Source: Wickerhamiella versatilis
Lineage: Eukaryota
Length of the DNA stretch: 64,000 bases
Direction: 5' to 3'
NCBI GenBank assembly: GCA_030867685.1
Contig: JAQOWU010000008.1
Span: 4,402,001 to 4,466,000 of the forward strand
Shown here: positions 1 through 64,000 of the stretch, one piece after another
Layout of the letters: the number at the start of each line of letters is the position of its first letter
Position numbering within the stretch: position 1 is the stretch's first letter
The notes under the pieces: generated by a model
Told to the model about the DNA's origin: nothing
What the model saw: the letters and a program-made list of their open reading frames with translations, nothing else
Databases searched by the model: none
Made by a program: the position numbers and the translations under genes

Positions 1-921
1 TAATAAGCCAGAGCTGCTAGATGTTTCTGATTACCTGCTCCTAAACTGCCAAAGAGGTCGATGTTGGCTAACACGAATACGGTAATACCAAGTAAGCCTA
101 CATAAAATTTATTCCTGTTTTTTAGAGGTGGGCAGGCAAAAAGTTTTTTTGTAGAACATGAATTCACGTGCCGTAGAATGCTCTATTCGGCTATCCTTAC
201 GATAGAATAACCTTATTTAGACTCCACTTATCATAAAGCTTATGAAACCGCTGGTTCACCAAAAAATACATGATAGCCCAGATTAGCTGAATATTTGGAG
301 CTTATTGCCAGCGCGAAATATTGAGCCTGGGTGTCAAGCACTGCGGGGTAATGTACTTTATCACTTAGGGTTGAGGGTTGTGTTGCATGATCCTAGTACT
401 GGTAAGCTTTCCAGTGAAGTGGCCTACTGTGTGACTGTGAGCACCAAAAGTATCTTTATATATTAATATTTGCGGGTAAAATTTCAAGTTTCGCAGCCGG
501 AAATCCAGCTTTTTAGAGAAGATTAGTGACCTGATAACTCCCTCACGCTATTCGCTTTGCCTTTGCCTCACCCCATGGTACTAAGTCTGACACAGAGAAT
601 TTTCGACAAAACGGAAGAGGAAAAATCTCAGACATTTCGCCGTGCATCGCTACCTGGGAAAAAGACTGCATAATGAAGTTCATAACGCCGACTTTGATAG
701 TTAGAAGTATCTACTAGATTTCAGCATGCGAACTCTAACAAGAGACATAATGCTTTTAGTTCTTTTAGTTTTGACTAAGTCAAGAAGATGCAGCTTGAGA
801 TCGATCCAAGCTAAAAAAGATTAATTTAGTCATATATACTTGCTGTCGTGTACCTGCCTACATTCCTGTCTGAATGGCCAGAATGCAATGATTATATAAA
901 GCTCGATTCTCACAATATCTC

Positions 922-1707
922 ATGGGTTTACGGGTTAAAAATAAAATTGCACTGGTTACGGGTGGTGCCAAGGGTCTGGGAAAGGCGATATCAAACCTGC
1001 TAGCCGAAGAGGGTGCTACGGTGTTCGTCACAGATATGGATGAGGTTGCAGGCGCTGAGACCGTGGCCAAGATGAAAGCTGAAGGTTACCTCGCCTTTTT
1101 CTTCAGGCTTAACGTTGCCTTAGAGTCCGACTGGAAGAACGTTCTAAGCGAAGTGGAGGAGAAGTATGGCCGACTCGATATTTTGGTAAATAATGCGGGG
1201 ATCGCGATTTTTGAGAGCGTGCAAGACTCGAGTTTGGAAAATTGGCGCAAGGTTCTCAGTATTAACTTGGATGGTGTTTTCCTAGGTACAAAATATGCTA
1301 TTGAACTTATGAAGCCCCAGAAGAGTGGTAGTATTGTCAACCTGTCCTCCATAGAAGGCATCGTTGGTGACCCAAGACTCGCGGCTTATAACGCCAGTAA
1401 GGGTGGAGTGAAGCTTTTCAGCATGTCATCTGCTCTGGATGTTGCTAAAAGTGGTATTAGAGTCAACACTATTCACCCTGGCTACATCGAAACTGATATG
1501 GTAAAACAAAATTGTGCGGAGAGCGAGCCAGAGACTAAAGATTTCCGGGAAACAGCTAAGTACCGAGAACTTGCAAGTTTGCATCCTGTTGGAAGGCTTG
1601 GACAACCCATTGATATCGCTTATGGTGTTTTATACTTAGCGTCTGATGAATCGAAGTTCGTAACCGGCAGCCAGCTAGTAATAGATGGTGGATATACTGC
1701 TCAATAG
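922..1707 (+). CDS. Classical short-chain dehydrogenase/reductase, bacterial-like (R-specific alcohol / cyclopentanol dehydrogenase type)
   Basis: TGGAKGLG Rossmann motif, NNAG, YNASK catalytic motif, C-terminal IDGGYTAQ; TATATAAA at about 894-900. Confidence 0.9.
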   Translation: MGLRVKNKIALVTGGAKGLGKAISNLLAEEGATVFVTDMDEVAGAETVAKMKAEGYLAFFFRLNVALESDWKNVLSEVEEKYGRLDILVNNAGIAIFESVQDSSLENWRKVLSINLDGVFLGTKYAIELMKPQKSGSIVNLSSIEGIVGDPRLAAYNASKGGVKLFSMSSALDVAKSGIRVNTIHPGYIETDMVKQNCAESEPETKDFRETAKYRELASLHPVGRLGQPIDIAYGVLYLASDESKFVTGSQLVIDGGYTAQ

Positions 1708-2179
1708 GCTCAGCAGGGTGATTTATGGGCATTTCTGAGATTTTCAAATGCAATTCTTGTCATTTTATTATTTTCTGGATCCTAAGACTATTACTGTTAA
1801 TAGGACTGACTGAATTGTTGAATTTCTAGTAGTAGACATAGCAGCATAAACCATGTGTGCCAAACTAGCATTGCTCATATAAATAGCCATAGGCCTGAGA
1901 CTTGTTGAACAATGTAAGATAGCCCACAGATTGAGCAAGTGCGAAAGGCCTATCCCAAACTTTATAATGTGATTATGCAGTATTTGCGGATGCAATAGTT
2001 CCTATCGCGTACTGACTTGACCCAAATGAGTACATTTATCGAAGAGCAGTGTGTTTGTCTGCGAATGCTGCTATATTAGCGTACAGAATAGATGTTTGAC
2101 CTGGGTAAGGGATTGGCGGAGATAACCATGTGAACCCTAGAAGCACAGATGTTTCTTGTTTCACGTGCATCGAGTGACA

Positions 2180-3022
2180 ATGAAGTTCTTGCTTCCTATT
2201 CTGACCGCCATTCCTCTTGCTGTTGTCGCGAAAGAGACTATTAATCTCGATCCAGAAGCTTATTTCGACCTCTATGGAAATCCTATGCCGGTGCATGATT
2301 TCGAAACTCGTCTCGAGTATATCAGTTCATATGACAGGGAGAGGCGAATTCCAAAATGGGTGATAGAACATATGACGAGTGAGAGTGTTGGAAAGGATTC
2401 AGCAGAACGAGATGAATCACATTTTCGAGAGGATACCGCCATTCCCGAACAATTTCGGGCACGTCTCGAGGACTACTATAGGAGTGGCTATGATAGGGGA
2501 CATCACGCGGCAGCGGCAGACTGTAGTTTTAGCCAGGATGCAATGGATGAAAGTTTTTATCTGACGAACATGGCACCTCAAGTAGGGGTGGGATTCAATC
2601 GCCAATACTGGGCCTACTTTGAGGCATTTGTTCGCAATTTGACCGAGAAATATGATAGTATCCGGGTGATTACTGGCTCTCTATTCTTGCCCACGAAAGA
2701 TGACAGTGACGGAAAATGGCGAGTAACGTATGAAGTAATTGGAAATCCACCTACTGTGGCAGTGCCTACCCACTTTTATAAAATAATTATCGGGGAATCA
2801 TCAGATTCCAGCCAATCTGATGATAGTGTGGCTGTAGGTGCTTTTATCCTGCCCAACAAATATATATCTGAGGATACGAATTTGACATCTTTCTCTGCTT
2901 CTGTGAACGACATTGAAAGCAATTCTGGACTCGTGTTCTTCCCAAATCTTACGTCCAGTGATACTCGCGAGTTATGCAAGGAAGTGGAGTGTAAGGTGGA
3001 AGCATTTCATTTCGATGATTAG
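2180..3022 (+). CDS. Secreted DNA/RNA non-specific endonuclease (Nuc1/EndoG family)
   Basis: YDRGHHAAAAD active-site motif, FYLTNMAPQVG.GFNR.YW, VAVPTHFYK. First ATG is at 2180 and gives a signal-peptide-like MKFLLPILTAIPLAVVA; the ORF track start at 2156 is a TTG. Confidence 0.9.
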   Translation: MKFLLPILTAIPLAVVAKETINLDPEAYFDLYGNPMPVHDFETRLEYISSYDRERRIPKWVIEHMTSESVGKDSAERDESHFREDTAIPEQFRARLEDYYRSGYDRGHHAAAADCSFSQDAMDESFYLTNMAPQVGVGFNRQYWAYFEAFVRNLTEKYDSIRVITGSLFLPTKDDSDGKWRVTYEVIGNPPTVAVPTHFYKIIIGESSDSSQSDDSVAVGAFILPNKYISEDTNLTSFSASVNDIESNSGLVFFPNLTSSDTRELCKEVECKVEAFHFDD

Positions 3023-3166
3023 AATTTTGGTCTTACTTTGGGAAAGCATACTTATCGTAAAGAAGAACCGAGTCTGGCTCTTTCTAGTTTTGAATAATGT
3101 CACAAATCGTCTCAGAGGCCATAAGCCGAGAGCATTATTCGGAGGTTTATAAGATGGTACCATATC

Positions 3167-3200
<34 letters not shown>

Positions 3201-3206
3201 TAATAA
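3167..3206. repeat. (AAT)11 microsatellite with imperfect extension
   Basis: Directly visible AAT run. Confidence 0.95.
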
Positions 3207-3491
3207 CCAGTTTATTAACTTTGTAAGAAATGAGTGGCCTTTCAGTTAGCGGTCCTTCGGTTTTGATCACGAGAAATCATCCAATGAGTACTATGAAGAA
3301 AAAACACCTGAATTCTCGCTCTTCGTTCCCCTAAGAACTGTTAAATATATTTGCTATTGTCTTTCAAGTTGAAGCTTTAGCGAATAGTGTTATTACAAAT
3401 GAAACTATTGTTTTCTCAAAAAGAGAATACAAAGAGCACAAAATAAGGACAACAGGATGCGCTTATCATAAAGTATATAATTCTTATCATA

Positions 3492-4528
3492 TCAAGTCCT
3501 TCTAAGTTCGTTGATAGTTGTTTCGAGCCATGCTATCTGGTCTTCAGCAAAATTTATGACTTCATCAGCATCAACATCACGCTCATCGAACTTGGAACGC
3601 ATAACTTGAAATCTTTGCTGAAGATTTTCAAGCCTGTATTTGGAATACTGACTCCGCAATTCAGCAAGATTAGATTGCTTTACCATGTTTCGTAACGTGG
3701 ACGCATCAGGAACCATGGGGTCGCGTGGTCTAAGGGATGTTGCGAAAGCAATGCGTTCAGGGCAATTGACGGAGCGCAATGCCGCATGCAGAAGCTTTTG
3801 ACCTTGCATTACTACAACCTTCCCTAACGCTGGTCCAGGGACAACATGTGTGCTACCATCTTTTGCCCTTATCGCCGTTTCACCACCTAGCATACCAGTA
3901 GTATCACTTAGCATGAGCACAGCAACGAACGGCATGCAGTCGTGGTGCCAATCATCTATAGGCCTATCATCGAATGCACTAGGCGGCAGCCTTTCGGATT
4001 CGGGAAGAGGAGCTGCAGGGATGCAAGATAAGTCCCGAACTCCCTCAGCACCTTTCGCACCTAGTTGAATGTTTGTGTGGCCAACCTCGTAGTCCAAGCC
4101 TTGTACAAGGTCGATACCTGCGGCACGGGATATTGCCTCCATAACAAGCGGGTGAGTCAAAGCATCATAAATAAATCGGGAGTACTTTGGAGCAAACCCG
4201 CGAACTGTATATGGTGCACGCTCCCAGCTATAAACGCAATTTTCCTGAACCGGAGCTGATAGCAAATCATTACGCATAAGCCTAATAGCTTCCTCTGTGA
4301 AAATTCGGAATGGGGCGGTGACAGCAACTTCACTTATAGCATCTTTTTATTATCGAATCCAAAATCTGACATCTTCTTTATCCAAGCAGGCTCTTCAATG
4401 GCAAGATGCTTTGCTGGATCGAACTTGACTGTTGTGGGAGTGTATTTCCACCCCTTCAGTGCTAGGGTATCTGGTGCAGATTGAGAATTCTCAATTGAAT
4501 ATGAGCTTGTAACACTGCTTTCTGTCAT
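3492..4528 (-). pseudogene. Fe(II)/2-oxoglutarate dioxygenase-like gene split by a frameshift (paralog of 42285-43340)
   Basis: ORFs 4334-4528 and 3492-4277 align consecutively to the intact paralog. Switching frame at the A5 run (4344-4348) restores DAISEVAVTAPFRIFTEEAIRLMRND. WHHD...H...R motifs retained. Confidence 0.8.
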
Positions 4529-5181
4529 TTCAGTTCTGATGCAACTCTCCTATTCACAGGACTTATATAGTCATTACTCGCATTCCGACGGATTTCGACA
4601 AAGGCTCCATTAGTCAGTCATTTGGCAGAAAACCCACGCGATGCTGCTGGGTGTTTCAAGACATAGCTTAACATATTAGGGCAAAATGCTATTATCTGGG
4701 AACATATTAATTCCAATTGAGATGAGTGGCTTGAATGAAACATGATATACACGGATATGTAAATCGTGCTCATATTGACTCTTGAGAAAATCAGCGTCAG
4801 TAGTTGTTACCTTTTTGATTGAAATTTTTTCATGCTCTAAAGATCAATGTCTCTATCTGTTTGCCTTTTCATCGCAAATTTGCGAATATCTAACAACGAC
4901 CGATGGTCGGCTTCCGTCGGAATTTGACCAAGATAACGTATTGGTGGATTGATAAGGGTATGTCGGGCTTAGAAGTTAGCAGAAAGAATCGCAGATGCTA
5001 TTCACAGATGTCAATAATTTAGTATTTTTCAATTGTATCCATCTAGAAGTTAAACTCGACCTAGAGTGGAGGTACGCTGATTTCATAGCAACAGTAACTT
5101 AAAAGAACAGGATGTACAGAGTGATTGGATTATTCATAAGTTGAGCACTTTGACCCCGCCTAGATTCGTAAAAGTGATGGT

Positions 5182-7074
5182 ATGGCCAACACAAGGCCGT
5201 CGCTAGATACATTTAGTGCGAAAGTGGATGGAGCTCGACGAAAAAAGATTAGCAGGGCTTGTGCAAATTGTCGCCAGCGGAAAACGAGATGCTTTTTTGA
5301 TATCAGCGGCGACAAGTGCAGAAGATGTCGAGAAGAGTTATTAAACTGTGAAGTAAGGGAACAAGATCGAAGAGGTGGCTATGCTAATGTTATTATGGGA
5401 AGGATGCGTAACAGTAAAGTGTGCTCTAGTCCGCATAAATATCGTTCCACTGCAGGAAGTCAGACTTCTGACATTTCTAAGGAGCCTCTTCTTAGGGGTG
5501 AGGTACTCACTGGCGATGATGCAGCTAGCCTCCTTAACAACGCATCATCTGAAGATAGAAGTAATCCCGGTATTACTACGTTAACGCAGAACAGCAACGA
5601 TACTGCCCGGATTGGCCACCCTCTACCAGAAGATAATGGACACGAACCTGAAACTATTCAGGAATCTTCGATTGTTAGAGATAACATATTAACCGCGGAA
5701 GCGGCTTTGCGGTTTGTAAGTTTCTTCTTTGATAAAATGGCGAATATATATCATCCGTTTTTCCCTCACGAGTTCAGAGAACCCGATGTCCTTTGCACAC
5801 AACCAGCGCTGCTAGCCGTTGTGTGCGCAATTGGAGCACGCTGCCAAGACAAAAATGTTGAAGACCGACTGCTTCATAGGAAACTCTGGATTCATTACCG
5901 CGAAACCGTAAGTAGACTCCTGTGGGACTGTCCTGACAGTCAGGTGAGATCAGTTGTATCTTCTGTAATATTATTATGTGAATGGCTACCCGCAGCACTA
6001 CTTTCAGAAAGTTCTTCACCTAAGAGCGTACTAAGGAAGCATTCAGATATTTGTTGGCCTTTAGTGGGGCAAACAATTCGTTTTGCTGGATGCAAGGGCT
6101 TATTAGATCATGATATTTGCCTTAAAATCGCTTTACATTTTGCAGATCATAACTTAGCATGCAGATTGGGCCAACAGCCAATGCTTGGTTTAGTCGATCC
6201 TGATGAAGAGCTACCAGAAAATCTTGTAGAACCATTTCTCTTGACGGACTATGCCCGTCTAGGTATTGTAAAGATCTTGAATCATGCTCAGAGCTCTCTT
6301 TATAGCTCGCGTAAAACTACCTATCAACTTGTTGCATCCGGTCAGCATGTAACCATACTGAACTTTTTATTGCCGCAAGTGAACAAGTGGAAAGAGGATT
6401 TTCGGGAGATTGAGCGAAGTAACGATTGGATATGTCGTTCAGTAATGCATGAATTTTCGTACTTGCAGTTGTATCTTTTTTCCATAGTGCTGGTGCAGTT
6501 AGAGCTGTTTCCGCTAAGTGGATCGAAAACATTTCTGGAGTCATACAAGTTCCTATATATGGCAGTTGAAGCTGCAACATACATTGTTGACCATGAATCA
6601 TCGCCCGAATGTCCTGTTGATCGATGCTTCTCCCCGGTGAGCTGGATAAGTCGGCTTCTCCATGCATCAGTCTTTTTGGCTAAGACAATACTGATCGGGA
6701 CGGTTTACAGCACACTAGAGCAACAATTAACTACGCTGCATACTTTGTCTAAAGCATCCGACACCATGGCTACCCTACCACCCGAGGGTCTTAATTCGTA
6801 TTCCAAGCCTCTGAAGCTTATCTGTGAAAAATTTCTTCCAAAACACACTGCAGAAGATCGTGCTTATATCTTGCGAAATGGTAGCAATTTTCCATTCGAA
6901 TCGGGTTTAGCGACTGACCTGCCAGTTCAGCGCGGTATTGGGAAAATTCACCAAGATGAAAACTTATTTTCAGAAAATACTACGAGTATCGAAAAGTCGG
7001 AAATATTGGATTTCTTAGACAATGAGAGCATCCTTTCTTTTCTCGGTGACACACTAGACCAAGGCGTATATTAG
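5182..7074 (+). CDS. Zn(II)2Cys6 transcription factor (possibly Aro80-like)
   Basis: ACANCRQRKTRC...CRRC...C binuclear cluster followed by a fungal TF middle region. Confidence 0.9.
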   Translation: MANTRPSLDTFSAKVDGARRKKISRACANCRQRKTRCFFDISGDKCRRCREELLNCEVREQDRRGGYANVIMGRMRNSKVCSSPHKYRSTAGSQTSDISKEPLLRGEVLTGDDAASLLNNASSEDRSNPGITTLTQNSNDTARIGHPLPEDNGHEPETIQESSIVRDNILTAEAALRFVSFFFDKMANIYHPFFPHEFREPDVLCTQPALLAVVCAIGARCQDKNVEDRLLHRKLWIHYRETVSRLLWDCPDSQVRSVVSSVILLCEWLPAALLSESSSPKSVLRKHSDICWPLVGQTIRFAGCKGLLDHDICLKIALHFADHNLACRLGQQPMLGLVDPDEELPENLVEPFLLTDYARLGIVKILNHAQSSLYSSRKTTYQLVASGQHVTILNFLLPQVNKWKEDFREIERSNDWICRSVMHEFSYLQLYLFSIVLVQLELFPLSGSKTFLESYKFLYMAVEAATYIVDHESSPECPVDRCFSPVSWISRLLHASVFLAKTILIGTVYSTLEQQLTTLHTLSKASDTMATLPPEGLNSYSKPLKLICEKFLPKHTAEDRAYILRNGSNFPFESGLATDLPVQRGIGKIHQDENLFSENTTSIEKSEILDFLDNESILSFLGDTLDQGVY

Positions 7075-7313
7075 TTTCACATTGCTTGAGGTACGTGATG
7101 GTTGACAGAGATTAATTGTACATCTCAAGATGACCAACTTAACAGCTCCCAAGCAATTTGATACGATACATCATGCTAGTTGGATTGGTTTAGGCTGGAT
7201 AATATAATAGGAATTTGTGTCCACAAAACTTAAAAGAGCTTAAATACACAAAAACTGCACTATAGAAAGCAAATGCTAACAAAAAGAGTGTCTCAAATAG
7301 AATATCCAAGATA

Positions 7314-9077
7314 TTATCTATCATCATAGTAATGAGACGCAATACGACTAATGCTATCATTGCGCGCGCGGGTCTCGTCGTCGAGGTCGTTGTCACTAAC
7401 ATGTACCGTATCCTTGTTGGCGGCGAGTGCCTGAGCAAACTTGGAGGCGCCTCGAATCTGTGGGCCAAATATGTAAAAGATGTAAACAGGGATAACAATG
7501 AAGATAGAAATGCAACCGAGAATAAGGGAGGCCCATTGAAGATGGAGAGTTCCTATATTGAGATATAGGGGCTGGGCGTACATGGCGGCAATGCCAGCCA
7601 TGAGATCTCGAGAAAAGGCATTACCACCCGAAGCCGAAGCCGAGTAAGGACCATAAGAGGCAATCATATAATCGACAGAGGCGAAATAGATCGAATAGTT
7701 TGCTACCGCGATGCAAGCACCAAACAGCATAGACGCGATCCAAGGGATCTTGTAGGGCTTCCATGTCGTCCATGCAAAACCGATAAGTCCAATAGGTTCG
7801 AAGGGAGCCAAAAATAGAAGAAGCAGCATACGACGCTCTGCATGACGTGAATCATCACCGTACCTGTTAATGACATGTCGTTGGCGCGCAACATCAATAT
7901 AGTGCAAACCACAACCGATGAAATAAGCAATGTTGATACAAAGAAAGGCAAGACCTGTTGCGGTATTTCCAAATCCCCAATTTGAAGGATAAACAAACGA
8001 AAAAGATTCTTCGAAGGTAAAAATAAGACCGTCGGAGAAACCAGATAGAAGGGAAAGGAAAGTTACAATAGGTTCAGTGAGAAGCATCTCATAGGGACGG
8101 CGCATAAGGACCAGAAGGTGCTTAATATCGAAGGGGTGGATTTCAGTGGGTCCCCAGATGTTCTCGTCCTCACCCTCCTTACGTCTGCGCTTCGCCTCTC
8201 TGTCCATGAGAACTGTTGTACGGGTTTCAGGACAAAGGCAAAAGTGAATTGCTTGAACAATGCCACCAAAAATAAGCATGATCCAGAAATGCCAGTGCCA
8301 GCTAAGCTGGTCCTGCATGATTCCTCCGAACACAGGGCCTATAGAGGTTCCGATACAAGAGGCCAATACTAGGAACGCAAGGGCGAACCCATGACGGTTG
8401 GATTCCCACATGTCGGCAACCATACCCAATGTGACAGAACCGCCTGCAGAAGAGATTCCTCCAAGGGCACGAGCCACACAGATAGAAGCGTAGTTAGGAG
8501 CCAGACCTCCTAGAACTTGCCAGACATTGACAAGAGTCAGGGACGCCTGCATGACGGGCCATCTTCCAAACTGCTCAGAAAGAGGAGCCCAAAGTTCGCA
8601 ACCGATCGCATAGGGTATCATGAATAGGAGCTGCGACACACGAGCTTTTTGGGACGATATACCAAATTCATCAGGGAACATGGCCAGGGTGTTAGGGTAC
8701 ACTGAAGTATTGAAGTTCATAGAAATCTGGATCGAAGAAATAATCAAGATAACACCCCACTTCTTCCATCTAGGCCATGAGAATCCTAGCTTATCCCAGC
8801 AGTCCTTAGCCCGCATTTCACGACGGCCATCAGGATAGAGGATACCTGGTAGTTTAGGGTGCTCCAGGACAACATTTCCATGGTCGTCTTCATACTTGAC
8901 GGTTTCATCCCGATCCTCTAGGGTATCGCGGAGCTGGGAGTGTGTCTTTTGCAGCAGCTCACCAGTTGAGGGGGGTGGCCCAGGATTTGCCTGGCTTGAC
9001 CCCGCATCTTTTTCGACATCTCTCAAAGTCTCCGGGATTGAATCCACATCATCCTTTCCCACACTTCGGTCTGACAT
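7314..9077 (-). CDS. FFZ1: MFS DHA1-family transporter, Ffz-type fructose facilitator
   Basis: About 12 hydrophobic helices; motifs KLGFSWPRWKKW, QISMNFNTSVY, YAIGCELWAP, SSAGGSVTLGMVADMW, YGPYSASASGGN recalled as typical of Ffz-like proteins. Confidence 0.75.
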   Translation of the reverse strand: MSDRSVGKDDVDSIPETLRDVEKDAGSSQANPGPPPSTGELLQKTHSQLRDTLEDRDETVKYEDDHGNVVLEHPKLPGILYPDGRREMRAKDCWDKLGFSWPRWKKWGVILIISSIQISMNFNTSVYPNTLAMFPDEFGISSQKARVSQLLFMIPYAIGCELWAPLSEQFGRWPVMQASLTLVNVWQVLGGLAPNYASICVARALGGISSAGGSVTLGMVADMWESNRHGFALAFLVLASCIGTSIGPVFGGIMQDQLSWHWHFWIMLIFGGIVQAIHFCLCPETRTTVLMDREAKRRRKEGEDENIWGPTEIHPFDIKHLLVLMRRPYEMLLTEPIVTFLSLLSGFSDGLIFTFEESFSFVYPSNWGFGNTATGLAFLCINIAYFIGCGLHYIDVARQRHVINRYGDDSRHAERRMLLLLFLAPFEPIGLIGFAWTTWKPYKIPWIASMLFGACIAVANYSIYFASVDYMIASYGPYSASASGGNAFSRDLMAGIAAMYAQPLYLNIGTLHLQWASLILGCISIFIVIPVYIFYIFGPQIRGASKFAQALAANKDTVHVSDNDLDDETRARNDSISRIASHYYDDR

Positions 9078-11194
9078 GGTTCAAAGGGCAAATTACTTTG
9101 TTGATGTATGTATATATCTCAGGTATATGATGTAAGCAATTTACTAAATCGTGAGTCACAGAGGACTAAGCGGAAAAAATGATTACAATTCTCCCTGTTA
9201 GTGACATATTATGCCTGATTAGGCAATTTGGGTGGGGTGTCAGCTCCCCAGAGGCATGTATTGGTAGTTTCAAACCCTCTTAAAGCAATATTTATGTAGC
9301 TTATATGCGTGCTATGCCCCTTGGAGCTTGCCCACTGTACAAATTGACATGTGCCTACCTACAGTACTCCCCCAATGCTTCAGGCAAGTCGTAGCCGTTA
9401 GGATATGTCACCATCACAAAATCGGGTGTTCCGAGACCGATGGGAAGGTATGAGATTAATCGACGCTATTTACACACCATAATTCAATACTCAAGAGGAA
9501 TTAAAACATTAATTTTATTAAAAAAACTCTGCGTAATGATCGAATTAGTGCCTAAAACCACAGAGAGTCAGGGACCGTACTCGGGATAGGTCTGGCAAAG
9601 TGGTTAGGGTAATGACAACAACCCCGAAATGGACTTGTCGAGCAGCCATATTGCTACTTTGGTAATTGAGATTAGTAACGTGTGATTCGTTCAGGCAAGA
9701 CAGTGTAGTGAAGCACAGTGCACGTAATATTTCCCCATAATTTTTATACTGCGGGCATAGGTACATCGCAAATCGGTGGTCTCAGGATAAGGAGTTGAAG
9801 ATCAGTAATGAAAAGAGTATAGACGAGTTATGAATACAAATGGTTGTAATCAGACTTGGTGATATAGAAATAAGAATCATGGCAGCGATGCATCGTATTA
9901 AAATAAATCTTTGAAATACTTTTGTACTAAAGAGCCAAACTGGATCATCAAGGATTTGCCGGGGTGGACAACATGCTTGAACTAAGCCACGATCCACCGC
10001 TAGTGAAGAATTAAACATCATAAGTGATGGCAGCAAACCATTATGGTCGAGTAGCGTAGTGACCTAGAAATGGGGAAAAATGAGCTTAATTAAAAAATCG
10101 AAATATACAGAGATGACAAGCACTATCCCTCCTATGCTTGGAAGGTAGGGCGAATACAATTTCCACCAATTGAGTTCTAAGTAATCTGTAGCAAGGGCGC
10201 TGCGTAATCTATTACCCTGATTTCGAGAACCGCAATTGGTTACTTGAATCGAATATACAGAGACTATACGATTGTGATAAAACCATAGAGCTCTCGAAGT
10301 CATAAGAAATCTGGTGTGTAGCAGCTGTAAACCATTTGGCCTACCTTTCTATATGCTTTCTTTACCAACTTTAGAGAGCTACCATTATCAAACATTTTTT
10401 TAATCGAGCAATGACGTCGCCAATTTTTCCAAATAATTAATATATTTACTAAGGACTCGGAAATGTGTGGCAAACTCAAGACAATGCGGGATAGCCCAAA
10501 TGTATGTCGCTTATGATATAATCGAGGACGCTCATAGAATGCTGCTCTAACAGCTCAATGTGGCGTGGTGTCTTACAAGGTACAAACTATCTGTTACCTG
10601 TATGTTTCTAATATGATCAGTTGAGTTCGTGAATCGTAATTGAGACCCATTGAGACCCATTCGTGAGCAAGCAGTCATGTATTTATTATAATACTTATAT
10701 TTGATATACTCGAGTTATTGGGAAGGAAGAAAATTTTTCGAAATTAAAGCGACGTGTGGATGGTCGGGTGCAATTCATTGTCTTAAACACATTCACTAAA
10801 TATAGAACCCCCTTTAGTCGTAACGCATTTATAAGATTAATGGTCAAAACTGGTTTTTAACTCGCTTGCTAGCTGAGAATGGATGAAAAAATTAGAATAG
10901 TCGCCTTTAGCTGTAATTTTCAACTTAAACTGCGCACGGCATGGGTTAGATATTTTCAATTTATTCACTATACTTAATAATCTCGGAAAAGCTATTGATT
11001 TCCGAGAGAAGCCGACAAAATAGGATGCCGATAAAAGCTGTATAAATCACAATGCTACCAGCAGTCGTCCCCTGAAATAGCGAGAGAATAAAAAGCTAGG
11101 TCTATTGCACTTTTTTTACTCTGCGGATCTGGGTAAGACCTGCATGACTCATCCATCCCTTTATATTTAGCATCTTGACATGTTTTGCTCAAAA

Positions 11195-11917
11195 ATGAAT
11201 TTTTTGCTATTTCTTTCACTTGGCGCGGTCGTCACTGCTGATCTCACTGCCGATATATCATCAGCTACCGAAACTGCGGGTTCGCTTTCAAGTGCTATAA
11301 GTAGCTGGTCTTCAGATGATGGCTTGCTCGGTGCATTGCCAATCCAGAGTCTTTTCCAGCCAATGCTTAACGCTGTAGGTGCCATCTCTTCCGATGCGGG
11401 TGGAGCTAATCCTAATGATATAGGATCTTTTGCCACCCTCGAGTCGTCCACGATCGCCCTTTTGCAAGCCCTCGTGGATAAGGCGGATGATTTTGACAGC
11501 GCAGGGGCGTCAAACATTGTTGACGGTGCTGTTTCAAGTATCGCCAGTGCTGCTAGTGGTGCGTTAACGAATGTAGCCAGTGCTATGAGTAGCCAGGACT
11601 TGTCCGGCGAGGAAGCAAGTTCGATGGGCAGCATCATGTCAGTATTCTCCGCAGGGTTCTATACAATTGGTTCAGTTTTTGATCAAAATTTACCACAGTT
11701 CCCTACTTTCCAGTATAATGGTCAAAACAATTCCTCTAACCAAGCACAGGCCACTTTCGCATCTACTCCTGCATCTTCATCTGATGGAGTATTAGACCTG
11801 GACGCCTCGTCAAAGAAGACTAGCTCGTCCACAAGCTCATCCGGTCAGAGTAATGGTGTTTCAAAACTTACAATTGCTGGAGGTGCTACATTTATTCTTG
11901 CACTTTATCTGATGTAA
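11195..11917 (+). CDS. GPI-anchored HsbA-like (hydrophobic surface binding) cell-wall protein
   Basis: Signal peptide, helical Ala/Ser-rich domain with GLLGALPI, Ser-rich stalk, SNG plus hydrophobic C-terminal GPI signal. Alternative start at 11180. Confidence 0.7.
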   Translation: MNFLLFLSLGAVVTADLTADISSATETAGSLSSAISSWSSDDGLLGALPIQSLFQPMLNAVGAISSDAGGANPNDIGSFATLESSTIALLQALVDKADDFDSAGASNIVDGAVSSIASAASGALTNVASAMSSQDLSGEEASSMGSIMSVFSAGFYTIGSVFDQNLPQFPTFQYNGQNNSSNQAQATFASTPASSSDGVLDLDASSKKTSSSTSSSGQSNGVSKLTIAGGATFILALYLM

Positions 11918-12651
11918 GAGGTTTTTTTATTTCTTGACATTACCCTTAGCATTTCGTTGCATTCGAACCCAAAATCTTTTTTCTGCATAGAATTTTTTTC
12001 TAGTGTTTTTAACTACGTGGATCATCTTTTTCATCTTGCATGACTGACAAAAGATCAGTCAAGGTGGGGAATAGATGTATCGCACATGAGAATCAGACGG
12101 AACCCCAGCATAGTGAATGATAAGATATATATCAAGCTAGTAGCATCCATCTGTAATGAAGTGACACCATAAAGAGATACTCTCTTTGACTTATACATGA
12201 TACTATATACATATGATCCCCTACCTGACATTGATCGGTCATGTGTATACCCACTCACTCTAAGCTGGGAGGCTAGGATTGGGTAGTTGCCCTGAGTTCA
12301 ATTTCTCCCAGTGTCTGAAGCTTATATATTCCACCTATCGCATCATGTGTTCTTGGCAAGGCAGAAGCCAATCCCACAACCTTGAAAAGTTGTACAAGGT
12401 TTGCACCTAGGAGATGAGCTCCATGGATTCAGAGGTCAACGCAAGCATTGATTCCCATGGCTTTGGCGAAGGACTACATTTATCTTGCAATAAAGAAGCT
12501 GGAAGATCTTAAACAGTTGAATTTTGATAATTGACTTACTATATCGTTATTGTTATATGTCACGGATACATGCATTTACTCGCATAGAAAACATGATATG
12601 GAAATGAGCATATTTTCGCGATACTCTCATTCAAAAAATTGAGAATCCAAT

Positions 12652-14157
12652 CTACACTCGTTTATGAACACCAATACCAGAAGAAATCTGTCCAATACGT
12701 ACACTCTTGACTTCAGTATAATTGTTCAGAACCTCTGCACCAAGCTCCCGGCCATGACCAGATTCTTTGAACCCACCAAAAGGCATGTGGTAAGAAATCA
12801 CATTATAAGAATTCACCCAAATTGTTCCTGCTTTCAAGCGGTTAGCCACATAAAGTGCACGATTCAGGTTTGTGGTATGCACGCCGGCAGCAAGACCATA
12901 CTTGGTATCGTTGGCCATATGGATAACTTCATCAACAGTATCAAAGGAAATTGCTGCAAGAACAGGCCCAAAAATCTCTTCCTGCGCAATTCTATGGTGA
13001 TTCTTCACATCAAAAAATACAGTGGGTTCCACGAAGTAGCCATTGCTCCCTCTCCGCTGACCACCGGTAAGAATGTGCGCCTCCTGTTTTCCGCTTTCAA
13101 TGTATTCGAGAATTTTTTCAAACTGTTCTTTATTGGTTTGTGCACCATAGAAACTTTCTGGATGGTATGGGTCACCAATATTAACGTGGCTTACCCTAGT
13201 CTTTAACGCAGCGAGGAACTTGTCTTTGATCCCTGATTGTACGAAAAGCCGTGTACCTGCACAGCACACCTCACCTTGATTATAGAAGATCCCCAATATC
13301 ACTGACTCAATAGCTTGATCAAAGTCAGCATCGTCAAACACAATATTGGGACTCTTACCACCGAGCTCAAGGGTGACCCTTTTAAGATTCGACTTGGCAG
13401 AAGCTTCCAGAACCTTACGACCAGTGGCCGTTGAGCCGGTGAAGGCGACCTTTGCGATATTCGGATGAGAAGAAATGTAAGCGCCCACACCACCAAAACC
13501 GGAAATGATGTTAACAACCCCCTTGGGTACTCCTGCCTCCTCCATAAGGCTGCCAAATAGTAGCGCAGTAAGTGGAGTAGACTCAGCACTCTTGAGAATA
13601 ACAGTATTTCCGCAGGCTAAAGCCGGTGCGATTTTCCACGCTAGCATCAGCAGCGGAAAGTTCCAGGGGATAACCATACCACAAATACCTACCGGCTCAC
13701 GACGGGTGTAGTTGAAAGAATCTGAGTCAACGTCGACAACCTTGCCAAAATGTTTACCGACGAAACCAGCATAATAACGGAATGTCCCAATGACGCCAGC
13801 CACATCATCATTAGACATCGCGAGAGTCTTTCCGTTGTCCCATGTTTCCAAGGCTGCAAAAACATCTTTGTGCTTGTCAAGCAATTCAGCGATCTTATAA
13901 AGTATAGACGACCGATCATCCACACCAAGGTTCTCCCAGTCTTCAGTAGCTTTCTCTGCCGCGGCAACAGCAGCATCAATATCCTCTTCACCCGCCTCAG
14001 CAATAGAAACAATGACTTCTTCCGTAGAGGGAGAAATCACGTCGAATGTTTTTCCGGACTTTGCGGCCACAAACTCGCCATTGATGAACAGTCCAGTGGG
14101 CTGCGCATATTTAACACCATTTGGTGTAACCAAGTTCGAGAAGTGCTGTGCTCCCAT
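12652..14157 (-). CDS. NAD(P)-dependent aldehyde dehydrogenase (fungal ALD family)
   Basis: IPWNFP, FTGS, LELGGKSP, catalytic GEVCCAG, EEIFGP motifs. Confidence 0.97.
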   Translation of the reverse strand: MGAQHFSNLVTPNGVKYAQPTGLFINGEFVAAKSGKTFDVISPSTEEVIVSIAEAGEEDIDAAVAAAEKATEDWENLGVDDRSSILYKIAELLDKHKDVFAALETWDNGKTLAMSNDDVAGVIGTFRYYAGFVGKHFGKVVDVDSDSFNYTRREPVGICGMVIPWNFPLLMLAWKIAPALACGNTVILKSAESTPLTALLFGSLMEEAGVPKGVVNIISGFGGVGAYISSHPNIAKVAFTGSTATGRKVLEASAKSNLKRVTLELGGKSPNIVFDDADFDQAIESVILGIFYNQGEVCCAGTRLFVQSGIKDKFLAALKTRVSHVNIGDPYHPESFYGAQTNKEQFEKILEYIESGKQEAHILTGGQRRGSNGYFVEPTVFFDVKNHHRIAQEEIFGPVLAAISFDTVDEVIHMANDTKYGLAAGVHTTNLNRALYVANRLKAGTIWVNSYNVISYHMPFGGFKESGHGRELGAEVLNNYTEVKSVRIGQISSGIGVHKRV

Positions 14158-14200
14158 ATTACTTTATGATTTGAGATCGAGGAATTGGTCGAGCTTTAAC

Positions 14201-14246
14201 TTTATATAGTTGCCCGACCCCCAGCCCGACCCCCAGCCCCTACCCC
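14201..14246 (-). promoter_or_regulatory. ALD promoter: six G-tracts (G4-like, with STRE/Mig1-like sites) abutting a TATA box
   Basis: Minus strand reads GGGGTAGGGGCTGGGGGTCGGGCTGGGGGTCGGGCAACTATATAAA, about 45 bp upstream of the ATG. Confidence 0.6.
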
Positions 14247-15036
14247 TGGTAGCCATGATCGGCGCTTACCCGATGATAGTCATCACGTGTAAATCATATA
14301 CAAATAGGCTTGATAGCCTTCTAAATTGATTGTTTACACTGAAGAGGGAGTACTTGGCACCGCACAATTATTTTGGTATGCTGGTAAGTTGTCTCAAGCT
14401 TTCGGAGACCTTTATTATAGCAATACCTCCCAGTTTATAACTTTTCTGTCTTTCGTGGGCTGAAGCTCTGAGTGTAGGATCCGGTCCGACTTCGGGCATG
14501 TTCCATATTGAACGCGGGGTAGCATCTTGATCAACGTGCAGATACCCTAGGTCCTGCATCTGGGCTCATGGATAGGGTGGATACGGGACAAAATCGGGTG
14601 GTTCATGTTTGATTAATAGAATACCTGTACATATTTTAATGAAATAAGCCTACTTATTTATCATAAGTGGATATGCGAGCATTTACTAGCAGTATACTGG
14701 ATAGTAACCGATCTATTGTGCGTCAGGATCTTGGTAGTGTTTGCCAAAAAATCCTGAGATGGGGACGTTTCTAGATAGATTTTTTTTTCTATACATCAAT
14801 ATCGCCAAGCAATCTTCGAGCTTGTTTGTGCACTCCAATGTAAGATAACTACGGACTGCTCGGTCTTGAAGATTGCATCCGTGTCTGCGTGTCTGCGAGC
14901 ATCTGCAAGAAGCAGACTTCACTAATAATAACGACTGATATGACGGTAGCAGTATATAGGCTACAAAAAGTCTATATGACATCTTTATTTGGTGTCTTTC
15001 CGCCAAATACGACGTAGCCACATTTTGTCTAACACT

Positions 15037-17124
15037 CTACCACACAGCACCCTCTGCCAGAAGCAAGATACCACGCGTCGACGCATATTCTGAGCCCTGC
15101 CGCAGGTAAAGTTTCACTACACGACCTTGCTTGTGCAATGGTACGAAAATAAAGCGTAAGAGATCTGGTTTGCGTCTATAATTCAAAGATTGACGTGTTC
15201 TACAAGTGCTGATGCCATTCTTTTCTGGAGAGGCAACAAGAGACCTTACACGGTCCAAGGCCTCGTTGTCGTATAATTGTATGAGGTAGAGAGACTCCTG
15301 CTCAAGACCAGAAGCCTTTGAATAGTTTAATATAGATTGTTTTGTGGTGATCCCAAGTGAACGCGCCACTTCTGTTACAAACACACTGCTTAGTATGCCC
15401 CTTATTAGGGCCAGAAAAAGCCTAGACTTGAACTTCTTACACCCATAGCTCTCGATAATGCCCGCCAGGAAAGACTCGCGCCACGCTACTGGGGCACTAA
15501 ACAGCCATTCAGGGTTACACCGGCCAGAACCTTTGTCAATTTCGCGAATGCCAGATATTGCTAACAGTATCCAGATATTACGGTACTTCGATACATATAG
15601 TGACTGGTTTCCATAATGGACAATGATGTTTACAAAGTCTTGACTGAAATTACTGGAATTGCTGGAAGATATAGGGTCTTTACCAGTTTTCCGCCTGTGT
15701 TTCCTATTCTTTTCCCGACGTTTACGTGCACGCTCCTGTGTATAATTTAACAATTTTCGAAATCGTATACGACTAGCGTCTTTGGGGTGGATAAGATCTA
15801 TACCGAATTTCTCCCATTCCTTAGATTGCCAATAGCTTTCCAGTTTTTCTTCTCGTATAGGGCGATGTTCAAGATCGCAGTTAAGATCCAGACTCGTCCC
15901 AACCTCTGCCAGTCTCACTATTGATTCCTCATCCGTGGATTTAGCTGCAATCGAGAAATTACCCACACGACCACCGCCAAGCCAAGCACCAGCTAAATAC
16001 AAAAAGTCCTCCATTCTTCCTTGTGAAAAGCCACAATGCCGGAGAGCACTCTCCAATATCTCTCGAGTAAAACTTCTGAAACTATTGCGGGTCGAATTGT
16101 CCTCAACGATACTTGCAGGAATCCTGTAGTAATTACGCAGATCTAGGTTAGGGGTTGTTGCTCGAATATTAGCTGAAATGCGCTCCCTTTCCACGTCATT
16201 AAGTTTAATATTCTCAGTGGGGTCTTTATAGGTTACTAAATCCCGTGCCTCAGGATACCAAAAAATCTTGTCACACTTTTGACCACCGTAATGTCTGGGT
16301 ATCTTTGCATCAACTTTTTCGGCCAACTTTGATTGAGCAATTTCCCGGACCACAGCTGCAGAAGAAGTAAAATTTTCTTCCGGTTCAGGCATGCATTGCT
16401 CAGACAATAGAGTCTGATGTGCTTTGGTTACATACCTAGTGTCGCCACTTTGATCAACCACACCTTCGCGAACAAGATGGCGGTAAGCTACATCGTATCT
16501 TGGATTCTCATGACTATCATCATGGTCCACGAAACTATAGGAATTGAGATCACATTGATCAATACACACCTCGAATTGCTGAGCTGCTCCTACAACAACA
16601 CTCTGGTGGCAAAAGTCACTACGACATTTCGAGGTACTATACTCTGATACCTCATAAAGCTCACTCCATCCAACCTCGACATTTTCGACCTCCTGAGGGG
16701 TACCATAGCGATCGAGGACATAGTCGCCAGCTGAGATATCCTTGATCATTTTGGCGCTTCCGTCAGCCATTCGTACAAGTGTATGTTCCTCAACGCCCGA
16801 AGAAACCTCAGTGGGCTCAAAGTGCTCATGAGGTGATAACGCATCATCATCAACACGAATGCAACTGCGATCTATCACTTTTTCGAGACCTTCGCCCAGA
16901 AATGCCAACTCCTGTAAGTCTTCATCCTCTGAAGAGTGAGCTTCGGCATCATCCATTGGCACGTCGATATTTTCAAATTCTGGGGTTATAGTGATATCAG
17001 TAGGTGTTCTATCTATCTGTGAGCTGCTCGACTCGCCCTCCAGTGTGACCTGCAAACCCATTAATTGGCCATTCGTCTTCTCCCTGAGGCCCCACATCTC
17101 AATAATGTCACCGTCTCTCAACAT
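15037..17124 (-). CDS. Free-standing HO/VDE(PI-SceI)-like Hint + LAGLIDADG homing-endonuclease-derived protein, catalytically degenerate
   Basis: TLVRMADGSAKMIKDISAGDYVLDRYGTPQEV (Hint N-terminus), W.PEARDL, YLAGAWLGGG and PEWL...RESFLAGIIESYG (two LAGLIDADG-like helices), VARSLGI. Confidence 0.85.
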   Translation of the reverse strand: MLRDGDIIEMWGLREKTNGQLMGLQVTLEGESSSSQIDRTPTDITITPEFENIDVPMDDAEAHSSEDEDLQELAFLGEGLEKVIDRSCIRVDDDALSPHEHFEPTEVSSGVEEHTLVRMADGSAKMIKDISAGDYVLDRYGTPQEVENVEVGWSELYEVSEYSTSKCRSDFCHQSVVVGAAQQFEVCIDQCDLNSYSFVDHDDSHENPRYDVAYRHLVREGVVDQSGDTRYVTKAHQTLLSEQCMPEPEENFTSSAAVVREIAQSKLAEKVDAKIPRHYGGQKCDKIFWYPEARDLVTYKDPTENIKLNDVERERISANIRATTPNLDLRNYYRIPASIVEDNSTRNSFRSFTREILESALRHCGFSQGRMEDFLYLAGAWLGGGRVGNFSIAAKSTDEESIVRLAEVGTSLDLNCDLEHRPIREEKLESYWQSKEWEKFGIDLIHPKDASRIRFRKLLNYTQERARKRREKNRKHRRKTGKDPISSSNSSNFSQDFVNIIVHYGNQSLYVSKYRNIWILLAISGIREIDKGSGRCNPEWLFSAPVAWRESFLAGIIESYGCKKFKSRLFLALIRGILSSVFVTEVARSLGITTKQSILNYSKASGLEQESLYLIQLYDNEALDRVRSLVASPEKNGISTCRTRQSLNYRRKPDLLRFIFVPLHKQGRVVKLYLRQGSEYASTRGILLLAEGAVW

Positions 17125-17937
17125 ATTGTGGTAAAAAGCTACTCCATGGAACAGTGGTTATTTAAGTATCATCCTTGGTGGATGGTGGGTGCTTACTACG
17201 AGGGTCCCACCGCTCTCCAGGATGGTGGTAGCACCTTTTACCATAAAGAGAGGGAATTATTTTCGAGAGAATCGATTCATTTTTTGGTCTATGGGCTGGT
17301 TCCCCCGAGCACCCAGTACCTCAGCCCCGTAAAATATGGAACTATGAATCTAAACCAAACCAACCCCATGACCTGCTATTACTAACATTAAGGTTATAGA
17401 TATCTCAATTGATCGATACTCGATTCGTTGTTAAAAATCATTGTCTGGTATAAGTTGCTGGATCTCTGGACTTCCAAACACGAGAACGACGATATAAGTT
17501 GGTCAGGGAACGAAAAGCTTATTGATATACGCTCTCGTGGGACTAATCCCGGACGACGGAAAAATGTTTTTAGCTTTCTCAGCGCACCTCGTAATACCAA
17601 TATATAGTGTTCTGAGACAAGTCCATGAAGAATTTAGCTACATTTATCTGGTTAATTGTATTGAGTACCCAGAGTACTTTATAATTGGCTGGTATGTTTA
17701 TTAAGTTCACACTCAGAATATGCATCTATACGAAGATGTTCTCAACCAATCCTTTAATAAGTCAAGTTTAACAGTATAATCTTATATTAACACCTACTCA
17801 ATAAGAGAACGACGGGCACCCGGTGCGGTACAGCACAGCAGTGAACATCACACAGGCTTCTAATCAATCATTAATGATGACAAATAAAAACGTTTGCTGT
17901 AATAGTATAACCTGGCCCTGATTAAGGACTCTACCTC

Positions 17938-18972
17938 ATGACATTTGTTTTCTTCTTCACTGGAGCGACTGGATACATTGGTGGCACTGTATTAGCCCGG
18001 TTCTTTACTGAACTTAGTACTAAGGATTCACCATTAAAAGATTTTGAATTTCGCGTCCTTGTTCGCTCTGGAAATAAAAAAGATAGGCTAAGTGACTGGC
18101 TAGCCCTGAGAAAACGGAGTGAAAAGGTAACGTTTGTTGACGGTAGTCTCGATGACTTGGACCTACTCGAGCGCGAGGCAGCCAGTGCCGATGCTGTTAT
18201 CGACACGGCCGATTGTGATCACATGGCTGGTGTAACCGCCCTCGCCAAGGGTTGTACGGCAGGAGGCACCCTATTTCTTCACACAAGTGGGTGTAGTGCT
18301 CTTCTTGATGAGGAGCATGGGAATGCCCTCAATCCGAAAATATACTATGATGACCGCCCTGAGGACATTGCATCCATTCCCAGCACGGGTCCCCATCGGG
18401 ATGTCGACGAAATGATAAACCGGGTAACTCAAGGAGCCAATGTTGCAACGATAGCGCCTCCACTCATATGGGGCTGTGGTGTCGGAATCAACATTCACAG
18501 CTTCCAGACACCGTACTTAACTCGAAGGGCAATTGAGAATCGTCAGGCATATCACGATGGGCAAGGCATATCTAGATGGGGTCAAATACATGTATGGGAC
18601 TTGGCACTAGCCTATTGGATCCTATTCAAGGCCATGTTCGCAGAGCCGAAGAAGCACAATGGCTTCTACTTTTGCGAGAATGGAGAGTTTGAGTGGAAGT
18701 TCGTGACCCAAGCGATTCAAGAAGGTCTGATCATCAATGCCCTCGCAGAGCCTGGTACCACTTCCCTTGATGCCGACGAAGTGGCTCGGAAGGAGAAATT
18801 GAAGCTTCCGATAGGAGGTATAGCACCCGATTTTGTTGTTTCAGGCAATAGCCGCAATAAAGCAGTGTTGTTAAGGCAATTAGGGTGGGAGCCACATTAT
18901 AGTTCGATGCAAAGCTTCAAGGACTGGCTGGTTACAGAGGTAGGGTTAATACTTGGGGAGGAATATATGTGA
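17938..18972 (+). CDS. NAD(P)-binding epimerase/dehydratase-like atypical SDR
   Basis: FFTGATGYIGGTVL, HTSG, PPLIWG, IHVWDLA, LGWEP motifs. Confidence 0.85.
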   Translation: MTFVFFFTGATGYIGGTVLARFFTELSTKDSPLKDFEFRVLVRSGNKKDRLSDWLALRKRSEKVTFVDGSLDDLDLLEREAASADAVIDTADCDHMAGVTALAKGCTAGGTLFLHTSGCSALLDEEHGNALNPKIYYDDRPEDIASIPSTGPHRDVDEMINRVTQGANVATIAPPLIWGCGVGINIHSFQTPYLTRRAIENRQAYHDGQGISRWGQIHVWDLALAYWILFKAMFAEPKKHNGFYFCENGEFEWKFVTQAIQEGLIINALAEPGTTSLDADEVARKEKLKLPIGGIAPDFVVSGNSRNKAVLLRQLGWEPHYSSMQSFKDWLVTEVGLILGEEYM

Positions 18973-19353
18973 GTTTATCACATTCAGAACTATGGTCATG
19001 GCGCAGCATTTTAAAGAAGATTATAAGTATAGGAAACAATTTTCGATTTAACGCTCTAAATGTCTCTGACGTTATTTGGACAGACTCGCTGGCACTTTTA
19101 ACCAAGCCATAGTCGTCCTTGACCATTTAAGTAGCGGTTTGGGCCATTTTTAACCACTTTTAGCGCTCCTCAGTACCTAAAGTAGCTATGAGCTACTGAA
19201 CTAAAGCCCCTGCAATTTTCGGCTCTACGGCTTATGTATATACATGTGATCTATGTATGTATAATTGGATTAAACTCTGTAGTGTGAGCTCGAGCATCCA
19301 AGTAATCACCTTGTGCATAATAGTGACATTACAGGTTACGGACAAAACGTCAA

Positions 19354-20181
19354 TTAAAGTGAGGTGCTCAGTGTCAAAAACGGCTCGAGGTATCGAGTAA
19401 TAATATCCACAACCACAGGGGCGTAGGTGTGCTTTTTTTCTTCCGAATTTTTTGGAGGTCCATAAAAGTTGTGATCCGCGCCACCCACTATTTCCAACGT
19501 ATGACGGCCTTGAAACTTTGCTGCCCAAATGAGTCCTTCGACCGGAGGAACAGTACGGTCTTCAGCCCCAAATATACTTAGTATCCGCGTATTTTCACTG
19601 AGAAGGCTCCAATTACGTGAATTGAAGGTTGAATTACTGATGAGTTCCGCTAATGGAATCCATTGCTTTGAATAATTTCCATAGCGCCTTGCTGTAATAT
19701 AGTGTCCACCATGAATCAGTATATCATAACCACGTCCTTTTAACGTCAACTCCGCATATTTTTCGACCTCGCATCTTCCTGAGCAGTTCACAAGACAGGG
19801 CAGCCTGTACCCATTTCTAATAGTCCAGTATATAGCGGCGGCAAATCCTCTACTATGACCCACTATAGTGAAGAGTACAAGACCCTTGGATTCAAAGTGA
19901 TTAACAACCTCTGAGATATCCTCGAAATCGGTGTGATACACAGTTCGTCCAGACGACTGAGGATTTGGGACCGGATCACTATCGCCACAGCTACGAAAGT
20001 CAAACCTAAACGTATAAACACCCAGACTATCAGCAAGTTTCTGACCAAGGAGTCGCTGATAGCAGTAATCCCTATGCCCAGCCAAACCATGTAGAATAAG
20101 CACTAACCGGTCAGAGGTAGGGAGATCAGGAGCAGCCAAGGTTCCCACTACCCGTCCAGTTCTGATCTCTGATTCTTTCAT
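19354..20181 (-). CDS. Alpha/beta hydrolase (esterase-like)
   Basis: LHGLAGH oxyanion motif, FDFRSCGDS, GHSRG nucleophile, D(RTVP), GADHNF catalytic His. First ATG at 20181. Confidence 0.88.
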   Translation of the reverse strand: MKESEIRTGRVVGTLAAPDLPTSDRLVLILHGLAGHRDYCYQRLLGQKLADSLGVYTFRFDFRSCGDSDPVPNPQSSGRTVYHTDFEDISEVVNHFESKGLVLFTIVGHSRGFAAAIYWTIRNGYRLPCLVNCSGRCEVEKYAELTLKGRGYDILIHGGHYITARRYGNYSKQWIPLAELISNSTFNSRNWSLLSENTRILSIFGAEDRTVPPVEGLIWAAKFQGRHTLEIVGGADHNFYGPPKNSEEKKHTYAPVVVDIITRYLEPFLTLSTSL

Positions 20182-21345
20182 TTTCTGAACTCCTTCTCTC
20201 AATGGCTGCTACTATCCCAGAGAGTGAGAGCGACAAAGACGCTGCTTATATGGTAATCCCCGCGAAACTCTCGATTACAAATTGAGGGGTCGCATTAGAG
20301 GACTCCACAATAAGACTAAACTAAACTGTAAGTGATATGAGACTGGAATTCTGGCTGTAAAATATCATCATGTACCTGAATCAGAATGAACTAAATTAGA
20401 CTGGATCCATCTAGGAGTGGTTCGCTAGTAGTGGTAATAATAAACATGATTTTGGAAAATGAATCATCATACAATTGAGCCATGTAGGAGATTCCATAAC
20501 TATTGCAAATTGGACGAGTCCTGGTGTCTAATTGATCATATTGTGCGTGATGCGATGGCATCCATACCCCGAGGTAGCTCGTCTAGTATTAATGTGGACC
20601 AATTCATGATTGAATGCCAAAACAAGAATAGATATAAATATTCATAAAGCCAAATATTTCTAAGTTCCAGGTTCTATCTTGTGTAAAATCTTCTTAAACT
20701 CAGCTTATATACTTTCTCTTTTTACCTGAGACATGTTCGACAATCCGAAAATAGTCCAGTACAATGACACTGATAATAGTCAGAAGAAAAATCGGCAGCT
20801 TAGCTTCTTTCTGCTGACTTTGAATGAAATCAATTGAAGTCAAATAGTGGGAAAAAAGGTACACGAAATTCGCAGAAAACCCACACTCACGAGATGATAG
20901 TATTAGCGGGAACTCTACATACCTACGCTGTTTTCAGAACAGTAGAACTCTTTCAAGTACTTGATCTGAGTCATATATAAGATAGTTGTTCATATATTTT
21001 GCGTATTAAACATGTGCTAGGGCGATTACCTCAGAATACAGGAAGCATGCAGCAATGTGCTTAGGGTCTTGTGAGGGGGAAGTTAATATAAACCTTTGAC
21101 ACTGAATGTATAGACCAACCAGTCGTAGATAGTCTGCCGCTCTTTTGATTTCCCGGAACCAGAGTGCCCAGCAAGCTACACATCTTTATCTTTGATCTAT
21201 AAGAGCCTAAAGTTAGTTGATGCTTCCTAAAAGCCGATGGGCCGCCTCCGATGATAAAAGACTGTCAGCATCACGTGCGGGGAATGAAATATAAATAAGA
21301 AAAAGGTCTTGAGAGCTCCAACCACACAGCCGCGAAAAGGGCAGG

Positions 21346-22257
21346 ATGAGTGGAGTGAATACCATCGCAGTACTGGGTACGGGAGTCTTAGGATCCCAAA
21401 TTATTATGCAGGCTGCCTATAACGGAAAATCCGTACATGTCTACGACATTGATCATAAGATTCTAGACAAATTGTCTAGCCGTTGGGAATGGATACAGGG
21501 ACGCTACAAACAGGACTTACCGAACTATACTGACGCAAAGTTCGACGAGGCGATTTCACGCATCACGACGACAACGGATCTACACAGAGCGGTGACGGGT
21601 GTAGATGCTGTCATTGAAGTAGTACCTGAGGATCTCGAATTGAAGAAAAAGGTATGGAGTCAGGTTGGTGCTGCTGTGGGTGATAATACTTTGCTCTTGA
21701 CGAACACGTCCTCCCTGCGTCCGAGTGACTTTGCAAAAGAGACGGGGCATCCTAAACATTTCCTGGCCCTACACTTTGCCAACTTTATCTGGAAATTCAA
21801 CACCGGTGAAATCATGGGCACTCCCAGCACAGAAAAGGCATACTTCGATAAGACCATCGCCTTTGCCAAGGAGATCGCCATCTTGCCAGTCCCTATCCGC
21901 CAAGAAATTCCAGGATACCTTCTCAATAGTCTACTGATGCCATGGCTAAATGCTGCAGCTGATTTATATGTTAAGAAAGCGGCGAACCCTGCGGATGTGG
22001 ACCTCGACTGGAAGAATTCGACTGGCGCACCAAATGGTCCTTTCGAAGTTTTTGATGTCATTGGTTTTAATGTGGTCGCCAATATTTCAAAACAACACCC
22101 TTCAGATAGTCCTGTGCGACGGTTTGCTAATCTATTGGAGGAGAATGGAATTAAGAAGGGCCATGCTGGTCTGGCTGATGGCATTGGTTTCTATCGATAC
22201 GATGAGGACTCAAAACCTATTGGGCCCAACCCGGAATGGGTCCTCTATAAGGATTAG
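21346..22257 (+). CDS. 3-hydroxyacyl-CoA dehydrogenase, bacterial-type
   Basis: VLGTGVLGSQI, EVVPE, TNTSS, LHFAN..W..NTGEIMG, PGYLLNSLL, GPFEVFDVIG. Confidence 0.9.
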   Translation: MSGVNTIAVLGTGVLGSQIIMQAAYNGKSVHVYDIDHKILDKLSSRWEWIQGRYKQDLPNYTDAKFDEAISRITTTTDLHRAVTGVDAVIEVVPEDLELKKKVWSQVGAAVGDNTLLLTNTSSLRPSDFAKETGHPKHFLALHFANFIWKFNTGEIMGTPSTEKAYFDKTIAFAKEIAILPVPIRQEIPGYLLNSLLMPWLNAAADLYVKKAANPADVDLDWKNSTGAPNGPFEVFDVIGFNVVANISKQHPSDSPVRRFANLLEENGIKKGHAGLADGIGFYRYDEDSKPIGPNPEWVLYKD

Positions 22258-22820
22258 TGTGTGGCTTGATCAGGTGAAAGGATGTCATTTGCCTTAGATA
22301 CTTCAGCTAGTGAGTGTTGGCATGCACGCTCGCTTGACATATCTAAGAAAATCAATATATCCCTTAATGTCTCACACTAAATATGCTAAATTGTACATTA
22401 TCTGATTTGACATATATGCAACGACCCTTCACTCTATATAGGAGCGAAGGTCACTAAAACTTGATAGTATTTTGTGTCCCTAGTTTAGCATTGATCTATC
22501 GGTACATGTTTCTATCCTTTTATTGGTCGCTATAGCTGTATGATACATAGTGCAGTGGAATGGTTATCACGTTAACTGAATTGTGTCTCCTTGCTCAGCT
22601 AGTTGGACAACTCACAAGCATAGCTAGGTGACAGGAGGCAAATTGGAGAGGACCACATAGTCTCACAAGCTGAGACTGGTTAGACAATGCTTGAAGTAAG
22701 CAACCCTAGTAGAATTAATATTTATTATCTCCGACCCCCGTATGATTACTTATCATTGTGTGTGTTCTCAATTGGCCTTCACATCGCACAGTATAAGGTG
22801 TACATTTATACCAACTTTCT

Positions 22821-24608
22821 ATGACTGTACCTACAATTGCGGGAAGACCGTTCACGGTCTTGGGAGCCGGTACACTTGGGCGTCGTATTGCGCTCATGTG
22901 GCTTACCCGAGGCCGTCAGGTAAATCTTTACGATACCTCTAACGCTGCCCTCAGCAGCGCAGAGCAATTCATCGGTGACAATCTGATCTCCACGATATCG
23001 ACTGCTGTGCCAGACGGTAAGCCTGGAATGCTTAAGCTTCATTCTGATCTGGGGGCATCCTTGAAGGACAGCTGGATGGTGACTGAGGCAGTTCCCGAGA
23101 TTCAACAATTAAAAATTGATTTGCTCGGGAAAATAAGCACATATATTGATCCTGATACAATTCTTGCAACCAACAGCTCATCGTTTGCAGGTAGAGAGCT
23201 CTACGAAAAGATCCCAGACAGTCGTAAGCCACAGTTCATCAGCACTCACTATTACTTTCCACCAATCACGCGTCTTCTGGAGATTATGGTCAATGATAGA
23301 ACTGACCATGCTCTGCTTGACTTTGTGGCGAAGGAGTCAGAACAGCATGGGTTGCAGCCGTTCAAGATACACAAAGACTCAATAGGTCTGATTGGAAATC
23401 GTATTTGGGCTGCAATAAAGCGTGAGGCAGTCTCTGAGGTGGCTAGTGGCGTAGCATCACCAGCGGAGATTGATCGGCTAATGTCACAGCTCCTGCCAGT
23501 CTTCTCAACCCCTTTAAGATCGATGGACGGAGTAGGCTTAGATACAGTGCGTAACATCGAGAACCATTATCAAACTGTCTATCCTGAGCTGAAACATAAA
23601 TATGGTCAAGTGCTTGATTGCCTAGATAACATGATTGCGGAAGGTAAGCTCGGCAGCAAGGTGAATCAAGGGTTTTATTCATATGTTCCATTAGACAAGC
23701 AACAGCACATCGTCTATCTTGACATCTTTTATGGCCTGGTCCACTACCGCTCACTTGACGGGCGCGAGGATCGAATCATTGCCAAGGATCTCGCTTGTCC
23801 GGATGGGGTACAGGTTGTACCTGACGGATCCATGATCGTCACTTGTATGGGAATACCCGATAGGAACGATGGCTATCTTGTTCGTATTGTGCCAGATGAA
23901 GCCAAGCATAACTGGACGACAGAGGTGATTGTGAGTCCTGGCAGCACCCATACGCCTAAGCAAGTTCAGCTGGATGAAAAAAAGAACCGCATATATTGGT
24001 GTGATCGGGAGGGTGGCGGCATTCAGCGGTGCAATATCGATGGAACCGGCCTTGAAACGCTCTACCGTACAGCTCAAGATATGCCACGTCCACTCACTGA
24101 TCAGACCCAGCAGTGTGTAGGTATTTCCCTGGATAAATCACGAGGACACCTCTACTGGACCCAGAAAGGGCCACCACGTGGTGGACAAGGCCGCATTTTT
24201 CGGATGAATATTGAGCAGCCTGTGGGTTCAGATGTCCATTCGCGTCCGGATGTAGAGATATTATGGGAGAACTTACCGGAACCAATTGATCTTGCCATCA
24301 ACAGCAAATGCGATACACTCTACTGGACCGACCGGGGTGATGGCACCGTGAATTGTGCACCGTTGCCTACCTATGACATTCCGACAGCTACCCCAAAAGG
24401 TCCATCCGACCGTAAAATCGTCGCTCATCACTTCCATCAACCTATTGGTCTAGAGCTTGATGAGTCGAGAGGCCATATGTATGTTTCTGATGCTCAAGGT
24501 GGTATATATCGTCTTAATCTTGATGGGAGTGGCAGGACTGTCCTCCGTGACTCGAAAACCAGTGGATTTACCGGAATCACGTTATCAAAGGGTGATGGTA
24601 CCCCCTGA
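22821..24608 (+). CDS. 3-hydroxyacyl-CoA dehydrogenase fused to a C-terminal YWTD-type six-bladed beta-propeller
   Basis: GAGTLGRRIA, EAVPE, ATNSSS, NRIWAAIKRE, MDGVGLD; then IYWCDREG, LYWTQKG, LYWTDRG, MYVSD repeats. Confidence 0.88.
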   Translation: MTVPTIAGRPFTVLGAGTLGRRIALMWLTRGRQVNLYDTSNAALSSAEQFIGDNLISTISTAVPDGKPGMLKLHSDLGASLKDSWMVTEAVPEIQQLKIDLLGKISTYIDPDTILATNSSSFAGRELYEKIPDSRKPQFISTHYYFPPITRLLEIMVNDRTDHALLDFVAKESEQHGLQPFKIHKDSIGLIGNRIWAAIKREAVSEVASGVASPAEIDRLMSQLLPVFSTPLRSMDGVGLDTVRNIENHYQTVYPELKHKYGQVLDCLDNMIAEGKLGSKVNQGFYSYVPLDKQQHIVYLDIFYGLVHYRSLDGREDRIIAKDLACPDGVQVVPDGSMIVTCMGIPDRNDGYLVRIVPDEAKHNWTTEVIVSPGSTHTPKQVQLDEKKNRIYWCDREGGGIQRCNIDGTGLETLYRTAQDMPRPLTDQTQQCVGISLDKSRGHLYWTQKGPPRGGQGRIFRMNIEQPVGSDVHSRPDVEILWENLPEPIDLAINSKCDTLYWTDRGDGTVNCAPLPTYDIPTATPKGPSDRKIVAHHFHQPIGLELDESRGHMYVSDAQGGIYRLNLDGSGRTVLRDSKTSGFTGITLSKGDGTP

Positions 24609-25049
24609 TTTGCTAACATAGAAAATGTTTTGCATAAAACGCACCTTCGCAACAATATCCGAGGGCATTTAGGATAGCCTGTGTGCAAGTCAGTGAGAAA
24701 GCTCGCGACATACTGGAGCATGGACCCTCTTTAATTGACTATGTAAACCAATTGCGACTTTCTTAATACTGCAGGCATCACCTGTTAGCTGACAAAATAT
24801 TGTAAACGAGACATAAAAAAGCATTCTAAAGGGGAGATATCTTATGCATACTGACATATCTACATTCTACTACTCAGCAAGTCCTAAAATTGGATCTTTT
24901 TATTTCTTTGACCTGAAGAGTGAATCTATGAATAATATAGTAGAAAACTAACTAATATGTTTTGTTTTAGGGGGACGATATGACCTAACCATGGACAAGT
25001 AACACCTAAGTTAGTTCTATAACGACTGCAATAATAACATCATACCCTA

Positions 25050-26336
25050 CTAGAGCTTAGAGATCGTCCTCCTTGCCAATTGGGCTATGTGGACTTCGTC
25101 AGGACCATCGGCAATTCGTAAAGTACGGATCGACGTGTATAATCCTGCCAAAATAGTGTCTTGGGAAACACCCTCACCACCATGTATTTGAATTGCATGA
25201 TCAATGATGCGAAGAGCCATGATTGGAATACGAATCTTGGCCATGGCAATCAGTTCAAGGGCAGCCTTGGGTCCCTTTTGGTCCATTTCATGGGCAGCAG
25301 CCAGCACCAATAGCCTGGCAGAGGTGATATCTATTCGATCCTCAGCAATCCAGGAGGCTATGACTCCTTGCTCGGAAAGCTTCTTGCCAAAGGTTACACG
25401 CGAACGAGAACGTGCGACCCCAAGCTGAAGGGCCTCCTCGGCCGCACCTAATGTCCGCATGCAATGGTGGATTCTTCCCGGACCTAAACGACCCTGCATT
25501 ATTTCGAATCCACGGCCTTCGTCCCACACAACATTCTCCAGTGGTACCTGGACATTGGTAAATCGCACCTCCATGTGACCATGTGGAGCGTCGTCATAGC
25601 CAAATACGGTCAGGGGACGGACTACCTCGACTCCAGGCGTATCCCTAGGCACTATAATGATGCTTTGTTGGCGATAAGGTGTTGCGTTGGGGCTCGTATT
25701 TCCCATAACCAACAGCAGTTTGCATCGGGGGTCGCCTGCACCGGACGACCACCATTTGGTTCCACTGATAACCCAATTCTTGCCCTCACGGGTGATACTC
25801 ATCCCTCTACCAATATTTCTTGCGTCAGAAGAGGCTATTCCTTTCTCTGTCATGCAGAATGCGGACCGAATATCTCCGGATAGAAGCGGCTCCAGCCACT
25901 CCTTCTTCTGTTTGGTATTGGCATACTTTGCCAGCACCTCCATATTTCCCGTATCAGGAGCAGAGCAATTAAATACCTCCGCCCCCATATGACTGACCCG
26001 GCCCATTTGTTCGGCCATTAAGGCGTACTCTAAATTTGTCAAGCCGGCACCCTCACGGTAGTTTTTTGGAAGGAACAAATTCCACAGTCCCTTAGCCTTG
26101 GCCTTTTCTTGAAGGGTATGGATCACTGAGGGGTATACGGTCCATCGACTACCTGTGGCTTTGGCAGCCTCATCAACCTGCTTCTCGAAAATGGGCAACG
26201 CGGGTTTCACATCCTTTTCAATGAACTCCCGAACCGCATAGATTTTTTCTCGGGCCGCAGGCGAAATCAGGGGATCCACAAGGCTAGGAATATCGAATGG
26301 TAGTGCCTTATCGCCTTGACTTGTTACTCCGGGCAT
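25050..26336 (-). CDS. Peroxisomal acyl-CoA dehydrogenase (ACAD10/ACAD11/IBR3-type)
   Basis: GLWNLFLP, FNCSAPDTGNMEVL, KWWSSGAGDPRC, DDAPHGH, QGRLGPGRIHHCMR, RIADGPDEVH; C-terminal SKL (PTS1). Confidence 0.95.
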   Translation of the reverse strand: MPGVTSQGDKALPFDIPSLVDPLISPAAREKIYAVREFIEKDVKPALPIFEKQVDEAAKATGSRWTVYPSVIHTLQEKAKAKGLWNLFLPKNYREGAGLTNLEYALMAEQMGRVSHMGAEVFNCSAPDTGNMEVLAKYANTKQKKEWLEPLLSGDIRSAFCMTEKGIASSDARNIGRGMSITREGKNWVISGTKWWSSGAGDPRCKLLLVMGNTSPNATPYRQQSIIIVPRDTPGVEVVRPLTVFGYDDAPHGHMEVRFTNVQVPLENVVWDEGRGFEIMQGRLGPGRIHHCMRTLGAAEEALQLGVARSRSRVTFGKKLSEQGVIASWIAEDRIDITSARLLVLAAAHEMDQKGPKAALELIAMAKIRIPIMALRIIDHAIQIHGGEGVSQDTILAGLYTSIRTLRIADGPDEVHIAQLARRTISKL

Positions 26337-26639
26337 CTGTGTTTGATTTAATTGCGGGGAGAGCTTCGTAATCAGCTTTTGATCTTCAACCAGACAAATT
26401 TGAATCCTAAAACCATCTGATTATCAAATGCTTAATTGGACAATTTTAGCCGCATTCCAGTTTAGGGAATCATAAGTCAGTGCGGGGGAGGGGTCGACAT
26501 GAGCCAATGCCCTGTTGGCTCGGTGGATCCTTGGGATTATGCGAATGTCTTGCGTTAGCTATCTTATTTTATGGCCTGTGGGTGAGCCACGTTTGATCAT
26601 TAATATTTTAAGTTGCCTGTAATGGTAGGTCTTATATAT

Positions 26640-27731
26640 TCAAAGCTTCACTTGAAGCTCCTTGGTAGCATTGTAGGCTAAATTCCCGAATGTGGGGTAA
26701 AGTTTTCCAAATTCTCCCGCCTGGGCGCTTGATGCTTGGCCCCGTTTTGACCGTGCAGCCACACCTTGAAGAATCACTGCGAGTCTCAGATGCGTATAAG
26801 CCATACCAAACTTCCAATCAGATCTAGGATCATAGACGCCCTGCGAGGCGTAGTATGCGAGTGCCTGGCTGAGTGTCAACGCCCCATTTTCACCTGGATG
26901 TACCTCGAGCATACCCCCCAATTGGATCCCTAGTTGGGCAACATCGAATGGCTGCAGCAAGTTGCCAACATCAGCCAGTGGGTGACCGATGGTGCAGAGT
27001 TCAAAATCAAGCAGGCCAATGATCCGGTTTTCGGTAGGATGATATACGAGATTATCAATTTTATAATCGCCATGCACTATGCAAACTGGTGTATTGCCTG
27101 GCATGTGGGCATTAAGCCAGTCAACAGTCTCCTTAAAGTGAGGAATTGCTTGGATATCCGATCCTTTGGCCTGGGCCTCGGATATCTTAGTTAGCGTTCG
27201 CATCTGACGGGGAAAATGGCTGCCTCCATTGACATTGAATATGTTTGGTGGCAGATTCAACTTCTTTACGTCGAGCGAGTGGATCGTTGCCAGCGTCTGA
27301 AGGGCCGCCTTCCAAAGGGCAGTACGGTCATCAGGCTTAGTATCGGGACTGAATTGGGGCGAGTGGAAGATACGGCCTTCCATGAATTGCATGATATAGA
27401 AAGGGGTTCCAATTAGGCTGGAATCCTCGCAAAGAAGGTAGGTCTTGGGCACAGGCACTTCGGTTCGTGCCAATGCCTGCATTATATAGTATTCCCGGTC
27501 AATTCGGTGGGAAGAGGGCGACAGAAGCTCTCCAGGAGGCTTTTTTCTCAGCACGTACTTACGCTTGTGGGCATCAATTACCAAATACGAAGGATTGGAC
27601 TGCCCATGGCCAAATTGCTTCAGAGTTAAGGGTGTAGAAAATATGTCGGGTCTCTTCTGTTCCAGATACTTTCCCAGTGACTCGACGTCGATTGGATGCC
27701 TTACCTCCCCGGCAAATGAATCCGTGCTCAT
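26640..27731 (-). CDS. APH/phosphotransferase-family kinase (ACAD10/11 N-terminal-domain-like), probably peroxisomal
   Basis: QFGHGQSNPSY, VLRKKPPG, HRIDREY, IGTPFYIM, HGDYKIDN, LDFELCTIGHPLAD, GQASS; ends in VKL (PTS1-like). First ATG at 27731. Confidence 0.92.
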   Translation of the reverse strand: MSTDSFAGEVRHPIDVESLGKYLEQKRPDIFSTPLTLKQFGHGQSNPSYLVIDAHKRKYVLRKKPPGELLSPSSHRIDREYYIMQALARTEVPVPKTYLLCEDSSLIGTPFYIMQFMEGRIFHSPQFSPDTKPDDRTALWKAALQTLATIHSLDVKKLNLPPNIFNVNGGSHFPRQMRTLTKISEAQAKGSDIQAIPHFKETVDWLNAHMPGNTPVCIVHGDYKIDNLVYHPTENRIIGLLDFELCTIGHPLADVGNLLQPFDVAQLGIQLGGMLEVHPGENGALTLSQALAYYASQGVYDPRSDWKFGMAYTHLRLAVILQGVAARSKRGQASSAQAGEFGKLYPTFGNLAYNATKELQVKL

Positions 27732-28356
27732 CACTACCAGTCTTCGTCTCGACGCTTCGTAATCCTGCGGGGTATACCCCCCTAGTTTTAACTTTAGTTA
27801 TATAATATTGACATATGTCTTACAAATGGGTCTTGCGACGGCGTTCAGGGTGACTTTCACCCTTGACTTTTGCATTTGATTCCATTTTTTTGGCTATATG
27901 CTTTTGCAATTCACTAAAAAATATTTCAAAACTCACATACATGTTCCACAGTCATAGGTAGCAATGAATGATCAACGTCGCGATGGTAGACTGAGCCGAA
28001 CCACGCTGGCCCTACAACGAATTAGCCGTTTCCAGCCTACGTCTTCATACAGCACTGCTGGTTTGTCATAGCCAACCGGGATTAATTAAGCTGTGTTGTA
28101 TCTCTTAAACCCTTATCCAGTATTTTTGGGTCCTACCAAGACCCTAGGTGAGTATCTCTTCTCTTACCGAGGTAGGATCCTAAGGGTCACAGTTTGCTCT
28201 CCCCAAACGTAAAAACAGCATCGTTATCTTCCAAAGTCTGTCTGATAACGGGAAAGTGTGGTCCAAGCATATCCTGACCAACCCTACTCACCGATTAAAG
28301 AAGTGGGGAACTATATAATACGGGTAAGGGTACCTCACCATCCTAGCAAATTCACA

Positions 28357-29217
28357 ATGTCTGTTACGGTTATTGGTAGTGGAATCATGGGGACAGGGAT
28401 TGCCTACGTCTGTGCACTCAACGGAGGCATTCCGGTGACCCTGGTAGATACCAGCGAGAAGCAGCTGGAGAACGCAAAAAAGTATACCAAAAAGACCCTG
28501 CAAGAGGCCGTTTCTCGGAAGAAAGTGACTGATACCAGCGCTGAGGAAGCATTCAATCGCATAAAATTCACTACAGATCTCGATGGAGCCGTTAGAGATG
28601 TGGATTTCGTTATCGAGGCCGTTCCTGAACGGCTAGACCTTAAAAAAAGTATTTTCCAGCGGGTGGAGAAGACTGCTAAGAAATCTACGATACTGGCCAC
28701 TAATACATCGAGTATCAGCATCACTAAAATTGCTACGGGTGTCCCTGGGGCCGAGGACCGGGTTATAGGTGTTCATTTCTTCAGCCCGGTCCCCAAGATG
28801 AGGGGTGTCGAGATAATTAAAGGTCTATTGACAAGTGAGGACACTTACACAAAGTCGGTGGAGCTCGTGAAGAAGTTCAAAAAGTCAGTGAGTACCGTTA
28901 TTGATTCTCCTGGATTTTTAGTGAACAGGATTCTCTCGCCCTACCTCTCACAGGCTATTCAACTGTATGAAAATGGCTACGCAACTGCTGAGGATATCGA
29001 TAGAATAATGGTGGATGCGACAGGAATGCCAATGGGACCCCTTCGTCTTGCTGATTTTATTGGCTTGGATACGTTGCTCAGCGTGGACTCCGTGTTGAGA
29101 GAGACCCTTGGCGAGATTGGATATCCAAAGTCGGTGCTTATGCAAAAGCTTGTTGATGCAGGACATCTTGGCATAAAGACTGGGAAGGGTTTCCATACAT
29201 ACAAGTCCAAGCTTTGA
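28357..29217 (+). CDS. Peroxisomal 3-hydroxybutyryl/3-hydroxyacyl-CoA dehydrogenase
   Basis: VIGSGIMGTGIA, EAVPE, ATNTSSISIT, HFFSPVP, PGFLVNR, PMGPLRLADFIGLD; C-terminal SKL. First ATG at 28357. Confidence 0.93.
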   Translation: MSVTVIGSGIMGTGIAYVCALNGGIPVTLVDTSEKQLENAKKYTKKTLQEAVSRKKVTDTSAEEAFNRIKFTTDLDGAVRDVDFVIEAVPERLDLKKSIFQRVEKTAKKSTILATNTSSISITKIATGVPGAEDRVIGVHFFSPVPKMRGVEIIKGLLTSEDTYTKSVELVKKFKKSVSTVIDSPGFLVNRILSPYLSQAIQLYENGYATAEDIDRIMVDATGMPMGPLRLADFIGLDTLLSVDSVLRETLGEIGYPKSVLMQKLVDAGHLGIKTGKGFHTYKSKL

Positions 29218-30213
29218 AGTGTGTCGGCCCTCGTTTTCACCTGGATACCAGATGCCGTAGCCACTTCACTACCAGTGGACCACTAAGCAATTATTACTGT
29301 AGGAGAAGGTGGAACACAAATGCATTTTTTGTTCGTAAAGTGCTTTAAATTTTAGTCTTTTATATTCAATGTGCTTTACATTTTGTGCGCACCATGTCTA
29401 ACCTTGGCTGAATAGCTATTTCTTGACGCATAACGATATGAGTATGGCAAGGTATATTGAAACACCAAAATGCAGCCACCTACTTTTTTTTGTGCTGATA
29501 TATTTTAGCTCATACATACATAATAGATCCAATGATTATAACTCGAGCCGATTTGGCCAAGTATAATGGTGCGCTGTACTAGTCTCCAGCTGGAGGACCC
29601 AGTAATTGGTGAGAATGATGTAGGGTTAATACCATAGTCGGTAATTCGCGAGTGATAAATAAATCTGGCATTCTTCCACCAGAAAATCTTTCTCATAAGG
29701 CGGTGTGCATAAGTCTACATATTACCTTGGATATTGTTTGAAAAGCCAATCAAATTTAGGGGCGATTTGGATGTAGCTGCTCATTGTGCAGTATCAATCT
29801 AGGATTGATTGGAATATCAAATAGCTCAGATCTTTGAGCCTTAAGCATACATAAACTCTAACTTTGGACTCTCTATCAGAATCATCGACACGTGAGGAGT
29901 GCAGAACTTGCAAATTGAGTAGATAGTAGATATATAAATTTTATGCACGCATAATTCCATATATATTATACTTGGCAATATCAATATCGCCTAACAAAGC
30001 TGTGACAGATCTGTTACTCTTATTTCCATGAACAAACTAGGTGATATTGAAGTTATCTACGGTTTTGATTATCCTTGGATACAGTTCGAACGTTTTCCGA
30101 CTAAGAGCGCTAAATGGACATCAGAGCATTTTAGGTATAATCCAACCAGTCTCAGGTAGTGAAGAATTCACAGTGATGGCTAGTCTCCCCGGGTAACCCT
30201 CGCTAACCCACCG

Positions 30214-30792
30214 CTAATATGCACACTTCGCGTTTTCGAAAGCAGTTGTGTTGGGCTTGAGAGAAATTATAAGTTGAACACAGGGTATGTCTCCGGCATT
30301 TCGTGTGATATGACCGACACGGGTATCGTTTCCACGAGGACGGGCGTCAGTTTCTGCATTAAACTGCATCTCGCCAGCACCCTGTCTGATAATATTTCCA
30401 TCTGTTGTTTCAACAGACCATGCGCCAGAGAGAATAACGATCCATTGAGGACTTGGTGCATGATGCCAAGAGCCGACATAGCCAACAGGAAGAATCCCAT
30501 AGGTGATATGGTCAACTTCATCAGGTGACACGCCCACCCACTCTGGCGTGGCTGGCGGAGCAAATGTTTGCAAAGCAAGACCTTCAAACTCACAGTTAAC
30601 GATGTGAGTGGCGCCAGATTCATCCGCCCAGACGTTTGCATAGGCAATCTGCGGCTGTATCTGTCCTTTGGACACTGTTGTATGGTTCTCTATTTCAACT
30701 GCATACGCCGTACCATTTCCTGTAATGGCTGCACCTGATGTAAACTGCAGTAGAGATATCAAAGAGACAATAATATTGTTAGCAACACGCAT
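30214..30792 (-). CDS. Secreted cupin-domain protein, bacterial-type
   Basis: Signal peptide; VWADESGATH, LPVGYVGSWHHAPSPQWIVILSGAWSVETTDG (cupin motif 1), GHITRNAGD (motif 2). Confidence 0.78.
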   Translation of the reverse strand: MRVANNIIVSLISLLQFTSGAAITGNGTAYAVEIENHTTVSKGQIQPQIAYANVWADESGATHIVNCEFEGLALQTFAPPATPEWVGVSPDEVDHITYGILPVGYVGSWHHAPSPQWIVILSGAWSVETTDGNIIRQGAGEMQFNAETDARPRGNDTRVGHITRNAGDIPCVQLIISLKPNTTAFENAKCAY

Positions 30793-33590
30793 TCGTTAAT
30801 CGTTATGGTTTGTAACACACTGATCAGCATTATATGTATGTATATAGTAAGTAATCATATAGCTTTCGTGCCACAAATTCACATTGGTTTTCTTTATTTA
30901 ATACTGAGCACTATAATATTTGCAGGTATATTAATTAAGGGGACGCTCTCAAGACAGTGGTGGACAGAGGTAATCCCAGAATGGCCTGTCATGTAGATCA
31001 GGGATTTGGGCTGAGACGAAGATCAAAATATATCGATAGCGGGTCTCAATTTGCACTCACTTACCTTAATATAGAGAGACCCAAATACTGGTTTTTGTAA
31101 AGTGAAGCCTTGAGCTAGCCGGCTGCTTGGGTTTGTTATCGACGAGTTTAAGAGTTAGCCTGCCTAGGGCTCTTCTATTTACCCATCCAGTACATAAACT
31201 GGTGCAAACTTCACAACCAGCTTTGTGCCACATAGACGCTAGCTCTTTTATAATTTTTGCGTTTCTCTTAAGCAAAACTTAGTATAAGTACCAAACCTAT
31301 GGCAACAGCCTATTGAATAGCTCTTCTTATCTATTGGTTTATAAGCCTAGACAGCTCAATTACGTACGAGATGCGGGATAAGTGCCAGCAAGAGAAGATT
31401 GAGATGCTGGCAATTATAATGATAGGGAAATTTTCAAGCTTGAGAATTGCTCCGTATTGGACATAAATGATTCTGTGCGCAAATGTCTGAGATCCATTAT
31501 AGCGCACGCTACATCGGTACGTAGGGTAGGGTGTATATGCAATGAATACGAGAGCAGCAAAGATTGATTCCAGGGCCATAGCAACAGACACCTGGGTTTT
31601 CTACTCGGTTAATCATAACTATTTTGGAGATCTCCACCGTAGCATACATTTGTGGTTCTCTTCTCCCTGGTTTATAGACCTATGAGCTCAAGCTTTAAGG
31701 GTCAGTGGCGGCACTGCAACTACTCACGGACTATTTTAAATGGCCAAAAAAAAGTCACATTGTACTTAGTTGTGCTCGATATCGGCTGGCTAATTTAAAT
31801 CAAGGGTACGGTATTATACATCAGACAACGATGTTAGGGTAATACGCATTACGCTGCATCAAGGAAAAAAATCAAGTGTCTGGAGATGCACGTGGTAAAA
31901 GTGAAAAAGATGGGAGCTTCTACGATCTAGAAAATATTAGCACTGATCTCTGATAAATGAGAAGAGAAGCCTGAATTTGTATTTGTTCCTTCGAATGTTT
32001 GAGGTGTCATAACGCCAACTAATGCTAGCATGAGAAGTTAGCTTATTTCTATATGTAAGTGATTATTTCCATCCCATTAGCGTAGAAAGGGTTTGTCAGT
32101 ATGAATCATACGTCCTAGACTCTATCCTCTTACCATCACACCAAACTATTGGCTACTTCTCGTTATCAAATACTTGCGGACATTTATACTATATGCTGTA
32201 TTTCTAAACGGATGATTTCCTAAACTATTCAAAAGATAATTTGACTAATTTATGCGTGCCTGAAAAGTCCTCTAAACCTATCGAATTCGTCGTAATTTTT
32301 GAAGACGGGGGTGACCGGCAGTAACGTCATAGATCAAGTTCCTCCTCCCCGTCTACTACTAATTATAACGGCCTAGATGCCATTTCTCATTCTATTTCAA
32401 CCCGTCTCATGAAAAATATGTGATGTATTTTGCGTTTGACATTTCTGCCTGAGAAGTACTAGTGACCGCCTGGAATACATAGCAGAGTCAAATGTATGCC
32501 AAATGCCTTGACAGAAACTTGTCTACTCGGTTTACTAGGTTTACTCGGTTAAACTTCGTTAGTAACTTTCTTAACAGAATCCGGAATGTCTATATCTTAG
32601 TGAACTGACACATTTCGCGACGTGATAATGTGTCATTTGACTAAGATAAGTAATTGTGGGATGGTACAGTATCCATGGCCGCCTTAGTTAGCTATATAAA
32701 CCAAAAAGTGACCTTTGCATTCAAGGAGGACAGTGCAGGTGAGTCTAGAGCCATAGCAATATTAAATGTTCTCAAATTTTCCTAAAATTGTTAGAAAATG
32801 CAAGATAGCCCATTGGATTACTACCGATTTTGTACTAGTCATACCATATTATTTAAGATACTATTGATATGTGGAGGGAGAAATATGATAGCAAACAATT
32901 GATGGTGCTCGTGAAATAGTAATATTGCCGAGTAAATCACATTACATCCGCCTGCAACGTCAAGGGAAACCCTAAACACTGTGTATGATGTCGGGGTATG
33001 TCGCTGGACAAATGTGCAGAATTGAGCGGCATCTGTGGATGATAAAAGTTGGATCTGGGCTGAGAAATTTGATTATCTCGTAAATTTTTAACTTAAGCTT
33101 TATCATGAGAAATAGCTCAGCTCAGTTCAGACTCTTAAAAATCGCCTGTAAGCTGCATCTGCTAACGAGATCCTGGCATAGGCTTAAGAAGATCAAGATT
33201 ATCTGAAACACTCACTCAGTTTCTACATGCCCAATAAATACGCATTGGACGCTCGTAAAGTTGTGCCCGTTTGGTAGCTCTCATGCGTAGGAGGAAAATC
33301 CACCCTCCCTCTCCCTAGCCCTAAATGACACTAAATACGGCGCGTTATTCACCAATAAGTGGCAAAAGAATTGTGCAGAATAGAGGAATTACTGTAGGAC
33401 TTGATGTATCTTCCGCTGCTTAAACATTTTTGTCCAAAGTTTGGATGATCGTGAAAAAGGCTACCCTTAGGATGGTAGATCTGCATTGAGGCACAAAGAT
33501 TTGTCATGATTAGTGGCTTGGGAATGTGTGTCAGGGTTTGGCGACATCAAACATATATAGATAATCAACCAGCAAACTGAAAAGTGGCGA

Positions 33591-34214
33591 ATGGACTTGT
33601 CGCGAATAGTTCATGACTTTCCTTCCCAAAAACGAGACCATCCTACTATGACTCCGTTTGGAGAACTGAAGCAACAGCAGGTCCCAGTCCCCGTTGCGAA
33701 TATAGAACAACCTGAAGCGTCTAAACCGGCTCCAGTGGAAATCATCTCTCCTAATGGGTGTATTTTAAGCCATCCAGAATACAATAATTTTCAACAAAGA
33801 AGCCCAGATGGACTTCAAGTCGCACCTATGCTCAAATTCACTTTTCCAAGAGCAACCGAGGAGTGGCATGGGAGCTCCAACAGCACATTATTTGGCGAGC
33901 AACAGAAAATAAGGCAGGAAATGGTATTTGACAAGATGTGGGGCTCTTTCGATAGCAGTCTAGATAACAAATTGAAGCTACTCAAAAAACTTCAATTATC
34001 AAATATCACGAGAGGTAACACGTACGGTTGTGTCATCTGCATGAAGAGATTCCGACAGAAAAGTGATCTCTCGCGGCACTTATGCGTTCATCTTGATATT
34101 CGCCCATTCTCGTGTCCCATGTGCTCTAAACACTTCGTCCAGAAAGGTGCATTGAATGTTCACCGGCGCGTTCACGAGAAGAATAACGAGCTCAAACCAT
34201 CCAGTGTCGTCTAA
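33591..34214 (+). CDS. C2H2 zinc-finger transcription factor (two fingers)
   Basis: CVICMKRF...LSRHLCVH, RPFSCPMCSKHF...LNVHRRVH; TATATA about 40 bp upstream. Confidence 0.9.
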   Translation: MDLSRIVHDFPSQKRDHPTMTPFGELKQQQVPVPVANIEQPEASKPAPVEIISPNGCILSHPEYNNFQQRSPDGLQVAPMLKFTFPRATEEWHGSSNSTLFGEQQKIRQEMVFDKMWGSFDSSLDNKLKLLKKLQLSNITRGNTYGCVICMKRFRQKSDLSRHLCVHLDIRPFSCPMCSKHFVQKGALNVHRRVHEKNNELKPSSVV

Positions 34215-35679
34215 TTTTGAATTCTGGATCGAATCCCTCTTTTATTTAATCTAAGCTTAAGCATTTATCTATGTCAACCTTTTTACCCGGTACGAAGACA
34301 TTTGCAGGTACTAGCATCGTTTCCTTTAAGGCCACACCATCACGTCTTGATAGTTCGTGGTCTGTACGCTGAGGAGTGGCTACGATATTAACCATACATT
34401 ATAGTGCCTAGACATCTGGCCACCTAGAGACTTTGTGACATCGGAAATCCAAGATCCGAAGCCGATTTTCATAATCATCTGTTCCAATATAGTTTCCTCG
34501 TCCGATCTATGCTCACATTTAGACGTGTATGGCAATTTCTATAATCCACATACTTTGGGGTTACGATAATTTCCACAAATCACGATGATTTTACGTCACC
34601 CACCCCCTGCAGTTGGAATAAATTATATGCCGGTCTAGGTCGGATATGGCCAGCTATCAGGGCAAAGGCACGTCCCAGTTAGTTAGTTATTTATATTCGT
34701 ACTAAAATGTTTTTTGTACGTTAAGAGCTGCTAACTACCCTATCGATTGTCGTTTTTAGCCAATAGGGGCATGCGGTATTTTCAGCTATAACGCAACTTA
34801 CGGTCACGCCGTTATTGATAAGCTTTAACCGAGCTTTCCGAGATTAGTCAGTGGCCTGGAAACCGCTTGGTGCATCTAATTATTCGAAAGTATCCGTGTT
34901 CTGAAAACTAAGGGTTTGAAATTACTATTTTGAACCGAATACAGCTGGTTTCACCAGGAAGACTTACCTTTGTAACTTCCCAGATTTTGTACCCATGTCG
35001 GGATAACTATCGGAAAAACATTTCTACAATAATAATACCACCAATCAGCCTAGCACATTGATTCATGTACCTCTCGATCTGTTTGAATCGGTCGGAAGCG
35101 GGGGAGTCACACCGGACGGAGTCACATCGGACAAAGTCAAATTATCATGGGGGACCCTAATCCCATCACGTCATCCTGCATGCAGATGTAATGGTGTTGG
35201 CTCACCATGCTCCTGCCACGGAGTCGGGGCTCTGCTAGGAGCCCTACTATTCAGGGAATTTTCTTATATTTCAATATATAGACCGGATCATCTGTGGATG
35301 GCTACGGAGCCATTGTCACTATGACAAAAAGGAATGGTGGCTGACTAGGGGTAAGCCCAACAAGCCAAGATGGCCTAGGCAGAATCTTGCAAAAGACAAG
35401 GTGCAAGTAATAGTATAAGAGTTTACTTTCGTGCCACTACTTCTCAAACCGCCTATCATATAGCCTTACGCTAAGTACTTCATCGGTGAAAAAAATCGCT
35501 TACTCAAACAACAAAATATGAGACATAGAGAGAGGTTGAATAGCCCAATTCACTACCTGAGACTAGTTGGACAATATCAGCCAACTCTCTGTGTAGGTTA
35601 TTACTTTAATCAACTCACTCGCGTAGCCCATCTACAGTATGGAGAAAGTTAAACTGTAGTCAAATACACATTCCAATTT

Positions 35680-36555
35680 CTATGCAAGTAAATTTCTCCT
35701 CATTTCTTTACGGTGGAGATATATTATGAGGAGTGCCAACAGCAATATAGTCAATGGAAGCACAAAACCGAACTCGTCGATAGCGTAGGCGGTCTTGTTC
35801 CCCACGTGTCGGGTCAAAGGAGTATAGAAACCTTGGATCCAAAGATTATGGCTCGCGTGAAAAATAGCGCAAGGCCATAGACTTCCAGTTTTTAGCCGAA
35901 TCCAGGTAAGCACTATGCTGATTGAAATAACAGTTACCGTAAAGCAGGTCGATCCGTACCACCATTCAGTTCCCTGATTATATTTACCAAAAATTAGGAT
36001 GGGATAGTGCCAGCAGGCCCAGATAATTCCGGTAAGAGCTGATGCTTTCTCGAAGCCAAATAAATCAGTTAATACGGGTCCCATAAGGCCTCGCCAGCCT
36101 ATTTCCTCGCCAAGAGCAGATGAGACGCTTCTAACCATGCCATTAGTAGCGAGATCGAATACATAGAATATAAGTACAAGCCAGTCTGGTGTATATTTCC
36201 AGCCCAGATAATTTTTCACAGAAACAACATATGAGCTATCGAGGCCTCCGAGTCCTGTAAGCCATATCAGGATGTAAGCAATAGCTGCATAGAAAAATGG
36301 CAAAAGGTAAGCTCCACATATAGCGGCATTTGAGGACCACCCCCATCCCAGGGAGTTCACATCTAGTTTCCTTAGCTTCACTGTTGTCAGGGCGGCGAGG
36401 CATGGCGACCACATCATAAGAAGAACATAATCTGGCACAGGATTAGTAGATAACACGAGAATATACCACGGTAAAGTATATATAGTGACCAATAGAACGT
36501 ATAAAATAACCGTGTTTTTGCTTTCTCGCCGATCAACTTCAAGGATACTAGCCAT
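35680..36555 (-). CDS. CPBP-family (CAAX protease/Abi) intramembrane metalloprotease, bacterial-type
   Basis: Multiple TM helices; GEEIGWRG, WACWHYP, KTGSLWP..IFHASHN motifs. Confidence 0.88.
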   Translation of the reverse strand: MASILEVDRRESKNTVILYVLLVTIYTLPWYILVLSTNPVPDYVLLMMWSPCLAALTTVKLRKLDVNSLGWGWSSNAAICGAYLLPFFYAAIAYILIWLTGLGGLDSSYVVSVKNYLGWKYTPDWLVLIFYVFDLATNGMVRSVSSALGEEIGWRGLMGPVLTDLFGFEKASALTGIIWACWHYPILIFGKYNQGTEWWYGSTCFTVTVISISIVLTWIRLKTGSLWPCAIFHASHNLWIQGFYTPLTRHVGNKTAYAIDEFGFVLPLTILLLALLIIYLHRKEMRRNLLA

Positions 36556-37374
36556 TTATCTATGATGACATAACAGTTGAAGATTTATTTCCTATACGAT
36601 GGAATTGCTACTACTACTGAGAAACTCAAACAGGAATGCTTTCTGCATAGTAGGCTACCCTGCATTATCCAATTAGTCTCAGATAGTCGGCTACTTGTAT
36701 AAGGTAGGTGGTGAGAAAAGAAATCAAATAAAAAATTTAGCTACTGGCCGTCAATAAGTCAATTAAGTTGTCGGGGTATTTTAAAAAGTTAACGATGGTC
36801 TGATATAACGCTTACGTTCATCTGAGCTATTTTCTTGGTATGCTTATAATCATTGTCTTTAATTCTTTGTTCATAATCATCATCTAAAGCTAAAGACCCT
36901 AATTTCTACTTGTGGCCATTCCAGCACAATTGGCGACAATTCCTATTATACCTCTCCGTGCTGGAGCATAAATTCTAGAATTTACTGATTAAGTTTAGGG
37001 AGGAAGACTCCCGTGGGCTGGCTACCTTGCATTGTCCAACTCCCGGCTGGCACCAAGGGGTACCTGAGTCAGCCCAACCGAAAAAACAGTTAAGGGAGGC
37101 AACGGCGATTAGCTAATCAAGCATCTCAGGTTGAAGGATTTTCTTGCCTCACGCGACAAGTGCAAACACCGTAGCCTAGCTTCAACATCTATGGCATTCA
37201 TTGTCGATTTGAAACTCTGTAGCTTTACTCAATTCGGCCTAAGTAATTCTCTGTGGCAAGTGATCGGCTCGGGTATATAATACTCCGTTCCGCGTTGACT
37301 CAGGAACCGTCTCAGTTTCTCCGCGTTGACAGAAGCTCCCCCCTAGCCACACCACACGCTCTCAACTTCCCGCC

Positions 37375-39291
37375 ATGCGCAAAGTGAAGAAAGAGAGGCC
37401 AGGAAGGTCAGCAATAGCATGTAATAATTGTAGGAGGAGAAAAACTCGATGTGATTCTGAAACACCTGTGTGCGGAGCCTGTGCTAGGTCCGGTAAAACC
37501 TGCGTTTATACACCACTTCCTCGTCAGACAAGAAAAGAGCCACGACTATTGACGTTGGAGCGTAAGTTTGATCATTTGGAGTCCTTTATAGAAAAGGAGT
37601 TCCCTAACTTCAAAAAAAGTTCTAGCTCTCCAGTGGAAGACACTAAACTGGAACTTAGCGATGATGATGAGCGTGGGACAGAATCACCGCCTCCAACAAT
37701 TGAACAAACTCCTGCTGCAGATCGACAGAGAATAGAGTCTGAAACATATCCAACTTTTAATGACAGATTAGCGAGAATCAAAGCTTGCGTGGGAGGCTGC
37801 AGCGGAGACTACACCATATATATGTCCAATGCTTTCTTCTCGATTCTGAGTAGTTCAGACATTGAAACACTCTCAGTCAAGCTTCATGACCCATATTTTA
37901 GTACTAAGCTGGAGAATGCGTCGTACGAAGTTTGGCAACTGACCAACTCGACTTTGTCTGCGATCGTACCATCTGTGGCCGGATTTTCTCCCGATTCCTT
38001 TTTTGTCAATAGGTCCCTTGAAATATTACTCGCTGCAGATACTAAAGCTTTATGCTTGCTAGTCACCGATGCCGACCTAGACCCCAGAAAATGGTCTGAT
38101 GGGCGCGACCCCATGCAGGAAGGCATTCGTGCTGCTGTTGTGATTATCGGTGGAGTTGCTATGTACCTTAATTCAGACTTCGAAGTTTTTTCGGAAGAGT
38201 TTGTCGGAATTCAGGTAAGGTCTGCATATTTCCAAGCAATTAGATCACTAAATGCGATTCATTTCGCGAAGCCATCGTTTTTTCATGTCAGAATATGGAT
38301 AGTGTTATTTTGGGTTCTCCGCGTTTTTGCCTCAATCCCGTCCCTCCTATCTTTCTTAGAGCCCATTATAAACATGGCCAAGGCTATCGGGCTAAACAAT
38401 GCTATTTTCGATACAAATCTCCGCAAAGATGAGGCCGAATGGAGGCAGGCTGTATGGATTATTTTGGTTGATTTTCAATATTCTTTATGTGCGTCAACAT
38501 ACCTGAAACCTTACGTGAAGCAACACTTGTACCCTCAAGCGAACCAAAATCTTATGAATCTGCCTATGATGGATTTTCTAGGTTATACCATACCTTTAAA
38601 TGACATCTTTGACGAAGCTCGGGAAAAGCTTTTTGCTCTCAATTTGAGGTATCGCGATCCCCAAGAGGTCTATGAAGATATCTTGCGCTTAGATCGTGAA
38701 GTCGAGGAATGGCATGACAGGATTCCTCAAAATTTTTGGAAATCCGATGTCGTTTCTAACACATCGTTTGCCCATTTTTTGAATTCCTACAGGGCCGGGG
38801 ATATTCAAAATATGTACTTTCATACCATTATAGCGATACACTCGATTCCTGCATTCTCCCCACGATTTCTGCCGGAGCAAATCCCCCATTCCTTAGAGAA
38901 AGTTTTGAAGGCAGCGAGGAGCCTTTTCAAATTTGGGGTCGTTATGAATGAAAATAAGTCATTGTTGAGAGATTTCGCAAATGTAAATATTACGACAGCT
39001 TTATTCGTCTTCCTATACAAGCAGGTATGCTATCCCAACCATGAGTCAAACAGGGCTGATTTACTACATTTACAAGAAAGGTTAAGCATGTTCACATACC
39101 AAAACTGGCCTATTAGGAGAAGTCTGTCACCTGAAGCCAAGATCTGGGAATTGATAATCGATCTCATAGCCAAGCTACATTATTCAAACAATGGAAGTGC
39201 AGGCACAGCATTTGCTGAGCATGATATGAGTGGAAATTTCTTCTCCGAGGAGCCTATCAAGTACGATAATGGCCAATGCTCCATCTCATGA
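37375..39291 (+). CDS. Zn(II)2Cys6 transcription factor
   Basis: ACNNCRRRKTRCD...CGAC...C plus middle homology region (AKAIGLN...EAEWRQAVW). Confidence 0.93.
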   Translation: MRKVKKERPGRSAIACNNCRRRKTRCDSETPVCGACARSGKTCVYTPLPRQTRKEPRLLTLERKFDHLESFIEKEFPNFKKSSSSPVEDTKLELSDDDERGTESPPPTIEQTPAADRQRIESETYPTFNDRLARIKACVGGCSGDYTIYMSNAFFSILSSSDIETLSVKLHDPYFSTKLENASYEVWQLTNSTLSAIVPSVAGFSPDSFFVNRSLEILLAADTKALCLLVTDADLDPRKWSDGRDPMQEGIRAAVVIIGGVAMYLNSDFEVFSEEFVGIQVRSAYFQAIRSLNAIHFAKPSFFHVRIWIVLFWVLRVFASIPSLLSFLEPIINMAKAIGLNNAIFDTNLRKDEAEWRQAVWIILVDFQYSLCASTYLKPYVKQHLYPQANQNLMNLPMMDFLGYTIPLNDIFDEAREKLFALNLRYRDPQEVYEDILRLDREVEEWHDRIPQNFWKSDVVSNTSFAHFLNSYRAGDIQNMYFHTIIAIHSIPAFSPRFLPEQIPHSLEKVLKAARSLFKFGVVMNENKSLLRDFANVNITTALFVFLYKQVCYPNHESNRADLLHLQERLSMFTYQNWPIRRSLSPEAKIWELIIDLIAKLHYSNNGSAGTAFAEHDMSGNFFSEEPIKYDNGQCSIS

Positions 39292-39925
39292 TATAATAGA
39301 GCATCATTGGTGTTGTACCGACCTCCTATGAGTCCAGAGCTTCCCACTATACCGCTGTCTACGTAGAAGCTTGTATGCTCTGAATGTACTATGCCAGGTT
39401 GTTGAGAGTATGTTGCTTGATGTGAGGTAGATGTCTGAAGCTCTGCCTGCAGCCTAATTATGTAGCATCAGCTCTCCTATATGTATACTTGGTGGTTGTC
39501 AGAGTTTAGCATACGCTGTTTGTACATGAGACACTACCGAATTCATATGCTTTCCAAATATTTATATATAGACTCTAGACTTTTGCATGCACAATTGCAA
39601 ATGATAAGCTCCTACTTCTACAGTGATAAATTCGAAGAGTAAGTGCTTCGGCCTAGTGACCGTAGATACCTTTTCATATGCTGGGTGTAGTGTTTAGAAA
39701 TTAGATTCAGAACACTCCATTTCTGCGGCGATACCAGGAATAAATAAGTATGACCCTATCCCTCTTTGCTAAAATCTATTTGATTTTATTTTTAGGAGTA
39801 CGATAAACAAATGAATAAGCGCGTCGAGCAGCTTATGATCTTTGTGTTCTGCTAACTCAGAATGCTGTGTCCATGGATGGCAAGGTCGCACGTATTCAAG
39901 CGATTCTGTAATCAGAAAAGTGTCA

Positions 39926-39949
39926 CACGTGTGGCACGTGTGGCACGTG
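39926..39949. promoter_or_regulatory. Three tandem CACGTG E-boxes (Pho4/Cbf1-type bHLH sites) upstream of RNase T2
   Basis: CACGTGTGG CACGTGTGG CACGTG at 9-bp period. Confidence 0.6.
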
Positions 39950-40699
39950 TTAGAGAAAGGACGTCAGCGAATCAAATGCCCATGTAATCTATTCTTTTAG
40001 CACTTATCTTAGACTGCAAATCTTATTCCTTGCAGATCACACATTTGTCATCTAAATATTTTGAGAGGTTTCACGTGCGCAACCATCCTGAGATGATATC
40101 AGCGCGATTAATAGTAGGTACATATTGTTCTAACAGTTTACAAATTGCTTAGTCCATTTCTAATTCTATTAAACATTCATACAATCCCGCTATTGCCATA
40201 GACAGCCGAATAGCAAAGGAAATTACAGTATAATCTGAAAAACATTAGTCAGCTCTCTGCGGCTAGATGTGTTCCCGGATAACCCCGATAAAACACCCAA
40301 GGTGCCTAGAGACCATCTAAAGAGAGAGCAGGAATGATCCACGTTGAATATAAGCCTTTTTTGGTTATTTTTCTGGTCAAGTACTAGCTGAATGTCTCAT
40401 GTAGAAGCACCGACTTAGGATAAACGAGTACTCAATAGTTGCAGAAAATCAGTAGTGGGATAGGGTACGCGCTAATAAACGTCTGAACACAGGCAAACGC
40501 CCTAAATTTCAGCTAGGAGAGGATAATTCTCGAACAATCATTGGTGATCTCATGAATCCTCGAATTTTGACCGTATCCTTGCTCAAGAGCAGAAATACTT
40601 GGGGCATTGGCATGGGTCAGGGGTTTGGGGTTTATATATCTATTAAAGGAAAAGCCCTATCTCCACCCCTCCACGCTCCACTCTCAACAGTATTCGTAA

Positions 40700-41878
40700 A
40701 TGGTCCATAGTTTTGAGTGGTACCTCTGTTTAGCCTCACTGTTCGTGGTACCGTGCACTGGTGCTTCAAGCGAAGCACATCAGTCCTGTCCTGCAGACAC
40801 TCCCCTTAGTTGCTCTTCTGGATCTGATGACAGCTGCTGCTATGAGGGTACAAATGGTTTGTTCCTTCAAACACAGTTTTGGGATTATGATCCATCAACT
40901 GGGCCTGATAATGCATGGACTGTACATGGTCTATGGTCAGACAAGTGTGGTGGGGGTTTCAATCAGTATTGCAACAAGGACTGGGAGATAGACAGTGCAA
41001 GCTCTACCCTCTCTAATTTGGGAATGGACGATCTTTTGGATGAAATGAAAAAAGTCTGGAAAAACCAGGGCGACTCAGATGATGAATTATGGACCCATGA
41101 GTTTAACAAGCATGGGACGTGTATGTCGACCGTGAGTCCCTCTTGCTATGGTGATAGTAACGATCAGAAAAATGTTGGTGACTTTTATTCGACTGTTCTA
41201 AAGCTCTACAAGACGCTACCTACGTATGACTTCCTCAAGCAGGCAGGAATTGAACCTTCTGAAGACAAGACTTGGAATATAGACGAATTCAGTAATGCGC
41301 TCACCAAGCATACAAATGGTCATTCTGTATACCTTGGTTGTGATGATTCCAATGCTATTACACAGCTCTGGTACTTCTTCAAGCTCAAGGGTTCAGTGGC
41401 AGATGGAACATTTCATAATGTAGATTCTGTGTCTTCCTCGACATGCAAAGATGGTTTCAAATATAAGCCAAAGTCGCAGAGTAGTAATGATGGTGGAAAC
41501 AGCGGTGGATGTAGTGGAGGAAGTAGCGGAGGAAGCAATGGTGATTCACAAAAGGGTTACCTAAACGTTGATGGATACGAGGGCTGTCTCATCAGCGATG
41601 GTTCATGGTACACGAGTGGTACATGTGCTACGTTCCACATCAATTCATCCTCAGGTAATGTCAATGTTAAGTCATCCAAGGGATCTTGTGGAATCCAAGA
41701 TGGTGGCTTTAAATGCGGTAGCGGAGTAGATGCAGCCGATTTCAAGCTCACAGATGGATATCTAAGCTATGATGGCTCATCCGAGTGGAGTGCTAGCCAG
41801 AAACCACAGGGACAGGATCGTGAATCTATTTCTACCGGCAGCGGAAGTGTGACATTCAAGCTGAAACTTAGTTCGTAG
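40700..41878 (+). CDS. RNY1: Secreted ribonuclease T2 with C-terminal extension
   Basis: Signal peptide, WTVHGLW (CAS I), WTHEFNKHGTC (CAS II), Gly/Ser linker, GCLISDGSWY..GTCA C-terminal domain. Confidence 0.92.
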   Translation: MVHSFEWYLCLASLFVVPCTGASSEAHQSCPADTPLSCSSGSDDSCCYEGTNGLFLQTQFWDYDPSTGPDNAWTVHGLWSDKCGGGFNQYCNKDWEIDSASSTLSNLGMDDLLDEMKKVWKNQGDSDDELWTHEFNKHGTCMSTVSPSCYGDSNDQKNVGDFYSTVLKLYKTLPTYDFLKQAGIEPSEDKTWNIDEFSNALTKHTNGHSVYLGCDDSNAITQLWYFFKLKGSVADGTFHNVDSVSSSTCKDGFKYKPKSQSSNDGGNSGGCSGGSSGGSNGDSQKGYLNVDGYEGCLISDGSWYTSGTCATFHINSSSGNVNVKSSKGSCGIQDGGFKCGSGVDAADFKLTDGYLSYDGSSEWSASQKPQGQDRESISTGSGSVTFKLKLSS

Positions 41879-42284
41879 ACTATTATATAAAGAGACTGAA
41901 ATACTGTCGACGAATATATCAGACTAGTATTGGTAGCAATCCCTTTGCACTTTAATTTTTCATACTGACCTGATGGTTCCTGCGATCTTCTAAGGATGGT
42001 TAACGAGTAAGAGGCAGCTATCATAATAACTTGCATTTCAATAGCTAATATAATCTGATAGAAACTTTTCCACTCCACAATACATCGTTGCTAAACTCTA
42101 GGTCTAAACGTTTTCTATTTATCAATTAAGAAGAGCCGTATCCAAAACCCAAATGTCGAGCGCCAATATACCTGATCTATCGCGATTTTATATCTGAAAC
42201 CGAGTAGCAAAGCATACTAAGAAGTTCATATTAGATGTTCTAAAATCTACGAGTGATACCTATAATAAAAAATAGATTATTTCT

Positions 42285-43340
42285 TTACATCTCAGGGAAA
42301 AGCTCACGTGCAGTAACGTCAAAATGTTTCATTTGAGACTTGCAGAACTCGATCACGTCTTTCTTATCAAATTTGTCTGTCTCTAGCAACCTTTGGCGTG
42401 TGATTTTACACCTATCCTCCATAACCTTTAGCCTGTAGTCTAACCAAGAAATACCGAGGTTCTGGATATCATCGTGACCCCGTGAGTTTGTTAGACATGT
42501 CATATCCTCTACAAAGACATTTCTTGGCCTCAGGCTCAATACCATAGCTATTCTTTCAGAGCAGTTGGATGCACGTAGAGCAGCATGCCTAATTTTGGAA
42601 CCCTGCAAAATTGCTATACTTCCTAATTTTGGCCCAGGAACCACATCTATGGTGCCGTCCTTTGTCATTACAGCAGTTTCTCCTCCCTGCATACCTGTAG
42701 TATCCGAAAGCATCAACACAGCTACAAACGGAACTTGGTCAAAATGCCAGTCATCCACTGGTCGATTGTCATAGTCACTGGCCTCTACATTGTTCCCTTG
42801 TGGTACGGGTAAGGTCGGAATATCGGACAGGTCGTGAATGCCCTCTTTCCCTTTGAATCCGAGTTGTATGTTGACATGCCCCACCTCAAAGTCATGTGCT
42901 GGTACGAGGTCAATGCCAACCACATCAGATATTTTTCTGAGAACACTAGGGTTGGTCAAGGCACTATATATAAAAGGTGAGCGCCTATGAGCATAGCCAC
43001 GAAGCATGTAGGGACTTCGAGGGGACGACACAGCATGATTCTCCTGAACAGGTCCAGATAAAATATCATTGCGCATCAATCGAACTGCCTCATTAGTGAA
43101 CATCCGAAACGGTGCAGCCGCAGCGAAGTCACTGATTCCGTTATTTGAATCATACCCAAAATCGCGCATCCCTTTCTTCCAAGCTGGATTGCTCATATCT
43201 AAGTGCTTTTTCTCATCAAACTTTACTTCTGTTGGTTTATATTTCCATTTTTTAATCTGAGGCGCCAGAAACTGCGCTTCTGGCTGATTGTAAAAGGTAG
43301 TATTGAGAGTCGGGTTTGGTGGCGTTACTTCAGCAGTCAT
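42285..43340 (-). CDS. Uncharacterised fungal Fe(II)/2OG dioxygenase-like protein
   Basis: DDWHFD (HxD), PFVAVLMLSD..GMQGGET, LQG..IRHAA (distal His), ERIAMVLSLRP (2OG-binding Arg). First ATG at 43340. Confidence 0.78.
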   Translation of the reverse strand: MTAEVTPPNPTLNTTFYNQPEAQFLAPQIKKWKYKPTEVKFDEKKHLDMSNPAWKKGMRDFGYDSNNGISDFAAAAPFRMFTNEAVRLMRNDILSGPVQENHAVSSPRSPYMLRGYAHRRSPFIYSALTNPSVLRKISDVVGIDLVPAHDFEVGHVNIQLGFKGKEGIHDLSDIPTLPVPQGNNVEASDYDNRPVDDWHFDQVPFVAVLMLSDTTGMQGGETAVMTKDGTIDVVPGPKLGSIAILQGSKIRHAALRASNCSERIAMVLSLRPRNVFVEDMTCLTNSRGHDDIQNLGISWLDYRLKVMEDRCKITRQRLLETDKFDKKDVIEFCKSQMKHFDVTARELFPEM

Positions 43341-43913
43341 TGGAGCTTTCCAAATTACTTTGCATTTCTTTAAGCTTCGCTTCCCAAGTATATTTATCAA
43401 TTACTTGTAGTAAGCAAAGATAAGCAGACCAATAACCGTCGGTGAACGACAATCATATTGTATTTTCACCTGCCATCGCCCCTTACTGCTTTTCTAGGGC
43501 TAGCTATCAAGCAATGAGTTCAAATATAGATAGATGTATTTACGAACTACAAAATTTCATATTCCAAATGCATATTTTCTATCACTTTTGACAAGATTCT
43601 TACCCGTTATTATTTTCGATAAGCCCCACTATATATGTCAGCTAGCAAGATGACCGAAGGCCGATATAGTCATGCGGTTCTTGGTTGCTGAATGCGTTCT
43701 GGGGCATTTTAATATATATTTTCAAAAGCATTCTCAATCAGTATTTACCAAATACCTCGGATAATTATTCAAGACAATTCCTAGGCAAGATAGCCCACTC
43801 TGTTGACACCTTTCCCTCATTCACTTAGTTTTAGGTTTCAACTGGAAAAGATGTATCCTGATCTTGCAAGTTTTTTCTTTGGCTCCCACTAATTAATAGT
43901 TTTTTGCGCTCGC

Positions 43914-44213
43914 CTATTCGACCTGAATCTCGATTAGTTTATGCTCCCAGGAGGATTTATCAAACGTCTGGCCATAAATAAGTTCCAGCAAGGATGAACC
44001 AGGATGTGAACCCATAACCGTATACACATAATGTCCACCAGAGCCCAACAATCCATACTGCTTTGGGTCTTTGTGATATTGCCCATCAACCAAAATTAAG
44101 TTCAGGGGTAGCCGCTTCACCATCCACGTGTAACCAGTGGTTGGATTTGCATCCAGGTTTAAATCGTACAATTCGCCTACTGAAACCGTAAGCTTTTGCG
44201 GAGTTGACACCAT
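43914..44213 (-). CDS. Chagasin-like cysteine peptidase inhibitor (family I42)
   Basis: 99 aa beta-rich protein with NPTTGYTW, GLLGSGG and Y(GQTFD) loops matching the three chagasin motifs. Confidence 0.85.
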   Translation of the reverse strand: MVSTPQKLTVSVGELYDLNLDANPTTGYTWMVKRLPLNLILVDGQYHKDPKQYGLLGSGGHYVYTVMGSHPGSSLLELIYGQTFDKSSWEHKLIEIQVE

Positions 44214-44708
44214 ATTAGCCGCTGACAGCAGGACAGAGAACGGTTAGGTCATCCCTATCATATTTAGGTGATAGCTCTGGTTCTGGTTAATCATCATCTT
44301 TGCCAACATTTGCCTTACGTGTATTATGAAGGTCTTCGCATCCGCGCTTATTATCGTAGGATAACCATACCGATTTAACGGAAAGTGACTCAGATTAAAG
44401 CGTTAAGTAGCTTAAAAGCCTGTAAATCAAATCATTGACTCTTTGTTAAGCCAATAAATGTTAGTAGGCAAGTGAACAAATCCCTATGCTTAGTTTATGT
44501 GTTAAGCTATATTTATATCTCGGCAAACCCATTGATTCCATCTATTTTTTTATAAAGTGTCATCTCTGTTCTTACCGTTCATGCAGGTCTGAAAAGCTAG
44601 CACACAGCCCCTTGGCATCTAATCATGAAGTATATATCACGTAAAGTTCAATCAGGGGGTACTTACTATGAAGATATGCGATTAAATCAAGCTATCTATA
44701 CAAATCGC

Positions 44709-46034
44709 CTAACGGCCGATAAAAGTTCCAGGATAAATATCATAAGCGGCTTGCACCAATGGTGCACGGTCAGTGTCGGTATGAATCTGGCGTGTCCACA
44801 CCTCGTTCATCATCTGGCGCTGCTGAGATTGGATTTCCTTCGGCACGACGTTACGATAAGTAGTAACACTGCCATTGACAACCTCGGCAATGAGCTCAGA
44901 CACCTGAGCAGGATCGTACTGCTGATGAGGGAACGACAGTTTGGAGTAGTCAAAGAGGCTTCTATCCTGTTCCTCTGGATACCAGAATTCATGCGTTTCG
45001 AACAAACGATCATTGTAACCCGTGAGAATAGGCCCAGGATTCACAGTTGCAATTTTAACGCCGTACTCACGTAGCTCTTGGTTAAGTGCGTCTGCAAAAG
45101 CCTCAAGAGCGTGTTTACTGGATGAGTATGCACCAGCAAAAGGATCGGTCGTCAAGCCCGCAACAGAAGAGACAATTACGATAGTACCACTTCCACGTTT
45201 CACAAAGTTGCGAGCAATCTTCTGAGTGAGAAGAATAGTACCAAATACATTCACTTCAAACTGGCGACGAAGTCGATTCTCAGGGATATCAATAACAGCA
45301 CCTCCCTCACCGATACCAGCGTTATTGACCAGAATATCAACATCCCAGCTTGCCGCGCGGATACGGTCAGCCTCGTCAGTAATATCAAGTTTCCTAACTG
45401 TGATTGGCAAATCCTGTGCCCCGACCTCACGACGTAAGTCATGGACCTCGTGTGTGGTTTCGACACTAGCAATGACGTTATATCCTTGACGGGCAAGGAT
45501 GAACGATGAGTTCTTGCCAAATCCACTTCCAGCACCGGTGATCAAAACTGTAGGTTTTCCAGGGCTGCCCACATTGCTGTCAACAACTCTTACTCTAACC
45601 TCTGAAGAGCCATTCTGCTTGGCGGCCACAAGCTGATACGCATGCTTACTGTATCCAACAGGGTCATACTGGGCATTCTTGACCGCGTAGAAAGTGGAAC
45701 TACCATTAATTTGAAGGTGGTTATCTCTGACAGTAAGCGGAGATCCACCAATCGCACTGATGGCAACCTCGTTAGTCAACGGCAGTACAGTGAGGTTATA
45801 GTGAGCTCCTGTGACATTATTAGGCAAGTAGACGGTCGATCTCGAATCAGAGTATTGGAAAGTATCACCATTCGAGCCTAGGAATAGGAAGTTGAAGCTT
45901 GGAGCTTCATAAAATGATGAAACGTTCAATCCATTCGTAGCTTGGTCATTGGATTCTATGACGAGACTCACAGGGTGGTCTGCAAGTGCTGCTCCAAATA
46001 ACGACAGCAACGAGAATAGAATGGGTATCAACAT
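44709..46034 (-). CDS. Chimeric secreted protein: Rhd3/Pga29-like cell-wall domain fused to a bacterial-type SDR
   Basis: Signal peptide; about 135 aa domain (SSFYEAPSFNFLFLG...FYAVKN..YDPVGYSK); then VLITGAGSGFG, WDVDILVNNAG, YSSSK, VNPGP.LTGYND. Confidence 0.82.
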   Translation of the reverse strand: MLIPILFSLLSLFGAALADHPVSLVIESNDQATNGLNVSSFYEAPSFNFLFLGSNGDTFQYSDSRSTVYLPNNVTGAHYNLTVLPLTNEVAISAIGGSPLTVRDNHLQINGSSTFYAVKNAQYDPVGYSKHAYQLVAAKQNGSSEVRVRVVDSNVGSPGKPTVLITGAGSGFGKNSSFILARQGYNVIASVETTHEVHDLRREVGAQDLPITVRKLDITDEADRIRAASWDVDILVNNAGIGEGGAVIDIPENRLRRQFEVNVFGTILLTQKIARNFVKRGSGTIVIVSSVAGLTTDPFAGAYSSSKHALEAFADALNQELREYGVKIATVNPGPILTGYNDRLFETHEFWYPEEQDRSLFDYSKLSFPHQQYDPAQVSELIAEVVNGSVTTYRNVVPKEIQSQQRQMMNEVWTRQIHTDTDRAPLVQAAYDIYPGTFIGR

Positions 46035-47131
46035 AATTCTATCGGTAACCTTCTCAAAGATGGGCTTTTAAGCTGAGGGGTATGGGTTAGGTTCATTGCC
46101 GCATCATTTGGATGAGACCAGAATGTGGGTGTTGCGCATCGAGATTGAGACGAGTGCTGCGATTTTGACGAAATTCATCTGATAATATAAAACTATACAA
46201 TTGAATATTACTTTTGGAGACCTACTTATTACTTTTCAAGGTACTGAAGTAAGTACATAGGATTTGTGCCCGTCAACGGTCTTCATTATTTCAGGGCACG
46301 GGTTACTATCGGTCAACACGTGAATACCCCGAAATACCTCCACCAAACATTTATTTTCTGTTTCAGATGAACTATGATAGTACTATTGTATATATTGTGC
46401 AGTAGTAACCGGAAATACGCCCCAAAAGTAAATCCTCTTGGGTTGTAGAGAAGCGTGGCATCAGGTTATTATGAAATTAATGGGTTAGGGTCTGGGGTTC
46501 GAGAATTGTTCAAGAGTTTCGACTCTCCATCGGAGATTGAGGGATTTTGCGGTCGAAGATAGATAATAGAGAGCCAGAATGTGAGGATGCTTGATTTAGT
46601 ATCTCATTATAATGAGTCCCAGAGAAGTATGTGGTGTCCAATTGGTCTTCTAGCTGGTTGCCCAAATGGGTATAATTAAGGCTAGGGCTTGCGCGGAGCA
46701 ACACCGAGTATACGTAAATCACTGGAAAAGTTGTTGACCATTAACCATTATGGAGTAAGACCACAATAATAAAAATCGCTGTATCGAATATTTCTTCAAT
46801 TCTTTCAGCTAACAAAGCTCTACACTCGAGCAGCATTGGATTCTGATTCGTATGATGTAAACACCGTTCGATTTTTAAGACTTTGGTGAGCGGTCCTTGG
46901 TTGCTACGTTACTGCGTTACGGTAGCTGATCGAAGAAACCCTAAAATTAGCCCACCAGTCCCGGGAAAATCACTTTCGCACATGTTCTGACGGCTATTGC
47001 GAATAGAAGGATCTTGGCTGCAGGCACCAAAGTCACTCAGAAGGCATATAGAGGTATATAGTGAGCACCATCCCTCTTGCTTATGGCACATTGAGAATAT
47101 AAACGTTGTTCTATGATTTAAAGAAGTTTCA

Positions 47132-47701
47132 TCAGTAATGAATAATTCCATTAGATGACGAACTAATATCGCTATTACTTATTGTCCTCACATGGTACGG
47201 TAAGGAGTTAAAATTTCCTTCTGCGACCTCGATTGAATCAGGGCCCACCCCGGTAATGAAAGCCGCATGGCCAAAGTTTGTCAAATAGTGAACACCGTCG
47301 TAGTGGAAAGAAATTACCGACCCAACTGCCGGAGCGAAATCCACTGTGAGTCCTTTGGACCTGGCGTTTTGCGCCCAATCAGTGGCATCACCTAAGTTTT
47401 CGTAGTATTGCGATGATATTCCCGCATCCTTGAGAATATTAGCCACGAATCCTGTACACTGTCCCGGAGGATAGCCACCAACGGAGTTGTAATAACCAGC
47501 TGTCCCTGCACTTTGTACATTGACCTCATGAGGCTGTGCATTTGCATCAAAATGAAATAGGCCATTGGAATAGTTTATCCATGTATTCTGGTTTATTTCA
47601 CCATCCCGTCTGGTAATTTCTCCGCTATGGATATCATCAGACCGTGGTGCAGCAAGCACGTGTATTGAAAGAAAGAAGAGATGAAAGATTGATGGAAGCA
47701 T
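47132..47701 (-). CDS. Secreted CHAP-domain peptidoglycan hydrolase (amidase/endopeptidase)
   Basis: Signal peptide; YPPGQCTGFV (Cys), LGDATDWA.NA...G.TV...PAVGS, FGHAAFI (His), VAEGN (Glu/Asn). Confidence 0.88.
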   Translation of the reverse strand: MLPSIFHLFFLSIHVLAAPRSDDIHSGEITRRDGEINQNTWINYSNGLFHFDANAQPHEVNVQSAGTAGYYNSVGGYPPGQCTGFVANILKDAGISSQYYENLGDATDWAQNARSKGLTVDFAPAVGSVISFHYDGVHYLTNFGHAAFITGVGPDSIEVAEGNFNSLPYHVRTISNSDISSSSNGIIHY

Positions 47702-49398
47702 TTATCGTAAATTTCTGTGTGCTCTTTGGTCATGTACCACCTATTTAACTTTTCGGTTACCCTTGCCGAACAAAGATGATCTGTTTCAGGGTATGGGGGG
47801 ACTGTTCTACAGTTGACCGTTACAAGTTTTAAAAACACTTGGATACCAAAATGCCGGACAGTAATAGGTGTTTTTCTGTTTTGGAATGGCGCTAATTCAT
47901 ATACCAAGTTCTAAACATCAGAAACTCGCATAATCTGCATGCCATGTAAGCCGTTGAAAACCTAGCTTACTGACATTGATCTCAACTATATACACGCGCC
48001 GATATGGTGAGACTATATTCAGTTACTCTCTTATATACCCAAAGTTTTTTTTCTATTTCGAACGGCCTAATATTCCAGTGTATTCTTCATCGCACAACCA
48101 GGTAGGTGGTCTGCCATAAGATATCTGAAACATTTGTACTCTAGGGAGAGATATGCAGATCCCTGTGGTGCATCAGTTTCAATTCATGTCTGAGAGAGGT
48201 TTCAACTTCTTATGAACTAAATAAAATGATATTCCTTTCCAGTACTTTTGCAGAATCTTAGGACATATGGCATGCTACGTCTTAATAAACTAGAAAATAA
48301 GGCAAGATCCATTATCAGAAAGAAATGATAATCGTTTAGTATCACAGAATATTAATTTGAAAATCAAGGCACTGTAGCAGAGTCCGATTCTTATCTTGGC
48401 AACGCATAAGTAAAGAGTAAGTGGTTTTTATAGTGTTGAAAAGTGGAAGATGCGACCCCTTAAAAAAACCTTGACTTCATATAAAACAGTTCACACGTAG
48501 ACTTGCATCTTTTTACGCAAGCCCGTAATATGTCGCCAGTAAGAAACTACGGAAATAGTAGAGTACTCTGACTGAGAAGGTTCATTATGTAATAGTATCT
48601 CATTATCTGGATAGCGGGAAACAAAGAGAAACAGAAGGTTGTGAGCTACTGAAAGTCAGCACTCTTATATAAAAATGGTTTCGAAATGCACCCCCCATGT
48701 CATTTTGCTTGGCACAGATGGCTGCAGGGAGCGCTTTATGTTCATAAGTATGTGTGTCTACACCTGTTAATATCTCATTATGGCGGAATTTTTAGGCCTT
48801 TTTCAGCGTCCATATGGTCTGCGGCATGGCTGAACATTTGAGCAAATACAATGAGCGATGGGGAGTACATTTGGATTCATAGAAATCTTATAGTCCAGAT
48901 AGGTGATTATATATATACGCGCTTGAATCGATAGAATCCGAAGTGGTAGATTGTGATACGTTCTGCAGTTGTTACTTCTTGTTTTTAGGTATATTGATAA
49001 TGCATGATCCAATGTTCTCCATACGTACAGGAAACCTGGTGAGCTACTGGAATTCCGTTTATAAATTATGCCGGTTGTTTGGCTTGTCTAACATAAAGTG
49101 TCATATGACAAGCAATAATTTAGAGCCAATATAAAAAGAAACACTAATGAGATTCATGAAAGCATTATTTGGCTCTCAACTGGCACACAAACTTAATAAT
49201 GGCCTCGCTCTGAGTACCCCAATTTAATAAACTCTCACATTGCACTTAAAAATTGATGACATTATCAGAATAAACATGCTCAAATAATATTCTCAAAGTC
49301 ATCTGCAACTCACTTTTTCCGTGCGTATCAGTAAAGAATTTTCTTTCATATTAGTACACTAAATTGATTTACTTTTACATGACCCAAAGGCCACCAAA

Positions 49399-50400
49399 CT
49401 AGTTGTGACCATTGTAGCCAGCGCCCACCTGACCGGGGCATCCAGCCCAACCGTAGCTTCTAGCCGCACCGGCATACATCTCAGTTCCGAAGTAGATACC
49501 CTCATGGCCACCCCAGTAAAGGAAATCGAAGATAGGAGCGATAGCACCATAAATATCACCTTTCTTAAGAGTCTCGATGAGCTGGCTAGTGCCACCAGCA
49601 ATAGTATCGATCGTAACAAGCTTGGGAAGCTTGGCAGCTGGGCCAGACCAGTCCTCGGACTTCTCGAAATATTGATAATCAGTGCCATTCTCTGGGTTGA
49701 TCCAGATCAGGTTGTTTGGATGCAGATATCCAAGTTCTGGCAAGAGAATCCACGGAACCCAGTCCTGACCGTTCCAAAGAGCAACGTACTTGTCGTTGAA
49801 AACATCGTTGAATGAAGCAGCATATGATGGATTACCAACACGGGGTGGGGCATACGCAACTACTTTCTCAACATTACCAAACTGTTTCTGCAAAGCAAGT
49901 GCACCAAGCTGGGAGATAGCAGCACCCATACTGTGACCAATCACGGTGATGTTCTTGCCTGGGTTATCGTTAAGGGCTGATTCAACGGTGTCCTTCACTG
50001 AAGGCCATGAAGCAACATGCTGCGCGAGGAAACCATGGTGGACAAGAGCATTCCAAGGAAGACCCAATGAATCATCCGCGAACGCATGCTCGAAGTCGAT
50101 ATCGTAGAGGAAGTCTGTCCAGTCTGTGTTGTTAGTACCTTCATACGCGACGACAATGCCGTAAGTGGGATCGTCGAAGACATCAACTCTCTGTGCGTAT
50201 TGCTGCGAATATGGAAGAGACTTAATCAGAGTGCTGTTAGCAACTTTCAAGCCAGAAGTAGTGAACTCGCTGGTTGAGCAGTAAGTAGTCTCAACCAGTG
50301 CGGCCAAATAGCCAATGTCCTGGGGGGTGGAGGGTGGTGAAGAGGCAGCAGTGGCACCGGTCAAGAGGAGACCCAGCGTACAAGCAAGTTTCTGGAGCAT
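49399..50400 (-). CDS. Secreted class 3 lipase
   Basis: Signal peptide; VVAYEGTN, VHHGF, VIGHSMGAA, YAPPRVGN, DWVP, HEGIYFG. Confidence 0.92.
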   Translation of the reverse strand: MLQKLACTLGLLLTGATAASSPPSTPQDIGYLAALVETTYCSTSEFTTSGLKVANSTLIKSLPYSQQYAQRVDVFDDPTYGIVVAYEGTNNTDWTDFLYDIDFEHAFADDSLGLPWNALVHHGFLAQHVASWPSVKDTVESALNDNPGKNITVIGHSMGAAISQLGALALQKQFGNVEKVVAYAPPRVGNPSYAASFNDVFNDKYVALWNGQDWVPWILLPELGYLHPNNLIWINPENGTDYQYFEKSEDWSGPAAKLPKLVTIDTIAGGTSQLIETLKKGDIYGAIAPIFDFLYWGGHEGIYFGTEMYAGAARSYGWAGCPGQVGAGYNGHN

Positions 50401-51494
50401 TGTGAGATGTATGTACAGTCCCCCGGATCGTGTTGTTTAAATAGTCGGCATGTAGCTGAACGATGTGCTACAACCCTTACCTTGGATCACGCTCGGCGGT
50501 AGTCCGCTATGCAGATCCAAATTCTACCGGTCAATTTAAACATCGCATCACGGCATGATATATGCCGGTCTGACAGACTATCACACCACACTGCACTCTT
50601 TAAAGACAGTCTAGCTCTTTTTTGTCAGTTTAGGCAAAGCTTAACAACAGATAAACCGAAATCTTTGCATGGTGGGGAACTCCGTGGGGAATTATATTGG
50701 GTTAGGTTTATACGAATGAGATGACAACCCCAACATAACTGCCGACATGGAGCGAATTCCTACAAGACGATTAAAGGGAAATATCCCGTCCTATACTATA
50801 GCATGTTATGCATGTCTGATTTTCCCCCGCTCATCACCTATTTTGGTCCTACGTTGCTTGCTCCTTCTCATAGCCCTGGCCGTTTGCAATCGGTAGATCA
50901 TTTATTTCTAAGCAATGACATACTTCGATACCAGAAATGCGTTTGCGAACCACTCGATGATCGGTCCGGTCGATAAACTTTCTCAGACATCATTTCTAAA
51001 ACAATATTGAGCTCTAGAAGCATACCAATATATCAGTAAGTCTCTACATATGTGCTATGTTCCGACCAACTGCACAAGCGTTGTACGTTACCCTAGTACT
51101 CGTGGTTATATAATATAGTCGGCAGAGCAGTTTACAACTGCATGATTTTCGTGCAAATCCGACGCCAAAAGAGAATCAGCTAATATCCAGGTGAGGTATT
51201 TCGGAGAAAGCACAGAAATAGTGAGGTTATATCTATGTTGCCTCCAGCACTCGGTTAATAGCCATTAACCGCAGACTAGCAACCCTATTTTGTAAGCATA
51301 AACATATGCTCAACGTATTAGATCATTTGTCACACGATCGACCGCAACGGAAGGTGTTTTCAAGCGACATTCTTACCTATAAATCCGTGCTGTCGATTAT
51401 GAATACTGCTGGTTTCGTGCAAATATCAACTTCGTCTTCTCATATTGCTAAGTTAAATCAAAAAATAAATTAATGAAAGGCATAAAAAGGAATG

Positions 51495-53048
51495 CTAATA
51501 CGATGATGCCACTGGTCTTGATATCTCAGGATTCTCCTTTAACCAAGCCACCTGTGCTTTCGCAGATTCACAGTAAGAGTCGACATTTCCGGGCATCCAG
51601 TCCGTTGGGACCTTATGCTGCCCTAGGGCCCAGTCACACGCCATATCACGCATCAATGTCCAAATTTCCAGCTCTATGTCGTCTTCACGGTTCAATGTCT
51701 TTTGCACAGTGGACAGAGACCCCAAAAACCTATTCTTTGGTATCTCGTTGTGATACCTGTCCATTATCTTCGCCATGTTTAATTTTAACGTCTGAAAATG
51801 CAACGCACTATACACGGGAGGAATATCAGTCCTTTTATCGTGAAAAATCTCATAATCCCGTTGGAAGTTGGGCTGTAACCAGGCAAAAAATTGAATCTCA
51901 TCCTTCTTCTCATCTAGAGGGCCCAATTTAAATGGATCGCCATACGTTTGATACCAAGGTTCTCCTGTAACATGGGCAGCCGCTGGCCAAACCTCTTTGT
52001 CACCTTGACCAGGAGCCCTCTGCGACAGGAGTGGCCACCATATATTAGAACGTAGATTGTAATAGGTAGAAAGTGCCAAAGACTTGAAGTGCTGGGACTT
52101 TTTGATGAACATCTGTCCACTCTCGGTGGCCATACCAGGGATTGCATTTTCACGGTCAATTTGCAGCAATCTAGTCCCATTAACTACATCAGGACCAAGA
52201 CTAATGTTGGTTATATCATAAAAATAAGGTGAAGTAGTTCGTGGCCAGAAATCAGCATTAAATATCATGCCATATTGATTATAAAGAGGCTCATCGAACA
52301 GTTTCTCCACGTCTTCAAGCATTAAAGAGTCTGCATCTGTATAGTATATGTTTTCAAACGATGAGCCCAGCAAAGCTAGAGCTTTGTTTACGTATCCGCT
52401 CGCCTTCATCTTCTCGTAAAGAGCCCCGTACATAATCTCTTGACATATACATTTTACATTCATATCCCGCAAAATACTGTCACAATAGGATGCTTCCCAA
52501 AGGTAAACTTCGGAAATATGGAGTTCAATCGGGATATTTGCATTAATAGATCGTATCCACTTGATATTAATTAGAGCAGACACAAAATGATAGCCATCAG
52601 CTGTCATAACGATGCCATTGCCTCGCACTTGATCTGGAGCCATTTGCTGCGGCAAATGCTTTAGCACTTCGTTATGTATTTCTCGAAGGTTTCTGATTTC
52701 CTTTTTGCTCACCTTAAGATACTTTCGGAGCTGTTTCGAGGTTGCGGGTCTTTTGCCATCTGCAGCAAATTCCTTTATGTCAAGACGGATTTCTCGTCCA
52801 TATTTCGAAAGACCTGAAACATCGCATGGTACATCAAGCATAGCAGGAATCGTATGCACAAGATCGCGAAGGGTAGCCGGTTTCTGCTCAGTCTCCTCCC
52901 GTGAGATCTCACTTTCGTTACTGGGCAAGACGGGCTGGTCAATATGCACTCCATCTCTCTCTGCTTTGAAGTGAAAAGTATAGAACAACAGTAGCAGGAC
53001 ACCTGAGAAAATCACGCATTTCAAGATCTTTCCCGGTTTCCGTGCCAT
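51495..53048 (-). CDS. Alpha-1,2-mannosyltransferase, MNN2/MNN5 family (GT71)
   Basis: Type II membrane anchor, GNGIV, KALALLGSSFEN, DAD motif, DFWPRTTSP, TESGQ, GQGDKE. First ATG at 53048. Confidence 0.92.
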   Translation of the reverse strand: MARKPGKILKCVIFSGVLLLLFYTFHFKAERDGVHIDQPVLPSNESEISREETEQKPATLRDLVHTIPAMLDVPCDVSGLSKYGREIRLDIKEFAADGKRPATSKQLRKYLKVSKKEIRNLREIHNEVLKHLPQQMAPDQVRGNGIVMTADGYHFVSALINIKWIRSINANIPIELHISEVYLWEASYCDSILRDMNVKCICQEIMYGALYEKMKASGYVNKALALLGSSFENIYYTDADSLMLEDVEKLFDEPLYNQYGMIFNADFWPRTTSPYFYDITNISLGPDVVNGTRLLQIDRENAIPGMATESGQMFIKKSQHFKSLALSTYYNLRSNIWWPLLSQRAPGQGDKEVWPAAAHVTGEPWYQTYGDPFKLGPLDEKKDEIQFFAWLQPNFQRDYEIFHDKRTDIPPVYSALHFQTLKLNMAKIMDRYHNEIPKNRFLGSLSTVQKTLNREDDIELEIWTLMRDMACDWALGQHKVPTDWMPGNVDSYCESAKAQVAWLKENPEISRPVASSY

Positions 53049-54039
53049 TTGCTGACACACCTTTCACACCGACGAACAGGAAGCAAGGGGGCTATACTAA
53101 CCCTTGTACTCCTCAAAAGTAGGATGCTACGCATTCTTGTCCTTCGCTGGTGTGAATTCCTCTGGAATGCTGTAGGAAGCTCTGTTCTCTCTCATATTTT
53201 TGATTGCGCAAGGTCTAATACCCATGGAAATCCCGCTGAATACCTGTAACAATAAATGAAAGATAGCTAAATTATTATCTGCAATTTTGCCCGTACGTGA
53301 ACCTTCAAGTTTGGACTACCAGCGCTGTATGGCTAGTGGTACGAAGCTGCGCAGCCTGCTACCATTTTGCGGCAAAAGATGTTGCGCCGTGGCCACAAAA
53401 TCTTAAATTGCTGATAATTTATTAACTAATAAATAAACTAGAACTCTGTAATTAGCCAATGGAAATGGCTACGATGGTATTAGAAAGTCCAGCAGCATAC
53501 CAATACTGTTATATTTTAGCAGGAAATATATAAACTAACCGTAAATAGCTGGGGTAGTCACCATTGTTCACTTATTCAATATTCTATATGGCATGTAAGA
53601 CAGCCAATACTGCACTTTATTTCTGTATATATGCGCATGCTACCTACATCGAAATAGTGATAAACCAAAACTTTTTGATGTCGTTAAGTACGCAAAAGAA
53701 CTCACGTCAAACAAATATAATATGAATCTGGTAACACACAGAATATGAAGACGTTCTACAGATGATATATATCTCTCAAAACCTCTACAGCGGCAGGGAC
53801 TTAATTTGATAACTTATTTCACTGAGTAAATCTGACTTGCGAAAAATACATGTTTACTCCTGGGCCAATGACATCCGCCCCACTAATACAAACATTCATT
53901 CATTATTAAGTCAAGATATCACGATCCTGATTACTAATAGTGTTTGTGATGGTGCTCATTCATTCACCATAGTACGGTGTCAAGATTGTATCAGAAAGAA
54001 ATAAGATTAATTCTGGCTTAATTTCTAAGTATGGACTTC

Positions 54040-57000
54040 TTAGATAAGGAAGACAATAGCTAGTATTGCCGCTGGAATATGGTACAAGCTACTCGTCATG
54101 AGAGAGGGTGCTGCATTAGCCAGGGCGACAGAGGTCTGTGATCCAGCTGGGGATTCTACGGGGGCAGAAGACTCGAAGGGTAACAACGCACTTGTGGTGG
54201 GTGATGAAGTCTCACTGTTGCCATTAGATGCCGTTGCTGCCACAGGAGATGTTGCTGCTCCTGAAGACTTAACAGGTGTCGTTGCACTTGCTACAGGAGA
54301 AGAAGCCTCGCTATATGACTGGGTATTCGTGGCAGTATTGGAGGCTGTGGGGTATGGTTCCGGCGTGGTGGTACATCCTGGTACCGACAGAGTGTCTCCT
54401 GGTGCACCGGTGTAGGTAGTACCACATACCTCAAACGTAGTACTATACGGACAGTACGTTGTGTAGCTAGAAATAACCTGGGTCACGGTTACTGGACCGC
54501 TAGGGAAAATGGTAGAAGCAGGTAGAGTCTCTGTTACTTCTGTTCCAACACTGGAAGTAGCTGGCAGAGTTCCACTGGCAGAAGAAGCTGATCCAGTTGA
54601 AGACTCTGAAGAGATAACTGGTGAAGTGCCTGGGGCAGTCGGAATTGGTCCAGTTGAAGACTCTGAAGAGATAAATGGTGAAGTGCCCGGGGCAGTCGGA
54701 ACTGGTCCAGTTGAAGACTCCGAAGAGACCACTGGCGAGGTACCAGGTGTAGTAGAAACAGGTACGCTACACTCAGTGTTTGTCGGAGTAATAGTTGTCG
54801 TAAGAGTAGTAGGCGTTAACCTCGTGAAGTTTCCTACCACAATTGTAACTGAACTAGTGATAGTGCTGGTGATTGGAGTGCATCCGCTGGAAGACGGTGC
54901 CGACGACGGTGTCAATGACGATACAGGGCATCCAGGTCCAGAAGGAGTAATAGTAGTCACGGAGGTAGTTGGTACATAGCCTGTCGAGGTACCGCTGGTC
55001 ACTGGCACAGAGCTAGTGATGGTGCTGGTAATAGGAGTGCATCCGCTAGACGATGGTGCCGACGACGACACAGGGCACCCAGGTCCAGATGGCGTGATAG
55101 TGGTCACGGAGGTAGTTGGTACATAGCCGGTAGAAGTGCCACTAGTCACAGGAACAGAGCTAGTGATGGTGCTAGTGATTGGAGTGCATCCGCTGGATGA
55201 TGGCTTAGACGACGATGGTGCCGATGAGGACACAGGGCATCCTGGTCCAGATGGTGTGATGGTGGTCACGGAGGTAGTTGGCACATATCCTGTCGAGGTA
55301 CCGCTGGTCACTGGCACAGAGCTAGTGATGGTGCTGGTAATAGGAGTGCATCCGCTAGACGATGGTGCCAACGACGACACAGGGCACCCAGGTCCAGATG
55401 GCGTGATAGTGGTCACGGAGGTAGTTGGCACATAGCCGGTAGAAGTGCCACTGGTCACAGGAACAGAGCTGGTAATGGTGCTGGTAATAGGAGTGCACCC
55501 ACTAGACGATGGCTTCGACGAAGACACAGGGCATCCCGGTCCAGACGGGGTGATCGTGGTAACACTAGTGGTTGGCACGTAGCCTGTGGAGGTGCCACTG
55601 GTCACAGGAACGGAGTTAGTGATGGTGCTGGTGATAGGAGTGCATCCGCTGGATGATGGTGCCGACGAAGATGGCTTCGATGAAGTTACAGGGCACCCAG
55701 GTCCAGATGGCGTGATCGTGGTGACACTAGTGGTTGGCACATAGCCGGTAGAAGTGCCACTGGTCACAGGAATAGAGCTGGTGATGGTGCTGGTGATAGG
55801 AGTGCATCCACTAGAGGATGGCTTCGACGAAGACACAGGGCACCCAGGTCCAGATGGCGTGATCGTGGTAACACTAGTGGTTGGCACATAGCCTTTCGAG
55901 GTGCCACTGGTTACGGGCACAGAGCTGGTGATAGTGCTGGTGATCGGAGTGCATCCGCTGGATGATGGCTTAGACGACGATGGTGCCGATGAGGACACGG
56001 GGCATCCTGGTCCAGATGGTGTGATGGTGGTCACGGAGGTAGTTGGTACATAGCCTGTCGAGGTACCGCTGGTCACAGGAACAGAGCTGGTAATGGTGCT
56101 GGTGATAGGAGTGCATCCGCTAGACGATGGCTTAGACGACGATGGTGCCGATGAGGACACAGGGCATCCTGGTCCAGATGGTGTGATAGTGGTCACGGAG
56201 GTAGTTGGCACATAGCTTGTCGAGGTACCGCTGGTCACTGGCACAGAGCTAGTGATGGTGCTGGTAATAGGTGTGCACCCACTAGACGATGGCTTCGACG
56301 AAGACACAGGGCATCCCGGTCCAGATGGCGTGATCGTGGTAACACTAGTGGTTGATACATAACCTGTTGAGGTGCCGCTGGTCACAGGCACAGAGCTTGT
56401 GATGGTGCTGGTGATAGGAGTGCACCCACTAGACGATGGCTTCGACGAAGACACAGGGCATCCCGGTCCAGAAGGAGTAATTGTAGTCACGGAGGTAGTT
56501 GGCACATAACCCGTCGAAGTACCGCTGGTCACTGGCACAGAGCTAGTTATAGTGCTGGTGATGGGAGTGCATCCGCTGGATGATGGTGCCGACGAAGATG
56601 ACTTCGATGAAGATACAGGGCACCCAGGTCCAGATGGCGTGATCGTAGTAACACTAGTGGTTGGCACGTAGCCTGTAGAGGTGCCACTGGTTACGGGCAC
56701 AGAGCTGGTAATGGTGCTGGTAATAGGAGTGCAGCCGCTAGAGGATGGCTTCGACGACGATGGTGCCGATGAAGATACAGGGCATCCTGGTCCAGATGGA
56801 GTGATAGTGGTAACACTAGTGGTTGGCACATAGCCGGTAGAAGTGCCACTGGTCACAGGAACAGAGCTGGTGATGGTGCTGGTGATAGGAGTGCATCCAC
56901 TAGAGGATGGCTTCGACGAAGACACAGAGCACCCAGGTCCAGATGGTGTGATAGTGGTCACAGAGGTAGTTGGTATATAGCCGGTAGAAGTACCACTAGT

Positions 57001-58812
57001 CACAGGAACAGAGCTTGTGATGGTGCTAGTGATAGGAGTGCATCCGCTGGATGATGGTGCCGACGAAGATGACTTCGATGAAGATACAGGGCACCCAGGT
57101 CCAGATGGCGTGATCGTGGTGACACTAGTGGTTGGTACATAGCCTGTCGAGGTACCACTGGTTACAGGAACGGAGCTAGTGGTGGTGCTGGTGATAGGAG
57201 TGCACCCACTAGACGATGGCTTCGACGAATACACAGGGCATCCCGGTCCAGACGGGGTGATCGTGGTAACACTAGTGGTTGGCACGTAGCCTGTGGAGGT
57301 GCCACTGGTCACAGGAACGGAGTTAGTGATGGTGCTGGTGATAGGAGTGCATCCGCTAGACGATGGCTTAGACGACGATGAGGACACAGGGCATCCTGGT
57401 CCAGACGGGGTGATAGTTGTCACAGAGGTGGTTGGCACATAGCCTGTCGAGGTACCACTGGTCACGGGAACAGAGCTAGTGATAGTGCTTGTGATCGGAG
57501 TACATCCGCTAGACGATGGTGCCGACGACGACACAGGACATCCAGGTCCAGATGGCGTGATCGTAGTAACACTCGTAGTTGGTACATAGCCTGTAGAGGT
57601 GCCACTAGTTACGGTCACAGAGCTGGTGATGGTGCTGGTGATAGGAGTGCATCCGCTAGACGATGGCTTAGACGACGATGGTGCCGATGAAGACACAGAG
57701 CACCCAGGTCCAGATGGTGTAATAGTGGTCACGGAGGTAGTTGGCACAAAACCCGTTGAAGTACCGCTGGTCACTGGCACAGAGCTGGTGATGGTGCTGG
57801 TGATAGGAGTGCATGCGCTAGACGACGGCTTAGACGACGATGGTTTCGACGACGACACAGGGCATCCAGGTCCAGATGGCGTGATCGTAGTAACATTAGT
57901 GGTTGGTACATAACCTGTTGAGGTGCCGCTGGTCACAGGCACAGAGCTGGTGATGGTGCTGGTGATAGGAGAGCATCCGCTAGAAGATGGCTTAGACGAC
58001 GACAATGGCCTGGTTGTTGAGCTAGGCACAGTAGATGTGGATGAGCTGGAGCTTCTGCTCTTGGTGCTTGTTGTTTTGACCATCGTGCTTGATTTGCCCG
58101 TGGTGCTTTCGGTACTGGGTATTTCGGATGTTGTACTTGTCGGAATGGGTGTGCTTGATGTCTTGGTGATAGAAACACTAACTGATGTTCCACACTCGCT
58201 GATCCAAGGAACTGTGTAAGTGTATTCACTATCCAATGTCGCAATGGCGCTATTCGCGCTGTTAACAGCACTACTCAGACCTGCATCACATCCATTTCTG
58301 CACTTCTGAGCGGCAGAAACAGTATTTTCCAGGGCGTCCGTAATGTAGATGGTGATCTGAGATAGTGTCTTCTGAATAGAGTCTGAGTTCTCTGCTACGG
58401 CATTGCCACTTATTTCCCCAATATGTTTCGTAAATTGTTCAAGAATATTCTCGAGTTTACCGTATACCTGTTCAGAAAACTTTTTGCTGAGACAGCTCAT
58501 AGCGGACTTGTCTCCACTCGTTTTACTCAGATCGCTGGCTGCATCAAGCACTTTGTTAAGGGTATCCTCCAAAGACTGGCCATCACCTGAAAAATCAACA
58601 TTAGAAAGTACGTCGATAGCGTTATTTACCGCGTTGCGATACTTATTATCATTGAGAAGCCAGCAACCGCTTCCGTAGCAATCGTAATTACCATCTGTTC
58701 GGGTTGGAGATGGAGCATTACTGGTGCGTGTGCCACTGCGTGCTGCCGTAGTTTGGGCCAGGGCAGTGTCTAGACACAAGCCCAAAGTGAGCAATAGTCC
58801 AGAGAGCTTCAT
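54040..58812 (-). CDS. Large GPI-anchored adhesin/flocculin-like protein (about 1590 aa)
   Basis: Signal peptide MKLSGLLLTLGLCLDTALA from ATG 58812, helical N-domain, Ser/Thr tandem repeats, YTTYCP motif, hydrophobic GPI tail. Confidence 0.92.
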   Translation of the reverse strand: MKLSGLLLTLGLCLDTALAQTTAARSGTRTSNAPSPTRTDGNYDCYGSGCWLLNDNKYRNAVNNAIDVLSNVDFSGDGQSLEDTLNKVLDAASDLSKTSGDKSAMSCLSKKFSEQVYGKLENILEQFTKHIGEISGNAVAENSDSIQKTLSQITIYITDALENTVSAAQKCRNGCDAGLSSAVNSANSAIATLDSEYTYTVPWISECGTSVSVSITKTSSTPIPTSTTSEIPSTESTTGKSSTMVKTTSTKSRSSSSSTSTVPSSTTRPLSSSKPSSSGCSPITSTITSSVPVTSGTSTGYVPTTNVTTITPSGPGCPVSSSKPSSSKPSSSACTPITSTITSSVPVTSGTSTGFVPTTSVTTITPSGPGCSVSSSAPSSSKPSSSGCTPITSTITSSVTVTSGTSTGYVPTTSVTTITPSGPGCPVSSSAPSSSGCTPITSTITSSVPVTSGTSTGYVPTTSVTTITPSGPGCPVSSSSSKPSSSGCTPITSTITNSVPVTSGTSTGYVPTTSVTTITPSGPGCPVYSSKPSSSGCTPITSTTTSSVPVTSGTSTGYVPTTSVTTITPSGPGCPVSSSKSSSSAPSSSGCTPITSTITSSVPVTSGTSTGYIPTTSVTTITPSGPGCSVSSSKPSSSGCTPITSTITSSVPVTSGTSTGYVPTTSVTTITPSGPGCPVSSSAPSSSKPSSSGCTPITSTITSSVPVTSGTSTGYVPTTSVTTITPSGPGCPVSSSKSSSSAPSSSGCTPITSTITSSVPVTSGTSTGYVPTTSVTTITPSGPGCPVSSSKPSSSGCTPITSTITSSVPVTSGTSTGYVSTTSVTTITPSGPGCPVSSSKPSSSGCTPITSTITSSVPVTSGTSTSYVPTTSVTTITPSGPGCPVSSSAPSSSKPSSSGCTPITSTITSSVPVTSGTSTGYVPTTSVTTITPSGPGCPVSSSAPSSSKPSSSGCTPITSTITSSVPVTSGTSKGYVPTTSVTTITPSGPGCPVSSSKPSSSGCTPITSTITSSIPVTSGTSTGYVPTTSVTTITPSGPGCPVTSSKPSSSAPSSSGCTPITSTITNSVPVTSGTSTGYVPTTSVTTITPSGPGCPVSSSKPSSSGCTPITSTITSSVPVTSGTSTGYVPTTSVTTITPSGPGCPVSSLAPSSSGCTPITSTITSSVPVTSGTSTGYVPTTSVTTITPSGPGCPVSSSAPSSSKPSSSGCTPITSTITSSVPVTSGTSTGYVPTTSVTTITPSGPGCPVSSSAPSSSGCTPITSTITSSVPVTSGTSTGYVPTTSVTTITPSGPGCPVSSLTPSSAPSSSGCTPITSTITSSVTIVVGNFTRLTPTTLTTTITPTNTECSVPVSTTPGTSPVVSSESSTGPVPTAPGTSPFISSESSTGPIPTAPGTSPVISSESSTGSASSASGTLPATSSVGTEVTETLPASTIFPSGPVTVTQVISSYTTYCPYSTTFEVCGTTYTGAPGDTLSVPGCTTTPEPYPTASNTATNTQSYSEASSPVASATTPVKSSGAATSPVAATASNGNSETSSPTTSALLPFESSAPVESPAGSQTSVALANAAPSLMTSSLYHIPAAILAIVFLI
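54580..54750 (-). repeat. Three 57-bp repeats (PGTSPxxSSESSTGxxxxA) within the adhesin
   Basis: CCAGTTGAAGACTC recurs at 57-bp spacing. Confidence 0.85.
54770..58000 (-). repeat. Intragenic tandem array: 20 near-perfect plus 1 degenerate units, mostly 147 or 162 bp
   Basis: Core CTPITSTITSSVPVTSGTSTGYVPTTSVTTITPSGPGC with one or two SSS(K/A)P spacers; counted in both protein and DNA. Confidence 0.95.
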
Positions 58813-59658
58813 GGCTGATCGTGGTGCTAGTCGCCTTGTCCTGTGTTTATAGTTTGGCGTGGGTTTAAGAGTCTTGAAGAGGGCCGTGCGCAGGGTAAGG
58901 CGAATAAGATAATGCATTTCACTGCATATGACAAAACTCGAGCTTCGCGAAACCAGGGAAATCCCGTGACACAAGAAACAAACTTTTTCTGCGAAATGGT
59001 AAGTTTTCGATTTTAGCAGCGGCTGGCATATTTTAGAAAACGTAATTATTCGAGGGGACTCTATGGTTGAGCAACCCGGGAATATGTGGCTTAATCGGGC
59101 AAGGTATTGCTTAAGCACTCTGGTGCATAGCGTTACCCTGCATGTAAAATAGCATGGGCAGAATGCGGCATTAAGAAATGAATTTGAGAAGTTTCTTTTT
59201 CTTACAATAAGCATTTATACTGTCAAATCCTAAATATCGATAACCATTATGATGATAGTCTCCCGTCAAAGCACTCTAACCGAATATGGTTCCTGAGGTG
59301 CCTGTTCGTCATATGAGTAATCGGAAAATCCCGCTGCAATGCACGGTCTTAGACGACGCCCGCTAATCGGTAACTTCCGCATCGTGGTGTTACATGTGAC
59401 ACTTAATGCTTGCGCCAGTACTATTCATTAAGCTTACAACTGTAGCGATGAAATTCAATGCTAGCGTTTAGAATTATTCATGTCTCGCCTTTTGGTTTAT
59501 GTGCCTGCAGTCTCACGGCGTTTAACCTCGATAATTAGCTAGATTGTGTTATGTTATGACAAACCAGCTATTTGCATCTTGCGCTTCACCCTAACCTTGG
59601 TTAGGCATTTACTTAATTGTAGTAAACACCTGCCAGTCTGCCAGCTGGTAGACACACG

Positions 59659-60768
59659 ATGGTGCTCCTCGAAAAGATAGTACTTGCCACTGGCCTTTTC
59701 TCAAGCATAACAAGTGCTTCAGAGCTACCTACCGCTGAAAATACCCTACGTCGGCGTGATGTATCCTCATCTACGTACTCTAAGTGGTTCCCTTCGTGGA
59801 ATAAGCACCGCGGTGGTGGCAACGCAATGTTGCCATCTGATCTCTCTGGAGTAGTCTCTAATGAGAAGGGATATATCCGTAGCTCTCAATCAGGAAAGGA
59901 TCTGGTAAACTCTTTGAGCAACGCTCAGGGCGGATTTCTTCGAGTCCAGATTCCTATTGAGAAATTTCTAAACAATGCTAATTATGGGGATGATAACGAG
60001 CATATCTTCGATGTCCTCACTGCCGTTATGCAAGAGGCCTCAGACAAGGGCATCTACGTTCTTGTATGCCTGCGTGGACCCGGTGGTGGTGTATTGACCG
60101 GAGACTCCCTGAATGACGCAGTTAGTGTGACGAAATCCTTGGTCAATACATACAAGGGTTATAAGAATTTTATGTTCAACACCTACAACGAACCTATCAA
60201 GGGCGGTTTCACGTACGATGATTATGCGAATATGATGGAGACTCTCATTGGTACTGCCAGGGACGAGGGCTTTGAAGGATTCATCTTTGTTGAGGAAAGC
60301 CACTGGGGTGGTGGTTTGATGGATGCGCAGGACAGTGGAATTGCTTGGTGGGCTGAGCGTCTCCAGGATGCCAATGGTGGCAATTTTAACAACTTGGTGG
60401 CTTCTATTCACGCTTATATTAGTGGTTCCAAGGATTCTGCTGTCAAGACTCTCTGGAAGGAAGTAAATGCTATCACCGACCTCGGCATGCTTCCCGCTAT
60501 CACCGAATATGGTAATGCTAATTACGGTGCATGCGGCGGTGGAAACGATTTTGAGAAGCGGCAGGGAGGTCTTGAAGCACTCCGTAGTGAGAAGCAAAAC
60601 TTGTTGGATGCGGGTGTCATTGGAATCCCGTGGTTTGAATTTCTAAGCGACGACGCTCCGTCATGTTCTGGAGATGCACTTCGAGGCTACGGTTACGGAA
60701 ATAACGAGCAGATATTCCCTGATACTCAAGAAATTAGTGGTCCTCCCGCGTCGCCTTTTGACTGGTAA
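59659..60768 (+). CDS. Secreted glycoside hydrolase family 5-like protein (clan A)
   Basis: Signal peptide, RRR processing site, FNTYNEP (acid/base), ASIHAY, AITEYG (nucleophile), GIYVLV. Confidence 0.78.
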   Translation: MVLLEKIVLATGLFSSITSASELPTAENTLRRRDVSSSTYSKWFPSWNKHRGGGNAMLPSDLSGVVSNEKGYIRSSQSGKDLVNSLSNAQGGFLRVQIPIEKFLNNANYGDDNEHIFDVLTAVMQEASDKGIYVLVCLRGPGGGVLTGDSLNDAVSVTKSLVNTYKGYKNFMFNTYNEPIKGGFTYDDYANMMETLIGTARDEGFEGFIFVEESHWGGGLMDAQDSGIAWWAERLQDANGGNFNNLVASIHAYISGSKDSAVKTLWKEVNAITDLGMLPAITEYGNANYGACGGGNDFEKRQGGLEALRSEKQNLLDAGVIGIPWFEFLSDDAPSCSGDALRGYGYGNNEQIFPDTQEISGPPASPFDW

Positions 60769-61101
60769 CTGTTCCCGGCTTAGAAGGTAGTCAGTTCAGT
60801 GGCAACATGTCATGGCTGTACACAGAATCCTAGCCAACTAAGCCTATATTTTTTTAGCTGATATCCTGATACAAAATATAATTACTTCTATATCGACATT
60901 AGATAGAACGAAAATTTCTCCCAGAGGTATCTTGCGAAGCATGACATTCGAAATAGCTCGTTGAAATCAGTGCCTGTCGAGTTTTCCAACTGGGTTCCAT
61001 TGAGAGTATAAGAGGGAGAGACAAATCCCATATTGCCTATCAGACGGTCCCATCATTTGAAAATGCCTGGATTCGTGTCAAACCTTTATTACCTCCTAGT
61101 T

Positions 61102-63234
61102 CTACAAGTCTGTTTCATAATTAGAGAAGGAAGAAAATTCAAATCCATAAGATGAATTTGCGCCAATGACAGATGGGTGTAGAAAGAATTGCTCCAAATC
61201 CATGAAGTTCTCTATACCATCGACCCCAAATCTATCTCCTTCAAAAGGTGCAGAATCTATTATGGTATCTTGCTCCATGATATCACATCTGGCCACTGGT
61301 TCCATGCTCTTGGTCATGTCAATACCGGCAAATATCGAATCACTGGACATTAGCAGCTCTGGAGCTATATCTGGTCTCTGGTATCCATGTTGTACACCAG
61401 TATTATTATTAATTGTTTGATTGAATGACGCCGCTCTCCTTCCGATCATCTCGAGGACATTTTCCTTCATACTCTTTAATAACTGGTAGCTGTAACCAGC
61501 TATTTGGCACGTCTTTTGAAGTGTCAGAAGGAAAGCCAAACATCCATCTATTAGCCTCTCAATGTTAAGAAGCATGTCAAAACGATACGTGTGCGCCAAA
61601 ACTATGTGCGAAGCCGCATAGAGGCTAGCTGTAACAGCAATAAAAATGCTGTTTACCAAGACCCATGAAAATCTGGTAACCTTAAGTTCTTGTATGTCAC
61701 AAAAATTACGCATTATAGATAGTCCTGCATTCAGCATCTTTTCCATTTGTCCCCGTGCAGATCTTGATGTCATAATCTGAGCACGGGCGAGCAGTATACG
61801 GGTGGTATGGTATTTTATTTCAAGATGAAAAGGTTTGAACTCAAAATTAGTGACTCTCTTGTCTCTCGGCATTCCCTGACTCCAATTATCTAACTCAAAT
61901 TCAAGTTCACTTGCGACCTCTAAGAGGTGTTCATGAGATATCTTACAAGCGTCTGGAAGATCGTAGAGGTTTTTCTTTATCTTTTGCTGAATCTCAAGTA
62001 ACGATATCAAGCTTTGAGCAACATTCTTATAGGATGGGCAGGTTGGCAGTCGGCTTGGGTCAGTACCTTTCACGAGCAGTGAGTCGTCAGCCAAGGCGAA
62101 GTCACGCACATTTATGAAATCATCTGAAAGACGAGTAGGACGGCCCGTGGTCATAGAAATTTGACGATCTAGTATATAGGTACTCCAGAACAGTCGCCTT
62201 GCCTCATCCTTATTCAAAGAATCGGTATAGTCAGCCCACATAGTCGAATCCTCATTGTGAAGACCAAGTTCAATACATAGTTGTATTGCCATACCACTTA
62301 CATGCCACAAGCTCTGGCGTGCCGGCCGAGCTAATGAATACACACCTAGCATGAGTATTGCTTTTAACGCTTCCAACCTGTTGGGAGATCTAACCACAGT
62401 ACCGTAGTAGTACATAGCCTGTTGGTGAAATTTTATACTTAAACTCGGATCCTCCAGCATAGATGTAGTAGATACTGCCATCATTTGAAGTATGAAATAT
62501 AAAATACGTTGTTCTTGAACTGAAGCGGATGGAATCTCATTAAGATCTCTATCCTTGTAATCAAAATATATAGTCGAAGGTGGCGGATCACCTCCATGTC
62601 TTCTTGGGAGCGCTAGATCAGTGTATTCAGAAGCAATTGGCAAATTGGGACTCAGAGGACCGTAGGTAGGCTCGAAATAAGTGTTGATGAATTCTTCTCT
62701 GTTAAATATGGGAATATAGGTATTCTCGGCTTCAAAATATTTTTTCAAATGCCTCTCAGCAACTATCTTGGGCGGCAGTGAAAAAGAAATAGGCTCCCCG
62801 ATAGGCTCCTCCTCAAAACTTTGCGGTGGCGCTCCCATCATAGGGCCTAAGAATTCGCTGGCGAGTAGCGAACTCTCAGATTCCTTCTTCTCAACGTAAT
62901 TCTGCAGCTTGGATGATACTGCGTGCCAAAAACTAATACCCGAAGTAGCACCCCAGTATGATGCTGTTTTAACAATATTTCTGGGTCCACTGCGCCAGTA
63001 TTGGTGAGATACTAGTTTTTTTTCAAGCTCAAAAACACGCATTTCTAGCCGTGGTATATAGTCAACTGGCACTTTCTGCCCTGAAGAAATATCAGCAGTG
63101 CAACACTCTGTGTTCGCATGCTCGCAGTGTGTACACCTAGGAAGTTGGCGATCACAACGTATCTTTCGCAACCTGCACCTTTGGCATGCCTTCCTATTAG
63201 TATTAAGACGCCTTCCACCTGTCTCTATCTTCAT
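61102..63234 (-). CDS. Zn(II)2Cys6 transcription factor, Ppr1/UaY-like
   Basis: ACQRCRLRKIRCD...CTHC...C, YWGATSGISF, LCIELGLH, RRLFWSTYILDR.IS...GRP. Confidence 0.92.
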   Translation of the reverse strand: MKIETGGRRLNTNRKACQRCRLRKIRCDRQLPRCTHCEHANTECCTADISSGQKVPVDYIPRLEMRVFELEKKLVSHQYWRSGPRNIVKTASYWGATSGISFWHAVSSKLQNYVEKKESESSLLASEFLGPMMGAPPQSFEEEPIGEPISFSLPPKIVAERHLKKYFEAENTYIPIFNREEFINTYFEPTYGPLSPNLPIASEYTDLALPRRHGGDPPPSTIYFDYKDRDLNEIPSASVQEQRILYFILQMMAVSTTSMLEDPSLSIKFHQQAMYYYGTVVRSPNRLEALKAILMLGVYSLARPARQSLWHVSGMAIQLCIELGLHNEDSTMWADYTDSLNKDEARRLFWSTYILDRQISMTTGRPTRLSDDFINVRDFALADDSLLVKGTDPSRLPTCPSYKNVAQSLISLLEIQQKIKKNLYDLPDACKISHEHLLEVASELEFELDNWSQGMPRDKRVTNFEFKPFHLEIKYHTTRILLARAQIMTSRSARGQMEKMLNAGLSIMRNFCDIQELKVTRFSWVLVNSIFIAVTASLYAASHIVLAHTYRFDMLLNIERLIDGCLAFLLTLQKTCQIAGYSYQLLKSMKENVLEMIGRRAASFNQTINNNTGVQHGYQRPDIAPELLMSSDSIFAGIDMTKSMEPVARCDIMEQDTIIDSAPFEGDRFGVDGIENFMDLEQFFLHPSVIGANSSYGFEFSSFSNYETDL

Positions 63235-63446
63235 TCAGTAATTGCAGTACTCGCGAAAAGACGAGTTTCGTAATCGGGTATGGGTTAAGGTAGTCTAACT
63301 TAATACTATTTGTTACAAATAAAAGCTGCAAGCAAGCTGAAAAATAGGTAAATGTCACAATATCGCTATTTTGATTCAATAATAATAATCAGTGTAATTG
63401 ATTAAGTAGATTAGTTACAATTGAAAAATAATTTAACTTCATCCAG

Positions 63447-64000
63447 TCATACGCCGAGACTGATCAACTTGGCCAAAAACTCGTTCGGAACCTCAAGAAG
63501 CTTTAGCAAGTTATAAACACTGGGAATAGGCTCCTTCAACAATAGAAGAAGAGTCCAAACTTCGGACAGCAAAGCATTCCACTTCTGAACGTATTCAGAA
63601 GATAGCGATCCAACCTGTATCAGACGCCATAATGAATATACACCAGCCGTAGCTGCAAATGTAAGCAGACTGAGTGCAGCCCAGGTTACCGTAAGATCTT
63701 TTTGGTTGTGTAGTGAGCAGTATTCAGTTATGATGCCTTCACACGCGACAAGAACCGCTGTCAATTCTGAATCATCCGGCTCCGGCAGAAATTCTGAGAA
63801 TCCAGCGAGAAGTAAGATAGAATTGTGATAAATTATTCTTACCAAAGGAAGATTAATTGCACTCAAGTAGATAAGCTCTTGTCGATAAGCTTTGTGCAAC
63901 GCTTTTACTCTCAAAACATAGTGATTGCGAATTTCTATCAGTTCATCAATGGGGATTTCTAGTATTCTCGGCTTTTCGTAGAACATGTATTTTATCTCAT
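63447..64000 (-). CDS. 3' end of a probable fungal transcription factor (Ppr1-like C-terminal region), truncated by the window edge
   Basis: Frame is open to the window edge (EIKYMFYE...). YH...LLL and LTVTWAALSLLTFAATAGVYSLW resemble the C-terminal part of the neighbouring TF. Confidence 0.6.
   Translation of the reverse strand, partial: EIKYMFYEKPRILEIPIDELIEIRNHYVLRVKALHKAYRQELIYLSAINLPLVRIIYHNSILLLAGFSEFLPEPDDSELTAVLVACEGIITEYCSLHNQKDLTVTWAALSLLTFAATAGVYSLWRLIQVGSLSSEYVQKWNALLSEVWTLLLLLKEPIPSVYNLLKLLEVPNEFLAKLISLGV

Follow-up and report, generated by a model that had tools for sequence, protein, structure and literature searches.

Gene content of the locus

Positions 21346-29217 of the analyzed window (the whole stretch of 64,000 nucleotides) hold five uninterrupted ATG-to-stop open reading frames (ORFs; window ORF listing, standard code). 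These genes are consecutive and intact, and three of their products end in SKL, VKL and SKL, as the preliminary description had stated. The five genes and the surrounding features are as follows.

12652-14157: ALDH gene (Pfam 3.1e-178), 7 kb upstream
17938-18972, + strand: atypical NmrA/SDR-like protein (NmrA 9.7e-4, under the Pfam cut-off)
19354-20181, - strand: alpha/beta hydrolase, esterase-like (Pfam Abhydrolase_1, 1.4e-11)
20182-21345: intergenic region between the divergent alpha/beta hydrolase and HAD1 genes, with a CCTCGG site at 20569 (n=1)
21346-22257, + strand: HAD1, 303 aa, C-terminus YKD, 3HCDH family, bacterial-type
22821-24608, + strand: HAD2, 595 aa, C-terminus GTP, fusion of 3HCDH and a YWTD propeller
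25050-26336, - strand: ACAD11/LvaC-type ACAD, 428 aa, C-terminus SKL
26640-27731, - strand: APH-fold kinase, 363 aa, C-terminus VKL
27732-28356: intergenic region between the divergent kinase and HAD3 genes, a possible common promoter, with a CCTCGG site at 28167 (n=1)
28357-29217, + strand: HAD3, 286 aa, C-terminus SKL, Hbd/HADH-type

The Pfam scan covered 29 ORFs of the window (9 + 20), each of at least 150 aa; 6 of them gave no Pfam match. Three Acyl-CoA_dh domains were found in the ACAD ORF, and the 3HCDH_N and 3HCDH domains in HAD1, HAD2 and HAD3 (E 2.3e-41, 9.7e-27 and 6.6e-59, respectively). AMP-binding ligase, enoyl-CoA hydratase and thiolase domains were absent from all 29 ORFs, in agreement with the preliminary description; the same scan detected no transporter in the window and no regulator among the five genes. 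Neither the motif search nor the CCTCGG site search found a shared promoter motif above chance. A homing-endonuclease-like ORF adjoins the cluster region.

Two flanking genes that may or may not be members, those for the alpha/beta hydrolase and the NmrA/SDR-like protein, are collinear with the cluster in a close relative (relative A, see below). The hydrolase has only weak solved relatives (e.g. cinnamoyl esterase, 5.5e-05) and no homologue near APH in 80 metagenome loci, and no solved relative was found for the NmrA/SDR-like protein.

The split ACAD11 module and the three dehydrogenases

The ACAD and the kinase match the two halves of ACAD11 and retain its defining residues; as judged from sequence, the two genes are a split ACAD10/11 (LvaC/LvaA-type) module, as previously proposed. 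The ACAD aligns with mouse ACAD11 8v3u (E 5.5e-128, 430.7 bits, residues 28-424 versus 377-766) and human ACAD11 2wbi (2.1e-122), whereas its best match to an ordinary ACAD reaches only 2.6e-34 (122 bits). Its R283, H291-C-M-R294 motif and D410 (in ADGPDEVH) align with mouse R626, H634/R637 and D753, residues named for ACAD11 in excerpts of PMC12440821. The kinase (Pfam APH, 5.6e-44) matches 3dxp (6.3e-63) and the mouse ACAD11 kinase domain (5.8e-59, residues 10-336 versus 13-333). Its D222, in HGDYKIDN, aligns with a position occupied by Asp in 8v3v but by Ala in 8v3u, a substitution that excerpts of PMC12440821 give as the kinase-inactive change of ACAD11; H220, G221, D222, N227 and D242 are invariant in 26 fungal sequences.

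By homology, the kinase, a counterpart of LvaA and of the N-terminal domain of ACAD10/11, is predicted to be a 4-hydroxyacyl-CoA 4-kinase that would phosphorylate the 4-OH group, and the ACAD-fold enzyme is predicted to then eliminate phosphate from 4-phosphoacyl-CoA, yielding a 2-enoyl-CoA that beta-oxidation could use. How this family works biochemically has been established with ACAD10/11 from mouse and human and with LvaA/LvaC from P. putida and B. pseudomallei (excerpts of PMC12440821 and PMC11342911), and a Rhodotorula toruloides mutant in an ACAD11-like gene did not grow on ricinoleic acid (excerpt of PMC5922974).

PTS1-type endings are present on the ACAD, the kinase and HAD3, matching the three peroxisomal members named in the preliminary description. 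The SKL of the ACAD is a PTS1, and the VKL of the kinase is a non-canonical PTS1-like ending. A canonical C-terminal PTS1, [SAC][KRH][LM], occurs in 76 of the 120 APH homologues listed and in 23 of the 32 closest ACAD homologues; such predicted peroxisomal endings are a trait of both families. Stand-alone ACAD (~400-460 aa) and APH (~355-390 aa) proteins, most of them bearing PTS1-like ends, are widespread in fungi (Saccharomycotina, Pezizomycotina, Taphrinomycotina and Mucoromycota), thus the split itself is ordinary.

The three 3HCDH proteins share just 22-31% identity in mutual alignment and therefore are not tandem duplicates; each has different nearest relatives, and the catalytic Ser/His/Glu/Asn positions are kept in all of them. 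Their description as three different 3-hydroxyacyl-CoA dehydrogenases holds for the domains and their divergence and for HAD3, but HAD1 and HAD2 resemble free-acid enzymes.

HAD3 (Pfam 6.6e-59 and 3.4e-30) matches T. thermophilus Hbd 9fbd (8.5e-63) and human HADH (~1e-59), has conserved catalytic positions, and is 38% identical to the HAD gene product of a bacterial APH/ACAD operon (L005). By these matches it is a monofunctional Hbd/HADH-type L-3-hydroxyacyl-CoA dehydrogenase with a PTS1 (SKL), predicted to be peroxisomal, and the only one of the three that looks like a typical acyl-CoA enzyme.

HAD1 is the bacterial-type member proposed earlier: of 10 related clusters looked up, 4 were named and all 4 are bacterial. 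Its best solved match is the Micrococcus luteus long-chain secondary alcohol dehydrogenase 6KQ9 (330 bits), followed by the Acinetobacter diketoreductase 4dyd (5.4e-73, 249.5 bits), thus homology does not fix the substrate; the NCBIfam PRK08293 score of 312.9 bits narrowly exceeds the cut-off of 312. The catalytic residues N120/S122/H143/E155/N194 are invariant in the alignment. The M. luteus enzyme acts on free 10-hydroxystearate and ricinoleate, converting the latter to 12-ketooleate (PMC4911592). An excerpt of PMC7411827 describes an M. luteus route with an alcohol dehydrogenase step, from 10-hydroxystearate via 10-ketostearate and 4-ketolaurate to gamma-dodecalactone, and presents 4-ketolaurate as a beta-oxidation block. 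Neither PTS1 nor PTS2 was found in HAD1, which is therefore presumably cytosolic and probably oxidises or reduces free long-chain hydroxy/oxo fatty acids with NAD as cofactor.

HAD2 is the propeller fusion of the preliminary description, confirmed by sequence and fold. An N-terminal 3HCDH dehydrogenase (residues ~12-288, nt 22854-23684) is followed by a six-bladed YWTD propeller (residues ~294-592, nt 23700-24596) that matches LRP4 by sequence (1.7e-21). In the AlphaFold model (pLDDT 89.8), the propeller fold matches nidogen, LRP4 and ApoER2 (Z 31.7-30.8, rmsd 2.3-2.4, ~250 aligned). YWTD receptor propellers score Z 29-32 versus 23-25 for beta-propeller lactonases, a lead of 5-8 Z units, and a lactonase role is not favored; among the HAD2 homologues, some have a precomputed Pfam match to SGL, a lactonase family. 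Beyond one 97% relative, the next match is just 47% identical. The best 120 homologues, mostly ~590-620 aa, belong to Basidiomycota (40-47% identity) and Pezizomycotina (35-38%), with no named Saccharomycotina and no canonical PTS1 ending among them; HAD2 itself has neither PTS1 nor PTS2. The same 3HCDH + YWTD architecture is found in A. nidulans betaHDH (AN8921.4). Excerpts of PMC12462446 place this NAD-dependent enzyme in the cytosol, where it dehydrogenates free (R)-3-hydroxy acids of C8-C14 and belongs to an inducible system with a link to tolerance of medium-chain fatty acids.

Linkage in other genomes

Synteny across related yeasts, suggested earlier as a check, was found only at short range. 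In close relative A, one 117-kb contig is collinear over 14000-29971 at ~96% identity, and in close relative B contigs cover all five genes, one of them joining HAD2 and ACAD; indels between the close relatives lie at 24615 and 29971-31834. For the 71-73% relatives of APH and ACAD, the longest contig listed is 27,006 bases for both, which suggests that the two genes share a contig. The two genes have unlinked tags in Trichomonascus vanleenenianus (ACAD TRVA0_057S00232, APH TRVA0_005S00716) and Magnusiomyces paraingens (ACAD SAPINGB_P005719, APH P003075). The five-gene linkage does not extend beyond very close relatives, and the cluster is not old. Sequencing runs that contain this DNA are labelled as food-fermentation and food metagenomes, several of them possibly its own source.

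Among 80 metagenome loci fetched with the APH profile, 19 carry an ACAD of at least 44% identity and only 3 a 3HCDH gene, always nearest to HAD3 (26-32%); HAD1-like and HAD2-like genes occur in none of the 80. When the loci are restricted to those of 8 kb or longer with GC below 0.55 (n=13, the likely eukaryotic ones among them), just 3 have an ACAD11-type gene. A search of 401 genomes found ACAD11-type genes at two loci, both in Bacillota. Genes for APH, CoA ligase, enoyl-CoA hydratase and a TetR regulator accompany them at both loci, and one of the two additionally has genes for a thiolase, two SDRs and a 3HCDH protein with 38% identity to HAD3.

Candidate role of the cluster

The presence of three divergent 3HCDH paralogues within five consecutive genes is a non-random grouping, which we counted in favor of a cluster: it is expected in ~1 genome in 100,000 under the assumed figure of at most about six 3HCDH genes among ~6000 yeast genes. 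The proteins are predicted to reside in two compartments, which we counted against a single pathway. Our best explanation, which we consider an even call, is a lineage-specific mosaic cluster in which the five genes serve catabolism of hydroxylated (probably also oxo) fatty acids; confidence is high for the individual genes and moderate for the cluster. The best reading pairs two predicted cytosolic free-acid dehydrogenases with a predicted peroxisomal 4-hydroxyacyl-CoA bypass, and the link to 4-hydroxy acids drawn in the preliminary description is plausible.

Mid-chain hydroxy acids such as ricinoleate and 10-hydroxystearate, a bacterial product from oleate, would be shortened by beta-oxidation until the hydroxyl stands at C4; there the intermediates would stall or else form the lactones gamma-dodecalactone or gamma-decalactone, and the kinase/ACAD pair would lift the block. 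HAD3 may handle L-3-hydroxyacyl-CoA species unusable by the yeast multifunctional enzyme, which is D-specific. In the cytosol, HAD1 and HAD2 would work on free acids: HAD1 would interconvert long-chain hydroxy and oxo fatty acids and could be LvaD-like, turning oxo acids into hydroxy acids fit for the bypass, and HAD2 would form 3-oxo acids by oxidising medium-chain (R)-3-hydroxy acids. Unlinked general beta-oxidation genes would supply the CoA ligase, hydratase, thiolase and transport functions.

The genes might instead share no pathway, having become neighbors by rearrangement or because acquired genes were inserted into a permissive region, with the kinase and ACAD in a general peroxisomal housekeeping role, like their unlinked counterparts in other fungi. 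This is consistent with the unlinked APH and ACAD of T. vanleenenianus and M. paraingens, the rarity of HAD genes near APH (3/80 loci), the different predicted compartments, the lack of a shared promoter motif above chance, and signs of flux (the adjoining homing-endonuclease-like ORF and the indels). We consider it unlikely, since three divergent 3HCDH genes beside a lipid-chemistry pair are very improbable by chance (under the assumed gene count), the closest characterised relatives of all five genes converge on hydroxy fatty acids, and bacteria have operons of similar content.

It is less likely still that all three HADs are 3-hydroxyacyl-CoA dehydrogenases oxidising intermediates from the kinase/ACAD pair, as the preliminary description envisaged, within a dedicated 4-hydroxy acid, gamma-lactone or levulinate pathway, the propeller perhaps being a lactonase. 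For HAD1 and HAD2, the nearest relatives of known activity are free-acid enzymes, and both proteins lack the PTS1-type ends of the kinase, ACAD and HAD3, a lack shared, for the canonical signal, by the 120 HAD2 homologues; thus it is improbable that these two work within peroxisomes on what the ACAD step yields. The SGL matches would suit a lactonase, but the fold scores point to YWTD receptors. An Lva-like pathway lacks an LvaE-like ligase in the window and a clear LvaD-like reductase among the five genes; on levulinate use itself, the evidence favors neither side. The reading draws on the 3HCDH domains and catalytic residues common to the three HADs, on some 3-hydroxyacyl-CoA released by LvaC and ACAD10 (excerpt of PMC11342911), and on the 3HCDH gene inside one bacterial APH/ACAD operon.

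A detoxification cluster, clearing toxic medium-chain fatty acids or lipid-peroxidation products (e.g. 4-hydroxynonenal, oxidised to 4-hydroxy acids by the nearby ALDH) without a nutritional role, is the most improbable reading: it fits the tolerance-linked betaHDH system, the 4-hydroxynonenal catabolism study in the reference list of the ACAD11 paper (PMC12440821, excerpt) and the upstream ALDH, but three other genes separate the ALDH from the five, the partners of betaHDH are missing, and the closest relative of HAD1 uses C18 hydroxy acids.

The mosaic cluster that we prefer resembles the A. nidulans system in HAD2, likened to betaHDH by architecture only, and differs from it in that no counterparts of the P450 and CBBR partners occur in the window (Pfam scan). 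If the five genes do form one pathway, they would equip the cell to burn hydroxylated fatty acids, with a step that averts lactone aromas. The parts all come from known families, and no such grouping is known to have been described in a yeast.

Gene content and the kinase/ACAD pair

The cluster consists of three 3HCDH-family genes (HAD1, HAD2 and HAD3) and a kinase/ACAD pair.

Genes of the cluster (domains according to Pfam)
21346-22257, + strand: HAD1, 303 aa, intact ORF in the standard code, 3HCDH_N and 3HCDH domains
22821-24608, + strand: HAD2, 595 aa, intact ORF, 3HCDH_N and 3HCDH domains
25050-26336, - strand: ACAD, 428 aa, ends in SKL, three ACAD domains
26640-27731, - strand: APH-fold kinase, 363 aa, ends in VKL, APH domain (5.6e-44)
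28357-29217, + strand: HAD3, 286 aa, ends in SKL, 3HCDH_N and 3HCDH domains

The preliminary description had the parts list right: all five ORFs are intact at the coordinates listed here and carry the expected Pfam domains. Its statement that ligase, hydratase and thiolase genes are absent was upheld by a Pfam scan of the 29 ORFs of at least 150 aa across the window (six of them without a Pfam hit), which returned no domain of an AMP-binding ligase, an enoyl-CoA hydratase or a thiolase; P450 and cytochrome b5 domains are likewise absent from these 29 ORFs. The five cluster genes include no transporter, no regulator and, by Pfam, no SDR.

The ACAD protein matches residues 377-766 of mouse ACAD11 with 430.7 bits (5.5e-128) and human ACAD11 with 412.2 bits, against 122.1 bits for the best ordinary ACAD. 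Its residues R283, H291-C-M-R294 and D410 (in ADGPDEVH) align with mouse R626, H634-C-M-R637 and the catalytic D753, which are named as enabling the handling of phosphorylated substrates in the available text of the ACAD11 cryo-EM study (PMC12440821). R283, H291, M293, R294 and D410 are invariant in 30 ACAD homologues, and C292 is nearly so. The kinase matches the mouse ACAD11 kinase domain at 5.8e-59, and its D222 and N227 align with mouse D220 and N225. At the position aligned to D222, PDB chain 8v3v has Asp and chain 8v3u has Ala; an Asp-to-Ala change at this site is described as kinase-inactive in the same portion of the source (PMC12440821). Across 26 fungal sequences, the catalytic-loop residues H220, G221, D222 and N227 and the metal-binding D242 do not vary. 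The kinase also has the conserved motifs IDRE and PRQ; mouse R86 and R176 have no match by number.

According to the available parts of two sources (PMC12440821, PMC11342911), the kinase of ACAD11 and ACAD10 phosphorylates 4-hydroxyacyl-CoA, the ACAD domain forms 2-enoyl-CoA by elimination of the phosphate, and split bacterial proteins have the same function. Because both homology and motifs match enzymes of demonstrated chemistry, the window pair is very probably an LvaA/LvaC-type split form of ACAD11 with the corresponding putative activity. It is not a fused polypeptide: stop codons and a 303-bp spacer lie between the two ORFs, which are on the same strand with the kinase upstream. Complex prediction for the two proteins scored 0.00 against a mark of 0.34 with the supplied alignments unused, and speaks neither for nor against binding.

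ACAD and HAD3 end in SKL, a canonical peroxisomal signal (PTS1, [SAC][KRH][LM]). The VKL ending of the kinase falls outside this set and is unique among 120 APH homologues, its 71% identical relative ending in SNL. Canonical PTS1 endings were found in 76 of 120 kinase homologues, in 23 of the 32 nearest homologues of ACAD and in none of the best 120 HAD2 homologues. The products of ACAD, kinase and HAD3 are predicted to be peroxisomal, VKL being a putative PTS1-type signal, and this would place the five proteins in two compartments.

The three 3HCDH-family proteins

The three HAD proteins are only 22-31% identical to one another and therefore are not recent duplicates; in the alignment, Ser, His, Glu and Asn are kept at the catalytic positions of each. 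The preliminary description had assigned all three to the oxidation of 3-hydroxyacyl-CoA downstream of the kinase/ACAD step. This assignment is unlikely for HAD1 and HAD2, the nearest characterized relatives of which use free acids. Two genes that annotation pipelines call '3-hydroxyacyl-CoA dehydrogenase' are probably without action on CoA esters.

With E values of 8.5e-63 to T. thermophilus Hbd (9fbd) and of about 1e-59 to human HADH, HAD3 resembles characterized enzymes over its full length; its NCBIfam score of 297.5 bits does not reach the equivalog cut-offs (408 bits). It can be classified as a plain Hbd/HADH-type L-3-hydroxyacyl-CoA dehydrogenase with an SKL end.

By far the best solved relative of HAD1 is the Micrococcus luteus long-chain secondary alcohol dehydrogenase 6kq9 (330 bits, E 1.3e-97, residues 6-300), and an Acinetobacter diketoreductase is also related (249.5 bits). 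The library cluster nearest to HAD1, P0363 (52% identity), itself scores 494.7 bits against 6kq9, and the HAD1 catalytic positions are invariant in alignment A3. The M. luteus enzyme has been used to oxidize free ricinoleate to 12-ketooleate (PMC4911592), and an M. luteus route with an alcohol dehydrogenase step is outlined in the available part of PMC7411827, in which 10-hydroxystearate becomes gamma-dodecalactone by way of 10-ketostearate and 4-ketolaurate. On balance, these relatives suggest that HAD1 acts on free hydroxy fatty acids.

Relatives of HAD1 are few, with 177 at E <1e-30 in a library of 1.8 billion proteins. Four of ten clusters looked up could be named, all of them bacterial (Sphingobacterium, Trueperella, Savagea and Corynebacterium), and further protein-atlas look-ups gave only generic, mostly bacterial 3HCDH clusters, which serve as leads only. 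The GC content of HAD1 is yeast-like (0.469). A bacterial origin of the gene is likely, if not proven. Only two bacterial HAD1-like loci were found (Christensenella and Flexilinea), and their neighbors are unrelated housekeeping genes. Several HAD1 matches of 590-650 aa, including P0361, P0362 and P0364, align twice and are tandem double-3HCDH proteins; one of them comes from Sphingobacterium lactis.

HAD2 carries its 3HCDH domain fused to a C-terminal six-bladed propeller, for a total of about 600 aa. The propeller superimposes on the YWTD propellers of nidogen, LRP4, ApoER2, LRP6 and LDLR with Z of 28.8-31.7 and rmsd of 2.3-2.6 over about 250 residues, and on beta-propeller lactonases with Z of 23.0-24.9, fold likeness alone being undecisive for function. 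A lactonase role (SGL/SMP30, Drp35, RPA3624) is not favored, as the YWTD receptor propellers score higher. The available text of PMC12462446 describes the Aspergillus nidulans betaHDH AN8921.4 as a probably cytosolic, NAD-dependent dehydrogenase that takes (R)-3-hydroxy C8-C14 fatty acids in free form; its gene neighbors those of CYP540A2 and of a cytochrome b5/b5-reductase fusion (CBBR). By this likeness HAD2 is moderately likely to act on free acids as well.

The HAD2 family has many members in Basidiomycota (40-47% identity) and in Pezizomycotina (35-38%), and no named budding yeast occurs among the best 120 matches. In a FastTree phylogeny of 115 rows, from which 6 of the 120 hits were left out as shorter than 540 aa, HAD2 was placed together with its 97% identical relative and the long-branch sequence P0136 beside the Basidiomycota group, neither within it nor with Pezizomycotina; the join with P0136 was flagged as a possible long-branch artefact. 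Transfer from Basidiomycota was rejected, since the window protein lies outside the basidiomycete group. The position fits vertical descent accompanied by losses.

Distribution, linkage and genomic setting

Stand-alone relatives of ACAD were found in Sugiyamaella (64%), Blastobotrys and Trichomonascus (both 62%), and stand-alone relatives of the kinase in Trichomonascus, Geotrichum, Tortispora, Magnusiomyces and Saitoella; many Pezizomycotina and some Mucoromycota possess both. Fused fungal kinase-ACAD forms, which would fall in the 'longer' length class, may exist as well. Since stand-alone homologues occur in many fungi, mostly with PTS1-like ends, the kinase/ACAD module can be regarded as a widespread fungal function that is probably peroxisomal. 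The split into two genes, which had been presented as a special trait, is therefore ordinary; what is unusual here is the linkage of the genes.

The ACAD and kinase genes of T. vanleenenianus (TRVA0_057S00232 and TRVA0_005S00716) and of M. paraingens (SAPINGB_P005719 and P003075) lie on different scaffolds or far apart, so that in these two yeasts linkage has been lost or was never present. A fungal kinase profile retrieved 80 metagenome loci, of which 19 contain an ACAD with 44% identity or more and 10 others only one of 25-33%. An ACAD11-type gene was found in 3 of the 13 kinase loci that span 8 kb or more and have a GC content under 0.55; in locus L064 it is in three pieces, which look like interruption by introns. 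A 3HCDH gene accompanies the kinase in only 3 of the 80 loci, each time nearest to HAD3, and is no regular companion of kinase loci.

Ten loci (L009, L033, L047, L048, L054, L056, L062, L066, L073 and L074) have a 31-33% ACAD as their sole ACAD, located just upstream of an APH-type kinase gene; they may represent a second, different kinase/ACAD pairing.

In Bacillota, an ACAD11-type gene was found in 2 of 401 genomes (loci L005 and L006). Both operons contain genes for a kinase, a ComB-like phosphatase-family protein, a CoA ligase, a TetR regulator and an enoyl-CoA hydratase. Beyond this set, one operon encodes a 3HCDH protein with 38% identity to HAD3, together with a thiolase and two SDRs, and the other an alcohol dehydrogenase of the zinc type plus a TRAP transporter; bacteria therefore do join the kinase/ACAD module with oxidoreductases and beta-oxidation enzymes. 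The ComB (2-phosphosulpholactate phosphatase) family gene adjoins the kinase in both operons (L005:203-946, - strand, 8.4e-64; L006:4541-5287, - strand, 4.9e-43), and its product might act on a phosphorylated intermediate.

Among close relatives, organism A has a single 117-kb contig collinear with 14000-29971 at about 96% identity, and contigs of organism B span all five genes, one of them joining HAD2 to ACAD. The 71% identical kinase and the 73% identical ACAD are each listed with a longest contig of 27,006 bases; this common value suggests that the two genes are linked in that relative, and the kinase-ACAD linkage is thus probably kept at 71-73% protein identity. Linkage of the cluster as a whole is shallow. 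At 24615-24623, directly after the HAD2 stop codon, organisms A and B have about 240 extra bases. Organism A also has 87 other letters in place of 29971-30500 and lacks 1037 bases (30797-31833). A search for repeats in 29800-32200 yielded nothing beyond one direct repeat of 15 nt, in two copies, and a palindrome of 14 nt, and thus gave no support to a mobile element at the missing 1 kb or so.

The window DNA occurs in sequencing runs labelled as food-fermentation, food and sediment metagenomes, several of which are possibly its own source. Contigs of run X19, which is RNA only by guess, skip the intergenic stretches 20287-21339, 22413-22491, 26360-26539 and 27698-28357, while a DNA contig of run X16 is continuous through them; coming from one study and from contigs alone, this pattern is not evidence of transcription. 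One X19 contig omits 445 bases within the ORF of the neighboring alpha/beta hydrolase (19527-19973), with ends AA..CC and hence no canonical intron.

No shared promoter signal was detected. The motif CCTCGG, which we take to be the site of a fungal fatty-acid regulator, is not enriched in the window (15 sites versus 15.6 expected); seven sites fall in 20569-28756, just two of them within promoter regions. A search of four upstream regions found TGATCAA as the sole common 7-mer, at about chance level. The GC3 of the five cluster genes is 0.466-0.516, compared with about 0.38-0.48 for most window genes, and their codon-usage index is slightly lower; these differences are too small to argue for recent transfer.

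Other genes of the window were also inspected. An NmrA-like ORF 2.4 kb upstream of the cluster scores below the Pfam cut-off and has no solved relative, and the alpha/beta hydrolase has weak esterase matches. Three genes upstream of the cluster lies a 695-aa ORF (15037-17124, - strand), also collinear in organism A, in which a Hint domain (Hom_end_hint, 9.7e-09) is joined by a LAGLIDADG homing-endonuclease domain (Hom_end, 9.9e-12). It resembles a free-standing gene of the HO/VDE kind, and the plasmid collection contains no match to it. A 189-aa ORF (47132-47701, - strand) has a CHAP (cysteine/histidine-dependent amidohydrolase/peptidase) domain (4.4e-14). CHAP domains are mostly known from bacteria and phages, and this ORF may be another bacterial-type gene in the yeast. 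Finally, a 1724-aa ORF without a Pfam hit (54040-59214, - strand) contains 412 Ser, 346 Thr and 193 Pro, repeat units 'TPSGPGCPV...SSKPSSSGCTPITST' and a hydrophobic C-terminus; its product resembles cell-wall proteins of the mucin or adhesin type, and the gene lies in the sole GC-rich part of the window (0.53-0.55), which has a strong GC skew.

Proposed pathway and comparison with known systems

Hydroxylated fatty acids are the common theme of the closest characterized relatives of the five proteins. In the proposed pathway, peroxisomal beta-oxidation would shorten mid-chain hydroxy acids until the hydroxyl stands at C4; the kinase and ACAD would then convert the 4-hydroxyacyl-CoA to 2-enoyl-CoA, averting lactonization, and HAD3 would handle L-3-hydroxyacyl-CoA. 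In the cytosol, HAD2 would oxidize 3-hydroxy medium-chain acids, and HAD1 would interconvert long-chain hydroxy and oxo acids, a role analogous to that of LvaD as given in the available part of PMC6692424. HAD1 could in this way rescue, for instance, 10-ketostearate, from which beta-oxidation forms 4-ketolaurate, described as a beta-oxidation block in the accessible text of PMC7411827.

That the five genes act as one co-regulated pathway is suggested by their non-random grouping and by the converging chemistry. Against it stand the shallow linkage, the two predicted compartments, the lack of a ligase, hydratase, thiolase, transporter or regulator among the five, and the lack of a shared promoter motif, and we regard the proposition as evenly balanced. 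A more specific scenario seems rather improbable: a cluster assembled piecemeal, from a HAD1 acquired from Actinobacteria-like bacteria, an old fungal HAD2 lost from most budding yeasts and a peroxisomal split ACAD11, for the use of hydroxy and oxo acids made by bacteria. A food-fermentation yeast would then live on 10-hydroxystearate and 10-ketostearate produced from oleate by neighboring bacteria, HAD1 would be an LvaD-like keto-reductase of free acids, and the kinase/ACAD pair would settle whether gamma-lactone aromas are burned or accumulate.

Yeasts convert ricinoleate and 10-hydroxystearate to gamma-decalactone and gamma-dodecalactone, commercial aromas, as described in the available part of PMC7411827. 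The kinase and ACAD genes are direct candidates for the step that chooses between burning 4-hydroxy acids and accumulating gamma-lactones in yeasts. If the proposed pathway is true, the pair would be a switch between complete oxidation and lactone accumulation, and its knock-outs should give higher lactone yields; the cluster would also be a rare budding-yeast catabolic cluster mixing a bacterial-type gene with old fungal genes, and an instance of cross-feeding in fermented foods, with bacterial lipid products as the resource.

All gene families involved are known, and so is the tie of fungal ACAD11 relatives to ricinoleate. The mutant fitness of the R. toruloides ACAD11-like genes RTO4_14567 and RTO4_10408 is tied to ricinoleic acid use in the available text of PMC5922974, the same phenotype as predicted here; unlike the window genes, they are basidiomycete genes, and that text reports no clustering with hydroxy-acid dehydrogenases. 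Apart from these fitness data, our literature search found no account of a fungal 4-hydroxyacyl-CoA kinase/ACAD step, nor any of a fungal cluster uniting a kinase/ACAD module with hydroxy-acid dehydrogenases.

As far as the accessible portions of the sources go, the pair agrees with mammalian ACAD11 and ACAD10 in having both domains with their respective catalytic Asp residues, the Arg and the HCMR motif, and with peroxisomal ACAD11 in its predicted targeting by a C-terminal signal. It differs from the fused ACAD10/11 in consisting of two genes, each with its own PTS1-type end, and from mitochondrial ACAD10 in lacking a HAD-phosphatase domain.

HAD1 shares the 3HCDH fold and the conserved catalytic positions with the M. 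luteus dehydrogenase (6KQ9/6KQB); it differs in residing in a yeast genome and in that its substrates are predicted, the diketoreductase being related as well. As described in the part of the source at hand, A. nidulans betaHDH shares with HAD2 an N-terminal 3HCDH domain, a C-terminal YWTD propeller, a length of about 600 aa and the lack of a targeting signal. The likeness is one of architecture, the 35-38% identity (over 97-99% of the length) being to other Aspergillus and Pezizomycotina members. Unlike the AN8921.4 gene in that account, HAD2 has neither a P450 nor a cytochrome b5/b5-reductase fusion in the window.

A parallel in gene arrangement is found in the P. putida lva operon for levulinate and 4-hydroxyvalerate, which comprises the LvaA kinase, LvaB, the LvaC ACAD, the LvaD reductase and the LvaE ligase, according to the available parts of the papers in which it is cited (PMC12440821, PMC11342911, PMC6692424). 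Within what these describe, the window differs in having a eukaryotic host and three products predicted to be peroxisomal, in the lack of an LvaE-type ligase in the window and of an LvaD-type SDR among the five genes, and in having 3HCDH rather than SDR oxidoreductases, two of which probably use free long- or medium-chain acids and not levulinyl-CoA. The two systems are alike in that split kinase and ACAD genes are adjacent and clustered with NAD(P)-dependent oxidoreductases, and the proposed chemistry would follow the same logic, from keto to hydroxy compound, to phosphate ester and to enoyl- or 3-hydroxyacyl-CoA.

What the first reader, a model, noticed from the sequence alone, without database searches (positions are those of the whole stretch)
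44709..46034. Inter-kingdom chimera: yeast cell-wall domain fused in frame to a bacterial SDR
Seen: one uninterrupted 441 aa ORF made of a signal peptide, a ~135 aa beta-rich domain, a short linker (DSNVGSPGKP, about 45555-45585) and a full SDR with an intact YxxxK. Known from memory: the N-domain resembles Candida Rhd3/Pga29-31 wall proteins (HEGAAINYLFLG...DPYNYS), and the SDR resembles a bacterial family with WDVDVLLNNAG and VNPGPYLTGFND. Inference: an HGT gene captured a native promoter and secretion module, replacing the Ser/Thr-GPI tail. An exported NAD(P)-dependent enzyme is puzzling; it may act in the ER lumen or carry a tightly bound cofactor.
Basis: partly seen in the sequence, partly recalled or inferred. 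Interest (0 to 1): 0.72.

Follow-up and report, generated by a model that had tools for sequence, protein, structure and literature searches.

The report
Yeast wall-protein module fused to bacterial dehydrogenase
A budding-yeast-type genome carries one real, conserved gene in which the secretion signal and beta-trefoil head of a yeast cell-wall protein are joined in frame to a complete short-chain dehydrogenase of bacterial descent, showing how a transferred bacterial enzyme can be re-routed to the yeast secretory pathway.

Summary
Window 44709..46034 (minus strand) is one 441-aa ORF: signal-peptide-like start, a ~133-aa beta domain, a 10-aa linker, then a full classical SDR.

- **SDR half.** It passes the bacterial NCBIfam equivalog PRK09291. 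It is 54-65% identical to named bacterial proteins. In a tree it sits inside bacterial sequences.
- **N half.** It has no Pfam hit itself. A profile of it finds 92 unfused yeast proteins after 2 false hits are removed. One is annotated RHD3, and one cluster holds a PGA30. Many are weak DUF7907 matches, and 52 of the 91 screened have GPI-like tails. It models confidently as a beta-trefoil.
- **The fusion is real.** At least three other sequence clusters carry the same architecture (66-72% identity). No Met lies near the junction. Contigs from four public runs bridge it.
- **Signs of secretory adaptation.** Two N-glycosylation sequons inside the SDR are present in 5 of 5 fused forms but in 0 and 2 of 116 unfused forms.
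- **A second chimera.** The same N-module is fused elsewhere to a bacterial Tat-type PLP aminotransferase.
- **Open points.** Export, glycosylation, activity, substrate and cofactor supply are inferred, not shown. One run carries a nonsense allele.

This is a new variant of a known kind (HGT chimera).

The parts
46035..47131 (-). Upstream intergenic region (about 1.1 kb) between this ORF and the next ORF (CHAP-domain gene); presumed promoter and 5' UTR
   Evidence: No ORF of 150 aa or more lies here; the sequence was read. One contig of run X16 ends at 46239, 205 nt upstream of the ATG. Promoter function is inferred.
45981..46034 (-). Residues 1-18: signal-peptide-like N-terminus (hydrophobic core, A-L-A before D19)
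   Evidence: The A-L-A-D boundary is invariant in the three full-length fused N-domains aligned. It aligns with the N-termini of unfused homologues, 52 of 91 of which also end in a GPI-like hydrophobic tail. No signal-peptide predictor was available, and cleavage is inferred.
45582..45980 (-). Residues 19-151: Rhd3/Pga30-like (DUF7907-related) wall-protein domain, predicted beta-trefoil, with five N-x-S/T sequons (N37, N73, N80, N110, N141)
45552..45581 (-). Residues 152-161: linker and fusion junction. The SDR begins at the position of residue 4 or 5 of the bacterial proteins.
   Evidence: Alignment A1. The linker differs in length and sequence among fused orthologues. No Met lies near it in P0001, P0003 or P0004. 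Contigs of runs X16, X18, X8 and X13 bridge it.
44712..45551 (-). Residues 162-441: complete classical SDR of the bacterial PRK09291 type. It has the cofactor motif T166-G173, the acidic residue E192 after beta-2, NNAG, and the tetrad N262/S289/Y303/K307.
   Evidence: PF00106 scores 146 bits against a cut-off of 26.6. NF006776 scores 336 bits against a cut-off of 265. Invariant columns are, coordinates, and the tree.
45504..45512 (-). Sequon N175-S-S inside the SDR, directly after the glycine-rich loop
   Evidence: Present in 5 of 5 fused proteins and 0 of 116 unfused homologues.
44868..44876 (-). Sequon N387-G-S inside the SDR
   Evidence: Present in 5 of 5 fused proteins and 2 of 116 unfused homologues.
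44709..44711 (-). Stop codon. There is no HDEL/KDEL-type C-terminus and no GPI-like tail.
   Evidence: The downstream 44214-44711 is closed in all three frames and shows no Ser/Thr-rich or hydrophobic-tail remnant.

Best explanation
This is a genuine chimeric gene made after horizontal gene transfer. A bacterial stand-alone cytoplasmic SDR of the PRK09291 type entered an ancestor of a small group of budding-yeast-type fungi. It became joined in frame, at its very N-terminus, behind the signal peptide and beta-trefoil head of a native Rhd3/Pga30-like (DUF7907-related) cell-wall protein gene.

Shown:
- both homologies;
- the bacterial placement of the SDR;
- the continuity of the ORF and the conservation of the fusion;
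- the lack of any internal AUG that could give a free SDR;
- intact cofactor and catalytic motifs;
- full compositional amelioration.

Inferred:
- The product enters the ER through the signal peptide and is N-glycosylated, including at two sequons that arose inside the SDR after fusion.
- Having neither a GPI signal nor an ER-retention motif, it is delivered to the periplasmic space, the wall or the medium. There the trefoil head may help hold or stabilise it.
- The SDR probably still acts as an NAD(H)-type carbonyl/alcohol oxidoreductase on an unknown small substrate.

How the cofactor is supplied outside the cytosol is unexplained.
For: **Fusion is real.**
- One 441-aa ORF.
- Full-length relatives have the same architecture: P0002 (98%), P0003 (72%) and P0004 (69%). 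P0005 (333 aa) and the fragment P0128 also span the junction.
- The only Met residues in P0001 are at positions 1, 408 and 409.
- Contigs of 4 of 4 laid runs from four studies bridge 45552-45581 with no joints.

**SDR is bacterial.**
- NF006776 scores 336 bits against a cut-off of 265.
- Every named hit among the 120 listed is bacterial, at 54-65% identity.
- In a 70-row tree the four fused rows form one clade (SH-aLRT 100). That clade is sister to the unfused P0006 (92) and lies inside a clade with Enterovirga, Acinetobacter and Erwiniaceae, which is nested among other bacterial phyla.
- Locus L001 (67% identity) has bacterial neighbours.

**N half is a yeast wall module.**
- 94 profile hits, of which 92 remain after 2 bacterial repeat proteins are removed.
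- Source names for hits include RHD3 and PGA30, from Candida, Lipomyces, Priceomyces and Scheffersomyces.
- 61 of 93 hits scanned match PF25484 DUF7907: 35 of 48 at E<=0.01 and 26 of 45 at E<=0.001.
- 52 of 91 have GPI-like ends.

**Selection.**
- SDR identity among fused orthologues is 74-82%, against 51-61% for the N-domain.
- Catalytic columns are invariant.
- Among listed differences shared by runs X16 and X18, 12 are synonymous and 2 are not.

**Secretory adaptation.**
- Sequons N175 and N387 occur in 5 of 5 fused forms but in 0 and 2 of 116 unfused forms.
- Three of the 11 fused-specific substitutions create these sequons.

**Host-like composition.** GC is 0.48 and GC3 0.44, within the range of neighbouring genes. 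CTG encodes the invariant Leu235.
Against: - Export, glycosylation, wall retention and enzyme activity were not measured.
- No signal-peptide predictor was run.
- The bacterial relatives are cytoplasmic-type NAD(P) enzymes. No source of cofactor is known in the yeast wall or medium.
- The most conserved motif of the wall-protein family (H-E-G-A-G: 89, 91, 97, 90 and 72% in 88 unfused homologues) is degenerate in the fused forms (Y-E-A/G-P-S/A). A wall-binding role of the head is therefore doubtful.
- The single contig of run X16 carries a nonsense change at codon 319 (45080 G>A). Its private listed changes are 8 non-synonymous against 5 synonymous. Only 27 differences listed inside the ORF were examined, and 63 further differences were not shown.
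- P0126 and P0128 look like broken pieces of an orthologue, and P0005 starts inside the N-domain. These may be decay or assembly and gene-calling errors.
- The sequon counts rest on one clade, so they represent two evolutionary events, not five.
- The source of the sister sequence P0006 is unknown, so the order of transfer and fusion is open.
- The N-domain itself fails Pfam DUF7907.
Confidence: 0.55

Rival explanations
1. The chimera is real, but the SDR does not work as an extracellular redox enzyme. It might act inside a secretory or vacuolar compartment. It might serve a non-catalytic or redox-neutral role with a permanently bound cofactor. Or it might be a dispensable gene drifting towards loss in some strains.
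For: - No cofactor supply is known outside the cytosol (established knowledge of SDRs).
- A nonsense allele at codon 319 and an excess of private non-synonymous changes occur in run X16.
- Broken-looking pieces exist in another lineage: P0126, P0128 and the internal start of P0005.
- The stem branch to the fused clade is long (0.23 changes per column).
- The H-E-G-A-G motif of the head is degenerate.
Against: - The catalytic tetrad and cofactor motifs are invariant in all fused forms.
- The SDR half is more conserved than the N half (74-82% against 51-61%).
- Changes shared by two runs split 12 synonymous to 2 non-synonymous.
- There is no HDEL/KDEL end.
Confidence: 0.3
2. The SDR reaches the cytosol after all. 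This could happen through an inefficient signal peptide, non-AUG internal initiation or an internal transcription start, or proteolytic release. The N half would then be only a leader.
For: - P0005 is called from a Met inside the N-domain and keeps the whole SDR.
- P0005 and P0128 have a dibasic K-R just before the SDR.
- The SDR's relatives are cytoplasmic.
Against: - There is no Met near the junction in P0001, P0003 or P0004.
- The dibasic site is absent from P0001, P0003 and P0004.
- The N-domain is kept as an intact, confidently folding trefoil.
- Two conserved new sequons in the SDR make sense only in the secretory pathway.
Confidence: 0.08
3. The SDR half is an old fungal gene inherited vertically and lost elsewhere, not a transfer from bacteria.
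For: The tree is unrooted in principle.
Against: - All named hits among the 120 listed are bacterial. No named eukaryotic protein reaches the lowest listed score of 332 bits.
- The protein passes a bacterial equivalog model.
- The fused clade lies several supported nodes deep inside bacterial groups, and distant bacterial paralogues root the tree away from it.
Confidence: 0.03
4. Artefact: a mis-assembly joining yeast and bacterial DNA, or two adjacent genes read as one.
For: The holders of this DNA are mostly metagenomes, in which bacteria and yeasts are mixed.
Against: - Contigs of four runs from four studies bridge the junction, two of them with no differences.
- Orthologues at 66-72% identity have the same junction.
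- GC, GC3 and codon use of the SDR half match the neighbouring yeast genes.
- The window around it is fungal: Zn2Cys6 factors, Fungal_trans and Mannosyl_trans3.
Confidence: 0.02

Closest known systems
Bacterial PRK09291-type SDR family oxidoreductases (NCBIfam NF006776), e.g. those of Rosenbergiella, Tatumella, Acinetobacter, Enterovirga, Acetobacter and Gluconobacter
   Same: The SDR half aligns end to end, 54-65% identical, with all motifs, and scores above the curated cut-off.
   Different: The bacterial proteins are 279-302 aa, stand alone and have no signal sequence. Here the first 3-4 residues are replaced by 161 residues of yeast origin, and two N-glycosylation sequons have been added. 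No member has a solved structure; the best PDB match is 3m1a at E 1.8e-22. I found no assigned substrate. Bacterial gene neighbourhoods vary.
Rhd3/Pga29, Pga30, Pga31-type yeast wall proteins and Pfam DUF7907 (PhiA-related)
   Same: A signal peptide followed by a domain of the same size. The motif N-G-S..F-Y-A-x-K-N..D-P-x-x-Y-S is shared. Profile matches reach 6e-36.
   Different: There is no Ser/Thr-rich stalk or GPI signal. The H-E-G-A-G motif is lost. The domain itself scores nothing against PF25484. The link to PhiA comes only from language-model neighbours and the Pfam family name.
HGT chimeras and post-transfer fusions. In arthropods: 104 origination events (PMC13389597, abstract read). 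In early-diverging fungi: bacterial glycoside hydrolases fused to fungal CBM_10 (PMC11291939, passages read).
   Same: An interval of bacterial descent and an interval of host descent lie in one reading frame, and the fusion is conserved among relatives.
   Different: Here the host part is a secretion signal plus a wall-protein trefoil. The cargo is a cytoplasmic-type, cofactor-dependent oxidoreductase in a budding-yeast-type genome. None of the titles listed by my searches describes such a case.
MoErs1 (PDB 7vs2), secreted fungal effector; Kunitz-type inhibitors; ricin-B-type lectins
   Different: Sequence identity is 4-19%. Foldseek gave no match at E<=1e-3. A shared fold does not show a shared function.

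Membership tests
Classical SDR (Pfam PF00106) / NCBIfam NF006776 PRK09291 | Profile score above the curated cut-off | tested here: met
   PF00106 scores 146.4 bits against 26.6. NF006776 scores 336 bits against 265.
Classical SDR (Pfam PF00106) / NCBIfam NF006776 PRK09291 | Cofactor motif TGxxxGxG and NNAG | tested here: met
   T166, G167, G171, G173 and N236-N237-A-G are invariant in alignment A1.
Classical SDR (Pfam PF00106) / NCBIfam NF006776 PRK09291 | Catalytic tetrad Asn-Ser-Tyr-Lys (YxxxK) | tested here: met
   N262, S289, Y303 and K307 are invariant in A1.
Classical SDR (Pfam PF00106) / NCBIfam NF006776 PRK09291 | NAD(P)-dependent oxidoreductase activity | not testable with these tools
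   E192 after beta-2 suggests NAD(H), by the usual SDR rule. That rule is recalled, not tested.
Rhd3/Pga30-like wall proteins / Pfam PF25484 DUF7907 | Pfam model score above the gathering cut-off (27 bits) | tested here: not met
   No Pfam family at E<=10 for residues 1-160. Of its profile hits, 13 of 48 pass the cut-off and 35 of 48 match at E<=0.01.
Rhd3/Pga30-like wall proteins / Pfam PF25484 DUF7907 | Profile-level homology to named members | tested here: met
   The profile from 87 unfused homologues only scores 104 bits, E 2.7e-34, on residues 20-151. Hits include an annotated RHD3 (P0145) and the cluster holding PGA30.
Rhd3/Pga30-like wall proteins / Pfam PF25484 DUF7907 | Conserved H-E-G-A-G motif | tested here: not met
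   The window has Y-E-A-P-S. In 88 unfused homologues the motif residues occur at 89, 91, 97, 90 and 72%.
Rhd3/Pga30-like wall proteins / Pfam PF25484 DUF7907 | Second motif N-G-S..F-Y-A-x-K-N..D-P-x-x-Y-S | tested here: met
   Present, with one extra residue before D-P.
Rhd3/Pga30-like wall proteins / Pfam PF25484 DUF7907 | N-terminal signal peptide | tested here: inconclusive
   A hydrophobic core and an A-L-A/D boundary are conserved. No predictor was available.
Rhd3/Pga30-like wall proteins / Pfam PF25484 DUF7907 | Ser/Thr-rich stalk and C-terminal GPI signal | tested here: not met
   The SDR occupies that place. 52 of 91 homologues have GPI-like ends, and 33 are short forms without them.
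Beta-trefoil fold | Twelve-strand trefoil architecture matching solved trefoils | tested here: met
HGT chimera | One interval of foreign descent and one of host descent | tested here: met
   Tree of the SDR half and tree of the N half.
HGT chimera | A single contiguous transcript or protein | tested here: inconclusive
   The ORF is continuous and contigs bridge the junction. No run is on record as RNA.

The most novel reading that the evidence does not exclude
This group of yeasts uses the signal peptide plus Rhd3/Pga30-like beta-trefoil head as a reusable export or display carrier for enzymes taken from bacteria. At least two unrelated cargos are joined to it:
- the cytoplasmic-type NAD-dependent SDR described here;
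- in P0133, a PLP aminotransferase whose nearest relatives are bacterial and carry twin-arginine export signals. The yeast module replaces those signals.

In both chimeras the family's H-E-G-A-G motif has decayed. That would fit a head relieved of its original wall function and kept as a folding, secretion or retention scaffold. If so, cofactor-dependent bacterial chemistry is being carried out at the yeast cell surface in food-fermentation habitats.
Probability: 0.25. Interest if true: 0.8.

Novelty: new variant of a known kind. Interest (0 to 1): 0.58.

Why it matters
- It is a clean, checkable example of how a eukaryote domesticates a bacterial gene. The gene did not simply gain a promoter; it was grafted onto a native secretory and wall-protein module, with later gain of glycosylation sites.
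- It poses a concrete biochemical puzzle: how can an NAD(H)-type SDR be useful once routed out of the cytosol?
- It hints that the same yeast module has been used more than once as a carrier for bacterial enzymes.
- The DNA turns up mainly in food and food-fermentation metagenomes. A surface oxidoreductase could therefore bear on carbonyl/alcohol chemistry there. That last point is speculation.

Tried and rejected
**Searches that gave nothing or too little**
- Whole genome of the window: none is held, so paralogues and unfused copies in the same genome could not be sought.
- Word-index search for short unfused N-domain relatives found nothing. The exhaustive HMMER profile search was needed.
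- The first AlphaFold run, with 3 sequences, failed (pLDDT 36.6).
- The metagenome scan gave 80 loci. None was a fused form, so synteny and dN/dS of orthologues could not be done.

**Origin of the sister sequence P0006**
- It is 69% identical to the Rosenbergiella genome copy and 58% to a Gluconobacter copy.
- Nothing closer was found in 400 genomes sampled from that class; 1 of 400 matched at E<=1e-110, and that was the same genome.
- Its source stays unknown.

**Other dead ends**
- Bacterial gene neighbourhoods in 8 loci showed no conserved partner. Only the two Erwiniaceae-type loci share a zinc ADH and a GNAT.
- No RNA holder is listed. Runs X16 and X18 are only guessed to be RNA, so their transcript-sized contigs (1779 and 1292 nt) are not counted as evidence of expression.
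- No remnant of a Ser/Thr/GPI tail lies downstream, and there is no second copy of the N-domain in the window.
- In the N-domain tree, P0133 could not be placed with support. Whether the two chimeras share a fused ancestor is therefore open.
- P0158 and P0202 are bacterial repeat proteins and were dropped as false profile hits.

**Literature**
- Full-text searches listed no yeast SDR/wall-protein chimera among the 15, 15 and 12 titles shown. That does not show it is unpublished.
- The HGT gene table of PMC11708051 is a supplement I could not open. It may list this gene.
- One dairy-yeast genome paper was searched on a guess. It has 0 occurrences of 'bacterial origin', 'fusion' or 'short-chain'. 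This says nothing, because the species of the window is not known.

**Code.** A CUG-Ser code was rejected: CTG makes up 16% of Leu codons in the window's genes and sits at the invariant Leu235.
Full report
**Observation**

Window 44709..46034 holds one uninterrupted 441-aa ORF on the minus strand. Its layout:

| Residues | Coordinates | Part |
|---|---|---|
| 1-18 | 45981-46034 | Signal-peptide-like start ending A-L-A before D19 |
| 19-151 | 45582-45980 | Beta-rich domain |
| 152-161 | 45552-45581 | Short linker |
| 162-441 | 44712-45551 | Complete classical SDR |

- Pfam adh_short matches 162-347 at E 9.4e-43. The first 160 residues match no Pfam family, even at E<=10.
- TGxxxGxG, NNAG and the tetrad N262/S289/Y303/K307 are present. 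They are invariant in an alignment with bacterial homologues.
- The surrounding window is fungal and yeast-like. It holds Zn2Cys6 and Fungal_trans factors, a Mannosyl_trans3 enzyme, an HO/VDE-like endonuclease and long intron-free ORFs.
- CTG is a normal Leu codon: 16% of Leu codons, and it sits at the invariant Leu235.

**The SDR half is of bacterial descent**

- It scores 336 bits against the NCBIfam equivalog NF006776 (PRK09291), whose cut-off is 265.
- Among the 120 best database proteins listed, the only full-length matches are P0002 (98%), P0003 (72%) and P0004 (69%).
- All other hits are unfused proteins of 262-333 aa. Every one that carries a name is bacterial, at 54-65% identity. The genera include Enterovirga, Paramixta, Rosenbergiella, Tatumella, Acinetobacter, Acetobacter, Gluconobacter, Pseudomonas and Streptomyces.
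- I built a quick IQ-TREE of 70 rows. It comprised 4 fused rows (P0002 left out as near-identical), 45 of the 116 unfused hits and 21 of the 79 genome loci; one further locus, L089, was dropped as too short.
- In that tree the fused proteins form one clade (SH-aLRT 100), sister to the unfused, unnamed P0006 (92). They lie inside a clade with Enterovirga, Acinetobacter and Erwiniaceae. That clade is nested among Acetobacteraceae, Actinomycetota and others, with distant bacterial paralogues at the midpoint root.
- The closest metagenome locus (L001, 67%) has bacterial neighbours.
- GC (0.48) and GC3 (0.44) of the SDR half match the neighbouring yeast genes, so the transfer is not recent.
- The source of P0006 could not be found. 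It is therefore open whether the transfer preceded the fusion.

**The N half is a yeast wall-protein module**

- A word-index search found nothing.
- An exhaustive HMMER search with a profile of three fused N-domains found 94 proteins at E<=1e-3, 23 of them at E<=1e-10. Two are bacterial repeat proteins and were discarded.
- The rest start with a signal peptide and the same domain.
  - Of the 91 screened for their C-terminal ends (all but the fused P0003), 52 continue into a Ser/Thr-rich stretch and a hydrophobic GPI-like end.
  - 33 are short forms.
  - 6 have other ends.
- Source names include 'Cell wall protein RHD3' (Candida maltosa; P0145, E 1.8e-10) and 'Cell wall protein PGA30' (C. parapsilosis; in the cluster of P0160). 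There are also uncharacterised proteins of Lipomyces, Priceomyces and Scheffersomyces.
- 61 of the 93 hits scanned match Pfam DUF7907, and 13 of the first 48 exceed the gathering score. This agrees with the language-model lead.
- A profile built only from 87 unfused homologues scores window residues 20-151 at 104 bits. It does not hit the bacterial SDRs.
- With the 93-row alignment, AlphaFold2 gives a confident all-beta model (pLDDT 93, pTM 0.84).
- The family's strongest motif, H-E-G-A-G, is degenerate in the fused forms. The second motif, around D-P, is kept.
- In a weakly resolved N-domain tree, the fused heads group with fragments of fused genes (99). They lie inside a 12-row clade (94) with the unfused P0122, P0123, P0124, P0127 and P0131.

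**The fusion is one gene**

- The bacterial proteins begin three or four residues before the T-V-L-I-T-G strand, and the yeast part ends exactly there.
- None of P0001, P0003 or P0004 has a Met near the junction, so a free SDR cannot be made from an AUG.
- The linker varies among orthologues. A dibasic site occurs only in P0005 and P0128.
- Contigs of all four laid runs, from four studies, bridge the junction without joints. Two of them have no differences. Seven of the holders may be the source of the window and were not used.

**Signs of function and of adaptation**

- Between fused orthologues the SDR half is 74-82% identical and the N half 51-61%.
- Of the 27 differences listed inside the ORF, those shared by runs X16 and X18 split 12 synonymous to 2 non-synonymous.
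- Two N-x-S/T sequons inside the SDR (N175, N387) occur in 5 of 5 fused proteins, against 0 and 2 of 116 unfused ones. They account for 3 of the 11 fused-specific substitutions. The fused forms are one clade, so this counts as two events.

**Evidence against a needed function**

- The X16 contig has a stop at codon 319, and its private changes are 8 non-synonymous against 5 synonymous.
- P0126, P0128 and P0005 look like pieces of a broken or mis-called orthologue.

**Mechanism**

- Shown: a conserved HGT chimera with intact enzyme motifs that can only be translated behind a secretory leader.
- Inferred: ER entry, N-glycosylation, and delivery to the periplasmic space, wall or medium, because there is no GPI signal and no HDEL. 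There the product probably acts as an NAD(H)-type oxidoreductase on an unknown substrate. E192 after beta-2 suggests NAD by the usual SDR rule, which is recalled.
- Cofactor supply is unexplained.
- No solved structure or conserved bacterial gene neighbourhood points to a substrate.

**A second chimera**

- P0133 (507 aa, and two close variants) has the same head fused to a PLP aminotransferase (PF00155, E 1e-42).
- It scores 431.5 bits against NCBIfam PRK09105 (cut-off 444) and 392 bits against the pyoverdine transaminase PtaA model (cut-off 500).
- Its nearest relatives are bacterial: Carnimonas 54%, Halotalea 52%, then Acidobacteriota, Frateuria and Pseudomonas at 43-50%.
- The four bacterial relatives I read begin with twin-arginine signals (R-R-x-F-L-R), which the yeast module replaces.
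- Its H-E-G-A-G motif is also lost.

**Comparison with what is known**

- Post-transfer fusion of bacterial genes with host domains is described in early-diverging fungi (PMC11291939, passages) and in arthropods (PMC13389597, abstract).
- SDRs are the top annotated class among prokaryote-to-fungus transfers (PMC11708051, one passage).
- This case is therefore a new variant of a known kind. The new elements are the wall-protein trefoil carrier, the cytoplasmic-type cofactor-dependent cargo, and the possible re-use of the carrier.

Noticed in passing
window 47132..47701 (-): The next gene upstream is a 189-aa ORF with a signal-peptide-like start and a CHAP amidase/peptidase domain (Pfam E 4.4e-14). 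It gives weak matches to bacterial peptidoglycan-hydrolase models. Its nearest language-model clusters are all bacterial (score 0.87, a lead only). It may be another bacterial-type gene adapted for secretion.
   Followed up: partly
window 43914..44213 (-): The next gene downstream is a 99-aa chagasin-family (I42) cysteine-peptidase inhibitor (Pfam E 2.2e-16) without a signal peptide. From memory, this family is mostly bacterial, archaeal or protist. Its origin was not tested.
   Followed up: no
protein P0133 (not in the window); variants P0220, P0221: The same wall-protein head is fused to a bacterial Tat-type PLP aminotransferase. The nearest relatives are Carnimonas and Halotalea (52-54%), and they begin with twin-arginine signals.
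   Followed up: partly
window 45080 (codon 319 of the ORF), run X16: The single contig of one public run has G>A here, turning CAA into TAA. It also shows an excess of private non-synonymous changes. This is a nonsense allele in one strain or relative.
   Followed up: partly
proteins P0126, P0128, P0005: Three database proteins look like pieces of one fused orthologue. P0126 is an N-terminal piece with a garbled end. P0128 is a middle piece that crosses the junction and then goes out of frame. P0005 is a 333-aa form starting at a Met inside the trefoil. They could reflect decay or assembly and gene-calling errors.
   Followed up: partly
window 15037..17124 (-): A 695-aa ORF with Hom_end and Hint domains: an HO/VDE-like homing-endonuclease relative.
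   Followed up: no
window 21346..29217: A cluster of three 3-hydroxyacyl-CoA dehydrogenase-type genes, an acyl-CoA dehydrogenase and an APH-type phosphotransferase: a beta-oxidation-like gene group.
   Followed up: no
window 54040..59214 (-): A 1724-aa ORF with no Pfam family at E<=1e-5. ORFs 5182..7074, 17938..18972 and 42285..43340 are also unassigned.
   Followed up: no
window 922..3022 (+): A second, unrelated SDR (adh_short_C2, E 1.3e-62) lies next to a DNA/RNA non-specific endonuclease gene (E 3.5e-59).
   Followed up: no

Follow-up and report, generated by a model that had tools for sequence, protein, structure and literature searches.

We found a gene for a CHAP-domain protein in a 64,000-nucleotide stretch of DNA from the yeast Wickerhamiella versatilis, hereafter the window. 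The gene is almost certainly real and of bacterial origin. Its predicted product consists of a signal peptide, a short pro-peptide, one wall-binding-type repeat, and a CHAP catalytic domain (Table 1). Judged from its sequence, the protein is probably secreted and active on peptidoglycan. By a modest preference, we take its main role to be antagonism of living bacteria, in which it would serve as a secreted peptidoglycan hydrolase directed against Gram-positive neighbors.

Table 1. Features of the CHAP gene and its upstream region
Feature	Residues	Position	Strand	Remarks
CHAP ORF		47132..47701	minus	189 aa; intronless; N terminus MLPSIFHLFFLSIHVLAAPR
Predicted ER signal peptide	1-17	47651..47701	minus	predicted cleavage after VLA
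Putative pro-peptide	18-32	47606..47650	minus	ends in dibasic Kex2-like site; low pLDDT
Putative remnant choline/glucan-binding-type repeat	33-60	47522..47605	minus	beta hairpin
CHAP catalytic domain with subfamily-specific lead helix	61-189	47135..47521	minus	
Cys82	82	47456..47458	minus	predicted catalytic nucleophile; sole cysteine of the protein
His145	145	47267..47269	minus	predicted catalytic base; from alignment with 2K3A and homologue alignment
Glu161-Gly-Asn163	161-163	47213..47221	minus	predicted third triad residue and stabilizing Asn
TATAWAWR match, TATATAAG		48030..48037	minus	336 nt before ATG; sole match in 699 nt upstream

CHAP domain and predicted fold

Membership of the protein in the CHAP family was confirmed by comparison with Pfam PF05257, which matched residues 75-163 over profile positions 4-81 of 81 with an E value of 4.4e-14 and a score of 53.2 bits (cut-off, 26 bits). 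A preliminary description of this DNA had recognized a complete CHAP domain with its Cys, His, and Glu-x-Asn residues, and would have been overturned by the lack of a profile match. Both the match and the residues were found: Cys82, His145, Glu161, and Asn163 were unchanged in all 16 aligned homologues. They correspond to Cys57, His109, Glu126, and Asn128 of PDB entry 2K3A (alignment E value of 2.5e-8, on which the numbering was counted). In 2K3A, the first three form the catalytic triad and Asn128 is the stabilizing residue (PMC3448105).

The protein is predicted to adopt a papain-like alpha+beta fold in an AlphaFold2 model built from the homologue alignment (mean pLDDT of 84, pTM of 0.78), with residues 6-33 disordered and of low pLDDT. 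The best Foldseek matches were the CHAP structures 5T1Q, 2K3A, PcsB, and 2LRJ (E values of 3e-7 to 7e-5), the first three with a probability of 1.00. The ESM Atlas returned only leads scoring below 0.9, to bacterial CHAP clusters.

The window protein resembles the secreted CHAP proteins of staphylococci and streptococci (2K3A of S. saprophyticus, 5T1Q and 2LRJ of S. aureus, and pneumococcal PcsB) in its papain-like fold, YPxGQC motif, Cys-His-Glu residues with Asn, and cleft aromatics. It differs from them in being yeast-encoded and acidic and in having an uncharged signal followed by a dibasic site. CHAP domains of the LysK type have Asp-based calcium ligands (PMC4126393). Unlike phage endolysins of the LysK/LysGH15 type, the window protein has no Asp within residues 53-104 and hence no Asp-based calcium loop before the catalytic Cys.

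Weaker Foldseek matches were to glutathionylspermidine amidases, which are among the CHAP domains, and the yeast branch has substitutions of its own. These facts would suit an amidase or peptidase of papain fold repurposed for a substrate other than peptidoglycan, such as food peptides, the wall proteins of the yeast itself, or a small amide. We consider such a change of substrate improbable. The closest relatives in both structure and sequence are CHAP proteins associated with the cell wall, and a wall-binding-type repeat appears to be kept. The aromatics flanking the cleft, Tyr107 and Tyr129 in 2K3A, are retained as Phe143 and Phe164, although P0002, the closest relative apart from alleles, has Ser at the first position.

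Location in the yeast chromosome

The CHAP gene is integrated in a eukaryotic chromosome. Pfam assignments in the window include Zn2Cys6 factors, an MNN2-type mannosyltransferase, HsbA, and a fungal-type RNase T2, whose best named relative is from Wickerhamiella sorbophila (52%). The order and annotation of ORFs match 29 consecutive gene models of W. versatilis JCM 5958, from 00084 to 00056, in the available portion of Supplementary Data 6 of a 2026 catalogue of horizontal gene transfer (HGT) (PMC13376923). For the 11 genes looked up, the offset between midpoints in the window and on chromosome 1 stayed within 4,286,286-4,289,894 across 59 kb, and all 11 are located in the right "End" domain of that chromosome. 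The genes for a lipase (00062) and a short-chain dehydrogenase (SDR; 00063) are consecutive both in numbering and in chromosomal order (2602 and 2601), and their midpoints are 4,684 apart in the published data versus 4,528 in the window. The published gene models, as far as they were accessible, include none between these two, where the CHAP ORF falls. The catalogue relied on the NBRP/RIKEN annotation (PMC13376923). Because the CHAP ORF is absent from these models, the gene has neither an origin nor an expression score in the catalogue and no TPM value.

The preliminary description had named mis-assembly as an outcome that would undo its proposal. Bacterial DNA from a food metagenome might have been joined to a yeast contig, since all known copies of the sequence are in Logan/ENA assemblies, many of them from fermentations full of lactic acid bacteria, and no single listed contig covers the whole 12.5 kb of 41500-54000. 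Among the 20 runs listed, 12 contained 94% or more of the words in 46600-48200; eight of the 12 carried a flag as a possible source, and the remaining four came from study P3 and three further studies. Runs holding DNA of the CHAP locus were mostly labeled as food or food-fermentation metagenomes. However, in two runs from other studies, read depth over 41500-54000 was 188-236 on the CHAP bins, inside the range of 169-337 on the fungal neighbors, and neither of two runs examined had a contig joint or loose end between 45770 and 48692. Alleles of the CHAP gene and of five neighbors (aldehyde dehydrogenase [ALDH], acyl-CoA dehydrogenase, chagasin, SDR, and lipase) had longest contigs of the same lengths (86550, 48149, and 52829), which implies linkage in three assemblies; intact alleles thus appear to share contigs with the neighbors in three haplotypes. 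The GC content of the gene (0.44), its GC3 (0.39), and its codon use were inside the range of the window, as expected of an ameliorated gene. Finally, the best bacterial-type relative is just 54% identical and has a different N terminus. We therefore regard an assembly artifact as extremely unlikely.

No mobile-element-type repeats were found flanking the CHAP gene, and scans of the locus for sigma-70 promoters and terminators remained at chance level. The upstream TATAWAWR match is weak, with about 0.3 expected by chance as estimated from base composition. A 17-nt element with a core resembling TATC[TA]CA[TG]TAT, either a regulatory motif or a chance occurrence, is present in three copies upstream of the gene (48335, 48591, and 48766) and one downstream (46595). 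Runs X10 and X12 contained two haplotypes over 41500-54000, several percent apart and at a depth ratio of roughly 2:1 throughout. Most window genes had three protein haplotypes, which could come from mixed strains or from a hybrid or polyploid population.

Bacterial ancestry and remodeling of the N terminus

A homologue search of 1.84 billion representatives (E values up to 0.001) returned 507 matches. Two of these exceeded 200 bits: P0001 (97%), an allele, and P0002 (62%), a 229-aa protein found only in Logan and 67% identical to the window protein over the CHAP region. The next match, P0003 (54%), came from ENA; it has a Lys-rich KxYKxGKxW-like signal, and its Pfam CHAP match (E value of 1.5e-4) lies just under the cut-off. 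The named rows after P0003 belonged to Weissella minor, Furfurilactobacillus, Leuconostoc, Lactococcus lactis, and Lactobacillus-like genomes.

For the window protein and the best 70 of the 150 listed matches, we built a tree based on the CHAP region (71 rows, 138 columns; bootstrap not fully settled). The window protein, P0001, and P0002 grouped at 100/96, and the three joined P0003 at 100/99. All four were placed inside a 22-row branch (90/95), in which each of the 10 rows with a taxon name in its cluster was from Lactobacillaceae or Lactococcus. In a second tree of the best 60, from which four long or chimeric rows were dropped, the yeast rows were sister to P0003 (99 SH-aLRT). An AU test did not reject a topology in which 17 bacterial-type rows grouped without the yeast rows (p of 0.083, 137 columns); under either topology, the yeast rows stay among bacterial sequences. 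A bacterial origin within a lactic-acid-bacterial subfamily is thus well supported, and the exact nesting of the yeast proteins in the bacterial clade less well so. Together with the fungal locus, this placement bears out the earlier proposal of a bacterial enzyme captured by a yeast. The phylogeny that was to reveal the donor led as far as the lactic-acid-bacterial group, but GTDB genomes yielded no donor genome.

The window protein shares with P0003 and with C-terminal CHAP proteins of lactic acid bacteria (W. minor, Leuconostoc gasicomitatum/inhae, Furfurilactobacillus rossiae/milii, and L. lactis) a signature that runs from AGxxG[FY]xNG..GYP..QCT.FV...L to GIIH[FY]. Several of the bacterial proteins also have wall-binding repeats directly before the domain. 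Unlike the window protein, they have Lys/Arg-rich or KxYKxGKxW-like signals and carry larger targeting modules, namely, LysM domains, the zoocin A target-recognition domain, or repeat arrays. The zoocin A domain was found in 4 of 23 bacterial relatives scanned, in 3 of them above the cut-off.

None of 59 pattern matches to P0003 in GTDB genomes was confirmed. With alignment A3, six of 55 were confirmed: two were weak, and the other four were loci of Furfurilactobacillus (46-48%). At one of these six loci (L002), the gene stood alone amid housekeeping genes, with no obvious immunity gene visible by eye. Among plasmids, 504 records matched, all under 60% and none covering 80%. A phage origin was rejected: 5 of 50,697 phage records matched, at 37% identity, and four of these were annotated as tail proteins. 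None of 53 pattern matches in viral contigs was confirmed. A scan of JGI metagenomes confirmed one of 384 matches (42% identity), which, to the extent examined, does not belong to a yeast locus. P0002 appears yeast-like by its N terminus and position in the tree. Only two yeast-like CHAP proteins were found despite many RNase T2 proteins closer than that of W. sorbophila, which points to a narrow distribution.

The N terminus is consistent with a secretory refit in which a bacterial signal would have been swapped for an uncharged one followed by a dibasic site. We assigned the signal peptide and the Kex2 site by hydropathy, charge, and conservation. Peak hydropathy over 10 residues was 2.35 in the signal region, compared to 2.15 in the lipase and 2.48 in the RNase T2 of the window. 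The first 12 residues contain no Lys or Arg in any of the three yeast-like rows, as opposed to one to four in all 13 bacterial-type relatives examined. A hydrophobic, low-charge start was also present in 11 other rows of the 150 listed and is thus not specific to eukaryotes. The dibasic pair is RR31-32 in the window protein, KR in its other alleles, and RR27-28 in P0002, so that the site is kept through an R-to-K change; it abuts bacterial-derived sequence in both yeast-like lineages. By chance alone, about 9% of stretches of 20 residues would contain a dibasic pair. The eukaryotic-style N terminus noted earlier is in accord with these values. Of the pro-region with an RR site that had been described next to it, the putative pro-peptide ending at RR31-32 stands, and residues 33-52 appear to be the remnant of a repeat.

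These 20 residues matched the repeats of F. rossiae P0007 in pairwise comparisons (E values of 5e-4, 0.007, and 0.041). In the structural model, the remnant forms strands at residues 40-44, 47-51, and 57-60 (block pLDDT of 88-90), and Asn43 within it is the sole N-glycosylation sequon of the protein. At the same position, P0002 is longer by 44 residues, for which a match to the repeats of P0013 was found (E value of 7e-4); against choline-binding repeat profiles, P0002 scored below the cut-off (E values of 0.026, 0.18, and 2.2). The Pfam repeats PF19127, PF19085, and PF01473 had no match in the window protein, and a crude home-made repeat profile scored no better than shuffles. From these alignments, the window lineage appears to have lost about two repeats, with one kept versus about three in P0002.

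The catalytic domain has a pI of 5.0, versus 9.1 in P0003, and is basic in 5 of 7 bacterial relatives measured. The seven other putative secreted proteins of the window all have a pI of 4.1-5.4. We counted the acidification in favor of a secreted enzyme because the pI now resembles theirs.

Differences between alleles avoid the catalytic domain. The window protein and P0001 differ by six changes in residues 1-59 and by none in residues 60-189 (Fisher p of 0.0008). All seven neighbors compared differ by about 2-8% between haplotypes; if the CHAP core diverged like them, 0 changes in 130 residues between the two main haplotypes would have a probability of about 0.02. The frame is open and the triad intact in all six cluster members and in P0002.

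This conservation, including the identity to P0002 over the CHAP region, argues against a near-silent or decaying passenger with little present function, which we consider improbable. Such a passenger would fit the gene's absence from the annotation behind the RNA-seq data and its location, since chromosome "end" domains are described as having low expression and relaxed selection on foreign genes. The same location counts against an antagonistic role, as does the finding that none of the 20 runs listed for the CHAP locus is recorded as RNA. A T at position -3 of the ATG and an out-of-frame ATG 32 nt upstream also suit a passenger, but the latter is unremarkable because 12 of 30 window ORFs have an ATG in the 50 nt upstream. 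Substitutions at conserved positions or close to them in P0154 (W41S and S166F) and P0155 (D105Y) weigh against the antagonistic role as well. In addition, a contig of run X19 lacks 11 letters within 47061-47575, a span that includes 71 nt of the 3' flank; the gap would break that allele if it fell within the ORF, which would suit a passenger too. A CHAP piece in run X19, which may be RNA, was given no weight either for or against expression, since contig depth does not rank genes.

Proposed function and neighboring genes

We propose that a lactic acid bacterium was the source of the gene and that the transfer preceded the divergence from a sister lineage. Following established yeast secretory biology, the product would be imported into the ER, lose its signal peptide after Ala17, and be cut by Kex2 after Arg31-Arg32, which would leave about 157 aa as the released mature enzyme (16.8 kDa, pI 4.7). 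Cys82, activated by His145 and Glu161, would then cut a stem-peptide or cross-bridge amide of Gram-positive peptidoglycan, with the one retained repeat helping weakly. Yeasts have no peptidoglycan, and the target would therefore be external. W. versatilis lives in salty fermentations alongside lactic acid bacteria. Its Gram-positive neighbors there might be weakened or lysed, plausibly by the joint action of the CHAP protein and the product of a lysozyme-family gene, 00097, which is located in the same chromosome end about 72 kb from the CHAP gene. Gene 00097 is listed as a PANTHER "lysozyme" of Pezizomycotina origin, expressed at 41-274 TPM, and is cited as a competitive-fitness gene (PMC13376923). 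More tentatively, and with more doubt than confidence, the CHAP protein may be an interbacterial lysin captured from lactic acid bacteria, made Kex2-processed, acid-adapted, and secreted, and turned on the donor group; with the lysozyme-family protein, it would form a two-bond anti-Gram-positive kit that shapes succession in fermented foods.

A secreted, active enzyme might instead be nutritional, digesting dead or autolysed walls for amino acids and amino sugars with no killing. The loss of most binding repeats and the acidic surface, both of which count against antagonism, would limit access to intact walls. The neighborhood is rich in putative secreted scavengers (a nuclease, the RNase T2, the lipase, and a GH5 protein), and over 80% of annotated foreign genes in the clade encode metabolic enzymes (PMC13376923). 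However, some CHAP-type catalytic domains are described as functioning without a binding domain, and the activity of the PlyC CHAP domain as not governed by net charge alone. Several bacterial relatives carry the zoocin A target-recognition domain, a module of a bacteriolytic exoenzyme. Killing and feeding can also coexist. We consider a purely nutritional role unlikely, though it is the most serious competitor of the antagonistic one.

Capture of wall hydrolases by eukaryotes is already an established kind of event. The Dae amidases of ticks and mites are interbacterial wall-cutting cysteine amidases that these eukaryotes domesticated with new signal peptides; they descend from effectors of Gram-negative type VI secretion systems, and their hosts are animals. 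Trichomonas vaginalis uses captured bacterial papain-fold enzymes, NlpC/P60 hydrolases, to control lactobacilli (PMC10461829). There, nine genes in two clans encode enzymes of proven activity, as opposed to one CHAP gene known from sequence in the window. Saprolegnia parasitica has CHAP genes in seven copies, predicted to be secreted and proposed to be of bacterial acquisition (PMC3681718). It is an oomycete, the donor is unresolved in the table of that study, and the tree and the host suggest an event independent of the yeast one. Fungal GH25 muramidases, among which we count the product of 00097, were acquired horizontally and are bacteriolytic in Aspergillus nidulans (PMC4241558). These are glycosidases that act on the glycan chain, ancient in Dikarya, and reached W. 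versatilis from Pezizomycotina, whereas the CHAP protein is of bacterial origin and would cut a peptide or amide bond.

In the full-text literature outside subscription journals, no account of a budding-yeast CHAP enzyme came to light, and the examined portions of the supplements of PMC13376923, PMC5897096, and PMC11140947 contain no CHAP entry. Nor was there a paper on antibacterial action of W. versatilis among those listed, which counts against antagonism. If our reading is correct, this would be, as far as the literature was searched, the first functional CHAP lysin from a budding yeast. Foreign genes of Wickerhamiella/Starmerella yeasts are described as mostly metabolic (PMC13376923); a secreted wall-cutting enzyme would add a directly testable example of a weapon captured across kingdoms by a food yeast that can be cultured. 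It could also provide a food-derived, yeast-secretable lysin against Gram-positive spoilage bacteria.

An ORF at 43914-44213 (minus strand) encodes a protein without a signal peptide from the chagasin family (I42; 60 bits), whose members inhibit papain-like cysteine peptidases. It is intact in three haplotypes that are 7-8% divergent. The ORF is 2.9 kb from the CHAP gene, and a link to a papain-fold enzyme is speculation from adjacency. It too is absent from the published models, as far as these were available, between 00063 and 00064. The annotation behind the best current HGT catalogue for W. versatilis thus misses short foreign genes, namely, the CHAP ORF and the chagasin-like ORF.

The ORF at 44709-46034 (minus strand) is chimeric, joining a signal peptide, a PhiA/DUF7907-like fungal cell-wall domain (Atlas score of 0.93), and an in-frame short-chain dehydrogenase. 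The dehydrogenase, 00063, is classed as HGT from bacteria (PMC13376923). The fusion is present in two haplotypes (P0204 and P0205); in a third (P0206 and P0207), a frameshift separates the parts. With this polymorphic fusion, an NAD(P)-dependent enzyme would enter the secretory pathway.

Adjoining the aldehyde dehydrogenase gene is a 695-aa ORF (15037-17124, minus strand) with Hom_end and Hom_end_hint domains, which we take to be an HO/WHO-like homing-endonuclease gene. It corresponds to 00077, unannotated and weakly expressed in the published table (PMC13376923). The region 19354-29217 contains genes for three 3-hydroxyacyl-CoA dehydrogenases, an acyl-CoA dehydrogenase, an APH-family (ACAD10-like) protein, and a hydrolase. 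Most of the corresponding models, 00070-00075, fall together in the last three of six expression columns, and one is listed as HGT from bacteria (PMC13376923). The region looks like a co-regulated beta-oxidation-type cluster. Two related ORFs (3492-4277, and 42285-43340 on the minus strand), without a Pfam family, correspond to 00082 and 00064, which are Pezizomycotina-derived and "YALI0B19030p"-like. The latter contains a DDWHFD...H motif, which we assume to be suggestive of a 2OG-Fe(II) oxygenase. A 1,724-aa ORF at 54040-59214 (minus strand) has no Pfam match and a strong composition skew, with a GC content of about 0.55 over 55-58 kb. Its product is probably a wall protein of the repetitive adhesin or mucin-like type, and it corresponds to two published models, 00059 and 00060 (PMC13376923).
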